Program-made: the position numbers and the translations under genes
Assembly (NCBI GenBank): GCA_964615385.1
Contig: CAZTMQ010000002.1
Span: forward strand, 1-37,242
Length of the DNA stretch: 37,242 nt
Source of the DNA: an uncultured Methanosarcinales archaeon
GTDB taxonomy: Archaea > Nanobdellota > Nanobdellia > Woesearchaeales > UBA119
Direction: 5' to 3'
In this document: in pieces, positions 1 through 37,242 of the stretch
Numbering within the stretch: the stretch's first letter is position 1
Layout: every line of letters starts with the position of its first letter
The notes under the pieces: model-generated
Seen by the model: only the letters and a program-made list of their open reading frames with translations
Database searches by the model: none
What the model was told of the DNA's origin: nothing

Positions 1-90
1 ACTCAGTTTCTGGAAAAAAGTCAATTTATATCTATCGATTTGTGCAACACACTAGCTAAAAGCCAAAAAAATAGCTATTCCTAGGGAAAA

Positions 91-933
91 ATGACAAATA
101 AATCGAAATTTGAAGATGAATTTAAACTAAGGTACTTTTCAAGAGAGCTTTTGTATTCCTGGCTAAGCCCTGAAAAGATAAAGGAGCTATCTAAAAAAAA
201 GGTATTAATCATTGGTGCAGGCGGGCTTGGAAGTTTCTCATCAACCATTCTTTTTAAGACAGGGGTGTTTGATTTAACAATAATGGACTTTGATAGAGTA
301 GAGATATCAAACCTACATCGACAGTTGTTTTGCGTTAATGATGTTGGCAAGCCAAAGGCCCAACTTACATCAGAAAGGCTCTCTTCCTATTTTAACGGAA
401 TGAAAACTAAATATATAACTGAAAAGTTCTCTGAAAAAAATATGGATATCATTAAAGATTATGACTTAATAATTGATGGAACAGATAACCTTTGTGCAAG
501 ATATCTTATAAATAAAGCAATTGTATTTTATCAAAAGCCTGCAGTGTTTGCAATGATTGGGAATTCAAAAGTAATGGTTTACCCTAAAAATGTTAATGAC
601 CCTTGCTTATCCTGTTTTTTATACATAGGAAAAGAAGGTAAAAAAGCCAATACAAAATACAAATATGGAAATAATTTTGAAAAATCAAAGGACCAAATAA
701 ATAACAAAATGGAAAATGATATTACCTTAGATTTAAATGATGATACAAAGGCAGTTATCGCACCAGTAAATGTTTTGGCTGCTTCAATTCAGTCATATGT
801 AGCTATAAAGATGCTTTTAGGAATTTCAAGTGACTTTGATGGAAAGTTAATTACATTTGATTTTGAAGAAATGTTACTAAGAAAAATAGAAGTTAAAAAA
901 AATAGAAATTGTTTAATTTGCACAAGAAAATAA
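91..933 (+). CDS. ThiF/MoeB/UbaA-type E1-like adenylyltransferase
   Basis: 280-aa ORF. It has the Rossmann loop IIGAGGLGS plus DFDRVEISNLHRQ and DGTDN motifs typical of the ThiF/MoeB/HesA family, and two CxxC pairs (CLSC, CLIC). A K/N-rich insertion precedes the C-terminal part. Confidence 0.8.
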   Translation: MTNKSKFEDEFKLRYFSRELLYSWLSPEKIKELSKKKVLIIGAGGLGSFSSTILFKTGVFDLTIMDFDRVEISNLHRQLFCVNDVGKPKAQLTSERLSSYFNGMKTKYITEKFSEKNMDIIKDYDLIIDGTDNLCARYLINKAIVFYQKPAVFAMIGNSKVMVYPKNVNDPCLSCFLYIGKEGKKANTKYKYGNNFEKSKDQINNKMENDITLDLNDDTKAVIAPVNVLAASIQSYVAIKMLLGISSDFDGKLITFDFEEMLLRKIEVKKNRNCLICTRK

Positions 934-1101
934 AATGACAAGAAAATAAGATAATAAAAAATTGAAAGAATAAGCCAAAAAAAACGAAAAAAAAAAGAAT
1001 TAAAAGGACAATAAAACACCAAATGATAAGGCTTTTTAAATTCCTTTTTCTAATGACTTCTTCTTTGCATCACTTTCTTTTCTTATCAACCCTATTTTGA
1101 A

Positions 1102-1713
1102 TTACTTCAAAAAGGTTTTATTAGCATGTTTTTGGTTGGATTTTTTATTAATCCTGACCCTTTTGGAAGGTCTTAGTTTCTCTGCACCCTTTCCTTTGTG
1201 GCGCAATCCTCTTATCTTCCTTCCTGCGCTCGTAAGCCCTCTAAACACCCTTTTGGTGTTGGCCCCATTGCAAATCCAATTGATCCTCGAATCCGCTTTT
1301 ATTGAAGGATGCTCTTTATCAACTAAGATAATCTCATAAAAATAATAGCTCTTGTTTTTTCCTACAAAATAGCTATTTAGAACCTCTAGGTTTGGATATT
1401 TTCTCTGGCATCTCTCTTCTGAAAGTAGCCTGTAATTTTTAGCAAGCACAAGGTTTCTTCTATTATGTTTTGACCTTCTTCCGCCGGTTATTCTATGCCT
1501 TTGTTTTCCGCCCCTTGGAACCCTTTGCCTAACAACTACATACCCTTGTTTCGCCTTATACCCTAAAGCTCTTGCCCTATCTATCCTTGTTGGCCTCTCA
1601 ATCCTTACAGTTGATTCGCCCTTAGACCATTCAGAAATTCTCTCCCGATAAATCCCTTTTAGATTTTCGGTTGGCTTTTTCCAAGCCTCTCTAACATACT
1701 TATAGATTCCCAT
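1102..1713 (-). CDS. rpl15e: 50S ribosomal protein L15e
   Basis: 203-aa ORF. The N-terminus MGIYKYVREAWKKP and the basic RGGKQRH.ITGGRR core are characteristic of archaeal/eukaryotic L15e. Confidence 0.93.
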   Translation of the reverse strand: MGIYKYVREAWKKPTENLKGIYRERISEWSKGESTVRIERPTRIDRARALGYKAKQGYVVVRQRVPRGGKQRHRITGGRRSKHNRRNLVLAKNYRLLSEERCQRKYPNLEVLNSYFVGKNKSYYFYEIILVDKEHPSIKADSRINWICNGANTKRVFRGLTSAGRKIRGLRHKGKGAEKLRPSKRVRINKKSNQKHANKTFLK

Positions 1714-2043
1714 TTTTTAGCCTCCATTATTTTCTTCTCATTAGTTCAGGGAAGCTACTCCCCACATCCTAATTATTATAGCTGGGGGATTTTGCAGGCT
1801 TTATAAATATTACCTTCAACATCTAATTAAAAAATCACTTAGCAAAAGCTTAAGATTGTCTTAAACGATCGCAGTTAAAAAAACAGATAACTTTAAAAAT
1901 AAACATAGATTCCCATCCAATATTAGCTCGAGTCCTAAAATGGGCGAAAAGAATAGAGCTTAGTGCTTAATGTTCTATTCTTGAGTTGTCTTTGCTTGAT
2001 TTTTAGGTAAATAGCTAATATCCTATTCAAGGTGATTTTAAAC

Positions 2044-2577
2044 ATGTCTGAAGAAGAGAAAGTCCAAAAGGCTCATCTTAAGCCTATAGTTCGTGTAGCG
2101 AACGAAGATATAATGGGAAATAAGAGACTTTATGCTGGAATAGCAAGCATAAAAGGAATTAGCTTCTCGCTTGCAAATGCAATCTGCAATGTATTAAAGA
2201 TGGATAGAGATATGAGAATCGGACATCTTAATGAAGAGCAGATAAAAAAGCTTGAAGGAGCAATAAGAAACCCATCTCAATATGGAATTCCAGATTATAT
2301 GCTTAACCTTAGAAATGAGCCTGAAACAGGAGACTCAAAGATCTTGATAGGTCCTGAAATAAGATTTTATGTAGACCAAATTAAAAAGACCAATATGAGA
2401 ATTAAGACTTATAGAGGCTCAAGATACAATAGAGGGCTCCCAGTAAGAGGGCAGAGAACTAGGTCTAATTTCAGAAGAAATAAAGGGAAGGCAATGGGCG
2501 TATCCAAGAAGAAAAGCCAACCCGCCGCAAAGCCAAAGGCTGATTCTCAAAAGCCAGCAAAAGGTGGAAAGAAATAA
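2044..2577 (+). CDS. rps13: 30S ribosomal protein S13 (uS13)
   Basis: The ORF track starts at GTG 2032, but ATG 2044 sits behind a GGTGA Shine-Dalgarno-like motif. S13 signature: RVANEDI.GNK...L..I.GI, basic C-terminus RGQRTRSN. It heads the conserved S13-S4-S11 order. Confidence 0.92.
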   Translation: MSEEEKVQKAHLKPIVRVANEDIMGNKRLYAGIASIKGISFSLANAICNVLKMDRDMRIGHLNEEQIKKLEGAIRNPSQYGIPDYMLNLRNEPETGDSKILIGPEIRFYVDQIKKTNMRIKTYRGSRYNRGLPVRGQRTRSNFRRNKGKAMGVSKKKSQPAAKPKADSQKPAKGGKK

Positions 2578-2591
2578 AAGAGTGATTAAAA

Positions 2592-3269
2592 ATGGGCGAT
2601 CCTAAAAAACAAAGAAAAAGATACAACACACCAATGCATCCTTGGCAAAAGTCGAGGATTGAAGAGGAAGCAGGACTAATAAAGGAATATGGCCTTGCTA
2701 ACCACAAGGAGCTTTGGAAGATGAAGACGTTTATTAAGAACTCATCGGATATGGCAAAAAAGCTTATTGTTGCGAGAGGAGATCAAGCAGAGATTGAAAA
2801 AAAGCAACTCATCTCAAAACTTTCTAAATTAGGATTATTAAAGGCTGATGCAACAACAAATGAGGTTTTGAACTTAAAGCCAAAGGACGTTTTGGAAAGA
2901 AGGCTTCAAACAGTAATTGTAAGAAAAGGGCTAGCAAATTCTTTTAGACAGGCAAGACAGCTCATTACCCATGGGCATATTGCTATTGATGGGCAAAAGC
3001 AAACCTCGCCATCTTATCTTGTTGAGGTTTCTAAAGAAAATATGATAGATTTTGTATTGAGTTCTCCATTTAGAAGCCCTGACCACCCCGAAAGAAATAA
3101 GATACTATCAACTGGCTCAAAGGTGGCTTTTACTCAACAGGATAAAGGCGATGATTTAGATGAAAAGGATGATGGCACTGTTGAGACAGATGATGAAAAG
3201 GCTCCAAAAGAAAAGCCTGCCACAAAGCAAAAAAAGGCTTCTAAGAAAAAGGAGGAGCCAAAGGAGTAA
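2592..3269 (+). CDS. rps4: 30S ribosomal protein S4 (uS4) with acidic/lysine-rich C-terminal extension
   Basis: N-terminus MGDPKKQRKRY and an S4 RNA-binding domain (RRLQTVIVRKGLANSFRQARQLITHGHI). GAGTGA precedes the ATG. The last ~45 aa are low-complexity D/E/K. Confidence 0.92.
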   Translation: MGDPKKQRKRYNTPMHPWQKSRIEEEAGLIKEYGLANHKELWKMKTFIKNSSDMAKKLIVARGDQAEIEKKQLISKLSKLGLLKADATTNEVLNLKPKDVLERRLQTVIVRKGLANSFRQARQLITHGHIAIDGQKQTSPSYLVEVSKENMIDFVLSSPFRSPDHPERNKILSTGSKVAFTQQDKGDDLDEKDDGTVETDDEKAPKEKPATKQKKASKKKEEPKE

Positions 3270-3282
3270 ATAGGTGATTTTT

Positions 3283-3690
3283 ATGAACGAAAGAAGAGAA
3301 AATAATTCAAAGTGGGGAATTGCCTATATATATTCCTCTTATAATGACACCATTATTCACATTACTGATATATCCGGTAGCGAGACAATTGCAATAAGCT
3401 CTGGTGGACAAGTCGTTAAGGCTCATAGGCTTGAGTCTTCTCCAACGGCTGCAATGATCGCCGCAAAAAGAGCTGGTCAGTCTGCTATTGAGAAAGGGAT
3501 TACTGGTATTCATGTTAGAATCAGGGCAAAAGGAGGGCACAACGGCCCGATGTCGCCAGGCCCTGGAGCCCAAGCCGCTATCAGAGCACTTTCAAGAATA
3601 GGTCTAAGAATTGGACTTATCGAAGATGTTACTCCTGTTCCTCACGATGGGTGCAGAAAGAAAGGAGGAAAAAGGGGGAGGAGGGTCTAA
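3283..3690 (+). CDS. rps11: 30S ribosomal protein S11 (uS11)
   Basis: [19 protein letters not shown] and the GPG.QAAIRAL motif. ATG 3283 behind AGGTGA is preferred over the track start GTG 3274. Confidence 0.92.
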
Positions 3691-4473
3691 ATGAGTATTG
3701 AAATCCTTTCAAAAGATAACAAAAGAAAAAAAGAAGTTTTTCTAATAAAGAATAAAACTCCTGCTTTTGTAAATGCTTTGAGGAGAACTATTATTTCTTT
3801 AGTCCCCACAATGGCCATTAATGAGGTTGAGTTTGTAAAAAATTCATCTGCATTATATGATGAGATTATTGCAAACAGGCTAGGATTAATTCCATTAAAA
3901 ACAGATCTAAAATCATACGAATTGCCATCTAAATGTAGCTGTAAAGGAGAAGGCTGTGCAAAGTGTACACTAAAGATCAAGCTGAGTGCAAAAGGCCCTT
4001 GTACAGTTTATGCAAAAGATTTGGTTTCTTCGGACCCAAAGATTAAGCCAGCTTTTCCAGAAATGCCAATAGTCAAGCTTTTGGAGCGCCAAGAGATTGA
4101 ATTTATAGCTACAGCAACCCTTGGAATAGGCCTTGAACATGCGAAATGGAGCCCAGGCCACGTTTATTATAAAGGCGTGCCAAAAATAGAGATAAAGGGA
4201 AAATGCGAAAATCCAAAAGAGATTAGCGATATCTGCCCTAAAAACATCTTTAAGGCAACATCTGGGAAGCTTGAGATAAATGAAAATAAGGTGATGGACT
4301 GTAGCCTTTGTCTTGCCTGCTCAAATGTATGCGAGTCAATACACGTTTCAGCAAGCAACAAGGACTTTTGCTTTTCAGTAGAGTCCTTTGGGCAGTTAGA
4401 AATAAAAGAGATGATGGAAAAGGCTTCAGAAATAATCTCTGAAATGGGGGATGATTTGAAAAAGTCACTATAA
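3691..4473 (+). CDS. rpoD: DNA-directed RNA polymerase subunit D (Rpo3)
   Basis: Its position follows S11, with the start abutting the S11 stop (TAAATG). It has the FVNALRR motif, an Rpb3-like Cys loop CSCKGEGCAKC, and a ferredoxin-like Cys set (C..CP then CSLCLACSNVC) consistent with the 4Fe-4S domain known in some archaeal D subunits. Confidence 0.9.
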   Translation: MSIEILSKDNKRKKEVFLIKNKTPAFVNALRRTIISLVPTMAINEVEFVKNSSALYDEIIANRLGLIPLKTDLKSYELPSKCSCKGEGCAKCTLKIKLSAKGPCTVYAKDLVSSDPKIKPAFPEMPIVKLLERQEIEFIATATLGIGLEHAKWSPGHVYYKGVPKIEIKGKCENPKEISDICPKNIFKATSGKLEINENKVMDCSLCLACSNVCESIHVSASNKDFCFSVESFGQLEIKEMMEKASEIISEMGDDLKKSL

Positions 4474-4478
4474 GCTTT

Positions 4479-4562
4479 GCGGGGGTGCCGGAGTGGTCAA
4501 ACGGGCACGGTTGAGGGCCGTGTGGCTTAGTGCCTACGAGGGTTCAAACCCCTTCTCCCGCA
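4479..4562 (+). tRNA. tRNA-Leu (anticodon GAG), class II with long variable arm, no encoded CCA
   Basis: Folded by hand. The acceptor stem is 7 bp (GCGGGGG/CTCCCGC with one G-U) and U8 is present. The D stem is 3 bp with GG in its loop. The anticodon stem is CACGG/CCGTG with loop TTGAGGG (U33, GAG, G37). The variable arm has a GGC/GCC stem. The T arm is GAGGG/CCCTT with loop TTCAAAC, and the discriminator is A. Confidence 0.88.
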
Positions 4563-4605
4563 TCCTTTCAATGCAATAATACAATAATCACGAGGTTGAA
4601 AAGAT

Positions 4606-4968
4606 ATGAAACGAACAGGACCAACTAATAATCATCTTTTAGAAACGATTAGAAAGCTTAAAGAGTTTTCTGCAAAAGAAAAGGTAAGTGTTTGGAAAAA
4701 GGTTGCAACAGAGCTTGAAAGACCAACTAGAGAAAGAAGGGCAATCAATCTTTCAAGGATAAACAGGTTTAGCAAAGAAAACGATGTTATAGTAGTGCCA
4801 GGAAAGGTTTTATCTTCAGGCGATGTTAATAAAAAGATAACAGTTGCGGCATGGGCTTTTTCATCAAAGGCCACAGAGAAACTTGAGAAGTCAAAATCAA
4901 AGGTTTTGAATTTGGAAGAGCTCATGAAAGAAAATCCAAAAGGCAAAAAGCTCAAAATAATTGGTTAA
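4606..4968 (+). CDS. rpl18e: 50S ribosomal protein L18e
   Basis: 120-aa ORF with MKRTGPTN..L and INLSRINR motifs. It occupies the conserved position between rpoD and L13. Confidence 0.9.
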   Translation: MKRTGPTNNHLLETIRKLKEFSAKEKVSVWKKVATELERPTRERRAINLSRINRFSKENDVIVVPGKVLSSGDVNKKITVAAWAFSSKATEKLEKSKSKVLNLEELMKENPKGKKLKIIG

Positions 4969-4980
4969 AGGTGATTACTT

Positions 4981-5400
4981 ATGATAATATATGATGCAAA
5001 GGATGCAATTTTAGGACGAATTGGCTCAAGGATCGCCAAATCAGCAATATTAGGCGAAGACGTGGTTGTCGTTAATACCGCTTATGCAGTAATCTCAGGA
5101 GGTAAAAAGGATATTTTGGCAGAGTACCTAAACAAGTTCAAAAGAGGTACTTATGCACACGGTCCATTTTACCCTAAAGTACCCTCACGGCTCTTTAAAA
5201 GACTCATAAGGGGAATGATTCCTTACAAAACTGGAGATGGGAAGAAGGCATTTTCAAGGATTAAATGCTATAATGCAGTTCCAAAGTCTTTCGAGGGAAA
5301 GGATTTTATCGTTGTTAAAGATGCATTATTAACCAAACTCCCTAAGAGAGAATACCAAAGTATAGCAGATATCTGCAGGCTTTTGGGTGGTAAAAAATGA
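4981..5400 (+). CDS. rpl13: 50S ribosomal protein L13 (uL13)
   Basis: 139-aa ORF with [24 protein letters not shown] lies upstream, and its stop overlaps the S9 start (ATGA). Confidence 0.92.
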
Positions 5401-5801
5401 ATGATAAAACAGCACATGCTTCAGGAAAAAGAAAAAGAGCTATCGCAAGGGCTACAATCACTGAAGGAAAGGGGATTGTGAGAATTAATAAAGTCCCACT
5501 GGACGAGTATAACAACGAACCTTACAGGCTTAAGGTTTTAGAGCCTTTAGTTTTAGCAGGTAACATTTCGAAAACTATCAATATAGATGTTAATGTTTAC
5601 GGTGGAGGATTCTCTGGCCAGGCACAGGCCGCAAGGCTAGCGATTGCAAGGGCAATCTCAGAATACACAAAGGATGAAAAGCTAAAAGAAACCTTTGAAG
5701 AGTACGATAGGAATTTGGTAGTTGCCGATACCAGGAGAAAAGAGGTTAGAAAGCCTAACAGAAGTAAGGCAAGAGCTAAGAGGCAAAAATCATATAGGTG
5801 A
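5397..5801 (+). CDS. rps9: 30S ribosomal protein S9 (uS9)
   Basis: [25 protein letters not shown] and the C-terminal [11 protein letters not shown] are the S9 hallmark. Confidence 0.93.
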
Positions 5802-5810
5802 ACACCAAAA

Positions 5811-6008
5811 ATGATAATTCCAATAAGATGTTTTAGTTGCGGAAAGCCTTTAGCCCATCTTTGGGAAGAGTACAAAGAGAGGGTTTCAAAGGGAGAAGAG
5901 CCAAAGAAGGTACTTGATAGCTTTGGGCTTGACAGATATTGTTGCAGGGCACTTTTTTTAGGGCATGTTGACCTTATCGATTCCATTGCTAAGTTCAAGA
6001 AGGCTTAA
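5811..6008 (+). CDS. rpoN: DNA-directed RNA polymerase subunit N (Rpo10)
   Basis: 65 aa with MIIPIRCFSCGKP and RYCCR zinc-binding motifs typical of Rpb10/RpoN. Confidence 0.92.
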   Translation: MIIPIRCFSCGKPLAHLWEEYKERVSKGEEPKKVLDSFGLDRYCCRALFLGHVDLIDSIAKFKKA

Positions 6009-6010
6009 AA

Positions 6011-6027
6011 TTGTTTTTTTGATTTTT
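6011..6027 (+). terminator. Oligo-T tract downstream of rpoN (archaeal-type terminator candidate)
   Basis: TTGTTTTTTTGATTTTT lies directly after the rpoN stop and ahead of the srp54 TATA box. Confidence 0.4.
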
Positions 6028-6061
6028 AACAATTTTCTAAACAAATTATTTTTTCTTGCAA

Positions 6062-6073
6062 AAATATATAAAA
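6062..6073 (+). promoter_or_regulatory. TATA box for srp54 (short-leader or leaderless mRNA)
   Basis: AAATATATAAAA is centred ~28 nt upstream of ATG 6095, with no Shine-Dalgarno motif between them. Confidence 0.45.
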
Positions 6074-6094
6074 CAATAAGGTTTTCTTCATTCT

Positions 6095-7444
6095 ATGGTA
6101 CTTGAAAAGCTTGGTGAATCACTAAGAAAGACTTTATCAAAACTTGCAGGCTCTCTTTTCATAGATGAAAAGCTCATCAACGAGCTTGTAAAAGAGATTC
6201 AAAGAGCACTTTTGCAATCTGATGTTAATGTAAATCAAGTATTTGAACTTTCTTCTAAAATAAAGGAGAGGGCGCTTAAGGAAAAGCCTCCACAGGGGAT
6301 TTCTAAAAAGGATTATATTGTAAAGATTGTATATGAGGAAATCGTCAGGTTCATGGGTGATGAAGAGTCTAAGATTGACCTTACAAATAAGCCCACAAAA
6401 ATACTGCTAGTTGGTCTATTTGGCTCTGGAAAGACTACCCAATCGGGAAAACTCGCTCATTATTTTAAAAAGCGGGGCAGCAAGGTTGCAATGATTCAAA
6501 CAGACGTTTGGAGACCTGCGGCATTCGAACAATTATCACAGCTTGGAAAAAAGATAGGCGTTGATGTGTTTGGGGATCCTAAAGAGAAGGACCCAGTTAA
6601 GATTTACAAATCCTTTGAAAAGGAGCTAAATAAATATGACATAGTAATTATCGATTCTGCGGGTAGGGATGCCTTATCTGATGAATTAATTGATGAGCTA
6701 AAAAGGCTTAATAGTGTAGTCTTACCACATGAAAGAATACTTGTCATAAGCTCAGATATCGGCCAAACTGCAATTTCACAGGCAAAGGCATTTCATGAGA
6801 GCTGCGATGTAAATGGAATCATAATTACAAAACTCGATGGCACTGCTAAGGGCGGTGGCGCGCTTGCGGCCTGTGCAGTTAGTGGAGCCAAGATCAAGTT
6901 TATAGGAACTGGCGAAAAGATTGATGATCTTGAGAAGTTCAATCCTAAGGGCTTTGTAGGAAGGCTTTTGGGAATGGGCGATTTAGATTCACTCCTTGAT
7001 AAGATTTCTACGGCCTTTGAAAATGAAGACATTGAAGACGTTTCAAAAAAGCTTCTTAAGGGAGAATTTAACCTCGTAGATTTGTACGAACAGCTTGAAA
7101 GTATGAAAAAGCTTGGCCCTCTAAGTAAGGTATTTGAGATGATTCCAGGATTTTCTAACGCAAACATTCCAAAAGATATGATAAATGTTCAACAGGAGAA
7201 AATGGAGAAATGGAAAATTGCTATGCTTTCAATGACAAAGAATGAACTAGAAGAGCCTGAAACAATCGATTCCCAAAGAATTGAAAGAATCTCAAAAGGA
7301 AGCGGAATAACTGAATCCGATATAAGAGAATTAGTTAAGCAATATAAGCAATCAAAGAAGATAATGAAGATGCTAAAAGGATCTGAAAAGAACATGGGAA
7401 AAGTACTTTCAAAGATGGGCGCTAAGATGCCTAAGTCAAATTAA
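6095..7444 (+). CDS. srp54: Signal recognition particle protein SRP54
   Basis: 449 aa. GTPase motifs GLFGSGKTT, DSAGR and TKLDG, followed by a Met-rich M domain. Confidence 0.95.
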   Translation: MVLEKLGESLRKTLSKLAGSLFIDEKLINELVKEIQRALLQSDVNVNQVFELSSKIKERALKEKPPQGISKKDYIVKIVYEEIVRFMGDEESKIDLTNKPTKILLVGLFGSGKTTQSGKLAHYFKKRGSKVAMIQTDVWRPAAFEQLSQLGKKIGVDVFGDPKEKDPVKIYKSFEKELNKYDIVIIDSAGRDALSDELIDELKRLNSVVLPHERILVISSDIGQTAISQAKAFHESCDVNGIIITKLDGTAKGGGALAACAVSGAKIKFIGTGEKIDDLEKFNPKGFVGRLLGMGDLDSLLDKISTAFENEDIEDVSKKLLKGEFNLVDLYEQLESMKKLGPLSKVFEMIPGFSNANIPKDMINVQQEKMEKWKIAMLSMTKNELEEPETIDSQRIERISKGSGITESDIRELVKQYKQSKKIMKMLKGSEKNMGKVLSKMGAKMPKSN

Positions 7445-7553
7445 ATATTCTTTTGAGAATCATATTCTTTATACTGCACTTTCTTCGAAAAATATCAGCA
7501 TTACAAAAGTATAAATACTTGTATTGATATGGCTTTTTAGCGATATAACTAAA

Positions 7554-8177
7554 ATGGCGCTTTGTAATGATTTAAACCTTGAGGGGAAGCTCGCTAGTCT
7601 TATGAAAAAATTTAGAGTAGACTGCTCAATCGAAGATGGTTTAAATTCTGTGATAACTTCTGCAAAGGAAGGAAATATCGCAAAGTTAGAAAGTTTTGTT
7701 GAAGGTATATATGCAAGTATAAACAAAATGGATTCTGAAGAAAATTATTCCGCCATTAAGGAAAAGGTTGAAGATATTTTGTTAAATACACGATATTTAT
7801 GCTATCAAAATTGTGTGATGAATAAAATCTTGGCTTTTAAAAACGACAAAAAAGAAGTGGAACTGCCTAGAAAAATACGGGTGAAAAAATTAAATAATGA
7901 TGAAGATCTTACCAAAGAAGATAATTTAGCCGTCAACTTTTTATATGATCTACAGATTAAAGTAAACTCGGTATCATTAGCCAAAGCAATTTCTCAGGCA
8001 ATAAGATATACCAAAGAAAAAAATGATGCCATACAACTCTATCCTAGAATAGTTCAAATAATTGAAACAGCAAAAGAATGCTCAAAAATATTAGGATTGG
8101 AAAGGGAAATGTCACCTGTTATTACTGCTATCAAAAAAAAATACGAGCTAAAATATTTTCAAGCTAAAACAAGATGA
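7554..8177 (+). CDS. Hypothetical helical protein
   Basis: Long ORF with no recognised motif. ATG 7554 is preferred over TTG 7524 because a TATA-like AGTATAAATA sits at ~7508-7517. Confidence 0.5.
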   Translation: MALCNDLNLEGKLASLMKKFRVDCSIEDGLNSVITSAKEGNIAKLESFVEGIYASINKMDSEENYSAIKEKVEDILLNTRYLCYQNCVMNKILAFKNDKKEVELPRKIRVKKLNNDEDLTKEDNLAVNFLYDLQIKVNSVSLAKAISQAIRYTKEKNDAIQLYPRIVQIIETAKECSKILGLEREMSPVITAIKKKYELKYFQAKTR

Positions 8178-8451
8178 TAGCTTTTTAAAAATCGATGAGT
8201 TCACATAATTGATTTAAGATAAAAATATATTTATCATTTGCTCTTTTGGATATTGACGGCAATTAAGATTTGCAAACCAATTCTATAAATACTGCCCCTT
8301 CATTACTTTTGAGTGATTGATAAGATTTATGGACTATTAGTTATAAAAAGTTATGTTAGAAGGTGGGTGGCGGTCAGTGTTGAGCTGTTTAGTTTTTACT
8401 TTGATCGCTTTTGAGATTTTTGTAAGTGTTTTATTGTTATTAGTGGTGTGA

Positions 8452-9696
8452 ATGAAGGTTCTTATGCTCGGATGGGAATTCCCTCCTTACAAAAGCGGAG
8501 GGTTAGGGACAGCCTGCTATGGGCTTACAAAGGGCTTAAGCAAGCTCGGTGTTGGCATTACTTTTGTCATTCCAAAAACACCTATACCTATTACGAGTTC
8601 ATTTTTGAGTGTAGTGAATGCCAAGGTTGATTCTGATGATGAGTGTTATAGCCACTTAAATCATATTTTTGTAGATTCAAAATTAGTTCCATATGCAGGG
8701 GAGAGCAAAATTCTAAGCAATTTCTCGTTTTCGAAAACCCCATCTTCCAAAACAAGAGACTTCTCTGCGTATGGAGCTAATCTTTTTTTTGAGGTTGAAT
8801 TCTATGCTAAAAGGGTTTATGAGATTTCTAAAAAAACTGATTTTGATCTGATCCATGCTCATGACTGGATGACTTATCCTGCTGCCGTGCTTCTTAAAGA
8901 AAAAACCAAAAAAAAGATGATTGTCCAGATTCACGCAACAGAATTTGACAGAACTGGAGGTCATCCTAACCAAAAGATATACGAGATTGAAAAAATGGGC
9001 TTTGAAGCAAGTGATAGGATCATCGCTGTTAGCAATTATACTAAAAATATAGTTTGCGAAAAATACGGGATTTCTCCTGATAAAGTAGATGTAGTTCATA
9101 ACGCTGTTGAGGTGAATGGTAAAAAGGGCAATGGTAATGGCTCCAAAATCAAGATTTTTCCAAATGACAAAATCGTGCTTTTCTTAGGCAGGGTCACAAT
9201 ACAAAAAGGACCTGAGTATTTCTTAAGAACTGCAAAAGAGGTTTTAGAATTCGAACCTTATGTAAAGTTCTTCGTTGCGGGCTCTGGAGATATGCTTCCA
9301 TGGATGATAGAAGAAGCCTCAAGAATGGGATTATCTGATAGGGTGTTTTTTACCGGCTTTTTAACTGGTGATGATATTGATTATATCTACAGGCAGGCTG
9401 ATGTATATGTTATGCCTTCGGTATCTGAGCCTTTTGGCATTACTCCCTTAGAAGCAATGGCCTGTGGAACACCAGTAATAATATCAAAACAATCAGGGGT
9501 ATCTGAGATAATAAATAATTGTTTCAAAGTAGACTTTTGGGATGTCAACGAAATGACAAATAAAATTGTATCCATATTAAGATATGAATGCCTTAGAAAT
9601 GAGCTTAAAAACCATGGATATTTTGAGGTAACAAAGATTACTTGGGATAACAGTGCTAAGACATGTAAAAGCGTTTATGAAAAAGTGCTTTCATAG
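8452..9696 (+). CDS. GT-B glycosyltransferase (GT4/GT5-like), putative alpha-glucan/glycogen synthase
   Basis: The N-terminus MKVLMLGWEFPPYKSGGLG matches the KxGGL-type donor-binding loop. HAHDW is present, and the C-terminal E-x7-E region reads EPFGITPLEAMACGTP. A GH57 gene is adjacent. Confidence 0.72.
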   Translation: MKVLMLGWEFPPYKSGGLGTACYGLTKGLSKLGVGITFVIPKTPIPITSSFLSVVNAKVDSDDECYSHLNHIFVDSKLVPYAGESKILSNFSFSKTPSSKTRDFSAYGANLFFEVEFYAKRVYEISKKTDFDLIHAHDWMTYPAAVLLKEKTKKKMIVQIHATEFDRTGGHPNQKIYEIEKMGFEASDRIIAVSNYTKNIVCEKYGISPDKVDVVHNAVEVNGKKGNGNGSKIKIFPNDKIVLFLGRVTIQKGPEYFLRTAKEVLEFEPYVKFFVAGSGDMLPWMIEEASRMGLSDRVFFTGFLTGDDIDYIYRQADVYVMPSVSEPFGITPLEAMACGTPVIISKQSGVSEIINNCFKVDFWDVNEMTNKIVSILRYECLRNELKNHGYFEVTKITWDNSAKTCKSVYEKVLS

Positions 9697-9824
9697 TCAA
9701 TAAATATGCCAAAATTTATAAATATTAAAAAACGGAGAGTAATTAAGAAGCAAGGGGTTTTTAAAGGTAGCAATTCCTAGCCTTGGGCTTTTTTTAGGCT
9801 AAGAAACAATTCAGGTCTTTTAAA

Positions 9825-11075
9825 ATGACGAATATATCGCTATATTTTCAGGTACACCAGCCATATAGGGTTAGGAGGTTTACTGTTTTTGATATCTCAA
9901 AAAGTGATAGCTACTTTGATGAGCAAAAGAATTTTGAGGTATTAGAAAAGGTTTCCAAGAAATGTTATATTCCTACTACCCAAATGCTTATTGAGTTATT
10001 AAAAAAATACCCTGATTTCAAGATTGCATTTAGCTTTTCAGGAGTGTTTTTAGATCAGGTAAGAAGTTATTTTCCAGAGCTTTTATCCCTTTTTAAAAGG
10101 ATATGCACTAGTAAAAATGTTGAAGTGCTCGATGAAACATATTATCACTCCCTTGCATTCATTCATTCTAAAGAAGAATATAAAGAACAAATACTTTTAC
10201 ATAGACAGCTTATAGATTCACTGTTTTCTAAAAAGCCAACTACATTTCGAAATACCGAGCTTGTATACTCTAATGAGATTGCCGATTTCGCTTCAAGCCT
10301 TGGTTATGATGCAATTCTTGCTGAAGGAGCAGATTTCGTGTTAAAAGGAAACTCGCCAAACAAGGTTTATACAAATCCAAAAAAAACAATATCCGTTCTT
10401 TTGAAGAATTACAGATTATCAGATGACATCGCATTTAGGTTTTCTGATAAAAACTGGAAGGAGTGGCCTCTTAAGGCTGAAAAGTACATTGAATGGATTG
10501 GACAATCGGGCTTTGGCTCAGATGTAATCAATCTTTTTATGGATTACGAAACATTTGGAGAACACCAATGGGAAGATACCGGAATTTTTAATTTTTTCAG
10601 CAAATTCATAGAATACTCAAATAGGTATAACCACAAATTTTTTACACCCGCGCAAAGCGCAAGCACATTTATTCCAGAAAAGGTATACGATGTTCCATTT
10701 TACCTTTCATGGGCGGATACGGAAAGAGACTTATCTGCATGGATTGGTAACAGCATGCAACAAAATGCACTCGCAAAGATATATGAAATTGAATCGCTTG
10801 TTAAGAAATCTAAAGATAAAAATCTAATTGAAACCTGGAGAAAGCTTCAGACCTCTGATCATTTTTATTATATGTGCACCAAGTACTTTAATGATGGCGA
10901 TGTTCATAAATATTTTAGCCCTTATGAAACTCCCTACGATGCATTTGTTTACTTTATGAATATCTTTTCGGATATAAAAACAAGGGCTGAAGAGATTGTT
11001 TCAAAGAACAAGTCATTAAAAGATCATAAAAATCCACTGCAAGTGCCACAGCCCGACCTAAAGGCAGGGATATGA
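9825..11075 (+). CDS. Glycoside hydrolase family 57 protein (alpha-amylase/alpha-glucanotransferase-like)
   Basis: The N-terminal YFQVHQPYR matches GH57 region 1. Candidate catalytic regions are NTELVYSNE and MDYETFGEHQW. Exact specificity cannot be read from sequence. Confidence 0.75.
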   Translation: MTNISLYFQVHQPYRVRRFTVFDISKSDSYFDEQKNFEVLEKVSKKCYIPTTQMLIELLKKYPDFKIAFSFSGVFLDQVRSYFPELLSLFKRICTSKNVEVLDETYYHSLAFIHSKEEYKEQILLHRQLIDSLFSKKPTTFRNTELVYSNEIADFASSLGYDAILAEGADFVLKGNSPNKVYTNPKKTISVLLKNYRLSDDIAFRFSDKNWKEWPLKAEKYIEWIGQSGFGSDVINLFMDYETFGEHQWEDTGIFNFFSKFIEYSNRYNHKFFTPAQSASTFIPEKVYDVPFYLSWADTERDLSAWIGNSMQQNALAKIYEIESLVKKSKDKNLIETWRKLQTSDHFYYMCTKYFNDGDVHKYFSPYETPYDAFVYFMNIFSDIKTRAEEIVSKNKSLKDHKNPLQVPQPDLKAGI

Positions 11076-11293
11076 TGTGAACAATGAATTGACAAGTGAA
11101 TTTTTAGGATCCTAAAAAATTCGCCCAAAAGACGTGGTAAAGGGTTTTAAAGCCCACATAAAAAGTGAATTGTGCATAACAAAGAAGATTTTTTAATTAA
11201 GCAAGAAAAGACTAAGGATTTACAGTAACTTTAGATTTTATGGCGCAAAAATGATTGCCAATTATTGGTGATTGAGCTATAATTTTTGGATAT

Positions 11294-11553
11294 TTGATTT
11301 CATGAATCCGTCATTCGCATACTTTGGTCAATAGAAAAGCATACCTCGTTTTTCAACACGAGGACTCGGTACGCTTTTTTGTAATCAACAACCTCGCTGA
11401 ATACAGCACATGCTTTTATATTACCAACATACCTCGCCCTTTAGGGTGAGGTTGTTGATTTTTTAAGCCAAAGTAAGAATAGACGGATTCATGGACGAAA
11501 AACCTCGACTATCCACGAGATACCTCGACATTTATGCCGAGGTTTTTCATTTT
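11294..11553 (+). repeat. Structured repeat element, copy A (long form); possible ncRNA or cis-regulatory leader
   Basis: It shares both flanks with 26075..26204. The left arm GAATCCGTCATTCGCATACTTTGG (11304..11327) pairs with CCAAAGTAAGAATAGACGGATTC (11468..11490). About 135 nt lies between the arms and contains extra hairpins (CCTCGT/ACGAGG; ATCAACAACCTC/GAGGTTGTTGAT). The 3' module ACCTCG-N10-CGAGGT is followed by TTTTT. Confidence 0.8.
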
Positions 11554-11598
11554 AAAAAATTCAACAAAGTGAAAATTATTTTAAAGAGGTGTTTTAAG

Positions 11599-11973
11599 AT
11601 GAAAACTAAAAGCCCAAAGGGCACAACAAAGAAAAAGGCAGCTAACACAACGCTCAAGCAGGCCACAAAAAAGGTAGTATTATCAAAGCTTTGCGAGGAT
11701 GTTGGAGAAGATAAGAAGTTTTTAGTTGCAAATGGAGAGATCCTCTCAAATATCTGGGACCTAATCCATCTGCTGGACCATGTTGATGATTACACATTTT
11801 ATCATCACGTAAATGATGAAAAGAACGATTTTTACAATTGGATTAAGGAGATGTATGGTGATGGGGAATTTGAGAAGGTCATACTTCCAATAAGAAACCC
11901 AAAGGAATTAGAAATTGCAATCTTGAAGTATATAATCAATATGCTTTCAAAGGATAAGCAATTTAGCCTATAG
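11599..11973 (+). CDS. Small protein: lysine-rich N-terminus plus recurrent FxLxNG...HHVN..NDFxxW domain
   Basis: ATG 11599 follows AGAGGTG. The 5' part of track ORF 11491 lies inside the non-coding repeat element. Domain sequence: KKFLVANGEILSNIWDLIHLLDHVDDYTFYHHVNDEKNDFYNWIKEMY. Confidence 0.7.
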   Translation: MKTKSPKGTTKKKAANTTLKQATKKVVLSKLCEDVGEDKKFLVANGEILSNIWDLIHLLDHVDDYTFYHHVNDEKNDFYNWIKEMYGDGEFEKVILPIRNPKELEIAILKYIINMLSKDKQFSL

Positions 11974-12118
11974 TTAAAATAATTTTAGCGGTTTTCCCTT
12001 GGAGTTAGGATGCTTTTAGCACACAGGGATTTTATTTTAAATTAAGAGAGTGGTTTTAAAATAATTTTTTGCTTAACTTTTTGTAAGGGTTATGTTTTAA
12101 AAAATATCAAGAGGTGGT

Positions 12119-13921
12119 TTGGTTTTGGCAAGAGCCAATTTTGTATTTGAGGTATCCTGGGAAGTCTGCAATATGGTTGGTGGGATATATAGGGTAGTTG
12201 AATCCAAAGCGAGATACATGACTCAAAAATATGATAAATCGTATTTTCTTTTAGGCCCTTATTTCCCAGATAAAAATGTAGGCAACTTTGTTGAGGAGCC
12301 TATGCCTAAAACAATCAAAAAAATCTTTGAAACATTAAAGGCAAAAGGAATCACCTGTTACTTTGGAAAATGGAGAATCCCTGGTTCTCCTCAAACAATA
12401 TTAATAGATTTCTCAAAGGCGGGCTATCTAAATAATGAGATTAAAGGCAGGTACTGGAATAACTTTGGGATTGATTCGCTTAATACTAGCTACTACGATT
12501 ATGACGAGCCTATTCTTTGGTCAAGTTGCGCAGGAATGCTTATTGAGGAATTTCAAAAGGCAAGCCCTGAAAATAATATCGTAGCTCAGTTTCATGAGTG
12601 GCTTAGCGGAGGTGGAATTCTTCATCTTAAATCTATAAACTCAAAAGTTGCCTGTGTATTCACAACCCATGCAACTGTAATGGGAAGGGCCATCGCAGGC
12701 AAAAACATGGAAGTATTCTTCGAGGCACAAAGGATATCTGACTTTGATTTAGAGGCAAAGAAATACTCACTTTCTGCAAAGCACCTAACTGAAAAGGTAT
12801 GTGCAAATATATCTGAAATTTTCTCAACTGTTAGTGAGATAACATCAAAAGAAGCTGAAAAAATTCTATCAAAAAAAGCTGATATCGTTCTCGAAAATGG
12901 CATAAACCCATATTCTTACCCTACGTTCGAAGAAATATCTGTAAAGCATAAGAGCAACTGCGTAAAACAAAGAAAATTCATGATGGAGTACTTTTACCCA
13001 TATTATACATTCGATATTGAACAAACACTCACGTTTTTTATATCAAGCAGGTATGAATTCTATTCAAAGGGAATGAACATTCTCATCGAGGCGCTTTCAA
13101 TTTTAGACGAGAGGCTCAGAAGAGAGGATTATGAAAAAAAAATAGTGGTTTTCTTTTTTGTCCCCGCAGCAACTAAAGGAATTGACAATAACGTAATAAG
13201 ATCGAAGGTAATTTTTGATGATCTGCTTGAAACGATCAAAGAAAATAATCTTGAAATCACGCAAAGACTTACTTACTCACTACTTAAAGGGGCGAACGCT
13301 TCATATGAAGATATACTCGGGTCAGAGCTTTACGAAAACTTTATAGAATCTAGCAGGATGATTAAAAGAGTCGGAAATCCCCCACTGTCAACACACATAA
13401 TAGCTGATGAAAGTGATTCAATCATTTCAATGCTTAGACGAAAATCCCTTGTTAATTCGCAAGATAATATTGTTAAAACAATCTTTTATCCCATTTACCT
13501 AAACGGTCCAGATGGACTTTTGGATATGGATTATAATGAGGCAATCAGTGCAAGCCATTTAGCAATCTTCCCTTCAACTTACGAGCCGTGGGGCTACACT
13601 CCTTTAGAGGCAATATCCTGCGGTGTGCCTGCCATAACATCAAACCTTGCAGGCTATGGCAAATTCATCCTAGAAAAAGATGCACAAGATAAGGGAATTT
13701 TCGTTTTAGATTTTGAGAATAAAGGCTTTGAGGATCGTGCAATAGCCCTTGCCAAAAAGCTTTATTGGTACTGCTCACTTGATAGAAACCAAAGGGTTGA
13801 CATGAAAATTTTAGCAAAACAAACATCTAATCTTGCAAGTTGGGAAACTTTAGCAAACAAGTATTTTGAGGCGCACGAGATTGCCATTTCAAAAGCATTA
13901 TCAAAAAGAGGTGGCGCTTAG
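12119..13921 (+). CDS. GT3-family (animal/fungal-type) glycogen synthase
   Basis: FEVSWEVCNMVGGIYRVVESKA, HEWLSGGG, FTTHATVMGR and FPSTYEPWGYTPLEAISCGVPAITSNLAGYG closely mirror conserved blocks of eukaryotic glycogen synthase. The start is TTG at 12119 or TTG at 12125, behind GAGGTGG. Confidence 0.85.
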   Translation: MVLARANFVFEVSWEVCNMVGGIYRVVESKARYMTQKYDKSYFLLGPYFPDKNVGNFVEEPMPKTIKKIFETLKAKGITCYFGKWRIPGSPQTILIDFSKAGYLNNEIKGRYWNNFGIDSLNTSYYDYDEPILWSSCAGMLIEEFQKASPENNIVAQFHEWLSGGGILHLKSINSKVACVFTTHATVMGRAIAGKNMEVFFEAQRISDFDLEAKKYSLSAKHLTEKVCANISEIFSTVSEITSKEAEKILSKKADIVLENGINPYSYPTFEEISVKHKSNCVKQRKFMMEYFYPYYTFDIEQTLTFFISSRYEFYSKGMNILIEALSILDERLRREDYEKKIVVFFFVPAATKGIDNNVIRSKVIFDDLLETIKENNLEITQRLTYSLLKGANASYEDILGSELYENFIESSRMIKRVGNPPLSTHIIADESDSIISMLRRKSLVNSQDNIVKTIFYPIYLNGPDGLLDMDYNEAISASHLAIFPSTYEPWGYTPLEAISCGVPAITSNLAGYGKFILEKDAQDKGIFVLDFENKGFEDRAIALAKKLYWYCSLDRNQRVDMKILAKQTSNLASWETLANKYFEAHEIAISKALSKRGGA

Positions 13922-13922
13922 A

Positions 13923-14927
13923 ATGGAGCTAAGAAAAGATTATGTGCTTCCAAGATTTGTTTATATCGCAGCCAATCGGGCAAAAAGGCCAAGGGATTTG
14001 GCTAAAAAGGAACAGCAGCTTCAAAACGGTGAAAGCGATAACGATAAGGGTGAGAGCGCTAAAGCCCATCTTTTAAGTAAAGCGAGTTGCCCTTTTTGCC
14101 CGGGCAATGAAATAATGACAACGTGTGAGATAGGCAGAATTCCGTTGCAAGGCTCTAAGGATTTATGGGATATGAGATGGTTTAAGAATAAATTTCCTAT
14201 TGCTGATCTTAAGGGAAATAATAAGATTAATACTGATAACAATTTTTTTACATATTCAGATTCTTTTGGAAGACATGAAATACTAGTTGAAACAAATAAT
14301 CATACTGAACAATTTTGGGATTTCTCTCCAAAAAGGGTGACTCAGATTTTTAAGATATATGTTGAAAGGGAAAATGAGCTTAAGAAGATTAAAGGGATAC
14401 AATATGTGGTTATTTTTAAGAATCACGGAGAACAGGCAGGCATTTCTTTAATTCATTCGCATAGCCAGATACTTGCAATTAACCACATTCCGGCGATAGT
14501 CCTTCAGAAATCTATAAATAGCTCAAAGTATGGAGACTGTGCTTACTGCAGAATATTAAACATTGAAAAGGATTCATTAAGGAGAGTTTTTGAAACCGAG
14601 AATTTTGTATCATTTACTCCTTATGCATCAAGGTCCATGTTTGAGGTTAATATATTTCCTAAAAGGCATGTGCGTTTCTTTTCTGAGCTTGAGGAGAATT
14701 TCGATGAGCTTTCCGAGCTTCTCTTAAGAATTCTTAAAAGGCTAAAGGTTATCAACGCGCCGTTTAATATTAATTTCATTGAATCGCCAAATTCATTTGA
14801 CCTTCACTTTCACATTTCAATTGAACCCAGGCTTTCAACTTGGGCAGGGGTTGAGCTTACAGGCACTTATGTGAATAGCATGTCGCCTGAAGACGCTGCT
14901 GCATTTTATAGAGGTGAACTTGAATGA
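13923..14927 (+). CDS. GalT-like HIT-superfamily nucleotidyltransferase (hexose-1-phosphate uridylyltransferase / NDP-glucose phosphorylase family)
   Basis: Zinc motif CPFCPGNE and active-site HSHSQ (HxHxQ). ATG 13923 follows GAGGTGG and starts 1 nt after the synthase stop. Its stop overlaps the next gene (ATGA). Confidence 0.78.
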   Translation: MELRKDYVLPRFVYIAANRAKRPRDLAKKEQQLQNGESDNDKGESAKAHLLSKASCPFCPGNEIMTTCEIGRIPLQGSKDLWDMRWFKNKFPIADLKGNNKINTDNNFFTYSDSFGRHEILVETNNHTEQFWDFSPKRVTQIFKIYVERENELKKIKGIQYVVIFKNHGEQAGISLIHSHSQILAINHIPAIVLQKSINSSKYGDCAYCRILNIEKDSLRRVFETENFVSFTPYASRSMFEVNIFPKRHVRFFSELEENFDELSELLLRILKRLKVINAPFNINFIESPNSFDLHFHISIEPRLSTWAGVELTGTYVNSMSPEDAAAFYRGELE

Positions 14928-16777
14928 TAGAGATAATTTATAAGTCAAAGAATAAAACTCTTAGCTTAAACACGGATTCTGATAGTAGGGTTTTACTTTC
15001 AGATAAATCAGGGTGTTTTTGCTCATTTTCTCCCGCAAATCAGAGCAGATATGATGGGTTTTATTATTTTCACAAAGGGAAGTTAGGGGAACGCGAGATG
15101 TTTAAGGTCTTGGACCATTTTGAAGTAGAGGGATTTAGGGCGATTCCAACATCTATTGAAGTTTCCAAAGAGAAGGTTGTAAAGGCCTTTGAAAAAAACG
15201 AAGAAAGATTTTTTATGCCCGATTCTAAGAAATCCTTTTTTTATGGATTGAAAAAGCCTGATAAGATTAAGCCTTTTTTTGATGTTAAATCAATTTATGA
15301 TAACAGCGAATGGGGAAGGCAATATTTAGTTGAGCTTTTTGAAAATTATGCGCTAATTTCTTTTAAAAAGAGTATAGAAGAAAGCGAGAAGGGGCTTTCA
15401 AACCTAAAGGAGTTTGAGATGTTTGTAGCCGTTGGCTTTAAGGGCATCGCAAAAAGGATTGATGAATGGAAGAGGGTTGATTATCCTCATGATAAAGCAA
15501 GAAATTCACCTCCTTTTGAAAGGCACGTTTATTCGCCTCTCGAAATATTCTCGGATAAGATTGTAATTACTGCCGGGTTTAATAAGACAGGGGTTGTAGA
15601 CAATGCAAAATCTTACATTAGGCGCTTTGATGCTTTAGAAAAGCAATTGGAAGAACTTGATGAAAAGAGCTTTAAATATCCACATCTTGAATTTGCCTAT
15701 GCGTTTGCAAAGAGAAATATTGAGTTTTTAGGTGTGAATGAGCAGTATTATTTTGCAGGATTTCCCTGGTTTTGCCAGGAATGGCCCAGGGATGAAGCGA
15801 TAATGCTATCTGCAATTCTTGAGCAAGACCAGAAAAAAGGTATTGAGATTGCACAAAGGCTCGTGAAGGGCTCTATTGGTGGGAAGTTAAAAAATAAACT
15901 CTCTGAAGATATTGGGACATTTTCAATTGATGCGTTACCCTTTATTTTCAAAAGGCTTAATGATGCTTTAATTTTTAAGCCCGGGAAGAAAAACAGGTTT
16001 AGCTCTTTTGGTGCCACCACTAAGCGAATGTATCTTGATATTATTAAAAAAATGCTTTCAACAATTGATGACATCCAAAAGAATCATATGAGAGCAGGGC
16101 TTGTTTTTTCATACCCACATGAGACCTGGATGGATTCAGTATACGAAGGGGATGATAGGCTTGGCTTCAATATTGAAGTTCAGGCGATGATGATCTATCT
16201 TCTTTCAAGCGCTTATAAGATAACTGGGCGTGAGAAGTACAAGACTGCCGAGATTGATCTTAGAAAGAACGTAATCAAGCATTTTTGGAATGGGCTTTAT
16301 TTGAGTGATAATACTAAGAATAAATGGATTAGGCCAAATGTATTTTTGGCTTATTACTTTGTTCCAAACCTCTTGACTGATGAGGGATGGAAGCTCTGCT
16401 TTGATTATGCGATTAAGGAGCTGTGGCTCACATGGGGAGGCTTTGCAAGCATCCAAAAGAATTCAAGGCTTTATTGCCCATACAATACTGGAGAGGATGT
16501 AAAAAGCTACCATCGCGGAGATTCCTGGTATTTTATTAATAATATTGCGGCTATTGCCCTTAACAGATTTGACCCAAAAAGATATTCAAAGTATGTTTCA
16601 ACGATACTTAGCGCAAGCACATACGATATCTTGTTTGGGCATGCATTAGGTTGTGCATCTGAGATAAGTGATGCAAAAGAACAAAATAGCAAAGGAGCAT
16701 TTGCCCAAGGCTTTAGCGCTTCAACCTACATTGAATTGGTTGATGAGCTTTTTAAGTTTCCAACTGAAAATGATTAG
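14924..16777 (+). CDS. Glycogen debranching enzyme-like protein (amylo-alpha-1,6-glucosidase, GDE C-terminal domain family)
   Basis: 617 aa. GFPWFCQEWPRDEAI resembles the WF..WGRD motif of the (alpha/alpha)6 GDE_C family. It appears translationally coupled to the GalT-like gene. Confidence 0.72.
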   Translation: MIEIIYKSKNKTLSLNTDSDSRVLLSDKSGCFCSFSPANQSRYDGFYYFHKGKLGEREMFKVLDHFEVEGFRAIPTSIEVSKEKVVKAFEKNEERFFMPDSKKSFFYGLKKPDKIKPFFDVKSIYDNSEWGRQYLVELFENYALISFKKSIEESEKGLSNLKEFEMFVAVGFKGIAKRIDEWKRVDYPHDKARNSPPFERHVYSPLEIFSDKIVITAGFNKTGVVDNAKSYIRRFDALEKQLEELDEKSFKYPHLEFAYAFAKRNIEFLGVNEQYYFAGFPWFCQEWPRDEAIMLSAILEQDQKKGIEIAQRLVKGSIGGKLKNKLSEDIGTFSIDALPFIFKRLNDALIFKPGKKNRFSSFGATTKRMYLDIIKKMLSTIDDIQKNHMRAGLVFSYPHETWMDSVYEGDDRLGFNIEVQAMMIYLLSSAYKITGREKYKTAEIDLRKNVIKHFWNGLYLSDNTKNKWIRPNVFLAYYFVPNLLTDEGWKLCFDYAIKELWLTWGGFASIQKNSRLYCPYNTGEDVKSYHRGDSWYFINNIAAIALNRFDPKRYSKYVSTILSASTYDILFGHALGCASEISDAKEQNSKGAFAQGFSASTYIELVDELFKFPTEND

Positions 16778-16905
16778 AGATTAAGAAGAGCTAAAGGTAT
16801 TAGGTTTTTGGTAATGGAGTTCTTTAGCGCTCGTCTACATATCTTGTTGAACAGTGTTGTTTGAAATGACAAAACGTTTTTAATATATTCTTTTAATTAC
16901 AACGA

Positions 16906-16915
16906 TTTATATAAA
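16906..16915 (+). promoter_or_regulatory. TATA box for the thyX-like gene (leaderless-type spacing)
   Basis: TTTATATAAA is centred ~27 nt upstream of ATG 16937. Confidence 0.45.
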
Positions 16916-16936
16916 CTTAGGCAAAATTCTATTGTT

Positions 16937-18097
16937 ATGAATATTGAGCTAATTGCTTCCACAAATGGCATCACTGGTTCTAAAGAGATGATTGAATTTG
17001 GATTAAGGTGCGCAAGAATATGCAATTCATATAAAGACTGGAATGAAATTCAAAATGAGCCTGTTAATGAAAATTTATTATCGAGGCTTATAAAATCAGG
17101 CCATCATAGCGTATTTGAGCACATGAATCTAACCTTTAATTTTGATGGAATGCCTAAGGCCTTAGCAATGTTATTTAACAATGAGAAACAATATGCTACT
17201 TCTGAGAAATCTGCCAGATACACTGTAATGTCTGAAATAGAGCCTAAACAAAAGGCACTTTATGATAAGTGGATGGATATTTTAATTCCTGAAATTGATA
17301 AGGTCTATCCAAAGACAAAATCTTCTTTAGTCTCGGATGATTCTATTAGAGAGACACCAATAAAAAAGCTGGCACAGGAAAATGCAAGGTATATGACAAG
17401 CGTATTTACACCTACAAAAATGATTCATACGCTGAATTTGAGGCAATTAAATTTTATTTGCCAACAGTTTGAGATGTTTGCTTTGGCATATGACCATGAT
17501 GTTGATGAGTTTAAAGCCAGGCTTGCGAAAGAGATGAAGGAATTTTTAGATCAGACCGGGAATTTCAGGATTGATGGCTTAGATAATCAAACAGACAGGG
17601 AGCTATCGTATTTTCAAAAAGACGATTTGGTATTAGTAAGCGAAGATTCAGATTTATATTCAAGAGTTTATCAGCTAAGTTTTGCAGGTTTTGCACAGGC
17701 GCAAAGGCATAGAACAATTAGCTATAATGTTTTATCAGGAACTTTGCTAGGAGCAAATGAAGGATTTTACGTTCCTCCTATCGTTAGGGAAGCTGGAAGG
17801 GAATCAGAATGGATTGAGGATTTAACAAAGGTAGCAAAAGAGGATTTTCCACAGGCCCAGCTACTAACGATATATGAAAGAGGGAGAATTGAGGATTTTA
17901 GGTCTAAGGCGTTATTAAGACTTTGTGGTCATGCCCAGTTAGAGATTATGCAAAATACTCTTGAAACTGCAAAAAGCTATAAAACCTACAATGACCTCTA
18001 CGTTGCAAAGGCACTTAAACCAAAATGCCTACAGGGGATTAAATGCCCTGCTCCTTGCGCTTGGCCGGGTATGAGTGCGTTGGAAAGGATAGTTTAG
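16937..18097 (+). CDS. thyX: FAD-dependent thymidylate synthase ThyX-like, internally duplicated
   Basis: SGHHSVFEH, S.KSARY, RHRTISYNVLSG and LRLCGHAQLEI motifs are all present. They are spread over two tandem ThyX-like halves of a 386-aa protein. Confidence 0.75.
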   Translation: MNIELIASTNGITGSKEMIEFGLRCARICNSYKDWNEIQNEPVNENLLSRLIKSGHHSVFEHMNLTFNFDGMPKALAMLFNNEKQYATSEKSARYTVMSEIEPKQKALYDKWMDILIPEIDKVYPKTKSSLVSDDSIRETPIKKLAQENARYMTSVFTPTKMIHTLNLRQLNFICQQFEMFALAYDHDVDEFKARLAKEMKEFLDQTGNFRIDGLDNQTDRELSYFQKDDLVLVSEDSDLYSRVYQLSFAGFAQAQRHRTISYNVLSGTLLGANEGFYVPPIVREAGRESEWIEDLTKVAKEDFPQAQLLTIYERGRIEDFRSKALLRLCGHAQLEIMQNTLETAKSYKTYNDLYVAKALKPKCLQGIKCPAPCAWPGMSALERIV

Positions 18098-18310
18098 CAA
18101 AGGCATGAATCATGTTGAATTATATTAAAGGGGGCTAACGATAGTTGTAAGTGATGATTAAGAAGCTAATGTAAAAATATACTTATTTTTTATTTTCGCT
18201 TCTTAATAAAGTGATGATTAAATTTCTTGCAAAACTTTAAAAGAGATGCTTTAACAGTGGCAGTGTTTAATAGTAAAATTTTTAATTTAATTCTTGTTTT
18301 CTGAAGTTTC

Positions 18311-19366
18311 ATGGGCATTCCGAATTTAAACGAAGCTAACACTTTAGAAGCCACTGCTAAAAACATATCAGAATTTGAATACTTTCTTCCAAAAGAATTA
18401 ATCGCTCAGGAAGGCTTAGCAAAAAGAGACAAATCAAGGCTTTTAGTGTATTCAAAACGCACTGGACAGATTAGTCATAAGATATTTGAAAATATTATAG
18501 ACTACTTTGATAAAGGGGACATCTTTGTTATTAACGAGACCAAGGTAAATAAATGGCTTTTAGAGGGTAAAAAAGAGAGTGGAACAAATATGTCTCTTAC
18601 CTTCACTAAAAGAGTTGATGATATAAGATTTGAGTGTTTTGTATCAGGGAGACGGCCTATTAAGGGAACTAAAATAATATTTGAAAATGGATTCTTTTGT
18701 GAGATTAAAAGAGCTAAAAATTATGATTTTTTAGTTGAATTTAATAAAAACCCTAATGAGCTTATTAATGAAAAAGGACGGCTTATTTTGCCTCCTTATA
18801 TCAAAACAAAACTAAAAGATGACTCAAGATATCAAACTATTTTCGCAAGAAAACAAGGGAGTATTGCCGCTCCCACGGCAGGGCTTCATTTCACAAATGA
18901 ACTAATTGAAAGGCTTGAAAGAAAAGGGGTTAGGTTTGCTAAGGTTTGCTTAAATGTGGGGATTGGAACCTTTGAAAAGATTAAGTCAAAGGATTATACA
19001 AAGCATCTTATGCACTCAGAGGATTTTGAGGTATCAAGCGAATGTGCAAATATGATAAACGAAAAGCAAGGAAAGCTTGTTATCGTTGGGACAACTACCT
19101 TAAGGGCCCTTGAAAGCTCTGTTGACACTGAAGGCAAGGTTTTGCCAAATAAAGGCTCCACTTCGCTTTTTATCTATCCAGGATATAACTTTAAGCTCAA
19201 ATTTGATGCTATGATCACCAATTTTCATTTGCCAAAGACATCACTTCTTCTCCTTATTGCTTCAATCATTGGCAAAACTGAGCTTTTTAGATGCTATGAT
19301 GACGCCATTAAGGAAAAATATAGATTTTACTCTTTAGGTGATGCTATGATGATAACCCTGTATTAA
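18311..19366 (+). CDS. queA: S-adenosylmethionine:tRNA ribosyltransferase-isomerase
   Basis: FEYFLPKELIAQEGLAKRDKSRLLV, PPYIK, RYQTIFA...GSIAAPTAGLHFT, VGTTTLRALES, ITNFHLPKTSLLLL and YRFYSLGDAMMI are canonical QueA blocks. Confidence 0.9.
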   Translation: MGIPNLNEANTLEATAKNISEFEYFLPKELIAQEGLAKRDKSRLLVYSKRTGQISHKIFENIIDYFDKGDIFVINETKVNKWLLEGKKESGTNMSLTFTKRVDDIRFECFVSGRRPIKGTKIIFENGFFCEIKRAKNYDFLVEFNKNPNELINEKGRLILPPYIKTKLKDDSRYQTIFARKQGSIAAPTAGLHFTNELIERLERKGVRFAKVCLNVGIGTFEKIKSKDYTKHLMHSEDFEVSSECANMINEKQGKLVIVGTTTLRALESSVDTEGKVLPNKGSTSLFIYPGYNFKLKFDAMITNFHLPKTSLLLLIASIIGKTELFRCYDDAIKEKYRFYSLGDAMMITLY

Positions 19367-19474
19367 CTTAATTATTAACAATAATCCTAGGAATAAATGA
19401 GAAAGAAAGTTGTTACTTGGGTGTAGAAACATTTATATATCTCTTTTTGTTCCCACTTCAAAGGCTTGATTAAT

Positions 19475-20740
19475 ATGGAAGACCAAATATCTATTCAAAA
19501 GGAATCTAATAACGAAAATCTAAGCGTCCTTGAGGCAATGATTGGCAAGGAAAGCCCACGTCTTATTAGAGATAGATTCAATCAAATTTCGGATATTATT
19601 GATAACAAACATCCTTTGGACATCGTTGAGTACCTTGAGATCAAGGATTTACTCAATTCAAATAAGAGCATATTAAAAAAGGATGGAAAAGATAATCTTA
19701 CACAGTATCAAACTGAAAAGATAGATGCATATAAAAGATTAGATGAACAACTTAATGCCTTTTCTAACTTCGAAGATACAATCGGGCCCGAGCTCTCAAA
19801 TATTCTTTCTAAAAAGGGCTCTTATAGGTATTGGGATAACAGAATCGATGCCATACAAAAATATGTATCCTCAAAAGATGCGAATGATGATATGATTAGG
19901 TATTTCTCAGACTACGTAGGCAATGCAATAAACTCATTTACAAAAAAGGATGGAACCCTAAAAGCAAGAAAGGACCCTGACACATTTAACAAGTTAAAGG
20001 AGTTAAAAAAAGACATTAGTTGCATTCTTTACAATCGAAGTAATACAAACAGTCACGATGATTCAACAATTATAACAGGGATGAACACAGATGACCGCCT
20101 GGAGTATAAAGTAGAAAAAAATAACGAATTTATTAAAGACGCCACTTTGGAAGAAGAAGAAGATCCATATGAAATTCTCGCAGGTCAAACAAAGATGGGA
20201 ATTTTTAAAAAGGGCTTGAGAAGACTTGTAGATGGGGCAATAGGCCACTTAAATGGACATTATAATGTCAATGACGTTTACTCTAAAAGAACAATAGAGA
20301 TTGCAAAAAGCTTGGGAGAATACGACAAACTTCAAGAGTTTACAATAGAATTAAACAATAATGCAAAAAATGCAAAAGAAGCGATTGCTTACATTAAAAA
20401 GGTTGATGAAGAAAGGGGCTTTTCATATACTCCTGAGATTAAAAAAATCAACTTGCATTCAAAATATAAAATTCAAAATTCCGAAGAGAGAGAAAAGATA
20501 TTCTTTGGAACTAAAGATTACTTCTCATGGGCAACTAGGCTCAAAGCTTTTTTAAATAAGAGAAAGGATGAATTGATATCACTCGCAGGGGATTTTAACA
20601 ACGCCTACCAAAGAAGTGTAGATAACAACAGAACAAAAATTGATAAAATAGCGGAACTTTCAAGTCAAATAGGCTTGTACAATAAAATGGGAGAATATGG
20701 AAAAATCTTTAGGGCAAGACTTCCACCTGCTCTAATGTAA
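19475..20740 (+). CDS. Hypothetical K/N/D-rich helical protein
   Basis: Long ORF (alternative TTG start at 19466). A TATA-like CATTTATATAT lies upstream. No recognised motif. Confidence 0.5.
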   Translation: MEDQISIQKESNNENLSVLEAMIGKESPRLIRDRFNQISDIIDNKHPLDIVEYLEIKDLLNSNKSILKKDGKDNLTQYQTEKIDAYKRLDEQLNAFSNFEDTIGPELSNILSKKGSYRYWDNRIDAIQKYVSSKDANDDMIRYFSDYVGNAINSFTKKDGTLKARKDPDTFNKLKELKKDISCILYNRSNTNSHDDSTIITGMNTDDRLEYKVEKNNEFIKDATLEEEEDPYEILAGQTKMGIFKKGLRRLVDGAIGHLNGHYNVNDVYSKRTIEIAKSLGEYDKLQEFTIELNNNAKNAKEAIAYIKKVDEERGFSYTPEIKKINLHSKYKIQNSEEREKIFFGTKDYFSWATRLKAFLNKRKDELISLAGDFNNAYQRSVDNNRTKIDKIAELSSQIGLYNKMGEYGKIFRARLPPALM

Positions 20741-20779
20741 AAGATTTGTTTATTTTAATTCTTTTCAAATATTTTTCTT

Positions 20780-21415
20780 TCAAATGTCTCGCATTGAAAA
20801 CTCACAGCCACAATAGTGCTGGCGGTAAAGATTATACTTCTTTGAAATAATTACACTCTTTTCAAAGCCCCCCTTTTTCTTGAAATCTATTTTAAGGAAG
20901 ATGGGATAATCATTGCTACTATCTTCTTCTTTTAACGTATCAGTTCTTTCATCTTTTCCTTCTTCGCCATTATTTTTTTGTCTAGCACTAATCAAATTAG
21001 CTATTTCAAATATCGCCTTACTATTTTTATGCGGGCTTATTGTAAGTGTAGTTGTATATAGGCCAAGCCCAATAGATTGCGCCTTAAAAAATGCCTTTCT
21101 CAACCTGAATTCAAAGCATTTAAGGCATCTTTTGCCATTCTCTTTTTCGGCTTCAAGCCCTTTTACGTATTGGAGCCATATTTTATGCTCTAACGGATAA
21201 TCGTAATCGATTTCTATTAAATTGTAATTCATGCTTTTGCAAAAAGAAACACACTCATTATATCTTTTATCATGCTCAGATTTTGGGTAAATATTTGGAT
21301 TGTAAAAATAGCCGATTGGCTCAAATCCATCTTCTTTTAATCTCAGAAAACTTTCTGTTGCACAAGGCGCGCAGCAGATATGAAGCAAGATTTTTTCTTT
21401 ATTCATTCCTTTCAT
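20780..21415 (-). CDS. queH: Epoxyqueuosine reductase QueH (DUF208 family)
   Basis: LLHICCAPCA, YFYNPNIYP, RCLKCFEFRL, TTTLTISPHKN and LYRQHYCGCEFS match the QueH Cys-rich signature. A charged insertion precedes the last block. Confidence 0.85.
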   Translation of the reverse strand: MKGMNKEKILLHICCAPCATESFLRLKEDGFEPIGYFYNPNIYPKSEHDKRYNECVSFCKSMNYNLIEIDYDYPLEHKIWLQYVKGLEAEKENGKRCLKCFEFRLRKAFFKAQSIGLGLYTTTLTISPHKNSKAIFEIANLISARQKNNGEEGKDERTDTLKEEDSSNDYPIFLKIDFKKKGGFEKSVIISKKYNLYRQHYCGCEFSMRDI

Positions 21416-23144
21416 CTTGTCCTATGTTGTCGTCTTGTCCTAATGTTTCATCAGGGGTTGAATGTTGCTGATCTTGAGTTATGGACAAATTATCATTCTT
21501 TTTACTTTGTTTATTTTGTTTATTTTGCTTTACTATTGAATTTTCTATCTCCATTAATTCTTTACTAAGCATCTGCTTTGACTCATATGCTTTTCCTAAG
21601 AGATAAAGATTTGAGATTATCCTTTTTAGTTCGGGATAACTTAAAGCAAAGGCCTCAAATGGCTTATCAGAGCGTAAACGCTCTATATTTATCAAAAGAT
21701 CTTCTTCAAGCCCTTTGGCATCCTTATTCTCTTTGTATATCAAATAAAGCTTTAACATGTCCTTATATATTTCAAAGAGCTCTGGAGCCTTAGAAAGTGC
21801 CTCTGAAAGCTCACTGTTTTGGCCTAATTGATATATATCGTTGGCAATTTCTGATTCAGTCCTCAAAAGCTCTTGATTAGCTATCTTTATGAGGTTTTTA
21901 ATAGAAACGTAATGGGTGTTAAATAAAAGTCTGACCCTCCTTATCTTTTGAGCTTCATCGTATGTGAAAAATTTTATAAAAATGGCTATAACTAAAGGCG
22001 AAAGCATTAGCAAAAAGATTAAAAGCCAAAGATTTTCAAAGTACTCTTTTGGACATAACGCAAAGAAATAATGATATAAATATATGATGACAGAGATTAT
22101 GAGAAATATCGCTATGAATATCTTTGAATTTGTGATAGCCTTATATTTTAGTACTGCTTTTTTTATCTCATCAAGCTTTTTGTTTTTTTCCAAAAGCTTA
22201 AGCCTAAAATGAAGCCTTGCTATTCTCAATGTGATTACACAAAAAATAATTAGATAAAATACGATGGAAGGCAAGCTAAAGAATCCTAATCTTAGCTCAC
22301 ACTTTGATATAATCCCTAATGGTCTTTCTTCTTCAACTGTCCTATTTGTATAGTTATGTATAGGAGTTTCATTAAAAACTATCTTCTCTTCATATATGCA
22401 AGGTAAAATTATATCAGGCATATTTTCTGTGGTGTTACAGTTATTTAAATCGATACACTCTCTAACTTTTGTTCCATTTGGAAAGCATTCGCTCCATTCA
22501 GAGCACACCCACTTCTCCTCGCAGAGTGCCTCTTCAATTGGCAGAGACTCAGGAACGCCTGAACCAAAATCACTACCCGCTCCACCTGCGCTACTGTCTC
22601 CACCACCTTCGCCACTACCTCCCTGGGAAGGTGGCTTATCTGGGGTAACAGGGCATTCACCACAATCCTCTGGGCAAGTCACACAGCTTTCAAACGATCT
22701 ATCACAAAAGCCGTCCCCACACACTAAAGGTGGAGAAACAAGATTTACTTCCATAAAAGTCCCACTATACCATCGAGAAAAATTAAAGGTTTGATTGGTA
22801 GCATTAAGAACTGTTGCAGGAAACGTTCCAACCTTGAAATATATTTGCTCATTTTCAATCGGGCCTAAATCGCCATAATTCTCGTCCGCGCCCCTGCACG
22901 TCATCGTTCCATAATATCCAAGGTTTTCAACTAAAAATTTTCCACACATATTGCCTCTTGAATCGTAGGCAGTAATCGGTGTCCCTGGGGGCGCGGGCAT
23001 TCCGTAAAGCCTTGCAAAGCCATAATACTCTGTAGGAAGCGGTGGAATTGAAAGGGCAAATTTCGGTAAAATTAACAGTAAAAGGAAAGCTAAAGCTATG
23101 CAAAAGAGGCTCGCTTGATTTGGCTTTGAGGTTAGTCTTCCCAT
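21399..23144 (-). CDS. Multi-pass membrane protein with Cys-rich ectodomain and coiled-coil cytoplasmic tail
   Basis: Met 23144 (MGRLTSKPNQ + hydrophobic stretch) is preferred over the track start 23183. It has Cys clusters CGDGFCDRSFESCVTCPEDCGEC and CEEKWVCSEWSEC, a Gly/Ser linker and several hydrophobic helices. Its 3' end overlaps the queH start. Confidence 0.6.
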   Translation of the reverse strand: MGRLTSKPNQASLFCIALAFLLLLILPKFALSIPPLPTEYYGFARLYGMPAPPGTPITAYDSRGNMCGKFLVENLGYYGTMTCRGADENYGDLGPIENEQIYFKVGTFPATVLNATNQTFNFSRWYSGTFMEVNLVSPPLVCGDGFCDRSFESCVTCPEDCGECPVTPDKPPSQGGSGEGGGDSSAGGAGSDFGSGVPESLPIEEALCEEKWVCSEWSECFPNGTKVRECIDLNNCNTTENMPDIILPCIYEEKIVFNETPIHNYTNRTVEEERPLGIISKCELRLGFFSLPSIVFYLIIFCVITLRIARLHFRLKLLEKNKKLDEIKKAVLKYKAITNSKIFIAIFLIISVIIYLYHYFFALCPKEYFENLWLLIFLLMLSPLVIAIFIKFFTYDEAQKIRRVRLLFNTHYVSIKNLIKIANQELLRTESEIANDIYQLGQNSELSEALSKAPELFEIYKDMLKLYLIYKENKDAKGLEEDLLINIERLRSDKPFEAFALSYPELKRIISNLYLLGKAYESKQMLSKELMEIENSIVKQNKQNKQSKKNDNLSITQDQQHSTPDETLGQDDNIGQDERNE

Positions 23145-23821
23145 GTTAATACCCAATAAACATCTTTTGTAACATTTATCCAATATCCCTTGCCAGGAAC
23201 AAAATACTCAAGATCCCCACCAGTAATGTTGTCATATGTAAGCCATCCTTCATCATATGATACAACCTTTGTAAAATCATTCTTTATTGATTCAAGTGCT
23301 GATGTTACGTTCCTAGTTTCTATGGAAGGATACCCTACATAATTCCAGCCGGTGTAAAGCTTTATTGATGTAGTGGTGAATCTAAGCCCTTCTCTAAAGT
23401 ATGTTCCATTTTCATTCATGTAAACGTAATATCCTTCCTTTCTGTTTAGCCTGTCAAATCCTTGCACAACCCAATCAGGAAGGCTTGGGTTATAGCTATC
23501 CCATGAATCATTTCTATCTGTTGGATTATATCTAAAAAAATAAGAATAATTTAGCGATTCGTTGCTTGCATTAGTAAAGCTCTCATTTATTGTTCCAACT
23601 CCTGTTTCACAATAAAAAGAAACAATATTCATTCCTTCTTGCAATTCCACAGTGCAGTTTTCTGGAGGGGTTTCATATATATAAGCGCTGGTAACAGTAT
23701 TTCCTGTAATCTTATTTATTACTTCCAAAAAGATTGGAGAGCTAAATATAAACACAACAGCTAAAAGGATTAACACAATCAGAATAAGAAGCAAGGTGAT
23801 GTCTTTTTTCAGCTTAATCAC
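23132..23821 (-). CDS. Signal-anchored secreted protein, sequon-rich
   Basis: The probable start is GTG 23821 behind GAGGAAAAGG, giving KLKKD followed by a TM helix. The track ORF extends to 23875. GWNYVGYP and PGKGYWINV motifs are common in archaeal surface proteins. Confidence 0.55.
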   Translation of the reverse strand: MIKLKKDITLLLILIVLILLAVVFIFSSPIFLEVINKITGNTVTSAYIYETPPENCTVELQEGMNIVSFYCETGVGTINESFTNASNESLNYSYFFRYNPTDRNDSWDSYNPSLPDWVVQGFDRLNRKEGYYVYMNENGTYFREGLRFTTTSIKLYTGWNYVGYPSIETRNVTSALESIKNDFTKVVSYDEGWLTYDNITGGDLEYFVPGKGYWINVTKDVYWVLTWED

Positions 23822-23981
23822 CCTTTTCCTCTTTAAAATCAAGATACCAGCGATTCTTTGATTTGTCATATACAAATATAACAGAATGCTTTTTTTTAAG
23901 GTCTAGCGGAAATAAAAGCGGCATAGGGATTGTTGTTTCATATGAACTGCCCCTAGAATAAAGTTTTCTTTTAATCTCCAT
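23814..23981 (-). CDS. Small (55 aa) possible AbrB/SpoVT-like DNA-binding protein, absent from the ORF track
   Basis: Hand translation: MEIKRKLYSRGSSYETTIPMPLLFPLDLKKKHSVIFVYDKSKNRWYLDFKEEKGD. The RK..S.G.S..TTIP pattern resembles swapped-hairpin AbrB-type domains. Its stop overlaps the downstream GTG start (GTGATTAA). Confidence 0.35.
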   Translation of the reverse strand: MEIKRKLYSRGSSYETTIPMPLLFPLDLKKKHSVIFVYDKSKNRWYLDFKEEKGD

Positions 23982-24169
23982 AAGAAAGTCTTTTGCTCTT
24001 TGAGTATTTAAAGGTTACTTATTTTTTTACATAGAAAAATACTTACTTTTTTACTTATTTATTGGATAAGAAACCATAAAAATTACACACTTTAAGTACT
24101 TGGCCTTCTTTTAAAGCACCAAAATTTAATGATAAAATAAAAACAACCATAAGAAAAAAATATGACCAA

Positions 24170-25945
24170 CTAAAGCTTTTCACCGCATTTTTTGCAGTAT
24201 TTTCTAACAATAGGATTTTTGTAGCCACACTTTTTACATTTCTTCTTTAGGAGCATTAAAAGCAAGAGTACAATTATTAGCACGATTACAATTATTATCG
24301 TGAAATCAAATGCCGCATATTTGAAATCGTATAATCCTTCTTTAACCTTTATTAATGCGTTTTCCCTTTCTCCATAGATTACCTTGACTTTCACCTGAGG
24401 ATTTTGAGGGATATCCAGTTCAGTCATTGTTGTTTGTATTGGGATTGTTATTGTCTTTCCAACAGGAACCAGGGTAATTCCGTCAGCACCTACTATCAAA
24501 AGTTCACCATTAACATCAAGGTCATGTATCTCTGCTGTTACATAAGCATCAACAGTCCCCACGTTTTTTACTTTAACCAAGAATCTGCTACCGCTCTTTG
24601 CATAGCTTACATCTATAATATCAATTTCTGCCTCATCAAATATGCTTACCCGCTCAACTTTTATTATCTTTTGAAGTGTTTGCTCTAAGGATTTAGGAGA
24701 CTCTCCATATATTGTGTTTATTTCTAATGTAAGATTATCTCCAACAAGCTCTATTTTGTTTCCATCTGCATCAACAAGAGGGTGTATTGTTGTCTTATAG
24801 CTATTTGCTTCTATATATTCAGCAGGGGATTCATCAGGGATTACAACACTTTTTTCTTCATCAGTAATAGTTAAGAGCAGTGGATGGAAATAAGCCCCGA
24901 TTCTCCCAGGATTATGATATGTAATTTCAAGATTATTTGTAGCAGTATTAATAGAAGCAGTGACTATTTCAAGGCTTAAGGGATATGTTGGGATAGGAAA
25001 TCTATCAAGATCTTCAACTTGAGCAACAGCTCCTTGCGGCACCCTTGCCCCTTGCCCGAACTTCACAAAGACACTTAGGCCCGTCTGTCTTCTCACAAAC
25101 GTAGCTGTACCAATTAATTCGTTGCCTACTAAAGTTCCAACCTGAAGATCACTGTTTTTTATATAATCCCTCACCTGATCTGGAACATTTGAATAGCCTA
25201 TAAAAAGCACTGGATCCTTTCCTGCAACAACGCTATCTTCAATAAACTCTCCATTTGTAAGTATAGCCTGCCGTCTTGGCTCTCCATTAAGCTCTTCATA
25301 TAACTCCTGATATAGCTTTACAATCTCAATATTATTATCAAATCGATCTCCTGTATTTATTGTAATTGGATTATATTTTTCAAGCGCATCTTTAACCTGC
25401 CTTGCCACCTGACCATAGATTATTACTTCACTTGGTGAGCGTTCATCCATAGCCCGCACAAGTTGGTTTATGTTTCTTTGGTCAGCAAAAAGAACATAGT
25501 ATTTGCCAAGTAATGCGTATGGTGCAACAGAAATCGAGTTATACCCATAAGAAGGGTCTATTATTATGAACTTTTTTATGCTGGGAAGTAGCTCCAAGAG
25601 CTCCAAATTGCCATTTCCAACCTTAAGCTCCTGAACGTTGTCATACCCATCATTTTCAAGTATGCTCTTGTAATTTAATACATATGGGTTTGTTCTAGAG
25701 CTAATTATCTCAACAGGTGCCGCGCCTTTAGGAATAGAGTAAAGAATAATGGTTCCATGCCGTGTACTCGTGAGAAAATACCCTTGGTATCCATTAAGAT
25801 TAGCATAGAGCATTCCAGAATAAACATCCTTCCAATCTGCAGAGTTTATTAATACTCTTGTTCCCTGAGACTGCGCTAACGCGATGGAGGGCAGGCTAAC
25901 CAGCACTAAAGCCAGCATAACTAAAATTAAGCATCTTAACTTCAA
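24170..25945 (-). CDS. Secreted surface protein with C-terminal TM anchor and cytoplasmic zinc ribbon
   Basis: Sec signal MKLRCLILVMLALVLVSLPSIALA-QSQ. Three alpha/beta-like repeats are loosely reminiscent of cell-wall-binding modules. A TM helix (IIIVIVLIIVLLLLMLL) is followed by CKKCGYKNPIVRKYCKKCG. Confidence 0.65.
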   Translation of the reverse strand: MKLRCLILVMLALVLVSLPSIALAQSQGTRVLINSADWKDVYSGMLYANLNGYQGYFLTSTRHGTIILYSIPKGAAPVEIISSRTNPYVLNYKSILENDGYDNVQELKVGNGNLELLELLPSIKKFIIIDPSYGYNSISVAPYALLGKYYVLFADQRNINQLVRAMDERSPSEVIIYGQVARQVKDALEKYNPITINTGDRFDNNIEIVKLYQELYEELNGEPRRQAILTNGEFIEDSVVAGKDPVLFIGYSNVPDQVRDYIKNSDLQVGTLVGNELIGTATFVRRQTGLSVFVKFGQGARVPQGAVAQVEDLDRFPIPTYPLSLEIVTASINTATNNLEITYHNPGRIGAYFHPLLLTITDEEKSVVIPDESPAEYIEANSYKTTIHPLVDADGNKIELVGDNLTLEINTIYGESPKSLEQTLQKIIKVERVSIFDEAEIDIIDVSYAKSGSRFLVKVKNVGTVDAYVTAEIHDLDVNGELLIVGADGITLVPVGKTITIPIQTTMTELDIPQNPQVKVKVIYGERENALIKVKEGLYDFKYAAFDFTIIIVIVLIIVLLLLMLLKKKCKKCGYKNPIVRKYCKKCGEKL

Positions 25946-26074
25946 ACCTCATCCCCCACAGCATGTCATAAAACTAATTATACTCTTTTCCATTCTCCAA
26001 GATTATATAAAGTTTTCTTTTTTGGCGTCATTAAAGATATAGGGCGTCATTCTTGCTAAAAACCGATTATCTTC

Positions 26075-26204
26075 TTGATTTCGTGAATCCGTCATTCGCA
26101 TACTTTGGTTTTTCAAGCCGAAGTAAGAATAGACGGATTCACTTAACGATTAACCTCGACTATTCACGAGATACCTCGACATTTATGCCGAGGTTTTTCA
26201 TTTT
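26075..26204 (+). repeat. Structured repeat element, copy B (short form); possible ncRNA or cis-regulatory leader
   Basis: Arms 26085..26108 and 26118..26140 form a ~21-bp imperfect stem with a 9-nt loop. An A-to-G change relative to copy A keeps pairing as G-U. The 3' hairpin ACCTCG-N10-CGAGGT is followed by TTTTT. Confidence 0.8.
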
Positions 26205-26259
26205 TCTTTAATAAACTTTTGTGAAAAAGCTTTAATAAGGCTAGAAAATAATTTTGTGC

Positions 26260-26277
26260 TATTTTGCTAGCAAAATA
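26260..26277. promoter_or_regulatory. Perfect 18-bp palindrome, candidate operator upstream of the RHH gene
   Basis: TATTTTGCTAGCAAAATA is its own reverse complement. It lies ~190 bp upstream of the RHH start. A second inverted repeat CAGCTA-N9-TAGCTG follows ~35 bp downstream. Confidence 0.35.
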
Positions 26278-26465
26278 CTTTAATTTCAAAATATAGAAAT
26301 ATTTAAATAGCAGCTATGGCAAAAGCTAGCTGTGAGATTGCGTCCTATGAGAAGTTTTGCAATAATTTAGAAGGATTGCATACTTTTTCAAGGTCTTAGT
26401 AAAAAAAGTTAGAAAAAAAGATTCGCAGAAAAGTGATATCTTTTAAAAAAAGAAAAGAGATTTTT

Positions 26466-26627
26466 ATGCCTAAAAAACAGCTTAATGTTAGACTGGATGA
26501 AGAAATTCACACTAAGGCAAAGATAGTTGCAATTCTTAAAGGAAAAACTTTAAACGATTATATTGAAGAGGCCATTGTCAACGCCCTTAAGAAAGATGAG
26601 AGTATATCCGCTAAAATGAAAAGGTAG
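26466..26627 (+). CDS. Ribbon-helix-helix (CopG/Arc-like) DNA-binding protein
   Basis: MPKKQLNVRLDEEIHTKAKIVAILKGKTLNDYIEEAIVNALKK fits the strand-helix-helix pattern. It ends 19 nt before the 1095-aa gene. Confidence 0.7.
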   Translation: MPKKQLNVRLDEEIHTKAKIVAILKGKTLNDYIEEAIVNALKKDESISAKMKR

Positions 26628-26646
26628 ATACCACTTTACATAAAAG

Positions 26647-29600
26647 ATGCAAGCAAAAACAAAGGAAAGGATTGGGAAAATAGGGTTTAAGGCAATTACC
26701 ATTATCGGGGTGATGATGTTTTTATGCCTTATCCAATTGGGAAGTTCGTTTGAGTTTGCTATCTCTTCAGAAAGTCCAAATATATATGAAGATGAGACAC
26801 TTATTTTAAACCTTAGTATTTTAGAGGTAAATGGGACCCTTAACTTTACAAAAAATGTAAGCTTTGGAGAGCTAAATAAGGTAAATGAAACTCTCTTGCA
26901 ATTCAACTGGATTCCTGAGCAAGCATTGCTAACAAATAAAACAAATACATTCAGCGTACTTTTTAACGTATCAGATAACAGTTCATCGCTTAGTAAAGAA
27001 GTTACCATTACCGTTACTAAAAGAAATGACCCGCCTCGGATAATAAATTCTACTCTTGGAGGGCTTATTTACCAATCAAGAGCAGAGATATTTTTAGAAT
27101 TGGATAGACAATCCGTTTGTAAATATAGCCTTTCTAATAAGAGCTATAGCTCTATGGAATACACTTTCAATTCTGATGAAAGCAAAATAATCCACAATAC
27201 AACAACGCCTTTTATGTCTCAAGGCACTAAAAGAATCTATATTTTGTGCAGGGATTTTTCAGAAAACTACATGGAAACGCCACATGTGATAACCTTTGAT
27301 GTGAATCTTGCGCCAACTGCAGAAATCTATCTTGAGCCTTCTCCACCTCTAAAATCTGAAAGAGTATATGTTGAACTAATTGCATCAGAAGATCTTGCAA
27401 GCGCACCTGAATTAAGTTATATATTTGATGATGACTCAAGCCCTAAGATTGTATCGTTAGTTGGATCTAAAAGAAGATGGGAAGGTTATATGATAATTAG
27501 AGGAACCAATATTGAAAGAGTTGGTAGCTTCTCATTTAAGGGTGTCGATTTAACAGGGATTGAAGGTACTGAGATTACAAAGGGAAAATTGTTTTTAATA
27601 GATACAAATAAGCCAGGGCCTGTCCAAAGCATTGAGGTTACAAACCAGTACGATAGGACCAGGATCGCGTGGGCATACTCCCTTGAAAAGAATTATAATA
27701 TTGTCGAATACAGAATTTATAGAAGAGTAGATAGTGGGGGAGTGGATTATGTTGACTACTATAAAAGTACCTCCAATAACTATTTCTATGATAAGGACGT
27801 AGAATTCAAGAAGAGCTACTATTACAGGGTAAGTGCTGTTGATGATGCTGGAAATGAAGGAGAGCTTTCAAAGGAAGTATTTACCACTTTCATCCCAGAT
27901 TTACCTGAAGAAACTGTGGAAAATACTAATTCAGAAGAAGAGTACAAGTTAAGCCCAGCACTACAGATTGCTTTAGAAACAAAAATTGATGCGGTTGACA
28001 AAATAATTTTAGATCTTGAAAAACAAGAGGAATACTTCAAAAGGATTACTGGCACAGAGAATATTGAGGTTATTCAATCATTAGGGCTTATAAGCCAAGT
28101 TGCCTTTGCAAAAACAAAAGTGGAAGAGATAAAAGAAGACCTTGTTAATTTAAAATTGCATAACTTATCTGATGAGAACTTTGCAGACTCAGTGGATATG
28201 CTTTTAGCACAAGCTGAATTAGAATTCAATAAAGCACCATCCAAAATTACACTAATAGACTCATCCAGCTACCAGGAGTTTATTGATGAATCACTGATAA
28301 AAGAAATAGCAAACGAATATATCGATGCTGAAGGTAACGATATTATAGCTCTTGAAGAGCTTTTGGAAAACTCAATTTCCTTGCAGGAACAAATAACAGT
28401 TAATGCTTTGCTTATTGAATCAGAGATTACATATCCTAACCAAACACTAAATGTAAAAACTGTAAAGAAAACCCTAAATGCCAGGGAAACTATTAATAAC
28501 GCGATTATAGTAGAATCACTTCCAAAAAGCCTAGATTATGATTTTAGTTCTATGATTATTGATAGCGAGCCACTCCTAAATGAAGCAAACGATATGGTTT
28601 GGGAAGAGCCAAAGTTATCAAAAAAGACTATAGTGTATTCATTAGTGGATTATCCAGATTTCACAACGCTTAAAGAATCTAAGCTTGTTGTTCTTGGCAT
28701 AAAAAATGACGAAACTAATGTTTCAGATATTACAGGGCTTGCAATTTCCGAATCACAGGAGAAGATGAGCCCTTTGATAATTCCAATTATTATCGGTATC
28801 ATCCTTGCGGGCATATTAGGCGTTTATTACTTTGTTTCTTCAAGAAAGGATAACGAAAGCCAAATATCAAATCCATTTAACAGAGCAGAAAAAGAAAGCC
28901 TAAAAGAATTGCTAACCGATTTTCACATCGGCAAAAGAAAGCAATCTTATCCAAAGGCAAATGAAGATAAGAAAAAGCTTTTAAGAATTGAAGAAGAGGA
29001 AGTTGATTACAAAAAAAATAGTGGCTACGTATTTGATAAGAAGAGCGTTAGAAATACCCTAAATGAAACAGAATTGCTTGAATCTGAGCTAATTGATTCT
29101 ATCAAAGGAAAAGATTTGGATTATGATGGCGCTCATGAGCCAGCAATTGAGAAAAATAGATTTGGCTCCATAACTCAAAGCAACAGCAATCAAAACATTA
29201 ATACTAACAATAGTGCGTTTAACATCCCAAAAGGACCTACACCTGATCTGGATATACATAAAATATACCAACATATTTTAAAGTATAAAACAGCAGTAGA
29301 AGGGGGAAAAGATATCAATATTAAAGAAATGCAAGAGATAAAAGAAACCCTACAAAAAATCAAATCTACCTGTGATGAAATTGATAAGGCAAGGGTTGAA
29401 AGCTATACTGAAAAGGCAAAGAGCTATCTAAAAGAGACCTTAAAATATCTAGAGAGCATGGAATTTTCAAAAGATGTAAAAATAAAAGAAACAGCAACAA
29501 AAAGAAAGAAAAAATCACTTATTCAAAAGTCAAAACTAAGAGATTTAAGCTATATTAAACCCAAGAGAGCAAGGAGAGCAAGACTTCAGCCCGATAATAA

Positions 29601-29934
29601 CAAGGCGTTTAAAGACACATCAAGGCAAGTCGATAAGCCAAACTCCAAAGAACTTAAAGAGCGCCAAATAATACAAAAAATAGATATTCATCATATGGCT
29701 CCAGAAGATAAATTCTTTTCTCTTCAAAACGGAATTAGATTAAGAAATATTAATGAATTAGTAGACTACCTTGCTGTAATTGATAAGGAGTTATTTTGGC
29801 AACATGCAAACTTCTCAAAAAATGACTTTGCAACATGGATTAGGGATGTTTTTAATGCAAAAGAGCTTTCAAATGAAATAGAAAGGGCTCTTGACCCAAA
29901 AGAGATGAGAGAAAGAATAATTAAATTCTTTTAA
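26647..29934 (+). CDS. Large bitopic surface protein: Fn3-containing ectodomain, TM helix, cytoplasmic tail ending in the recurrent domain
   Basis: N-terminal signal/anchor, an NDPPRI cadherin-like motif, and a fibronectin-III-like block (YRIYRR...YYYRVSAVDDAGNEG). The TM helix is PLIIPIIIGIILAGILGVYYFV. A ~350-aa K/E-rich tail ends in DKFFSLQNG...FSKNDFATWIRDVF. Confidence 0.75.
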   Translation: MQAKTKERIGKIGFKAITIIGVMMFLCLIQLGSSFEFAISSESPNIYEDETLILNLSILEVNGTLNFTKNVSFGELNKVNETLLQFNWIPEQALLTNKTNTFSVLFNVSDNSSSLSKEVTITVTKRNDPPRIINSTLGGLIYQSRAEIFLELDRQSVCKYSLSNKSYSSMEYTFNSDESKIIHNTTTPFMSQGTKRIYILCRDFSENYMETPHVITFDVNLAPTAEIYLEPSPPLKSERVYVELIASEDLASAPELSYIFDDDSSPKIVSLVGSKRRWEGYMIIRGTNIERVGSFSFKGVDLTGIEGTEITKGKLFLIDTNKPGPVQSIEVTNQYDRTRIAWAYSLEKNYNIVEYRIYRRVDSGGVDYVDYYKSTSNNYFYDKDVEFKKSYYYRVSAVDDAGNEGELSKEVFTTFIPDLPEETVENTNSEEEYKLSPALQIALETKIDAVDKIILDLEKQEEYFKRITGTENIEVIQSLGLISQVAFAKTKVEEIKEDLVNLKLHNLSDENFADSVDMLLAQAELEFNKAPSKITLIDSSSYQEFIDESLIKEIANEYIDAEGNDIIALEELLENSISLQEQITVNALLIESEITYPNQTLNVKTVKKTLNARETINNAIIVESLPKSLDYDFSSMIIDSEPLLNEANDMVWEEPKLSKKTIVYSLVDYPDFTTLKESKLVVLGIKNDETNVSDITGLAISESQEKMSPLIIPIIIGIILAGILGVYYFVSSRKDNESQISNPFNRAEKESLKELLTDFHIGKRKQSYPKANEDKKKLLRIEEEEVDYKKNSGYVFDKKSVRNTLNETELLESELIDSIKGKDLDYDGAHEPAIEKNRFGSITQSNSNQNINTNNSAFNIPKGPTPDLDIHKIYQHILKYKTAVEGGKDINIKEMQEIKETLQKIKSTCDEIDKARVESYTEKAKSYLKETLKYLESMEFSKDVKIKETATKRKKKSLIQKSKLRDLSYIKPKRARRARLQPDNNKAFKDTSRQVDKPNSKELKERQIIQKIDIHHMAPEDKFFSLQNGIRLRNINELVDYLAVIDKELFWQHANFSKNDFATWIRDVFNAKELSNEIERALDPKEMRERIIKFF

Positions 29935-29960
29935 GCCAAAATAAAGAAATATACTGGCTT
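29933..29960. terminator. Hairpin between convergent genes (candidate bidirectional terminator)
   Basis: AAGCCA-N16-TGGCTT spans the gap between the stop of the 1095-aa gene and the stop of the 298-aa gene. Confidence 0.3.
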
Positions 29961-30856
29961 TAAGGTGCCGTAGCAGTAAATCTCACAGTTCCTGTACAAA
30001 GGCCAAATGGGTTTGGTGGAACATAAAGTTGCCAATGAGTGATCCATGTCTCAGGGTTGCTTGCCTCAGTCGGCTGGGGAACTGTCATTCCCATATCCTT
30101 TCCAACCTCATCAAGCACGGTCTTATCCGCCCAGGCCACCAGATCAGCAACTGAGAATCTTTGATATTCTACTGAAATATTGTCTCCATGTTCACACACA
30201 AGGCCAAGACCATCACCTTCAGTTAAGCCATAGCCTAATACAGTAACGTTAATATCCATATTTCCAAAATTTGTTACTGTTGCGTTTATCTCTTCACTAG
30301 TATCCGTAACACTTAGGTTTCCGTAATCTATTACATCAGTTACATTAAGAGCATACAAAGCATTTATTGAAGTAGTATTATTGGCAGTATCTGTAAAATT
30401 ATGAGCATCAATCACGGTTACATTGCAATTCCAGCTCCCGTTATTGGCAAAGTAATATACCTCAAAACTGCAAGAGTAATTAGCCCAATATTCGCCATCA
30501 TTACTTATCTCTTCGCAGGATGCGTTTGTATAATGTACATTTCGGTCATCAGGATCCTCTGAATTATTAAGATAATAGTAGAATGTAGCATTCACGTTGC
30601 TAATATCACCAAAGCCGTTCCAATCACGAATGGTAGCGTTACAGGTTACTGTTGTAATGTTTCCGGCGTTAAGAACTATATTTTGATCAACATCCACCTG
30701 AAAAATCTCAGGAAATGCATTCGTAATGTTTACCTGTGTCGTTACATTAACATGCTCGTAGTTATAAGCGCCTGCAAAAAGCACAACTTGCAAAAAAGGC
30801 AAAGCCAAAGCTAACATTAACGTGCTAATGATTAAAATCTTTGAAGATGATTTCAT
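29960..30856 (-). CDS. Secreted sequon-rich beta-protein (P3), Cys-containing Ig-like repeats
   Basis: Sec-type signal (LMLALALPFLQVVLFAGA) and dense N-x-S/T sequons. It is the last gene of the three-gene minus-strand operon. Confidence 0.68.
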   Translation of the reverse strand: MKSSSKILIISTLMLALALPFLQVVLFAGAYNYEHVNVTTQVNITNAFPEIFQVDVDQNIVLNAGNITTVTCNATIRDWNGFGDISNVNATFYYYLNNSEDPDDRNVHYTNASCEEISNDGEYWANYSCSFEVYYFANNGSWNCNVTVIDAHNFTDTANNTTSINALYALNVTDVIDYGNLSVTDTSEEINATVTNFGNMDINVTVLGYGLTEGDGLGLVCEHGDNISVEYQRFSVADLVAWADKTVLDEVGKDMGMTVPQPTEASNPETWITHWQLYVPPNPFGLCTGTVRFTATAP

Positions 30857-30887
30857 TTTTATCCTTTGCTGATTTTCTAGCAGTCGC

Positions 30888-31670
30888 TTAGGCTCCTATC
30901 TCAGCATAAAAATAGTACGCTGTTGTGTCACCCACCTTATCGGGAACCATTATCTGAAAGTCTGCTATTGTTTCGTTATTGTAACTTTGCGCACCTTTAT
31001 TGATAGGAGTAGCATATACTGTACTTTCTGAACTTATCAAAAGTATGATAGGATAAGATGCACTTGCCTGATCTTCTGCCGTATCATTTACATAAGTGCT
31101 TGTTGTATTACATGTATTCTCAGTAATAGTAGTAGTGCCAACAACAAGTTGTGGATGAAGAGTACTGTTAAATGTTTTATTTACGCTATCTACAACAGAG
31201 GAGTTAAAGCCCATGTATGTATCTTCCCCTTCTATATGGGTAAGGTTTGCGCATTCAACCGCTATGTCCCAGTCGATTGAACCATTTCTAGAAACGTAGA
31301 CTTCACCAGTCAAATCCTCTATTGCCATTGACCACTCGAATATTGATTTACCTGAAGAATCATCTAAAGATAGCGCACCAGATAAATTTCCTACATAGGC
31401 CTTCCACCGATCATTTTGCTGAACAACATCAAGGTCCATAGTAGTAATGGTACCCCCTGCATCGCTTCGGGAGGGCGCTGGAGTATCTGATTTACTATCA
31501 GTAACATTATTGGATATTGAAACCCCTGTAGGCGCAGCACTCGTTAGACCTACAAAGGAAAGTATAAAAAGGAGTGAAATAAAAATTACTCCTACGCAAA
31601 AACAAGTCTGAGTAATAGCCACCTTACAGCGATTCTCGCAGGGTTTTTTTGGATTTTTGTTACCTGTCAT
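30888..31670 (-). CDS. Secreted sequon-rich protein (P2), paralog of P1
   Basis: Hydrophobic signal anchor ending in LTSA-APTG. It aligns with P1 through GNLSG, GEVYVS and VECA blocks and ends in ADFQIMVP...YYFYAEIGA. Confidence 0.7.
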   Translation of the reverse strand: MTGNKNPKKPCENRCKVAITQTCFCVGVIFISLLFILSFVGLTSAAPTGVSISNNVTDSKSDTPAPSRSDAGGTITTMDLDVVQQNDRWKAYVGNLSGALSLDDSSGKSIFEWSMAIEDLTGEVYVSRNGSIDWDIAVECANLTHIEGEDTYMGFNSSVVDSVNKTFNSTLHPQLVVGTTTITENTCNTTSTYVNDTAEDQASASYPIILLISSESTVYATPINKGAQSYNNETIADFQIMVPDKVGDTTAYYFYAEIGA

Positions 31671-31742
31671 TTAATATCACACGCCTTCTCAGTACAATAA
31701 ATGCAATCTTCAAATAATAAAAGGCAAAATAAAATAGCATTT

Positions 31743-32516
31743 TTATTCAATCTCTATCCAAAAATAGTATCTCGTGGTCACTGTGTTACCGAGCTGGCCA
31801 TTTTCTGCAACTAACATTTGGAAATCATAAAGCCCACCATCATAACCCGCTTCATCATCCCTTTCTCCTGATTGGTCATCCTCAAGGATAGCTGTAAAAA
31901 TCAAGGTGCTATTGGAATCGCTTGAGAGCAAGACAGCAGGGAAATTTGTAGCTTGCGATACATTATTCTGGAAGGTATAAGTGGTTCTACACCCAGTAAG
32001 ATTTGTAAATCCCACCTGAAACATAGCATGATCGGTTGCATTGTACGTATCATTCAAATCATCGTAATCTGAGTGAAGCATACCATAAAATGTATGCCAT
32101 TCATCAATATATGTTGCGTTATCTATTGGAGCACACTCAACAGTTGTCCATGAAATGGTATTATTTACTGAAGCAAACACCTCACCCTGTGGCTCCGCAA
32201 CAGCCCAATCATAAAACCTAAATCCTGTGGAATCCTCTAAAATGATTGTACCCGAAACATTTCCAAAAAAGCCCTGCCACGATTTTGTTGGAGAAACACC
32301 AGTGATTGTTAATTCTGTAAGATTTCCCGCAATCGCATCCACGTAATCCGGCTGATACAAACTTGCGTTAGATGTTTCACTTCTAACTGTACTAACATTC
32401 TCAGCGCCTAGTGGTACGTTAAATCCCGAATCATCTGCCCAAGCCCACGTACCAAACAGTACTAGGCTCACTAAAATTCCCATTGTGAACAAAACATCTC
32501 TTCGTTTCATTTGCAT
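31743..32516 (-). CDS. Secreted sequon-rich protein (P1), paralog of P2
   Basis: Classic SPase I signal (LVLFGTWAWA-DD) with GAGGTG before the ATG. It has GNVSG, GEVFAS and VECA blocks and the terminus YDFQMLVA...YYFWIEIE. Confidence 0.7.
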   Translation of the reverse strand: MQMKRRDVLFTMGILVSLVLFGTWAWADDSGFNVPLGAENVSTVRSETSNASLYQPDYVDAIAGNLTELTITGVSPTKSWQGFFGNVSGTIILEDSTGFRFYDWAVAEPQGEVFASVNNTISWTTVECAPIDNATYIDEWHTFYGMLHSDYDDLNDTYNATDHAMFQVGFTNLTGCRTTYTFQNNVSQATNFPAVLLSSDSNSTLIFTAILEDDQSGERDDEAGYDGGLYDFQMLVAENGQLGNTVTTRYYFWIEIE

Positions 32517-32968
32517 TACACCTCAAACATTCTTATTGAATTTAGACTATTCTCAATAAAGTCCATGACTTTCTATATACCTTTTGCTATACTCATATAT
32601 AAATGTTTCTAAAAATAGAGATTTTAGCACAGCAAGATAGTGAATGTATATAATATGCCACAGGAGTATTTTTTCGTATTTTTGCCAAAAAGAAATCTCG
32701 GAATATTGAGATTAGAAAATGTTTCTCCTTCGCTTCTCTCTTCCACTGCAAAAACATATTTTAGAATGGCTAAGAAGATTGCCGTTTTCCCAACTGAAAA
32801 GCTAGAATTATGGTTTTTTTATTATACCCCTAAAAATCCCACTTTAAATATGCTAAAGAATTATCTTTAAAGGCAAGCATTTTATTCTCGTGAGAATTGA
32901 ATTAATGTGATTACTGTTGCCAGATTAAAATAGATTCAAAGAAAAATTATTATTAGATATACTTATAC

Positions 32969-33937
32969 TCAATATAATATACCTACAAGTATCCTTTGGA
33001 CTGCATCAAATCTTACCTTTTCAGGGTCTGACACCTTAAGATTGTCACCCTTGGTAATAGCATACCAACCATCTTCATCGAAGCCTGTTTCTAAGACTCG
33101 GTGAACTATGACCTTGTCATTATAAGTATAACTGATAATGTCTCCCGAATGTATATCGTCAACTGAAGCAGGTACTACTTCTAACCCCAATGAATCTGAG
33201 GTAATTGTAGGAAGCATAGAACCACTCTTCCCAAATCTCGCCAATATAATATTCTTAGCCTCAATAGTAACATAATTGGGCTTCACAACAATAGCATTTG
33301 CATTTATTCTATGGCTGGGTCCAGGAGAGTTTAAAAGCCCAATCCTTTTTATCTCTTCAAAAAGTTCTTCGTTTTTATCCGCAAGCTCTTTTAAGGCAAG
33401 ATCACTATCAAAAAGCTTTTCATTTAATGAACGTATCATAAGAGTTTGCGCATTACTTTTGTCATTCAAGGATAAGAGTAAACTATAAGTCGAAGAAAGC
33501 TCATTTTCTAAAACGCTAATCTTTGAGGTATAATAACCTTTTTGCATAAATAAAGCTACAAAAAGCATTGCATAAACTAAAAACCAAATATATGAAAAAA
33601 CCTTTGTGTTTGGCCTGTTTTTAACTGCATTAATAAAGGAGGAGTTATCCTTAGAATTCATTCCTTTAAGCAAATTTATTCGCAGGGTTAGGATTCGCTC
33701 ATATCCTGATTTACTATTAGAGTTTTTTAGCTTAGAAACAAGCACATGGTCATCGTAGTTATCTAAAATCCAATCTAAAAAGAAATTTGGGTTCGTAAGA
33801 GTATGTATTTTGAACTCATATTCACTCATTGCCTTAAGGCTTGAAAGAAGCTCTTCATAATTACGTACAAAGCTTCCATCTCTAAGCTTTAGCCCTTTAC
33901 CATATTTCACATCCTTAAGGAAAAAAGACCTCTCCAA
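32969..33937 (-). CDS. Type I signal peptidase (S26B, archaeal/ER/SipW type) fused to N-terminal recurrent domain, TM helix and coiled coil
   Basis: The C-terminal catalytic module has SGSMLPT (Ser nucleophile), VHRV (His) and KGDN. The N-terminus GLKLRDGSFVRNYEELLSSLKAMSEYEFKIHT..NPNFFLDWI matches the recurrent domain. The TM helix is VFSYIWFLVYAMLFVALFM. Confidence 0.8.
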   Translation of the reverse strand: MERSFFLKDVKYGKGLKLRDGSFVRNYEELLSSLKAMSEYEFKIHTLTNPNFFLDWILDNYDDHVLVSKLKNSNSKSGYERILTLRINLLKGMNSKDNSSFINAVKNRPNTKVFSYIWFLVYAMLFVALFMQKGYYTSKISVLENELSSTYSLLLSLNDKSNAQTLMIRSLNEKLFDSDLALKELADKNEELFEEIKRIGLLNSPGPSHRINANAIVVKPNYVTIEAKNIILARFGKSGSMLPTITSDSLGLEVVPASVDDIHSGDIISYTYNDKVIVHRVLETGFDEDGWYAITKGDNLKVSDPEKVRFDAVQRILVGILY

Positions 33938-34128
33938 AAAACCACCCCTCTGCTACTTTAAAGCATATGAACATTAAATAGTTACAACAAAGTTATAAAT
34001 AAAACAATTAAACACTAAAACGTAATTTGGCTAAGTGTTTGTAGCCAAGGCAAATTAATAACAACGATGATAACTGGTGATGGCTCTTTTTAAATCTTGC
34101 CAATATTTAAGCTAAAAACCGCTCAAAA

Positions 34129-34422
34129 ATGAGAAATTTCTTGTCGGATTGTGAACCGGAAAGTGCATTTTGGTCAACTAATGGGGTTGTTTGCAGAAAC
34201 CTAAATGAGCTTTTGCTTTGCATAAAGGGCCTTAATGAAAGCGACTTTAGATATCACGTCAATCAAGACAACAAAAAGAATGATTTTGCAAAATGGATTT
34301 TAGAGGTTATTGGAGATGAAGTTTTGGCTAGGGCACTATCCGCAGTATTAGATAAGGACTTATATGCTGATATCATAGAACAAAGAATGAAACACCTCGA
34401 GTCGGATTATAAAGCTTACTAA
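34129..34422 (+). CDS. Stand-alone recurrent-domain protein (97 aa)
   Basis: ESAFWSTNGVVCRNLNELLLCIKGLNESDFRYHVNQDNKKNDFAKWILEVIGDE is essentially only the domain. Confidence 0.65.
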   Translation: MRNFLSDCEPESAFWSTNGVVCRNLNELLLCIKGLNESDFRYHVNQDNKKNDFAKWILEVIGDEVLARALSAVLDKDLYADIIEQRMKHLESDYKAY

Positions 34423-34440
34423 ACAAGCTCGTGGTTGCGT

Positions 34441-35598
34441 CTAAAATTCTCGAATAATCTTTATCATTTCACTAGGGCTCTTGGCATTTTTTATATGATC
34501 CGCAATCTCACGATAGGAAAATACATGCTCAACCCACGTAGAAAAATCATTTCTCTCCTCATTAACATGGTGCCTAAAAACTTCTTCATCCATCTTTGAA
34601 AGCTCATATAACAAATCCTCTACGCTATAAAGCAAAACCCCATTTTGAAGCCGAAATGCCTTATCAGAAGTGGTCTTTTTTCCAAGCATTCTGAATTTTT
34701 CAGCATTTCTAATAACATTCTTGAATCGGGCAAGCTTTTTTTCAATCTCGCTTTCCTTCTCAAGTAAAAGGTTTCTAGCACTCTCAAATTCCCTGCTTCG
34801 TATAAGCCACTCAGATTCGAGTTCTCTTAATTCTAAAAGATAACTATATACCACATCATCAATATCCTTCTCGCCTAAGAAAAAATGCCTCCCGCTTTTA
34901 AGTGATTCATGATAATCTTTCATTTTATGCAAAAGCCCAGAACTAATAGTTGAATAAAGCTCGCTTTTCTCCTCGTTAAATCTTCTTTCTAGCTCTTTAA
35001 AAAAGGAAATAGAGGCCCTTTCATTTTGGGCTTGCATTCTTTCATCAATCAAGTTTGTTTCTTTAGGATTATTATTTCTGTCAAAATTCCATTTTTTTGA
35101 TTGGGAGCTATCTTCAAAACTGTTAGACTCTAAAGGATTTGTCCCTTTATAGACTGAATTGCTTGAATTACTGCGATAATTATCTTCATTTTTCTTATAA
35201 AAATCAAAGGGATTATTAGTTTCTCCCGATGATCGATTTGAGTTCCCAACTGTGTTTAACCTGGAATAATCATAAGGCTGGCTCTCAGTTGGTCTCGTAC
35301 TCTTGGAAGAATCTGCATTTTCATCAACTGAAATACTTATTCCTTTGATCTCGGGGCTCACCAGGTTCTCAGGAAGCCTTCTTGGTTCGTTATGTTCATT
35401 TGAACCACTAAATCCACGATTTGTCCTTTCAAGATTTTGCCCATCAGACATTTGAGATGGTCCAATTGGGTCTTTGGTGTAATCCCCCCTATCAAAAGCC
35501 ATATTTTTATCCATTGTAGTATCAGGAAGACTCGGAGGTACATCTAAAGAAACAGATTTATCTTTCCCCTTACCATTAAAACCTAAAAACGAAACCAT
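34441..35598 (-). CDS. Cytoplasmic protein: disordered N/S-rich region, coiled coil, C-terminal recurrent domain
   Basis: No signal peptide or TM helix. About 190 aa are low-complexity and the middle is helical. The C-terminus DKAFRLQNGVLLYSVEDLLYELSKMDEEVFRHHVNEERNDFSTWVEHVF is very similar to the tail of the 1095-aa protein. Confidence 0.65.
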   Translation of the reverse strand: MVSFLGFNGKGKDKSVSLDVPPSLPDTTMDKNMAFDRGDYTKDPIGPSQMSDGQNLERTNRGFSGSNEHNEPRRLPENLVSPEIKGISISVDENADSSKSTRPTESQPYDYSRLNTVGNSNRSSGETNNPFDFYKKNEDNYRSNSSNSVYKGTNPLESNSFEDSSQSKKWNFDRNNNPKETNLIDERMQAQNERASISFFKELERRFNEEKSELYSTISSGLLHKMKDYHESLKSGRHFFLGEKDIDDVVYSYLLELRELESEWLIRSREFESARNLLLEKESEIEKKLARFKNVIRNAEKFRMLGKKTTSDKAFRLQNGVLLYSVEDLLYELSKMDEEVFRHHVNEERNDFSTWVEHVFSYREIADHIKNAKSPSEMIKIIREF

Positions 35599-35755
35599 TG
35601 ACCCCCTCTAAAGGGAAAAATTGCAGAACTACTTTATAAATTTTTTGAAATACTCTGATTTTGCTATCCGAAATAGACACTCAACTTTTTTAGTAAAGAG
35701 AGCCATTAAAAAATACCCTTGCAAAAGAATGAAAAGATTGGCCGTTTTGCGCCTT

Positions 35756-37242
35756 TTAGTTAATCTCCACATAAAATGCAAGCTTACTATTCCCCGCTTT
35801 ATAATCTCTAAGCATCGCCGGAACCCTTATCTCGTAGTCGTAAGAACCGTATTTGCCTTCAGAATTTGGATTTATTTGGGTAATAAACACCACATCTTCA
35901 TCATCTCCCGTATCATACTGAAGATTGCCCTTATCATCATCCTTATCCCATAAAATACCCGTTTTAAAATTTGAATTATTCGTACTATCAACTATTGGAA
36001 CGTCATTAATAATGCCTGTTGACAGATTAAAAGAACCTACCTCTTGAGGGCTCTCGGTGCCTTCACCCCAGATATTTTTTATGGAATCACTAAAATCAGT
36101 GGTTCCAAGATTCTCATCTAGATTTGAGAAATCCTGTGCAGGATTACTATCTATAGTTTTTCCTAAGGGTATCAGATTTGAAAATAAAAACAGGCTATCG
36201 TAATCCGCAACTAATATGTTTCCCGATTGATTTGACAAGTTTGAAAAATCTAACAAAGTCTTATTATCGTATGTTGAGAGAACAAAATCAGTCGAAACAT
36301 TTCCATAAAAATAATGATAAAGCTCAACTTCTATAGTGTTATTTGCTTCATTATTAGAGTAATCTGACTCGTTCAAAAGCTCATCAGGGTTTACCACCAC
36401 AAATATATTATTCTTCCCTGCACTTAGAGAGTAACTGGTGTTGATTGTTAAAGTTTCTCCCTTAATTAGAGAATTAATGGGTAGATTTTCACTAATCATT
36501 GTTCCACCCAAATCAGGGTCTCCTTTAAAAAACTGAACTACAAATGATTCATTTGCATCAGTAAGCCCAAAATTAGAGATATTTGCAAATACTGTAATAT
36601 TATTTCCTTCAACCCTTAACCCTTCTGAGAACCAAATTCCTGTTTCATTGACTGTTAAATCTGGACCAGTGATATTAAGCGTAAAGTTGCTTTCAGCAAA
36701 CCCAGAATTGCCTTCATTATCATAACATAAAACATTCCATTCATAAAGCCCTAAACCCATAAAAATAGATTCAAAAGTATTACTAGCATTATTTGTTGGG
36801 CTAGTGTGCGTTTCATTAGAATCAAAAGCACCTGCCTTGCCAAAATAAAGAGTACAGTTATCAAGGTTTATATCGTATGGAATGTATGTAAAATTCAAGG
36901 CCCCTACACCTTTCTCAGTTTCATTTTCTGGAAGAATCAAAGTAATATTTGGGGCAGTTGTATCTGGAATAATTTCAAAAGTAGTGTAACCCGAAGAGTT
37001 CGAATAAGACTCTTTAGATACAAAAGAAACTATAGAATAATTAGCATAACTTTGGTCTTTTGTAGTCCAGTTAAATTCAGTAAGCCCAGATGTGTTTGTG
37101 TAAGAATCATTTCTATAAACTAAGATCTGTTCTTCACCAACTCCTGTTTGGTTTATCTGGGAATTAAGTCTATAGGTTACATTCATTTCAACCCAATATA
37201 AACGCATAGTGCTTGTTCCAGAACCACTTCCTTTAGTAACCC
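35756..37242 (-). CDS. Large adhesin-like surface protein, 5'-truncated by window edge; CARDB-like domain plus P1/P2-type C-terminal domain
   Basis: The reading frame stays open upstream of Met 37207 to the window end (..VTKGSGSGTST-MRLY). It has a CARDB-like block (NISNFGLTDANESFVVQFF...VVVNPDELLNESDYSNNE). The last ~190 aa (35759..36328) carry FYGNVS and end in YDYEIRVP...LAFYVEIN, like P1 and P2. Confidence 0.7.
   Translation of the reverse strand, partial: VTKGSGSGTSTMRLYWVEMNVTYRLNSQINQTGVGEEQILVYRNDSYTNTSGLTEFNWTTKDQSYANYSIVSFVSKESYSNSSGYTTFEIIPDTTAPNITLILPENETEKGVGALNFTYIPYDINLDNCTLYFGKAGAFDSNETHTSPTNNASNTFESIFMGLGLYEWNVLCYDNEGNSGFAESNFTLNITGPDLTVNETGIWFSEGLRVEGNNITVFANISNFGLTDANESFVVQFFKGDPDLGGTMISENLPINSLIKGETLTINTSYSLSAGKNNIFVVVNPDELLNESDYSNNEANNTIEVELYHYFYGNVSTDFVLSTYDNKTLLDFSNLSNQSGNILVADYDSLFLFSNLIPLGKTIDSNPAQDFSNLDENLGTTDFSDSIKNIWGEGTESPQEVGSFNLSTGIINDVPIVDSTNNSNFKTGILWDKDDDKGNLQYDTGDDEDVVFITQINPNSEGKYGSYDYEIRVPAMLRDYKAGNSKLAFYVEIN

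Follow-up and report, generated by a model that had tools for sequence, protein, structure and literature searches.

Two structured elements in the 37,242-nt stretch of archaeal DNA analysed here (hereafter the window), copy A at positions 11294-11553 and copy B at positions 26075-26204, are members of a gene-less mobile repeat family that is scattered through the genomes of Woesearchaeota (DPANN). This is a new PATE-like family of non-autonomous elements in DPANN archaea, with two unit types, S and I, that nest reciprocally in each other; in the literature searched, we found no description of such elements in Woesearchaeota or DPANN. The behaviour observed comprises multicopy dispersal, precise target-specific insertion, nesting and the disruption of one gene, and the two copies, which are non-coding, have probably been moved in trans by a Y1 HUH transposase of the IS200/IS605 type. 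A previous sequence-only reading of the window had offered three roles, namely a small structured RNA, a shared cis-regulatory leader and a miniature mobile element into which another insertion is nested. The last of them is essentially right, and the other two found no support.

Structure of the two copies and of units S and I

Both elements have the sequence that had been ascribed to them, with three near-identical blocks in common. A repeat finder aligned 11294-11328 with 26075-26109 (35 nt, 97%), 11455-11491 with 26105-26141 (37 nt, 92%) and 11495-11553 with 26146-26204 (59 nt, 95%), and the similarity between the copies stopped abruptly at both ends. The extra sequence noticed in the apical loop of copy A is indeed an insert, of 131 nt, in the stem loop. 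On the + strand the motif ACCTCG occurs five times in copy A and twice in copy B, as claimed; the whole window contains 13 matches (4.0 expected), and the exact octamer ATACCTCG is present three times in A and once in B. No further copies beyond A and B were detected by a profile search of the window. Copy B was predicted to form a long interrupted stem followed by a 3' hairpin (-48.3 kcal/mol, z = -8.05 against shuffled controls), and copy A the same outer stem with further hairpins within it (-97.8 kcal/mol, z = -12.2 against shuffled controls). The reverse strands folded about equally well (z = -7.5 for B and -11.0 for A), as would be expected from a DNA palindrome rather than an RNA-specific structure.

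The family was shown to be built of the two unit types, which account for almost everything. Unit S (~122-134 nt) consists of a long imperfect inverted repeat (~26 bp, interrupted, starting at about nt 2) and, after the repeat, a 55-nt 3' module with a hairpin. Copy B is a solo S of 122 nt (26081..26202, + strand), extending from TCGTGAATCC to GAGGTTTTTCATT, the most conserved stretch of the family. Its order is TCRTGAA..., the long interrupted inverted repeat, AACCTCGACT...GATACCTCGGCATTTATGCCGAGGT and TTTTCATT, with the right-end hairpin at 26173-26194. It is preceded by the target motif TTGATT (26075..26080, + strand), and the same site is also filled in a 97%-identical contig (L032). Unit I (~131 nt) is the insert of copy A (11330..11460, + strand), with the order AATAGAAAAGCAT, a hairpin formed by ACCTCGTG...CACGAGGA, then the hairpin ACCTCGCCCTTTAGGGTGAGGT and the end TGTTGATT. 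Its half Q' (11330-11382, + strand) carries the left-end hairpin ACCTCGTTTTTCAACACGAGGA at 11343-11364. The other half, P' (11383-11460, + strand), has 13-bp inverted repeats (AATCAACAACCTC/GAGGTTGTTGATT) at its flanks and contains the right-end hairpin ACCTCGCCCTTTAGGGTGAGGT at 11431-11452 before its ending TGTTGATT. Solo I units were found at several loci (L008, L017, L033, L041 and L027), and I units interrupted by S at 10 loci.

In copy A, the I unit lies between a left and a right part of S, both on the + strand. The left part (11300..11329, TCATGAATCCGTCATTCGCATACTTTGGTC) runs from the 5' stem arm to the loop, and the right part (11461..11551) comprises the remainder of the loop, the 3' stem arm and the 3' module with its ACCTCG repeat, closing with the right-end hairpin ACCTCGACATTTATGCCGAGGT (11522-11543) and TTTTCATT. 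The TTGATT directly 5' of copy A (11294..11299, + strand) belongs to the flank rather than to the element; the motif already stands in the empty site of intact orthologues of the gene split at L026 and in uninterrupted I units.

S and I have a common right-end architecture, in which the hairpin ACCTCG-(loop TTTA)-CGAGGT is followed by 8 nt to the terminus, and unlike left ends. Both hairpins of I have stems of the type ACCTCG...CGAGG, with 13 nt separating the left one from the start of the unit and 8 nt the right one from its end. In S, the long inverted repeat occupies the left end, with no ACCTCG hairpin nearby. The terminal motif is TTCATT in S and TTGATT in I. The element termini match in inverted orientation over only 5 nt (ATGAA/TTCAT). 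At 122-134 nt and 131 nt, respectively, S and I are too short for a transposase and are non-coding.

Occurrence of the family in Woesearchaeota

The 24-nt core of the 5' stem arm of copy A was found in four exact copies on three contigs of another genome, the Candidatus Woesearchaeota MAG DAOSEK01, with flanks unrelated to the window. A second search pattern was derived from the 3' module only (CTCRAC-N9-GATACYTC-N12-GAGGTTTTT), and the stem was thus outside ascertainment. This pattern matched in 44 metagenome stretches, with up to six matches on one 122-kb contig. Carriers of the family include the contigs Ga0116194_1000070 and Ga0334884_1000051. Mapping of six modules on ~0.43 Mb of other Woesearchaeota DNA revealed 92 composites at 54 distinct loci, as judged by flank clustering, in more than 20 architectures. 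Only two loci (L001 and L032), both on short contigs, were co-linear with the window.

At all but a few loci the composites lay between long ORFs, and apparent overlaps were mostly due to over-extended ORFs; the composite at L026 splits a gene. According to Pfam searches with the flanking ORFs, the neighbours were housekeeping genes, including those for DnaJ/DnaK/GrpE, several aminoacyl-tRNA synthetases and ELP3, and all-against-all ORF clustering across loci yielded no recurrent gene family beside the elements. On its 3' side, S had a co-directional gene in 46 cases and a convergent one in 30; on its 5' side, the gene was co-directional in 36 cases and divergent in 39. No significant orientation bias of S relative to adjoining genes was observed. 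Identity of the elements between genomes was ~90-96%, whereas a pair of orthologous proteins from a syntenic locus in another population was only 56% identical, which suggests recent activity or exchange. Assemblies, too, are broken by the elements: copies lie at or next to the ends of contigs L001, L060 and L014.

Precise insertion 3' of TTGATT

The clearest view of an insertion was provided by L026, where a long-form, A-like composite (241 of 252 positions identical to copy A) lies between two ORFs in the same reading frame. When these ORFs were joined, an AP_endonuc_2 TIM-barrel profile matched across the junction (a 247-aa gene), and intact 247-aa orthologues were found with 87% (DAOSEK Woesearchaeota) and 74% identity. 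Along the element's top strand, the empty site of the orthologues reads CCCTTGATT|TTTTAGGCAT, with the right flank TTTTAGG, and the filled site reads CCCTTGATT(TCATGAATCC...GGTTTTTCATT)TTTTAGGCAT, that is, CCCTTGATT(TCATGAA...TTTTTCATT)TTTTAGG. The number of T residues in the comparison of L026 with L050 and L053 (2 + 4 = 6) equals that of the empty site. Insertion at L026 was precise, 3' of TTGATT, and produced no detectable target duplication; the target ends in TT, so a T duplication of 1-2 bp would be hidden. Since TTGATT is present in the empty orthologues, it is target DNA and not part of the element. L026 was the only filled/empty pair among the loci, nested cases aside. Other strain indels were also seen, namely an unrelated DDE-type IS in L043 and variable genes.

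An archaeal bulge-helix-bulge intron was considered on account of the 4-bp helix that the long stem has between bulges and of the one copy located in a gene. It was dropped by reasoning: the bulges measure 1 nt and 3x1 instead of 3+3, and after splicing at L026 the mRNA would still contain the 3' module, so that the frame would not be restored.

Across the family, TTGATT directly preceded 21 of 43 unique S left junctions (background 0.13% per position), and of the 22 I junctions located in unique DNA, 15 were directly preceded by TTNATT. The orientation of units relative to TTGATT/TTNATT was fixed, and the conserved TTGA of the target always stood on the left side only. The elements show that transposition in these small DPANN genomes is active, TTGATT-specific and apparently duplication-free, and that it includes gene disruption as well as reciprocal nesting.

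Nesting, arrays and hybrid units

Copy A is an S unit with a seamless I in its stem loop (GGTC|AATAG...GTTGATT|TTTYAAGCC). In the loops of solo S units the I site is intact (GGTC|TTTCAAGCC), reading GGTCTTTCAAGCC. The reverse arrangement, S inside I, was the commonest architecture elsewhere (10 loci); its junction is GTTGATT|ACAAAAAAGC, and the corresponding site is intact in copy A and in solo I copies. Insertion of I into S follows TTGGTC or TTGGCA, unlike TTNATT. Head-to-tail arrays were observed at L027 (I-S-S-S) and also at L023, L048 and L022. Hybrid units could be identified in both combinations, with an S left end and an I right end (for example, L003 3784-3970) or an I left end and an S right end (L048, L030 and L027); by module, they are of the forms a5-I and I-a3-h3. 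That the terminus of a unit recreates the target explains both the arrays and the nesting. Another origin of S, as a hairpin inserted in a PATE that has only the terminal parts, was rejected, the stem region being still present in diverged copies.

Comparison with IS200/IS605-derived elements

A one-sided 5' target motif, no detectable duplication, no terminal inverted repeats, subterminal hairpins, interchangeable ends and heavy nesting together form the signature of IS200/IS605 elements and PATEs. The PATEs of haloarchaea have near-terminal palindromes without inverted terminal repeats, cause no target duplication, recognise a 4-6-nt target and are frequently nested (PMC3119063). Dyall-Smith et al. 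(2011; PMC3119063) trace their origin to transposons of the IS200/IS605 group (IS605/IS1341-type). Like them, the units described here are too short for a protein, leave no detectable target duplication and reside in archaeal hosts, and near-terminal palindromes without terminal inverted repeats are found at both ends of I and, in S, at the right end. The likeness extends to the spacing of the palindromes, which is larger at the 5' than at the 3' end (13 versus 8 nt in unit I), to a short conserved 5' targeting oligonucleotide together with a conserved terminal oligonucleotide, and to insertion in other mobile elements. The present family differs from PATEs in its lineage (DPANN Woesearchaeota), and the likeness is by structural criteria rather than by sequence. 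It also differs in that the left end of S is dominated by the interrupted inverted repeat, that S nests in I as well as I in S, and that no parent IS605-type transposon and no TnpA/TnpB were found in the 0.43 Mb or the window.

Similar features are known from autonomous members of the group. ISDra2 inserts 3' of TTGAT by means of subterminal hairpins and single-stranded DNA (PMC2806898), and the cleavage sites of IS608 pair with tetranucleotide guides located 5' of the hairpins (PMC5934647). Our units likewise insert 3' of a fixed penta- or hexanucleotide (TTGAT in ISDra2, TTGAT(T) here), have subterminal hairpins with the putative right cleavage site a few nucleotides 3' of the hairpin, and insert seamlessly (PMC2806898, PMC5934647). 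Unlike in ISDra2 and IS608, the hairpin sequences are unrelated and no tnpA/tnpB was found, and the mechanism proposed here is by inference. Located 5' of the right hairpin is a tetranucleotide that reads AGAT in S, where the tip is TCATT, and ACAT in I, where the tip is TGATT. The G/C and C/G at corresponding positions follow the pattern of guide/cleavage-site pairing, which, with two unit types only, is no more than suggestive. Speaking against the IS200/IS605 type are the atypical left end of S, with its inverted repeat at about nt 2, and the site of I in S, which is not TTNATT.

The elements in Haloquadratum offer a further parallel. Mobile elements of this genus preferentially target one another (PMC3119063), and its SMR-A resembles S in its size (~110 bp), prominent inverted repeat and absence of target duplication (PMC3119063). 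SMR-A is preferentially located in PATEs or IS605-type ends beside palindromes, as S sits in I (PMC3119063). On the other hand, the inverted repeats of SMR-A are terminal, whereas that of S is followed by the 55-nt 3' module.

On these features, the units would be mobilised as single-stranded DNA by the Y1 HUH transposase (peel and paste). The hairpins would then be putative transposase-binding sites on DNA rather than RNA structures, and effects on adjoining genes, such as termination at the T5 run, would be incidental. A six-frame scan of the 0.43 Mb for the HUH...Y motif of a Y1 HUH transposase gave no matches, Pfam searches with all window ORFs revealed housekeeping genes only and no transposase, and viral contigs scanned with the right ends of S and I gave nothing but one chance match in a coding region. 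The defined target and end motifs, together with the hairpin, offer a handle for seeking the HUH transposase, and a candidate TAM if a TnpB is associated.

Other explanations for the mobile units

An alternative within the same HUH chemistry is that the units are REP/REPIN-like repeats kept by a single-copy domesticated RAYT, as a resident system that has been vertically inherited over a long time. We consider this unlikely. As in bacterial REP/BIME and REPIN-RAYT systems, extragenic palindromic units are arranged in many mosaic orders and orientations and a HUH Y1 enzyme is presumed (PMC3116915, PMC3733652). The mosaics much resemble the BIMEs of bacteria, S contains an inverted doublet similar to a REPIN (PMC3116915), the family occurs in several related lineages, and no IS-like autonomous partner was found in the 0.43 Mb. 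However, no RAYT was found in the same 0.43 Mb scanned for HUH...Y either. The units are also much longer (120-130 nt; REPs are 20-40 bp), with distinct ends and a defined 5' target like those of IS200/IS605 elements, and their host is archaeal, whereas REPIN/RAYT systems are bacterial in the literature searched. In addition, insertion in a coding gene and the ~90-96% identity across protein-diverged genomes argue for recent transposon-like activity.

It is similarly improbable, in our judgement, that S is a stand-alone omega-RNA-like guide gene left behind by an IS200/IS605-type element, with the long stem and the 3' hairpin as its scaffold. In other organisms, PATEs frequently carry the genes of TnpB guide RNAs (omega RNAs) (PMC10055086). 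A transcript would in this case run through the ...TTCATT end into the flank, and a TnpB-like nuclease encoded elsewhere would recognise TTGAT(T) plus the flank and promote the retention or homing of each copy. Transcription of S in P-S-Q composites could be driven by a TATA-like box (TAATATAAAAG) that lies in P, ~35 nt upstream, and the mutual nesting of S and I might arise as a side effect of the TAM and TEM motifs (transposon-adjacent target and transposon-encoded end motifs) that they share. If true, this would be the first RNA-guided transposon-maintenance system in DPANN archaea.

Less probable still is a classical MITE moved by a DDE enzyme, whose terminal inverted repeats would be very short (CATGAA...TTCATT) and whose insertion would leave a cryptic TT duplication of 2 bp. 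The 5-nt inverted match of the element termini (ATGAA/TTCAT) would suit such an element, the comparison of filled and empty sites allows a TT duplication because the target ends in TT, and DDE-type IS are present in these genomes (for example, the 1-kb IS in L043, which has terminal inverted repeats of 12 bp and a duplication of 9 bp). The sequence-only reading had named flanking target-site duplications as the mark of a MITE; the insertions proved to be target-specific and without detectable duplication, which points to a transposition chemistry other than the MITE type. Moreover, the ends are not inverted repeats beyond 5 nt, short of the repeats of at least 10 bp and the target duplication expected of a MITE. 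The restriction of TTGA to the left side is an asymmetry unexpected for symmetric DDE integration, the right ends of S and I are alike (hairpin plus 8 nt) while their left ends differ, and hybrid units and head-to-tail arrays fit a single-strand HUH process better.

Neighbouring genes and the question of an RNA function

It appeared at first sight that the ~130-nt core could be an sRNA gene or a cis-regulatory leader that is transcribed, ends at the hairpin and T5 run, and regulates downstream genes with a recurrent domain. Both copies fold very stably, and both are located upstream of, and on the same strand as, genes or operons with a DUF5752-like domain. For copy B and its orthologue L032, the fold of the + strand is favoured by ~7 kcal/mol, as fits G-U pairs. 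A T5 run terminates archaeal transcription, and the one in the element could do so. Nevertheless, we regard this explanation as very unlikely, and it is largely refuted by missing positional conservation.

The DUF5752-like domain occurs four times in the window, one occurrence matching Pfam DUF5752. A tblastn search of 49 element loci (L001-L049) found the domain only at L001, in a copy of the window's own gene. Conversely, orthologues of the small DUF5752-like protein (124 aa; gene at 11599..11973, + strand, a neighbour outside the element) occur in syntenic glycogen clusters at L055 (85% identity) and L057 (72% identity), and no element was found in their GH57-to-small-gene spacers (188 nt in L055 and 118 nt in L057). 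Conservation of the spacer in L055/L056 and L057 was confined to the last ~35 nt before the ATG. This conserved promoter/ribosome-binding region (GTGAAAATTATTTTAAAGAGGTGTT..., 11560..11598, + strand) is outside the element, downstream of copy A, and is the only upstream stretch kept in these element-free loci. At L060, which has a 98% identical orthologue of the small gene, the element is present and the contig breaks inside it. For copy B, the orthologous 591-aa/RHH/1107-aa locus of another population (56% identity) has a long-form composite in the same intergenic region in the opposite orientation, and two further composites nearby, which fits repeated insertion in permissive spacers rather than a conserved leader. 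With elements in every gene-orientation context and one copy interrupting a coding gene, the shared leader of recurrent-domain genes that had been suggested thus received no support. The link of the element to its DUF5752-like neighbours is coincidental, and a tempting but false tie is thereby removed.

The structure itself did not behave as that of a conserved RNA. No Rfam family matched anywhere in the window at gathering score, and at E <= 10 the best hit around both copies reached 24 bits against a cut-off of 47 bits, with nothing credible. A check for structural covariation had been proposed; with RNAalifold on 25 distinct S copies, the long stem was not recovered and only a 7-bp AACCTCG/CGAGGTT pairing was kept. 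In diverged copies the energy of the long stem falls from about -33 to about -10 kcal/mol, and three variants of the 5' arm have no compensating change in the 3' arm. The A/G arm difference, which had been read as preserving the stem through a G-U pair, does so for A and B. It is not general across copies, in which no difference in folding between + and - strands (G-U versus C-A; Wilcoxon) could be observed (whole unit, p = 0.96; stem, p = 0.47; 3' module, p = 0.18). An RNA by-function, if S has one, is unsupported.

The last explanation, that A and B are att direct repeats around a 14.8-kb integrated element, rests on their common orientation as two direct repeats at a distance of 14.8 kb, and it can be practically discounted, as the distribution of copies already refutes it (the same repeats at more than 50 unrelated loci), the interval holds glycogen metabolism, ThyX, QueA and QueH genes and no integrase, and the orthologous cluster in L055 is contiguous without the repeat.

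In annotation of Woesearchaeota and other DPANN genomes, hairpin-rich blocks of 120-260 nt of this kind should be masked as repeats and not called as sRNAs, leaders or ORFs. The window itself is an archaeal contig with genes for L15e, S13, S4, S11, RpoD, L18e, L13, S9 and SRP54, a glycogen cluster, ThyX, QueA/QueH and surface proteins. A possible antisense pairing between 11375-11395 and 28996-29016 (inside the 1095-aa gene), with 19 of 21 positions paired, was at the same level as the listed chance pairs and was rejected. The ORF that starts at 11491, the only one across copy A, had been thought untranslated within the element, and this is supported: it is an over-extension of the 124-aa gene, whose orthologues have 124-128 aa and whose start is the ATG at 11599.

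Conserved stretch upstream of the RHH operon

Upstream of the operon that encodes the RHH (HicB/CopG-like) protein and the 1095-aa protein, the window contains a perfect palindrome of 18 bp, TATTTTGCTAGCAAAATA (26260-26277), which is followed by AAATATAGAAATATTTAAATAGC. Both lie within a stretch (26258-26320) that is nearly base-for-base identical to positions 3648-3710 of L062, the orthologous locus of another population. This stretch was conserved despite the fact that the 1095-aa protein and its orthologue in the L062 population share only 56% identity. The true operator/promoter of the RHH/1095-aa operon is likely to be 26258-26320.

Three composites, built from the units of the PATE-like repeat family, were located around the orthologous RHH/1107-aa operon at L062 (728-998, 3086-3392 and 7324-7492). 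The density of the element is thus locally very high (three composites in 11 kb), and one of them begins precisely where the 1107-aa gene has its stop codon.

DUF5752-like domain and the glycogen gene cluster

The recurrent domain was found in four copies in the window (11599-11973, 29700-29934, 34129-34422 and the C-terminal part of 34441-35598), one of which matched Pfam DUF5752 (E = 8.8e-7). The small 124-aa form of the domain is embedded in a glycogen gene cluster that is conserved in several relatives and consists of genes for a GT, a GH57 protein, the small protein, glycogen synthase, a GalT-like protein and a debranching enzyme. Within this region, approximately 120 nt of the window (12106-12225) are missing from the co-linear contig L001 (526-532; 99% identical), the gap being located between short AAAATAT repeats, and the annotated start of glycogen synthase falls in the missing stretch. 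The gap represents either a deletion in the strain or an artefact of the assembly.

Mobile elements and strain differences

A classical insertion sequence (IS) of approximately 1 kb, unrelated to the repeat family, was identified at L043 (10397-11397). It has terminal inverted repeats (GGCTCTGTAGAA) and a 9-bp target duplication (ATTGTTATT), encodes a 312-aa transposase-like ORF and is polymorphic among 99%-identical strains, being present in L043 and absent from L040. This IS shows that DDE-type IS elements with target duplications are also mobile in these genomes.

Another difference between 99%-identical strains involved a 1.7-kb segment of L005 (2659-4339), comprising a 334-aa gene and a composite, in place of which L019 (765-822) has 56 nt that open with an S-like remnant, TGATTATTTCATGAAAATG. 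A repeat-mediated deletion or recombination event may account for this difference.

At L026, a composite (1003-1254) interrupts a 247-aa AP_endonuc_2-like gene. One end of the element places an in-frame TGA stop directly after the upstream half (…AAA AAA TGA), and the other gives the downstream half an in-frame ATG (ATG AAA TCA AGG…). Both halves (131 and 118 aa) therefore persist as ORFs, an arrangement that may be due to chance. A variant S unit at L035 (about 3280-3390) has a tandem expansion of 13 nt from its 3' module: four copies of CATTTAACCTCAA lie immediately before the right-end hairpin.

Part of the insert of copy A (11375-11395) is complementary at 19 of 21 positions to a segment (28996-29016) within the coding sequence of the 1095-aa gene, which lies downstream of copy B. 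This antisense match was considered a coincidence, as the repeat finder listed further chance pairs at a similar level.

Follow-up and report, generated by a model that had tools for sequence, protein, structure and literature searches.

The tip adhesin of a chaperone-usher pilus consists of receptor-binding domains followed by a pilin-type domain that has no N-terminal extension, the shaft subunits consist of an extension and a core, and the base is tethered. To our knowledge, archaea have no outer membrane. Threads (Saci_0406), ABP (AbpA), cannulae (CanA) and the Tat-dependent tafi are chaperone-free donor-strand filaments. In the B. subtilis tapA-sipW-tasA operon, a dedicated ER-type signal peptidase gene lies beside genes for secreted proteins (PMC9245690). 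In SLH, CWB2 and dockerin-cohesin systems, a conserved module is found at the extreme C-terminus of large variable adhesins and the partners are encoded nearby.

We analyzed a window of 37,242 nt from a DPANN archaeon recorded as an uncultured Methanosarcinales archaeon (GCA_964615385.1, contig CAZTMQ010000002.1, positions 1 to 37,242, forward strand) and found that, as judged by profile comparison, the small secreted proteins P1 and P2 and the C-terminus of the large protein P5 have one undescribed domain in common, which we name X. X probably links the adhesin to a stalk or fibre on the cell surface, and an earlier note's interpretation of these genes as a surface filament/adhesin module is, taken as a whole, partly supported. 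The architectural logic of the X module is like that of chaperone-usher pili (FimH/PapG, PapH terminator); however, the X module comes without chaperone or usher, the X core matches no Ig-pilin fold and its C-terminal strand appears integral. The X subunits have a number of traits in common with thread-type filaments, as they are small, beta-rich and N-glycosylated (predicted for X), follow the Sec/SPase I route, have a mature N-terminal tail and paralog or partner genes, and lack type IV machinery; canonical Sec signal peptides and a conserved mature N-terminus are likewise found in archaeal threads (PMC9715654). In contrast to X, threads, ABP, cannulae and tafi have no counterpart of a domain carried by giant adhesins or a HerA-like ATPase, and X showed no similarity to them in sequence or fold. 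Like tapA-sipW-tasA, which encodes matrix/fibre proteins, the window has secreted paralogs near a putative ER/archaeal-type signal peptidase; in the window, however, the peptidase is fused to DUF5752, has its catalytic Ser ~110 aa beyond the TM helix and belongs to a family that accompanies the cassette in a minority of loci. X resembles SLH, CWB2 and dockerin-cohesin modules in its position, but it is homotypic, in that its partners have X themselves where those systems use a complementary domain, and no sequence or fold relationship was found.

Genes of the window and the X domain

The ORFs of P1, P2 and P3 were confirmed where the earlier note had placed them, all on the minus strand (Table 1), with 72 bp between P1 and P2 and 31 bp between P2 and P3. 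The gap upstream of P1 is likely the promoter of the P1-P2-P3 unit, and because it has a TATA-like box and a Shine-Dalgarno sequence, we suggest that this unit has its own promoter, apart from the peptidase gene.

Table 1. Coordinates and strands of the genes and sequence elements discussed in the text.
Feature	Position	Strand	Description
Trio of secreted/membrane proteins	21399..25945	-	without known domains; 591, 247, 594 aa
Trio, 594 aa	21399..23183	-	SP, Cys-rich region, 3 TMs; homologs in 24/82 loci
Trio, 247 aa	23132..23875	-	N-terminal TM; homologs in 23/82 loci
Trio, 591 aa	24170..25945	-	SP, C-terminal TM, zinc ribbon; homologs in 33/82 loci
1095-aa bitopic membrane protein	26647..29934	+	convergent neighbour of P3
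P3	29960..30856	-	secreted, two tandem Ig/FnIII-like beta-sandwich domains; last cassette gene
P2	30888..31670	-	X2-type small subunit, 260 aa; layout as P1
P1	31743..32516	-	X1-type small subunit, 257 aa
Gap 5' of P1	32517..32968	-	452 bp, promoter-like elements
Shine-Dalgarno	32519..32524		GAGGTG
TATA-like box	32596..32603		TTTATATA
SPase-I-like + DUF5752-like fusion	32969..33937	-	putative; ER/archaeal S26B type
Fusion, catalytic domain	32972..33322		aa 206-322
Fusion, DUF5752-like domain	33689..33907		aa 11-83
Stand-alone DUF5752 protein	34129..34422	+	97 aa; PF19027 match
'd' gene	34441..35598	-	385 aa; C-terminal DUF5752-like domain; between giant adhesin and X1
'd', DUF5752-like domain	34453..34671
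P5	35756..>37242	-	C-terminal 494 aa of predicted giant adhesin; ORF open at window end
P5, X core	35759..36328		tail-less; ends AFYVEIN
P5, CARDB	36341..36664		aa 193-300

P1 has, in order, a Sec signal peptide (cleavage at about AWA/DD), an N-terminal tail (aa ~33-76, VPLGA ... AIAGNLTELTI) and the X core (aa 77-257), which has a C128-C176 pair and ends in YYFWIEIE. The corresponding motifs of P2 are DAGGTITTMDL in the tail and RWKAYVGNLSG and YYFYAEIGA in the core. Across 113 aligned N-termini, n-, h- and AxA regions are followed by a conserved mature N-terminus, (E)PxGA. The AxA site after a hydrophobic segment agrees with the earlier assignment of these signals to the Sec/SPase I type rather than class III, and P1 and P2 are predicted to be exported by Sec and cleaved by type I signal peptidase. 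Type IV pilins and archaellins were rejected as candidates, as there is no class III signal and the hydrophobic segment leads into the AxA site and conserved mature N-terminus. Three N-glycosylation sequons and many aromatic residues are kept across the X family, and from their sequons P1 and P2 are probably N-glycosylated.

The claimed paralogy of P1 and P2 was confirmed (BLASTP E 5e-28, 34% identity across 227 aa, including all motifs quoted earlier). The C-terminus of P5 gave no significant match to P1 or P2 in pairwise BLASTP, as would be expected if the similarity were due to chance or to the Asn-, Thr- and Ser-rich composition of these proteins, and a profile of the small subunits gave a borderline match to the single P5 sequence (hhalign 62%, E 7e-5). 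Chance or composition is nevertheless refuted: the profile-profile comparison of 38 small subunits with 29 giant-protein C-termini gave a probability of 98.5% and an E of 3.9e-15 over 171 columns, end to end, an HMM built reciprocally from the giant-protein C-termini alone matched 216 of 248 small homologs at E<=1e-3, and the gene linkage is conserved in both directions. This match runs from P1 T77 (TKSWQGFFGNVSG) to the final residue and reproduces exactly the interval of P5, its last ~190 aa, in which the P1/P2 domain had been recognized before. The C-terminal aromatic motif YYF.VE[LI] is found in 254 of 286 small homologs, followed by exactly one residue in 199 and by two in 47, and its proposed position 1-2 residues before the stop codon holds in most of them; the giant proteins end in FY.E[IL]x.

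X is beta-rich, has a length of ~180 aa and has no Pfam or NCBIfam model; among 123 word-indexed homologs of P1, none is named and none has a Pfam domain. Foldseek of the AlphaFold core model of P1 against PDB and BFVD found no neighbour (best PDB match E 0.3, TM <0.2), and a search of PDB sequences with the small-subunit profile found nothing. At 50% identity the unannotated family falls into 1420 clusters, and many of these are long proteins that have X at their very C-terminal end. The domain, which is new and undescribed, is widespread in Woesearchaeota and Nanoarchaeota; we read the region as part of a cell-surface module built on X and specific to the lineages Woesearchaeota, Nanoarchaeota and Pacearchaeota.

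A conserved cassette and a membrane ATPase

The cassette has a conserved order, in which a giant adhesin ending in X is followed by a DUF5752 protein, X1, X2 and P3, and it is conserved across hundreds of related genomes. X1 and X2 are separate orthologous subfamilies: in 78 cassettes, genes in first and in second position were told apart by held-out classification (39/39 and 38/39), and in these 78 the X1-X2-P3 triad is ordered, with strict subfamily order. In about 35 of the genome loci, the gene directly upstream encodes a giant X-ending protein; in the reverse test, with the P5-type domain alone as seed, small X genes were found beside the giant gene in about 35 of 80 metagenome loci. The pairing of small subunits with an adhesin bearing the same module, noted earlier for this DNA, generalizes, as the combination of giant adhesin, X1, X2 and P3 recurs in most of 162 related loci.

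P5 has Ig-like repeats, a CARDB domain (PF07705, Pfam E 1.5e-7, 32 bits versus a cut-off of 22.7) and the X core, and it is predicted to be the C-terminal end of an Ig/CARDB adhesin of about 2800 aa; its closest full-length relative has 2778 aa. In all giant relatives the CARDB end motif E.NE.NN directly precedes X, and X is always the last domain in giant proteins without a C-terminal TM or sorting signal.

Beyond small subunits and giant-protein C-termini, X has a third context, the ectodomain of membrane ATPase proteins. In related loci we found a membrane protein with TM, tail and X outside, the tail motif directly after the TM helix, and a HerA/FtsK-like ATPase in the cytoplasm. The small-subunit HMM matched this ectodomain with i-E 4e-9 to 7e-8, and phmmer from the ectodomain matched dozens of small subunits. 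There is no HerA-type base protein in the window and one in only about 10 of 162 loci. The statement that an assembly ATPase is missing stands for the window; in these related loci, however, an X ectodomain is fused to such an ATPase. PilB/FlaI ATPase, PilC/FlaJ platform protein and prepilin peptidase were absent from the scanned window ORFs and the conserved neighbour families.

One could also imagine X1 and X2, with or without P3, as building blocks of a two-dimensional S-layer-like lattice or sheath into which giant adhesins are plugged via their X core. The X1 and X2 genes are abundant, conserved and paired, their products are small, secreted and glycosylation-rich, the lattice domain would be common to the adhesin, and conserved nearby membrane proteins with unknown ectodomains could tether it. 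However, many genomes have several cassettes plus extra solo X genes, each with its own wHTH regulator, which resembles variable appendage sets more than a single housekeeping coat, and we consider such a lattice quite improbable.

Tail, core and C-terminal strand

In the AF2 model of P1, the core has pLDDT 80-95 and the tail (residues 26-76) has pLDDT <50, a value from a monomer model with an alignment of only 38 sequences and therefore a weak basis for saying that the tail has no place. The ~45-aa tail, PxGA ... AxAGNVTEL, is among the best-conserved stretches of the family (A61, A63, G64, N65, P35, G37). Tail and core coevolve (A61-Q81, D60-R249 and A38-I254 rank 3, 11 and 23 of 23871 pairs), and the couplings persist when each subfamily is analyzed separately. 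P5-type cores have no tail; they start exactly past the tail position, and the last CARDB strand runs directly into them. In many other long proteins the tail is retained and lies between the X core and the domains N-terminal to it.

The terminal aromatic strand had been proposed as a donor strand. We found instead that it appears not to be a free donor, because the model places it confidently as a regular core strand and it coevolves with three other core strands; it behaves as a strand buried in the core, and nothing points to a groove left by a missing strand. It is the conserved N-terminal tail, not the C-terminal strand, that is left unplaced in the monomer model and is absent from P5.

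We tentatively favour the reading, possible if short of probable, that X serves as a tail-to-core assembly module of a stalk with a membrane base, a shaft and an adhesin tip. The tail of one X protein would dock on the core of its neighbour, on a surface to which the first strand, strand 230-237 and the C-terminal strand contribute, and because of this docking we propose that X1 and X2 would build a short stalk or fibre with no need of a chaperone. In the adhesin, the tail-less core would accept a tail and sit distally, the membrane protein of relatives, with TM-tail-X outside and the HerA/FtsK-like ATPase inside, would be the proximal base, and P3 would be a two-Ig-domain partner. The homology of the three X contexts, the linkage of the genes and the tail-core coevolution speak for this reading; the scarcity of the HerA-type protein, the behaviour of the C-terminal strand and the lack of Foldseek similarity to donor-strand pilins speak against it. 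Assembly, polymer formation, tail binding in trans and polarity are what we infer, together with what P3, the DUF5752 proteins and the peptidase contribute.

Alternatively, X could be a closed monomeric domain of a surface-anchoring or lectin type that binds the cell's own envelope (S-layer or membrane glycans), with the tail packed in cis and no fibre; a divergent X would then be the C-terminal anchor of giant adhesins, and X1 and X2 would each be a small surface protein in its own right. Tail-core coevolution would be equally compatible with cis docking in a closed monomer and with donation in trans, and the internal tail of long proteins of the small-subunit type would suit docking in cis no less than docking in trans. 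A terminal X in giant proteins without TM or sorting signal is typical of wall- or envelope-binding modules, and the many conserved aromatic residues point the same way. However, anchoring leaves both the strictly ordered X1-X2-P3 triad and the specific loss of the tail from adhesin cores unexplained, it offers no reason for an envelope-binding X beside the TM of a membrane-anchored protein, and Foldseek found no lectin or CBM fold match. We regard this alternative as unlikely, though it keeps some weight beside the tail-to-core reading.

Signal peptidase, TasA-type systems and neighbouring genes

The putative signal-peptidase-I-like protein has a DUF5752-like domain, a TM (aa ~112-130), a coiled-coil spacer and a catalytic domain with catalytic-type motifs at S240 (SGSMLP, SMxP box), H279 (VHRV) and D298/D304 (GDN..D). 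It matched TIGR02228 with E 3.3e-11 and 43.3 bits, under the cut-off of 51.85, and the SipW model with E 2.9e-6; a Pfam scan of the fusion gave no match. In the window this SipW-type gene is near P1 and P2, behind the 452-bp gap; among 82 loci, an SPase-like gene lies <=10 kb from the cassette in only 11, and the DUF5752-peptidase fusion is restricted to close relatives of the window. Dependence on SPase I, which the earlier note had made a defining trait, is thus weak as such a trait.

It is very improbable that the X module is a highly diverged true member of the TasA/TapA/SipW or archaeal bundling-pilus/thread families, even though the peptidase gene adjoins secreted paralogs and the subunits have in common with threads their small size, Sec dependence, beta-rich nature and conserved mature N-terminus. 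P1 and P2 have no Pfam/NCBIfam match to TasA/camelysin (Peptidase_M73, PF12389) at E<=1, and none of 38 family members matches. Neither the PDB profile search nor Foldseek of the confident core returned TasA, AbpA (the jelly-roll candidates), CanA, thread (Saci_0406) or chaperone-usher pilins, and the infrequent linkage of the peptidase also argues against this origin. The view that the X proteins are not TasA/camelysin is borne out.

The 97-aa DUF5752 protein matched PF19027 with E 8.8e-7 (28.9 bits versus a cut-off of 23) and has an ortholog, d91, in loci L003 and L082. Four further DUF5752-like copies in the window fall below the Pfam cut-off, with 8 invariant positions aligned, and the DUF5752 profile matches PDB 4CSO (OrfY) with E 1.7e-5. 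The 'd' protein combines a disordered N-terminal part with a coiled coil and a DUF5752-like domain, has no TM and looks cytoplasmic. In about 35 loci, X1 is preceded by a 'd' gene of ~300-440 aa whose product ends in a DUF5752-like domain.

P3 was rightly set apart as a different protein, as hhalign to the X domain gave only 11-22%. It has 228 homologs and is present in 66 of 82 loci; of its cysteines, 5 are invariant and a sixth is conserved in >=90% of the alignment. Its AF2 model (pLDDT 90.7) gave RbmA (E 5e-6), ClfA/SdrG, FimH and CsuE as best Foldseek matches, with TM 0.2-0.33, a generic two-Ig similarity only. The 1095-aa protein next to P3 has a signal peptide, an ectodomain of ~680 aa, a TM (705-723), a cytoplasmic coiled coil and a C-terminal DUF5752-like domain, and it is a conserved neighbour of P3 in closer relatives (orthologs of 909-1110 aa in loci L003-L009). 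The trio proteins recur as neighbours of the cassette, and their 591-aa type is also frequent among the metagenome loci.

A domain shared by the small secreted proteins and the giant adhesin

We found that P1 and P2, the small secreted proteins taken for paralogs in the earlier note, are 34% identical over 227 residues (BLASTP, E 5e-28) and contain every motif that had been quoted for them, which confirms the relationship. The similarity of P5 (the C-terminal 494 aa of a giant CARDB adhesin) to P1 or P2 was not significant by pairwise BLASTP, so profiles were required. The last 214 aa of P5 gave a borderline match to a profile of 38 small proteins (hhalign probability 62%, E 7e-5). When the small-protein profile was compared with one made from 29 giant-protein C-termini of related loci, the two aligned over 171 columns (hhalign probability 98.5%, E 3.9e-15), from P1 T77 (TKSWQGFFGNVSG, opposite YHYFYGNVS in P5) through the last residue, and an HMM built from giant-protein C-termini alone matched 216 of 248 small homologs. 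The proposal that P5 ends in the same domain as P1 and P2 therefore holds, as does that of a common aromatic end: 254 of the 286 small homologs carry the C-terminal motif, with 1-2 residues after it in 246.

Pfam and NCBIfam gave zero matches for P1, P2, P3 (the partner encoded next to them) or any of the 38 aligned members of this domain, X, and the X profile returned only noise from all PDB sequences. The AlphaFold2 (AF2) model of the P1 core is beta-rich (residues 79-257, mostly pLDDT 80-95, pTM 0.68), and Foldseek with this model found nothing in the PDB (best E 0.3, TM <0.2) and nothing in BFVD. The PDB includes TasA, AbpA, cannulae, thread subunits and chaperone-usher pilins, and none was matched. 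On the basis of these Foldseek searches, we reject membership of X in the TasA, ABP, thread, chaperone-usher pilin or viral capsid families. An exhaustive HMM search returned 1420 clusters (50% identity), of which 498 score E<1e-30, and many clusters are proteins of 470-1635 aa whose very C-terminus is X. X is a large unannotated domain family without detected structural relatives. Nearly all homologs are in MAGs of Woesearchaeota, Pacearchaeota and Nanoarchaeota, which assigns the window to a DPANN archaeon.

The small X proteins begin with K/R, an ~18-aa hydrophobic stretch and AxA, which are canonical Sec signals, and comparison across the family upholds the earlier reading of Sec rather than class III signals. 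A class III signal was rejected: two homologs have an RKGQ-like N-terminus, but the family overall is standard Sec; type IV family membership was also tested and not found. The signal is followed by a conserved (E)PxGA, ~22 variable S/T/N-rich residues and then AxAGN[VI]TEL. Several positions in this ~45-aa tail rank among the most conserved in the family (P35, G37, A61, A63, G64 and N65), yet residues 26-76 are below pLDDT 50 in the P1 model. The core of the small subunits has two invariant cysteines (C128 and C176), and the proteins carry three conserved N-x-S/T sequons (GNVT, GNVS and NETF).

In P5, Ig-like repeats are followed by CARDB (Pfam E 1.5e-7) and then X. X is joined without a linker to the CARDB end motif E.NE.NN...V in 34 of 34 giant relatives examined, and X of giant proteins lacks the tail and both cysteines. 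Because its closest full-length relative (in locus L082; 78% identical in X) is a 2778-aa protein in the same gene order as in the window, P5 is predicted to be the tip of a giant surface protein.

P3 was described as a different protein from P1 and P2, and by hhalign it is indeed unrelated to X. Its 228 homologs are all unannotated. AF2 predicts two tandem beta-sandwich domains (pLDDT 90.7), and the best Foldseek matches are generic two-Ig proteins at TM 0.2-0.33 (RbmA, E 5e-6; ClfA/SdrG, FimH, CsuE and transglutaminase Ig domains). An X-type N-terminal tail in P3 was considered and dropped (local hhalign E 1e-3, probability 22%; profile-profile only 11%). P3 could act as a cap, an adaptor or an adhesin.

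A conserved cassette and its accessory genes

The comparison covered 82 loci, of which 79 are distinct loci of species-representative genomes, two are contig look-ups and one is the window. They contain 248 X-family ORFs (about three per locus), and 66 of the 82 have P3-family ORFs. The recurring order starts with a giant protein that ends in X, followed by a protein of ~300-440 aa whose C-terminus is a DUF5752-like domain, then X, X and P3. In 78 X-X-P3 cassettes, two distinct orthologous subfamilies occupy the X positions, X1 (the P1 type) first and X2 (the P2 type) second (held-out classification 39/39 and 38/39), and both keep all hallmark motifs. In a reverse search of metagenomes seeded with 8 closer P5-type sequences, small X genes adjoin the giant gene in ~35 of 80 loci; many loci without them are on short contigs. 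The original sequence observation holds at the stated coordinates, and the comparison widens it to a large DPANN system that is conserved and unannotated.

The window genes (GC 33-39% throughout the run) and related features are listed below.

Coordinates of features in the window and of X-bearing ATPases in related loci
Feature	Position	Strand	Remark
P3	29960..30856	-	
P2	30888..31670	-	
P1	31743..32516	-	
Signal-peptidase-like gene, 322 aa	32969..33937	-	
385-aa soluble protein gene	34441..35598	-	
P5	35756 to past window end	-	frame open to 37240
97-aa ORF	34129..34422	+	
1095-aa membrane protein gene	26647..29934	+	convergent with P3
Trio of secreted/membrane proteins	21399..25945	-	591, 247 and 594 aa
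DUF5752-like domain	33689..33907		N-terminus of signal-peptidase-like protein
DUF5752-like domain	34153..34377		97-aa ORF
DUF5752-like domain	34453..34671		C-terminus of 385-aa soluble protein
DUF5752-like domain	29701..29922		cytoplasmic C-terminus of 1095-aa membrane protein
DUF5752-like domain	11704..11925		160-aa ORF beside glycogen synthase
QueA	18311..19366	+	
QueH	20780..21415	-	
Glycogen gene cluster	11491..16777	+	
X-ATPase membrane protein	L001:2621-6304	+	
X-ATPase membrane protein	L004:3-3212	-	
X-ATPase membrane protein	L009:3-2900	-	
X-ATPase membrane protein			also L034, L048, L070, L092, L093, L136, L144

A ~208-aa MarR-like wHTH gene usually lies upstream of extra solo X genes (44 ORFs in 37 loci, e.g. 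L001:9382-9999), resulting in the pattern wHTH-X-wHTH-X-X-P3, and a second HTH family (~173 aa) occurs in 29 loci. Because wHTH genes precede most solo X genes, this suggests individually regulated, alternative X subunits. In the window, the regulator position of relatives is a 452-bp gap upstream of P1, where TTTATATA, ~84 nt from the ATG, and a Shine-Dalgarno sequence (GAGGTG) suggest that P1-P2-P3 may have their own promoter.

The closest relative of the window locus in the genome collection is L003 (CAZQHF010000014.1), with 78% P1 identity and the same gene order. Its record is labelled Candidatus Saccharibacteria, and many other loci ('binchicken' records) are labelled uncultured Methanosarcinales; the gene content matches Woesearchaeota-type loci, so the labels appear to reflect mis-binning or placeholder taxonomy. 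In the nearest relatives of the window (L006, L082, L083 and L084), a second P3-family gene lies directly upstream of the giant gene, giving the order P3, giant, d (the DUF5752-containing gene), X1, X2, P3, and such a gene may also lie beyond the window end at 37242. In one clade (L029, L032, L036, L037, L053, L063 and L094), three genes follow downstream of P3 in the giant-X-X-P3 cassette; their products are 277 aa, 151 aa (a coiled-coil protein) and ~680 aa (a P-loop protein, GSGKT). We take the first for a tyrosine-recombinase-like integrase and the last for a HerA/DUF87-like ATPase, putative identities that, if they hold, hint that some cassettes are beside or on integrated elements. Several long proteins that end in tail plus X core (P0175, aa 377-441; P0192, aa 383-446; P0213; P0178) have weak Nup98-96 autopeptidase S59 matches upstream of X (best E 3.9e-6, just under cut-off), and autoproteolysis there could free a tail-X fragment.

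In about 10 related loci, X is also carried by membrane proteins of ~1000-1230 aa. In these, an N-terminal TM leads directly into the tail motif (e.g. INAEAGSITSMTL) and the X core; CarboxypepD_reg Ig domains come next, then a second TM and, in the cytoplasm, a HerA/FtsK/VirB4-like P-loop ATPase (Pfam DUF87, E 1e-10 to 1e-12; best NCBIfam matches CedD, TraC and HerA, all far under cut-offs), often with a C-terminal DUF5752-like domain. A ~800-aa version of the ATPase without X is found in ~7 loci (L078, L092, L093, L101, L136, L144 and L146). The statement that no assembly ATPase is encoded holds for the window, which ends inside P5 and has no X-ATPase protein, but its relatives do encode an ATPase-linked X protein.

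Over residues 237-314, the 322-aa signal-peptidase-like protein matches SipW (E 2.9e-6) and TIGR02228 (archaeal SPase I; E 3.3e-11, under the curated cut-off), and it has the motifs SMxP (Ser240), HR (His279) and GDN..D. Its DUF5752-like domain precedes a TM helix (aa ~112-130), and ~110 residues (a coiled coil and an extra beta hairpin) separate this helix from the putative catalytic Ser. Stand-alone SPase-like relatives elsewhere also have a spacer, of ~75 aa (e.g. L045:13093-13653), and SipW has only ~17 aa at this position; if this value for SipW holds, the peptidase-like active site may stand well above the membrane. Only 11 of the 82 loci have an SPase-like gene no more than 10 kb from the cassette, and the DUF5752-peptidase fusion is found only in the window, L003, L006 and L082. 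SPase I dependence, as first proposed, holds trivially for every Sec substrate, but a dedicated peptidase is lineage-limited, and its linkage to the cassette is accessory.

The window has five DUF5752-like copies of ~73 aa, whose profile matches OrfY of Thermoproteus tenax (PDB 4CSO, E 1.7e-5). We infer that these domains may be a cytoplasmic interaction module that gathers membrane components. A literature search found nothing relevant on DUF5752 or on DPANN/Woesearchaeota surface filaments.

Tail-core coevolution and models of assembly

We performed mean-field DCA on 540 non-identical small X proteins aligned to the family HMM (Neff 470). As internal controls, the cysteine pair is recovered at rank 26, and the hairpins 92-100, 180-193 and 196/207/237 agree with AF2 strands. 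The strongest of 23871 pairs include tail-core pairs: A61-Q81 (rank 3, z 9.8), D60-R249 (rank 11, z 8.3), N65-G82 (rank 19, z 7.1), A38-I254 (rank 23, z 6.5), A63-G240 (rank 31, z 6.2), L66-F84 (rank 35, z 6.0) and E68-Y230 (rank 45, z 5.0). Since the X1/X2 split could mimic such signals, we repeated DCA inside each subfamily. D60-R249 ranks 12 in X1-type and 6 in X2-type proteins, A61-Q81 ranks 5 in the X1 type and A38-I254 ranks 4 in the X2 type; the main couplings persist within each subfamily, and an artefact of the split was rejected. Based on these strong pairs, the tail is predicted to dock on a surface formed by beta1 (80-85), strand 230-237 and the C-terminal strand, whether in cis or in trans.

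The C-terminal strand had been put forward as the key assembly element. In the AF2 model of P1 it is a normal strand (E251-256, pLDDT ~85), and by DCA it also couples to beta1, 112-116 and 194-197. These couplings argue that it is an integral core strand rather than a free donor, and the N-terminal tail appears to be the relevant element instead.

X occurs in three forms: a free tail plus core (X1 and X2), a tail-less core that ends giant adhesins, and a TM-tail-core on a membrane ATPase. Taken together with the cassette order and the coupling between tail and core, these forms are most economically explained if the tail of one X protein docks on the core of another. This would produce a stalk or fibre that carries the adhesin at its distal end and the membrane protein at its proximal end. 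We hold this model tentatively, at a little under an even chance. It has serious weaknesses: docking in cis would explain the coevolution equally well, the X-ATPase protein is not universal, and other long X proteins keep the tail internally. A monomeric envelope-anchoring domain, in which the tail would fold back on its own core, is a reading that we consider unlikely but worth weighing. An arrangement of X1 and X2 as a two-dimensional lattice we consider less likely still, and the remaining probability falls to other or unknown roles.

The filament/adhesin logic of the earlier note is plausible once three corrections are made: the N-terminal tail in place of the C-terminal strand, an accessory peptidase linkage and an ATPase-linked X in relatives. 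The docking model follows the logic of FimH/shaft pilin/terminator systems, but the X fold is unrelated and there is no chaperone or usher. The proposed stalk or fibre would resemble archaeal threads and bundling pili, which are chaperone-free (PMC9715654, PMC9245690). We rate the X cassette as a Sec-dependent archaeal surface adhesin/fibre module built on a domain without detected relatives. The X family is tied genomically to giant adhesins, a two-Ig partner, regulators and, in some lineages, a HerA/FtsK-type membrane ATPase.

Woesearchaeota and other DPANN archaea are abundant, for the most part uncultured, and regarded as host-attached; X bears on how they attach and on how a wall-less cell retains giant surface proteins. 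If the tail-to-core model is true, it would represent another independent origin of archaeal chaperone-free surface fibres and would provide candidates for the subunits, tip, base and processing enzyme of a DPANN attachment apparatus; if it is wrong, X would still be a new envelope-anchoring domain explaining adhesin retention. A more elaborate and rather improbable reading is a so far unseen, DPANN-specific host-contact organelle. Its base would be a HerA/FtsK/VirB4-like hexamer with X ectodomains, its shaft an X1/X2 heteropolymer joined by tail-to-core docking and its tip the multi-thousand-residue adhesin. DUF5752/OrfY-like domains would recruit the signal-peptidase-like protease and other membrane partners, and, beyond attachment of the symbiont, ATP hydrolysis could drive transfer of DNA, protein or other cargo between the ultra-small archaeon and its host.

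Neighbouring genes in the window

Members of the trio of secreted/membrane proteins adjoin X cassettes in 23-33 of the 82 genome loci, and the 591-aa type, which ends in a TM helix and then a zinc ribbon on the cytoplasmic side, also recurs across many metagenome loci. The trio has zero known Pfam or NCBIfam domains and zero P-loops, on which grounds FlaH/I/J-like assembly machinery was rejected; cryptic X domains in the trio or P3 were also rejected (hhalign probability at most 36%, confined to the signal-peptide region). The trio could be anchoring or assembly components.

QueA (Pfam E 1.7e-105) and QueH (E 1.7e-53), queuosine genes of bacterial type, are also present in the window. Since archaea normally produce archaeosine, not queuosine, horizontal acquisition by this DPANN archaeal contig is possible. 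The glycogen gene cluster contains a eukaryote-like GT3 glycogen synthase (PF05693, E 8e-131) with the DUF5752 ORF ahead of it, and an amylo-alpha-1,6-glucosidase-like protein (GDE_C, E 9e-17).

Follow-up and report, generated by a model that had tools for sequence, protein, structure and literature searches.

A signal peptidase-like enzyme with a cytoplasmic recurrent domain and a coiled-coil stalk, encoded among surface-protein genes of Woesearchaeota-like archaea

Why a gene for a type I signal peptidase (SPase I) should carry a long N-terminal extension and lie beside three genes for secreted proteins is the question raised by a stretch of 37,242 nucleotides (here called the window) from an uncultured archaeon of the Woesearchaeales. 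A sequence-only reading of this DNA had described a catalytic module preceded by a domain that recurs in the window, a transmembrane (TM) helix and a heptad-like helical stretch, and had proposed a dedicated processing enzyme that is regulated or positioned from the cytoplasm. All of these parts are present in one ORF of 322 aa, which has a TTG start with the Shine-Dalgarno-like motif GAGGGGTGG ahead of it. The recurrent domain is called REC below. The ORF is laid out as follows.

32969..33937 (-), peptidase ORF, complete, 322 aa: REC domain, TM helix, coiled-coil stalk and S26B catalytic domain
33644..33937 (-), REC domain, cytoplasmic, DUF5752/OrfY-like, residues 1-98, a beta-hairpin and then five helices
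33533..33601 (-), single transmembrane helix, N-in/C-out, residues about 113-135
33341..33532 (-), heptad-repeat helical stalk, extracytoplasmic, continuous with the TM helix, residues 136-199
32972..33319 (-), S26B catalytic domain, residues 207-322, the C-terminal 116 aa, no C-terminal TM
33218-33220 and 33101-33103 (-), codons of Ser240 and His279 in the catalytic domain

The peptidase is a new form of a known enzyme, and the window gene is not unique: the design recurs in the Woesearchaeota-like group. Full-length homologues were collected as P0002-P0009 and P0153-P0190, and the fusion architecture is common to at least 43 sequence clusters with a near-constant length of 296-339 aa. The subfamily is restricted almost entirely to genomes of Woesearchaeota, Pacearchaeota and Nanoarchaeota.

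The C-terminal domain holds the boxes SGSMLPT (residues 238-244), VHRV (278-281) and KGDN (296-299), and had been read as an S26B peptidase. Pfam gave no S24/S26 match for the full-length protein and only Peptidase_S24 at E=0.067 for the C-terminus alone, so the family was placed through NCBIfam and through a family profile compared with PDB sequences; single-sequence phmmer against the PDB returned spurious matches only. The NCBIfam model TIGR02228 matched at E=3e-11 and the SipW model NF046067 at E=3e-6. The TIGR02228 match scores 43.3 bits, under the curated cutoff of 51.85, and is confined to about positions 36-120 of the 158 in the model. Relatives score 32-57 bits with this model, P0008 and P0011 being above the cutoff among ten tested; the family as a whole thus scores about at the threshold of the archaeal SPase I model, and two members carry the JGI label 'signal peptidase I'. 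The NF046067 score of 27 bits is far under the cutoff of that model, 190, so the window peptidase is no SipW equivalog. The family profile matched SEC11C and SEC11A (7p2q and 7p2p, E about 3e-7), with SM.P, HRV and TKGDN..D aligned. Ser240 (175/175 aligned relatives) lines up with the Ser box of SEC11A/C, and His279-Arg280 (177/177) with their IVHRV; Asp298 (176/177) and Asp304 (172/175) fall in the aligned TKGDN..D, and Asp287 is essentially invariant among the 177 relatives. The general base is the His of the HRV box, not the Lys of S26A/S24. Placement in S26 was therefore borne out by NCBIfam and by SEC11A/C, but not by Pfam nor by a TIGR02228 score above the curated cutoff. With its Ser-His-Asp set intact, the C-terminal domain is, as judged from sequence, a divergent S26B (Sec11/SipW-type) peptidase that is predicted to be catalytically competent.

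Archaeal/ER-type SPase I (MEROPS S26B, TIGR02228, Sec11; human SEC11A/C in 7P2P/7P2Q) has the same boxes in the same order and spacing, and in both the membrane anchor is N-terminal and the catalytic domain extracytoplasmic. However, the canonical segment from TM to Ser and the C-terminal part including its TM are missing from the window peptidase, which adds the cytoplasmic REC domain and the coiled-coil stalk. In the AlphaFold2 (AF2) model the catalytic domain is all-beta (pLDDT 74-94), with about 30 residues of beta-strand ahead of the catalytic Ser. Foldseek with the whole multidomain model as query listed SipA, SpsB, LepB, LexA and cI, all at E >0.01, and the matches were partly Tudor/chromo barrels. 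We also considered a single origin of the fusion. The whole family has roughly 970 members. A neighbour-joining tree on GTDB loci grouped the four fusion lineages together, but this grouping was lost in a 117-column tree of 175 sequences including 43 fusions, which were scattered into 19 groups; the phylogeny supports no conclusion on monophyly.

The genes that follow the peptidase gene on the same strand, the spacer between them and a large surface-protein gene on its other side are listed here.

32517..32968 (-), spacer, 452 bp, with the promoter-like block TTTTTAGAAACATTTATATATGAGTATAGCAAA at about 32575-32620, then a GAGGTG ribosome-binding site for P1
31743..32516 (-), P1, secreted protein of 257 aa with 11 N-glycosylation sequons, signal peptide end AWA|DD
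30888..31670 (-), P2, 260 aa, paralogue of P1 (32% identity), signal peptide end TSA|AP
29960..30856 (-), P3, secreted protein of 298 aa with 18 sequons, signal peptide end AGA|YN
35756..37242 (-), C-terminal part of a giant CARDB-domain surface protein (Pfam CARDB), frame open to the window edge

The SPase I-type signals that had been noticed on the three downstream products are well formed (AWA|D, TSA|A, AGA|Y): n- and h-regions are present in each of P1, P2 and P3, small residues occupy -3/-1, and orthologues keep the pattern. The peptidase gene had been described as directly upstream of them. Strand and order are as described, but the 452-bp spacer intervenes and holds a promoter-like block of P1's own. 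In a DNA alignment of the spacer with L001 and L007, only the promoter-like block TTTATATA and the ribosome-binding site are conserved; the conserved TATA-like block precedes the start codon of P1 by about 100 nt. P1-P3 thus appear, from these sequence signals, to have their own promoter, separate from that of the peptidase gene. Rfam and tRNA scans of the spacer and the window gave nothing relevant.

The layout had been likened to sipW beside tasA and to archaeal filament systems. In Bacillus subtilis, as here, the gene of an S26B-type enzyme (SipW) adjoins genes for secreted proteins with SPase I signals (TasA/TapA), and the notion of a second signal peptidase linked to its substrates applies to both, a housekeeping partner being an assumption in the present case. 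SipW is without a cytoplasmic domain and without a stalk. In contrast to TasA, the neighbours here have no TasA/camelysin family or fold, and they are apparently promoted separately. P1-P3 matched nothing in Pfam or NCBIfam, more than 120 homologue clusters of P1 include none assigned a Pfam family, and a P1 family profile found nothing in the PDB. Foldseek with the AF2 model of P1 (pTM 0.73) gave no match in the PDB, the best having E 0.09, and the filament analogy found no structural support. On this evidence P1 was rejected as a TasA, ABP or thread-like subunit, having neither the family, a PDB sequence match nor the fold.

The sequence-only reading had placed an extension of about 230 aa, coiled coil included, in the cytoplasm. 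The hydropathy peak of the peptidase is at residues 111-132, and the AF2 model (mean pLDDT 83) has one unbroken helix over residues 114-199. Since the TM helix lies between REC and the coiled coil, that placement is wrong: only about 110 aa are cytoplasmic and the stalk is on the outer, catalytic side; the positive-inside bias agrees, with a K+R mean across 43 homologues of 3.4 on the N side of the TM helix vs 1.5 on the C side. The heptad-like character itself was confirmed, 14 of 19 a/d positions being hydrophobic in the best register. The stalk is 57-77 residues long across 43 fusions, including sequences only 30-40% identical; the one here, of about 65 residues, would reach about 10 nm if straight. 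The catalytic Ser of canonical SPases stands about 15-20 residues beyond the TM helix. In the window peptidase, unlike in canonical S26B SPase I, it does not closely follow the membrane anchor: the distance is about 105-108 residues, and 87-110 in the 43 fusions. In 120 unfused relatives it is 36-178 residues with a median of 66.

With a rigid stalk, the active site would be well away from the membrane surface, the place of signal peptide cleavage. This raises the possibility that the peptidase is not a signal peptidase in function but a protease for maturation or assembly that its stalk holds about 10 nm off the membrane. The constant stalk length in such distant sequences, the separation of Ser from the TM helix and the absence of a C-terminal membrane anchor from all 177 relatives are consistent with this idea. 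A possible substrate feature also exists: a stretch of about 50 residues at the N-terminus of mature P1 is conserved and modelled with low pLDDT, as a donor-strand-type extension would be, and the enzyme might trim this disordered extension of P1/P2 or aid polymerisation. It would then be the catalytic counterpart of SipA, the SipA/LepA-type pilus assembly factor of Streptococcus pyogenes (4N31), which has an SPase-like fold and, as here, is linked to genes for surface-structure subunits. The catalytic residues are missing from SipA, whereas Ser, His and Asp are invariant in the window peptidase family, and 4n31, the second best among the weak Foldseek matches, is itself a weak structural match (E=0.019, TM-score 0.24/0.52). 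The catalytic boxes and their spacing, however, match bona fide signal peptidases, the linker at residues 200-212 is flexible (pLDDT 58-71) and could let the catalytic domain reach back to the membrane, the same domain occurs in unfused relatives with short linkers of 36-60 residues, and a filament or polymer is a proposal only. We consider such a maturase unlikely, and signal peptide removal remains the function that we favour for the catalytic domain.

The claim that the N-terminal domain is recurrent held up, as an HMM of REC finds five proteins in the window: the peptidase (E=1e-31; AF2 pLDDT >90), the first three products listed below, and the product of 11491-11973(+).

34129..34422 (+), REC-only protein, 97 aa, divergent from the peptidase gene; Pfam DUF5752 28.9 bits, above cutoff
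34441..35598 (-), soluble protein, 385 aa, with a disordered N-terminus, a coiled coil and a C-terminal REC (HMM E=1e-35)
26647..29934 (+), single-pass surface protein, 1095 aa, with an N-terminal signal/TM, an ectodomain, a TM at 705-733 and a cytoplasmic tail with a terminal REC (HMM E=9e-33)
26433..26627 (+), ribbon-helix-helix (HicB/ParG-like) protein, 64 aa, Pfam HicB E=7e-9, directly upstream of the 1095-aa gene

Orthologues of the 1095-aa surface protein are present in every syntenic cluster, and those of the 385-aa protein, like the 64-aa protein, in L001, L004, L087 and L088. The divergent pair of a REC-only gene and a peptidase gene is found also in L001, L095 and L122. REC-only genes adjoin unfused S26 genes in at least seven loci; their presence beside fused and unfused S26 genes is a gene-fusion (Rosetta-stone) pattern. 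A cytoplasmic REC common to four proteins of the cluster fits the proposal that the enzyme is positioned from the cytoplasm.

Nine of 12 REC copies match Pfam DUF5752 at E <0.01, the peptidase's own copy being too divergent to match. A joint REC profile matches OrfY of Thermoproteus tenax (PDB 4CSO) at E=6.5e-5, covering one of the two repeats of its family, and the motif ...F..H.....NDF..W(I/V)....D..LA... of OrfY/DUF5752 is also in REC. OrfY/DUF5752 proteins are soluble, about 210 aa long and built of two repeats, and they have no known function. Whereas OrfY, the only solved relative of REC, holds two copies in one chain, REC here is a single repeat fused to membrane proteins. A literature search on DUF5752, OrfY, 4CSO and Woesearchaeota signal peptidase found nothing specific.

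The PDB entry 4CSO labels OrfY a transcription factor, LexA and lambda cI C-terminal domains are among the Foldseek matches, and about 30 residues of beta-strand precede the catalytic Ser as in LexA. From these points one could imagine an S24-like, self-cleaving membrane protein whose OrfY-like domain is released to regulate the cluster. We regard this as very improbable. The enzyme uses the S26B-type His of the HRV box as general base and not the S24 Lys, and the protease and REC would be on opposite sides of the membrane. Moreover, REC is found at the end of an ABC-type permease, of HerA-like ATPases and of adhesin-like protein tails, which suggests a protein-interaction rather than a DNA-binding module.

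Is the fused peptidase linked to the P1-P3 genes as a dedicated enzyme? The peptidase gene is embedded in a conserved surface-protein cluster. P1/P3-family genes stand beside fused peptidases in 5 of 10 loci vs 2 of 129 unfused loci (Fisher p=1.2e-5). Synteny is kept around homologues of 63% and 34% identity and also in L036 and L100; in L004 the peptidase gene lies on the opposite strand. The other five fusion loci (L094, L095, L096, L099 and L122) are unrelated contexts, near genes for aminoacyl-tRNA synthetase and ABC transporters, and their examined flanks contain no P1/P3 genes. The syntenic P1-P2-P3 clusters of L087 and L088 have no S26 gene within 10 kb. In L011 and L013 an unfused S26 gene closes a same-strand P1-like/P1-like/P3-like array; it falls in a different clade of the low-resolution GTDB-locus tree. 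The fused peptidase is thus often, not always, inside a gene cluster for glycosylated surface proteins. The enrichment agrees with a dedicated enzyme, but the unrelated contexts, the peptidase-free clusters and the separate promoter-like block of P1 do not.

The latter three observations would be expected if the peptidase were the organism's general, housekeeping SPase I, with REC and the stalk as lineage-typical decoration and its adjacency to P1-P3 without specificity. The score of the family near the archaeal SPase I threshold and its JGI label agree with such a role. No other S26 domain was found on the 37-kb window contig, and a scan of limited sensitivity with two peptide patterns found one S26 locus and no second in each of three fusion-bearing GTDB genomes. 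These patterns appear to be absent from several short-form sequences and the MAGs are incomplete, so the missing second copy is weak evidence. S26 paralogy is common in the group, which makes a second enzyme plausible: the members of the tandem pairs in L040, L074 and L081 fall into two deep clades, and two loci are present in one MAG. The enrichment of fused genes beside the cluster (p about 1e-5) and the REC domain common to four cluster proteins also speak against a purely general enzyme. A housekeeping role is possible, though we doubt it.

The reading that we prefer, to which we give about an even chance, is an N-in S26B peptidase that is docked through REC to the REC-bearing proteins of the cluster and processes the exported surface proteins of the cluster; the docking itself is probable. 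REC of the peptidase would pair with REC of the 97-aa protein, of the 385-aa protein and of the tail of the 1095-aa protein. This pairing may dock the enzyme at the membrane site from which the cell exports P1, P2, P3 and the giant CARDB protein, and the docked enzyme would cut off their Sec signal peptides. The coiled coil may dimerise the enzyme, set its distance from the membrane, or both. REC-coupled peptidases would then be a recurrent class that was recruited into the cluster in several lineages, not one defined by the cluster. A bolder combination seems to us a long shot. In this combination, homotypic REC pairing would be a cytoplasmic docking code, P1/P2-like modules would form a glycosylated non-type-IV filament or lattice, and the peptidase would act in maturation or polymerisation about 10 nm from the membrane, not as a classical signal peptidase; REC, a half-DUF5752, would thereby assemble a trans-envelope machine that serves a surface structure of DPANN archaea of the Woesearchaeota type.

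To our knowledge, type I SPases are usually minimal and membrane-hugging, and in prokaryotes they have no cytoplasmic-side partners. The cytoplasmic domain of the window variant recurs in membrane and soluble proteins encoded nearby, and a coiled coil of conserved length carries its catalytic module. If docking through REC holds true, these tiny, host-dependent archaea would organise protein export and processing in space from inside the cell. REC links a whole uncharacterised surface-protein cluster, with highly conserved glycoproteins, a giant adhesin-like protein and, in relatives, HerA-like ATPases. It is plausible that this cluster is a candidate for a cell-cell contact apparatus of Woesearchaeota. 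The orphan DUF5752/OrfY fold also gains a first testable role, that of a pairing module.

Likeness to P1 extends beyond P1 and P2. The 247-aa ORF at 23132-23875 was considered as a third P1-like protein and rejected. The last approximately 189 aa of the giant CARDB protein, whose orthologues are 2469 aa and at least 2778 aa long, are P1-like (hhalign against the P1 family, probability 58%, E=1e-4, 170 columns). P1-like domains also begin HerA-like ATPases.

The peptidase is encoded by a single ORF (32969-33937, minus strand, 322 aa), the TTG start of which is preceded by GAGGGGTGG, and its alignment with full-length homologues begins at residue 1 or close by. All three catalytic boxes named in the sequence-only reading were found, namely SGSMLPT at residues 238-244, VHRV at 278-281 and KGDN at 296-299. 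Pfam gave no S24/S26 match with the whole peptidase and only Peptidase_S24 at E=0.067 with the C-terminus alone. In NCBIfam, however, the peptidase matched TIGR02228 (archaeal signal peptidase I) with E=3e-11 and 43.3 bits, which is under the curated cut-off of 51.85, and the SipW model with E=3e-6. Its relatives scored 32-57 bits against TIGR02228, and their match was always limited to model positions ~36-120 of 158. A profile of 29 homologues matched human SEC11C and SEC11A (7p2q, 7p2p; E about 3e-7), with all three boxes (Ser, HRV and TKGDN..D) aligned. In a set of 177 family members the key catalytic residues are essentially fixed: Ser240 is kept in 175/175, His279 and Asp287 in 177/177, Asp298 in 176/177 and Asp304 in 172/175. 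These profile matches to TIGR02228 and SEC11, together with the fixed Ser, His and Asp, place the C-terminal region in family S26 as had been proposed, and identify it at the sequence level as an S26B peptidase of the Ser-His-Asp type, divergent yet intact. A C-terminal TM helix is absent from every family member; all of them end in a ...VGILY/VAIIY strand. One relative from the exhaustive search, P0172 (297 aa), has two tandem S26 domains without the recurrent DUF5752/OrfY-like domain (REC), and its first S26 copy lacks the catalytic His, LLSRI replacing IHRV.

An AlphaFold2 model of the peptidase, made from the 29-sequence alignment, had a mean pLDDT of 83. In this model, residues 1-98 form a compact domain of a hairpin and five helices (pLDDT >90), residues 99-112 are disordered, residues 114-199 form one helix without interruption, residues ~200-212 are a linker of lower confidence, and residues 213-322 are the beta-rich catalytic domain. 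The sole hydrophobic segment is the TM (residues 113-135 of the long helix), and the remaining ~65 helix residues are heptad-patterned, with hydrophobic residues at 14 of 19 a/d positions in the best register. Since the TM lies between REC and this coiled coil, the membrane separates REC from the coiled coil and the catalytic domain. The S26 catalytic domain must be outside, and the mean number of K+R flanking the TM in 43 homologues is 3.4 on the N side vs 1.5 on the C side; thus, the topology is N-in with the stalk outside. The ~230-aa cytoplasmic extension proposed earlier is actually a cytoplasmic domain of ~110 aa and an extracytoplasmic stalk, separated by the TM. The coiled coil proposed as part of that extension holds as a heptad helix, but it lies beyond the TM on the catalytic side rather than in the cytoplasm. 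By our own arithmetic, a stalk of 64 helical residues spans roughly 10 nm if straight.

The REC-peptidase architecture is a recurrent design of constrained length and no one-off. A word-indexed search gave nine full-length relatives; when 1.84 billion cluster representatives were searched exhaustively with HMMER, 971 family members were found at E up to 0.001. Among the 177 sequences examined, 43 combine REC and the catalytic domain, with lengths of 296-339 aa. The catalytic Ser follows the TM end by 87-110 residues (median 96) in the 43 fusions and by 36-178 residues (median 66) in 120 unfused relatives, which lack REC, and the stalk of the fusions is 57-77 residues long. It is plausible that the coiled coil dimerises the peptidase or fixes its height above the membrane. 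A less likely reading of the peptidase is that cleavage or assembly happens away from the membrane, as the long, length-conserved stalk would suggest if taken at face value. Phylogeny of the catalytic domain (117 columns) was uninformative on the history of the fusion: a small tree put the four GTDB fusion lineages together, whereas a larger tree dispersed the 43 fusions.

The N-terminal domain had been described as recurrent, and an HMM trained on the local copies indeed found REC in five proteins of the window:

32969-33937, minus strand: N-terminus of the peptidase
34129-34422, divergent from the peptidase gene: 97-aa protein
34441-35598: C-terminus of a 385-aa protein
26647-29934: cytoplasmic-tail end of a 1095-aa single-pass surface protein (TM 705-733)
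11491-11973, plus strand: 160-aa protein in a glycogen gene cluster

The last of these genes is flanked by those of a GH57 enzyme (9825-11075) and glycogen synthase (12119-13921), so REC is common to proteins of the surface-protein cluster and is not confined to it. The 97-aa protein passed the Pfam threshold for DUF5752, and 9 of 12 REC copies matched this family with E <0.01. The joint REC profile matched the sole solved relative, Thermoproteus tenax OrfY (PDB 4CSO), with E=6.5e-5. Because OrfY contains two REC-type repeats within one chain, we infer by analogy that single REC domains may pair with one another. The small REC-only gene accompanies the peptidase more constantly than do the genes of P1-P3, the secreted proteins encoded downstream. 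It is divergent from the fused gene in the window and in the related loci L001, L095 and L122, and convergent with unfused S26 genes encoding 215-242 aa in L080, L119/L120, L127, L139, L144, L148 and L155. Such a pattern, in which the two are either fused or adjacent, argues by gene-fusion (Rosetta-stone) logic that REC and the peptidase are functionally linked, independently of the P1-P3 cluster. REC-REC pairing would dock the peptidase to cytoplasmic parts of an export or assembly site, where it would take signal peptides off the secreted proteins of the cluster.

The SPase I-type signals reported for P1, P2 and P3 were confirmed by their n-region, h-region and small -3/-1 residues, a pattern kept in orthologues. 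The predicted cuts are AWA|D in P1, TSA|A in P2 and AGA|Y in P3, and the proteins carry 11, 10 and 18 N-glycosylation sequons, respectively. Homologues of P1 form more than 120 clusters, every one annotated as hypothetical and none matching a Pfam family. The AlphaFold2 model of P1 (pLDDT 77.6, pTM 0.73) has a beta-rich core. The ~50 residues after the signal peptide (~28-78) are strongly conserved, with P35, G37, A61, A63, N65 and T67 nearly invariant, and are modelled with low confidence and no predicted structure, which is what one would expect if this segment donated a strand in a polymer. Neither the sequence profile nor Foldseek (best E 0.09) found a solved relative of P1, so the analogy drawn earlier to TasA and known non-type-IV archaeal filaments lacks fold support.

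P1-like modules also occur in larger proteins. At its C-terminus, the giant CARDB protein has ~189 aa (35756-36325, minus strand) that hhalign aligned with the P1/P2 core over its whole length (probability 58%, E=1e-4), the terminal strand ...AFYVEIN corresponding to ...YYFWIEIE in P1; the proteins may share this end as a module for anchoring or assembly. In L089 (2621-6304) and L036 (8452-12096), proteins of ~1220 aa have an N-terminal P1-like domain and a DUF87/HerA-type ATPase, the Pfam match being recorded for L089 only, and end in one or two REC domains. This layout is suggestive of an energised assembly machine in the clusters of relatives; the window itself has no detectable ATPase of this kind. 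With P1-like modules in both the CARDB protein and the ATPases, the cluster looks like a modular surface-structure system.

Orthologous clusters have the peptidase at 63% identity in L001-L003, L007 and L093 and at only 34% in L004-L006/L009. Their common parts are the giant CARDB protein, the REC-tailed soluble protein, the fused peptidase, P1, P2, P3, the REC-tailed ~1000-aa surface protein and a small ribbon-helix-helix protein. The small REC protein is present in the 63% loci and was not detected in L004. Between the two sets P1 is 62% identical, a conservation far above that of the peptidase. In L036 and L100, the fused peptidase occurs together with proteins bearing P1-like or P3-like domains. 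Counting non-redundant loci within the flanks examined, P1/P3-family genes flank the fused peptidase in 5/10 loci vs 2/129 for the unfused form (Fisher p=1.2e-5). The two unfused loci with such genes, L011 and L013, have a same-strand array of P1-like, MarR-like, P1-like, P3-like and 404-aa genes and a final short S26 gene.

The association is thus statistically strong, yet not universal. The fusion lies amid genes for an aminoacyl-tRNA synthetase, an ABC transporter and other unrelated functions in L094, L095, L096, L099 and L122, and the syntenic cluster is complete in L087 and L088 but has no S26 gene nearby (within 10 kb). Moreover, conservation in the 452-bp spacer that precedes P1 is limited to the ribosome-binding site and one block:

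32575-32620, minus strand: TTTATATA-containing block of ~35 nt, ~100 nt upstream of the P1 start codon

From this restricted conservation, P1-P3 seem to have a promoter of their own, which is probably strong; the block itself likely drives high expression of a P1-P2-P3 unit whose 5' leader would be ~70-100 nt. The unrelated contexts, the peptidase-less clusters and the predicted P1 promoter weigh against the dedicated role proposed earlier, which the enrichment favors. The main alternative is that the peptidase is the general signal peptidase of the organism. No second S26 domain was found within the window. However, paralogy is common in this group: two short-form S26 genes are side by side in several Woesearchaeota genomes (L040, L074, L081), and L028 and L073 are two peptidase loci of the same MAG. 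In the tree, the tandem copies are divided between two deep clades, a sign of ancient paralogy within the family. A GTDB scan found no second S26 locus in the three genomes that carry a fusion; it used two peptide patterns that are apparently missing from several short-form S26 sequences.

The enzyme class is already known. New here are the combination of a signal peptidase with a cytoplasmic DUF5752-like domain and a length-conserved extracellular coiled coil, the loss of the C-terminal anchor, and the recruitment into an uncharacterised surface-protein cluster. Nothing specific was found in the literature on DUF5752, OrfY, 4CSO or Woesearchaeota signal peptidases.

The 64-aa ribbon-helix-helix protein (26433-26627, plus strand; Pfam HicB E=7e-9, ParG-like) is a candidate regulator of the cluster. 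Its gene is directly upstream of the 1095-aa REC-tailed gene, a pairing kept in L001, L004, L087 and L088. Two further membrane proteins of the cluster are conserved and lack a family assignment:

24170-25945, minus strand: 591 aa, secreted, C-terminal TM followed by a zinc ribbon
21399-23183, minus strand: 594 aa, multi-pass, Cys-rich ectodomain

The window is archaeal, carrying ribosomal protein L15e, RNA polymerase subunit D, SRP54 and tRNA-Leu, with a G+C content of 32-40% over nearly its whole length. Nearly all related loci are from MAGs of Woesearchaeota, Pacearchaeota and Nanoarchaeota. L007, L009, L013 and other 'binchicken' MAG records are titled 'Saccharibacteria bacterium' or 'Methanosarcinales archaeon'; these titles are probably taxonomic mislabels, since gene content and closest relatives look Woesearchaeota-like. 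Archaea usually make archaeosine, not queuosine, and this otherwise archaeal contig carries two bacterial-type queuosine genes:

18311-19366, plus strand: QueA, S-adenosylmethionine:tRNA ribosyltransferase-isomerase (E=2e-105)
20780-21415, minus strand: QueH, epoxyqueuosine reductase (E=2e-53)
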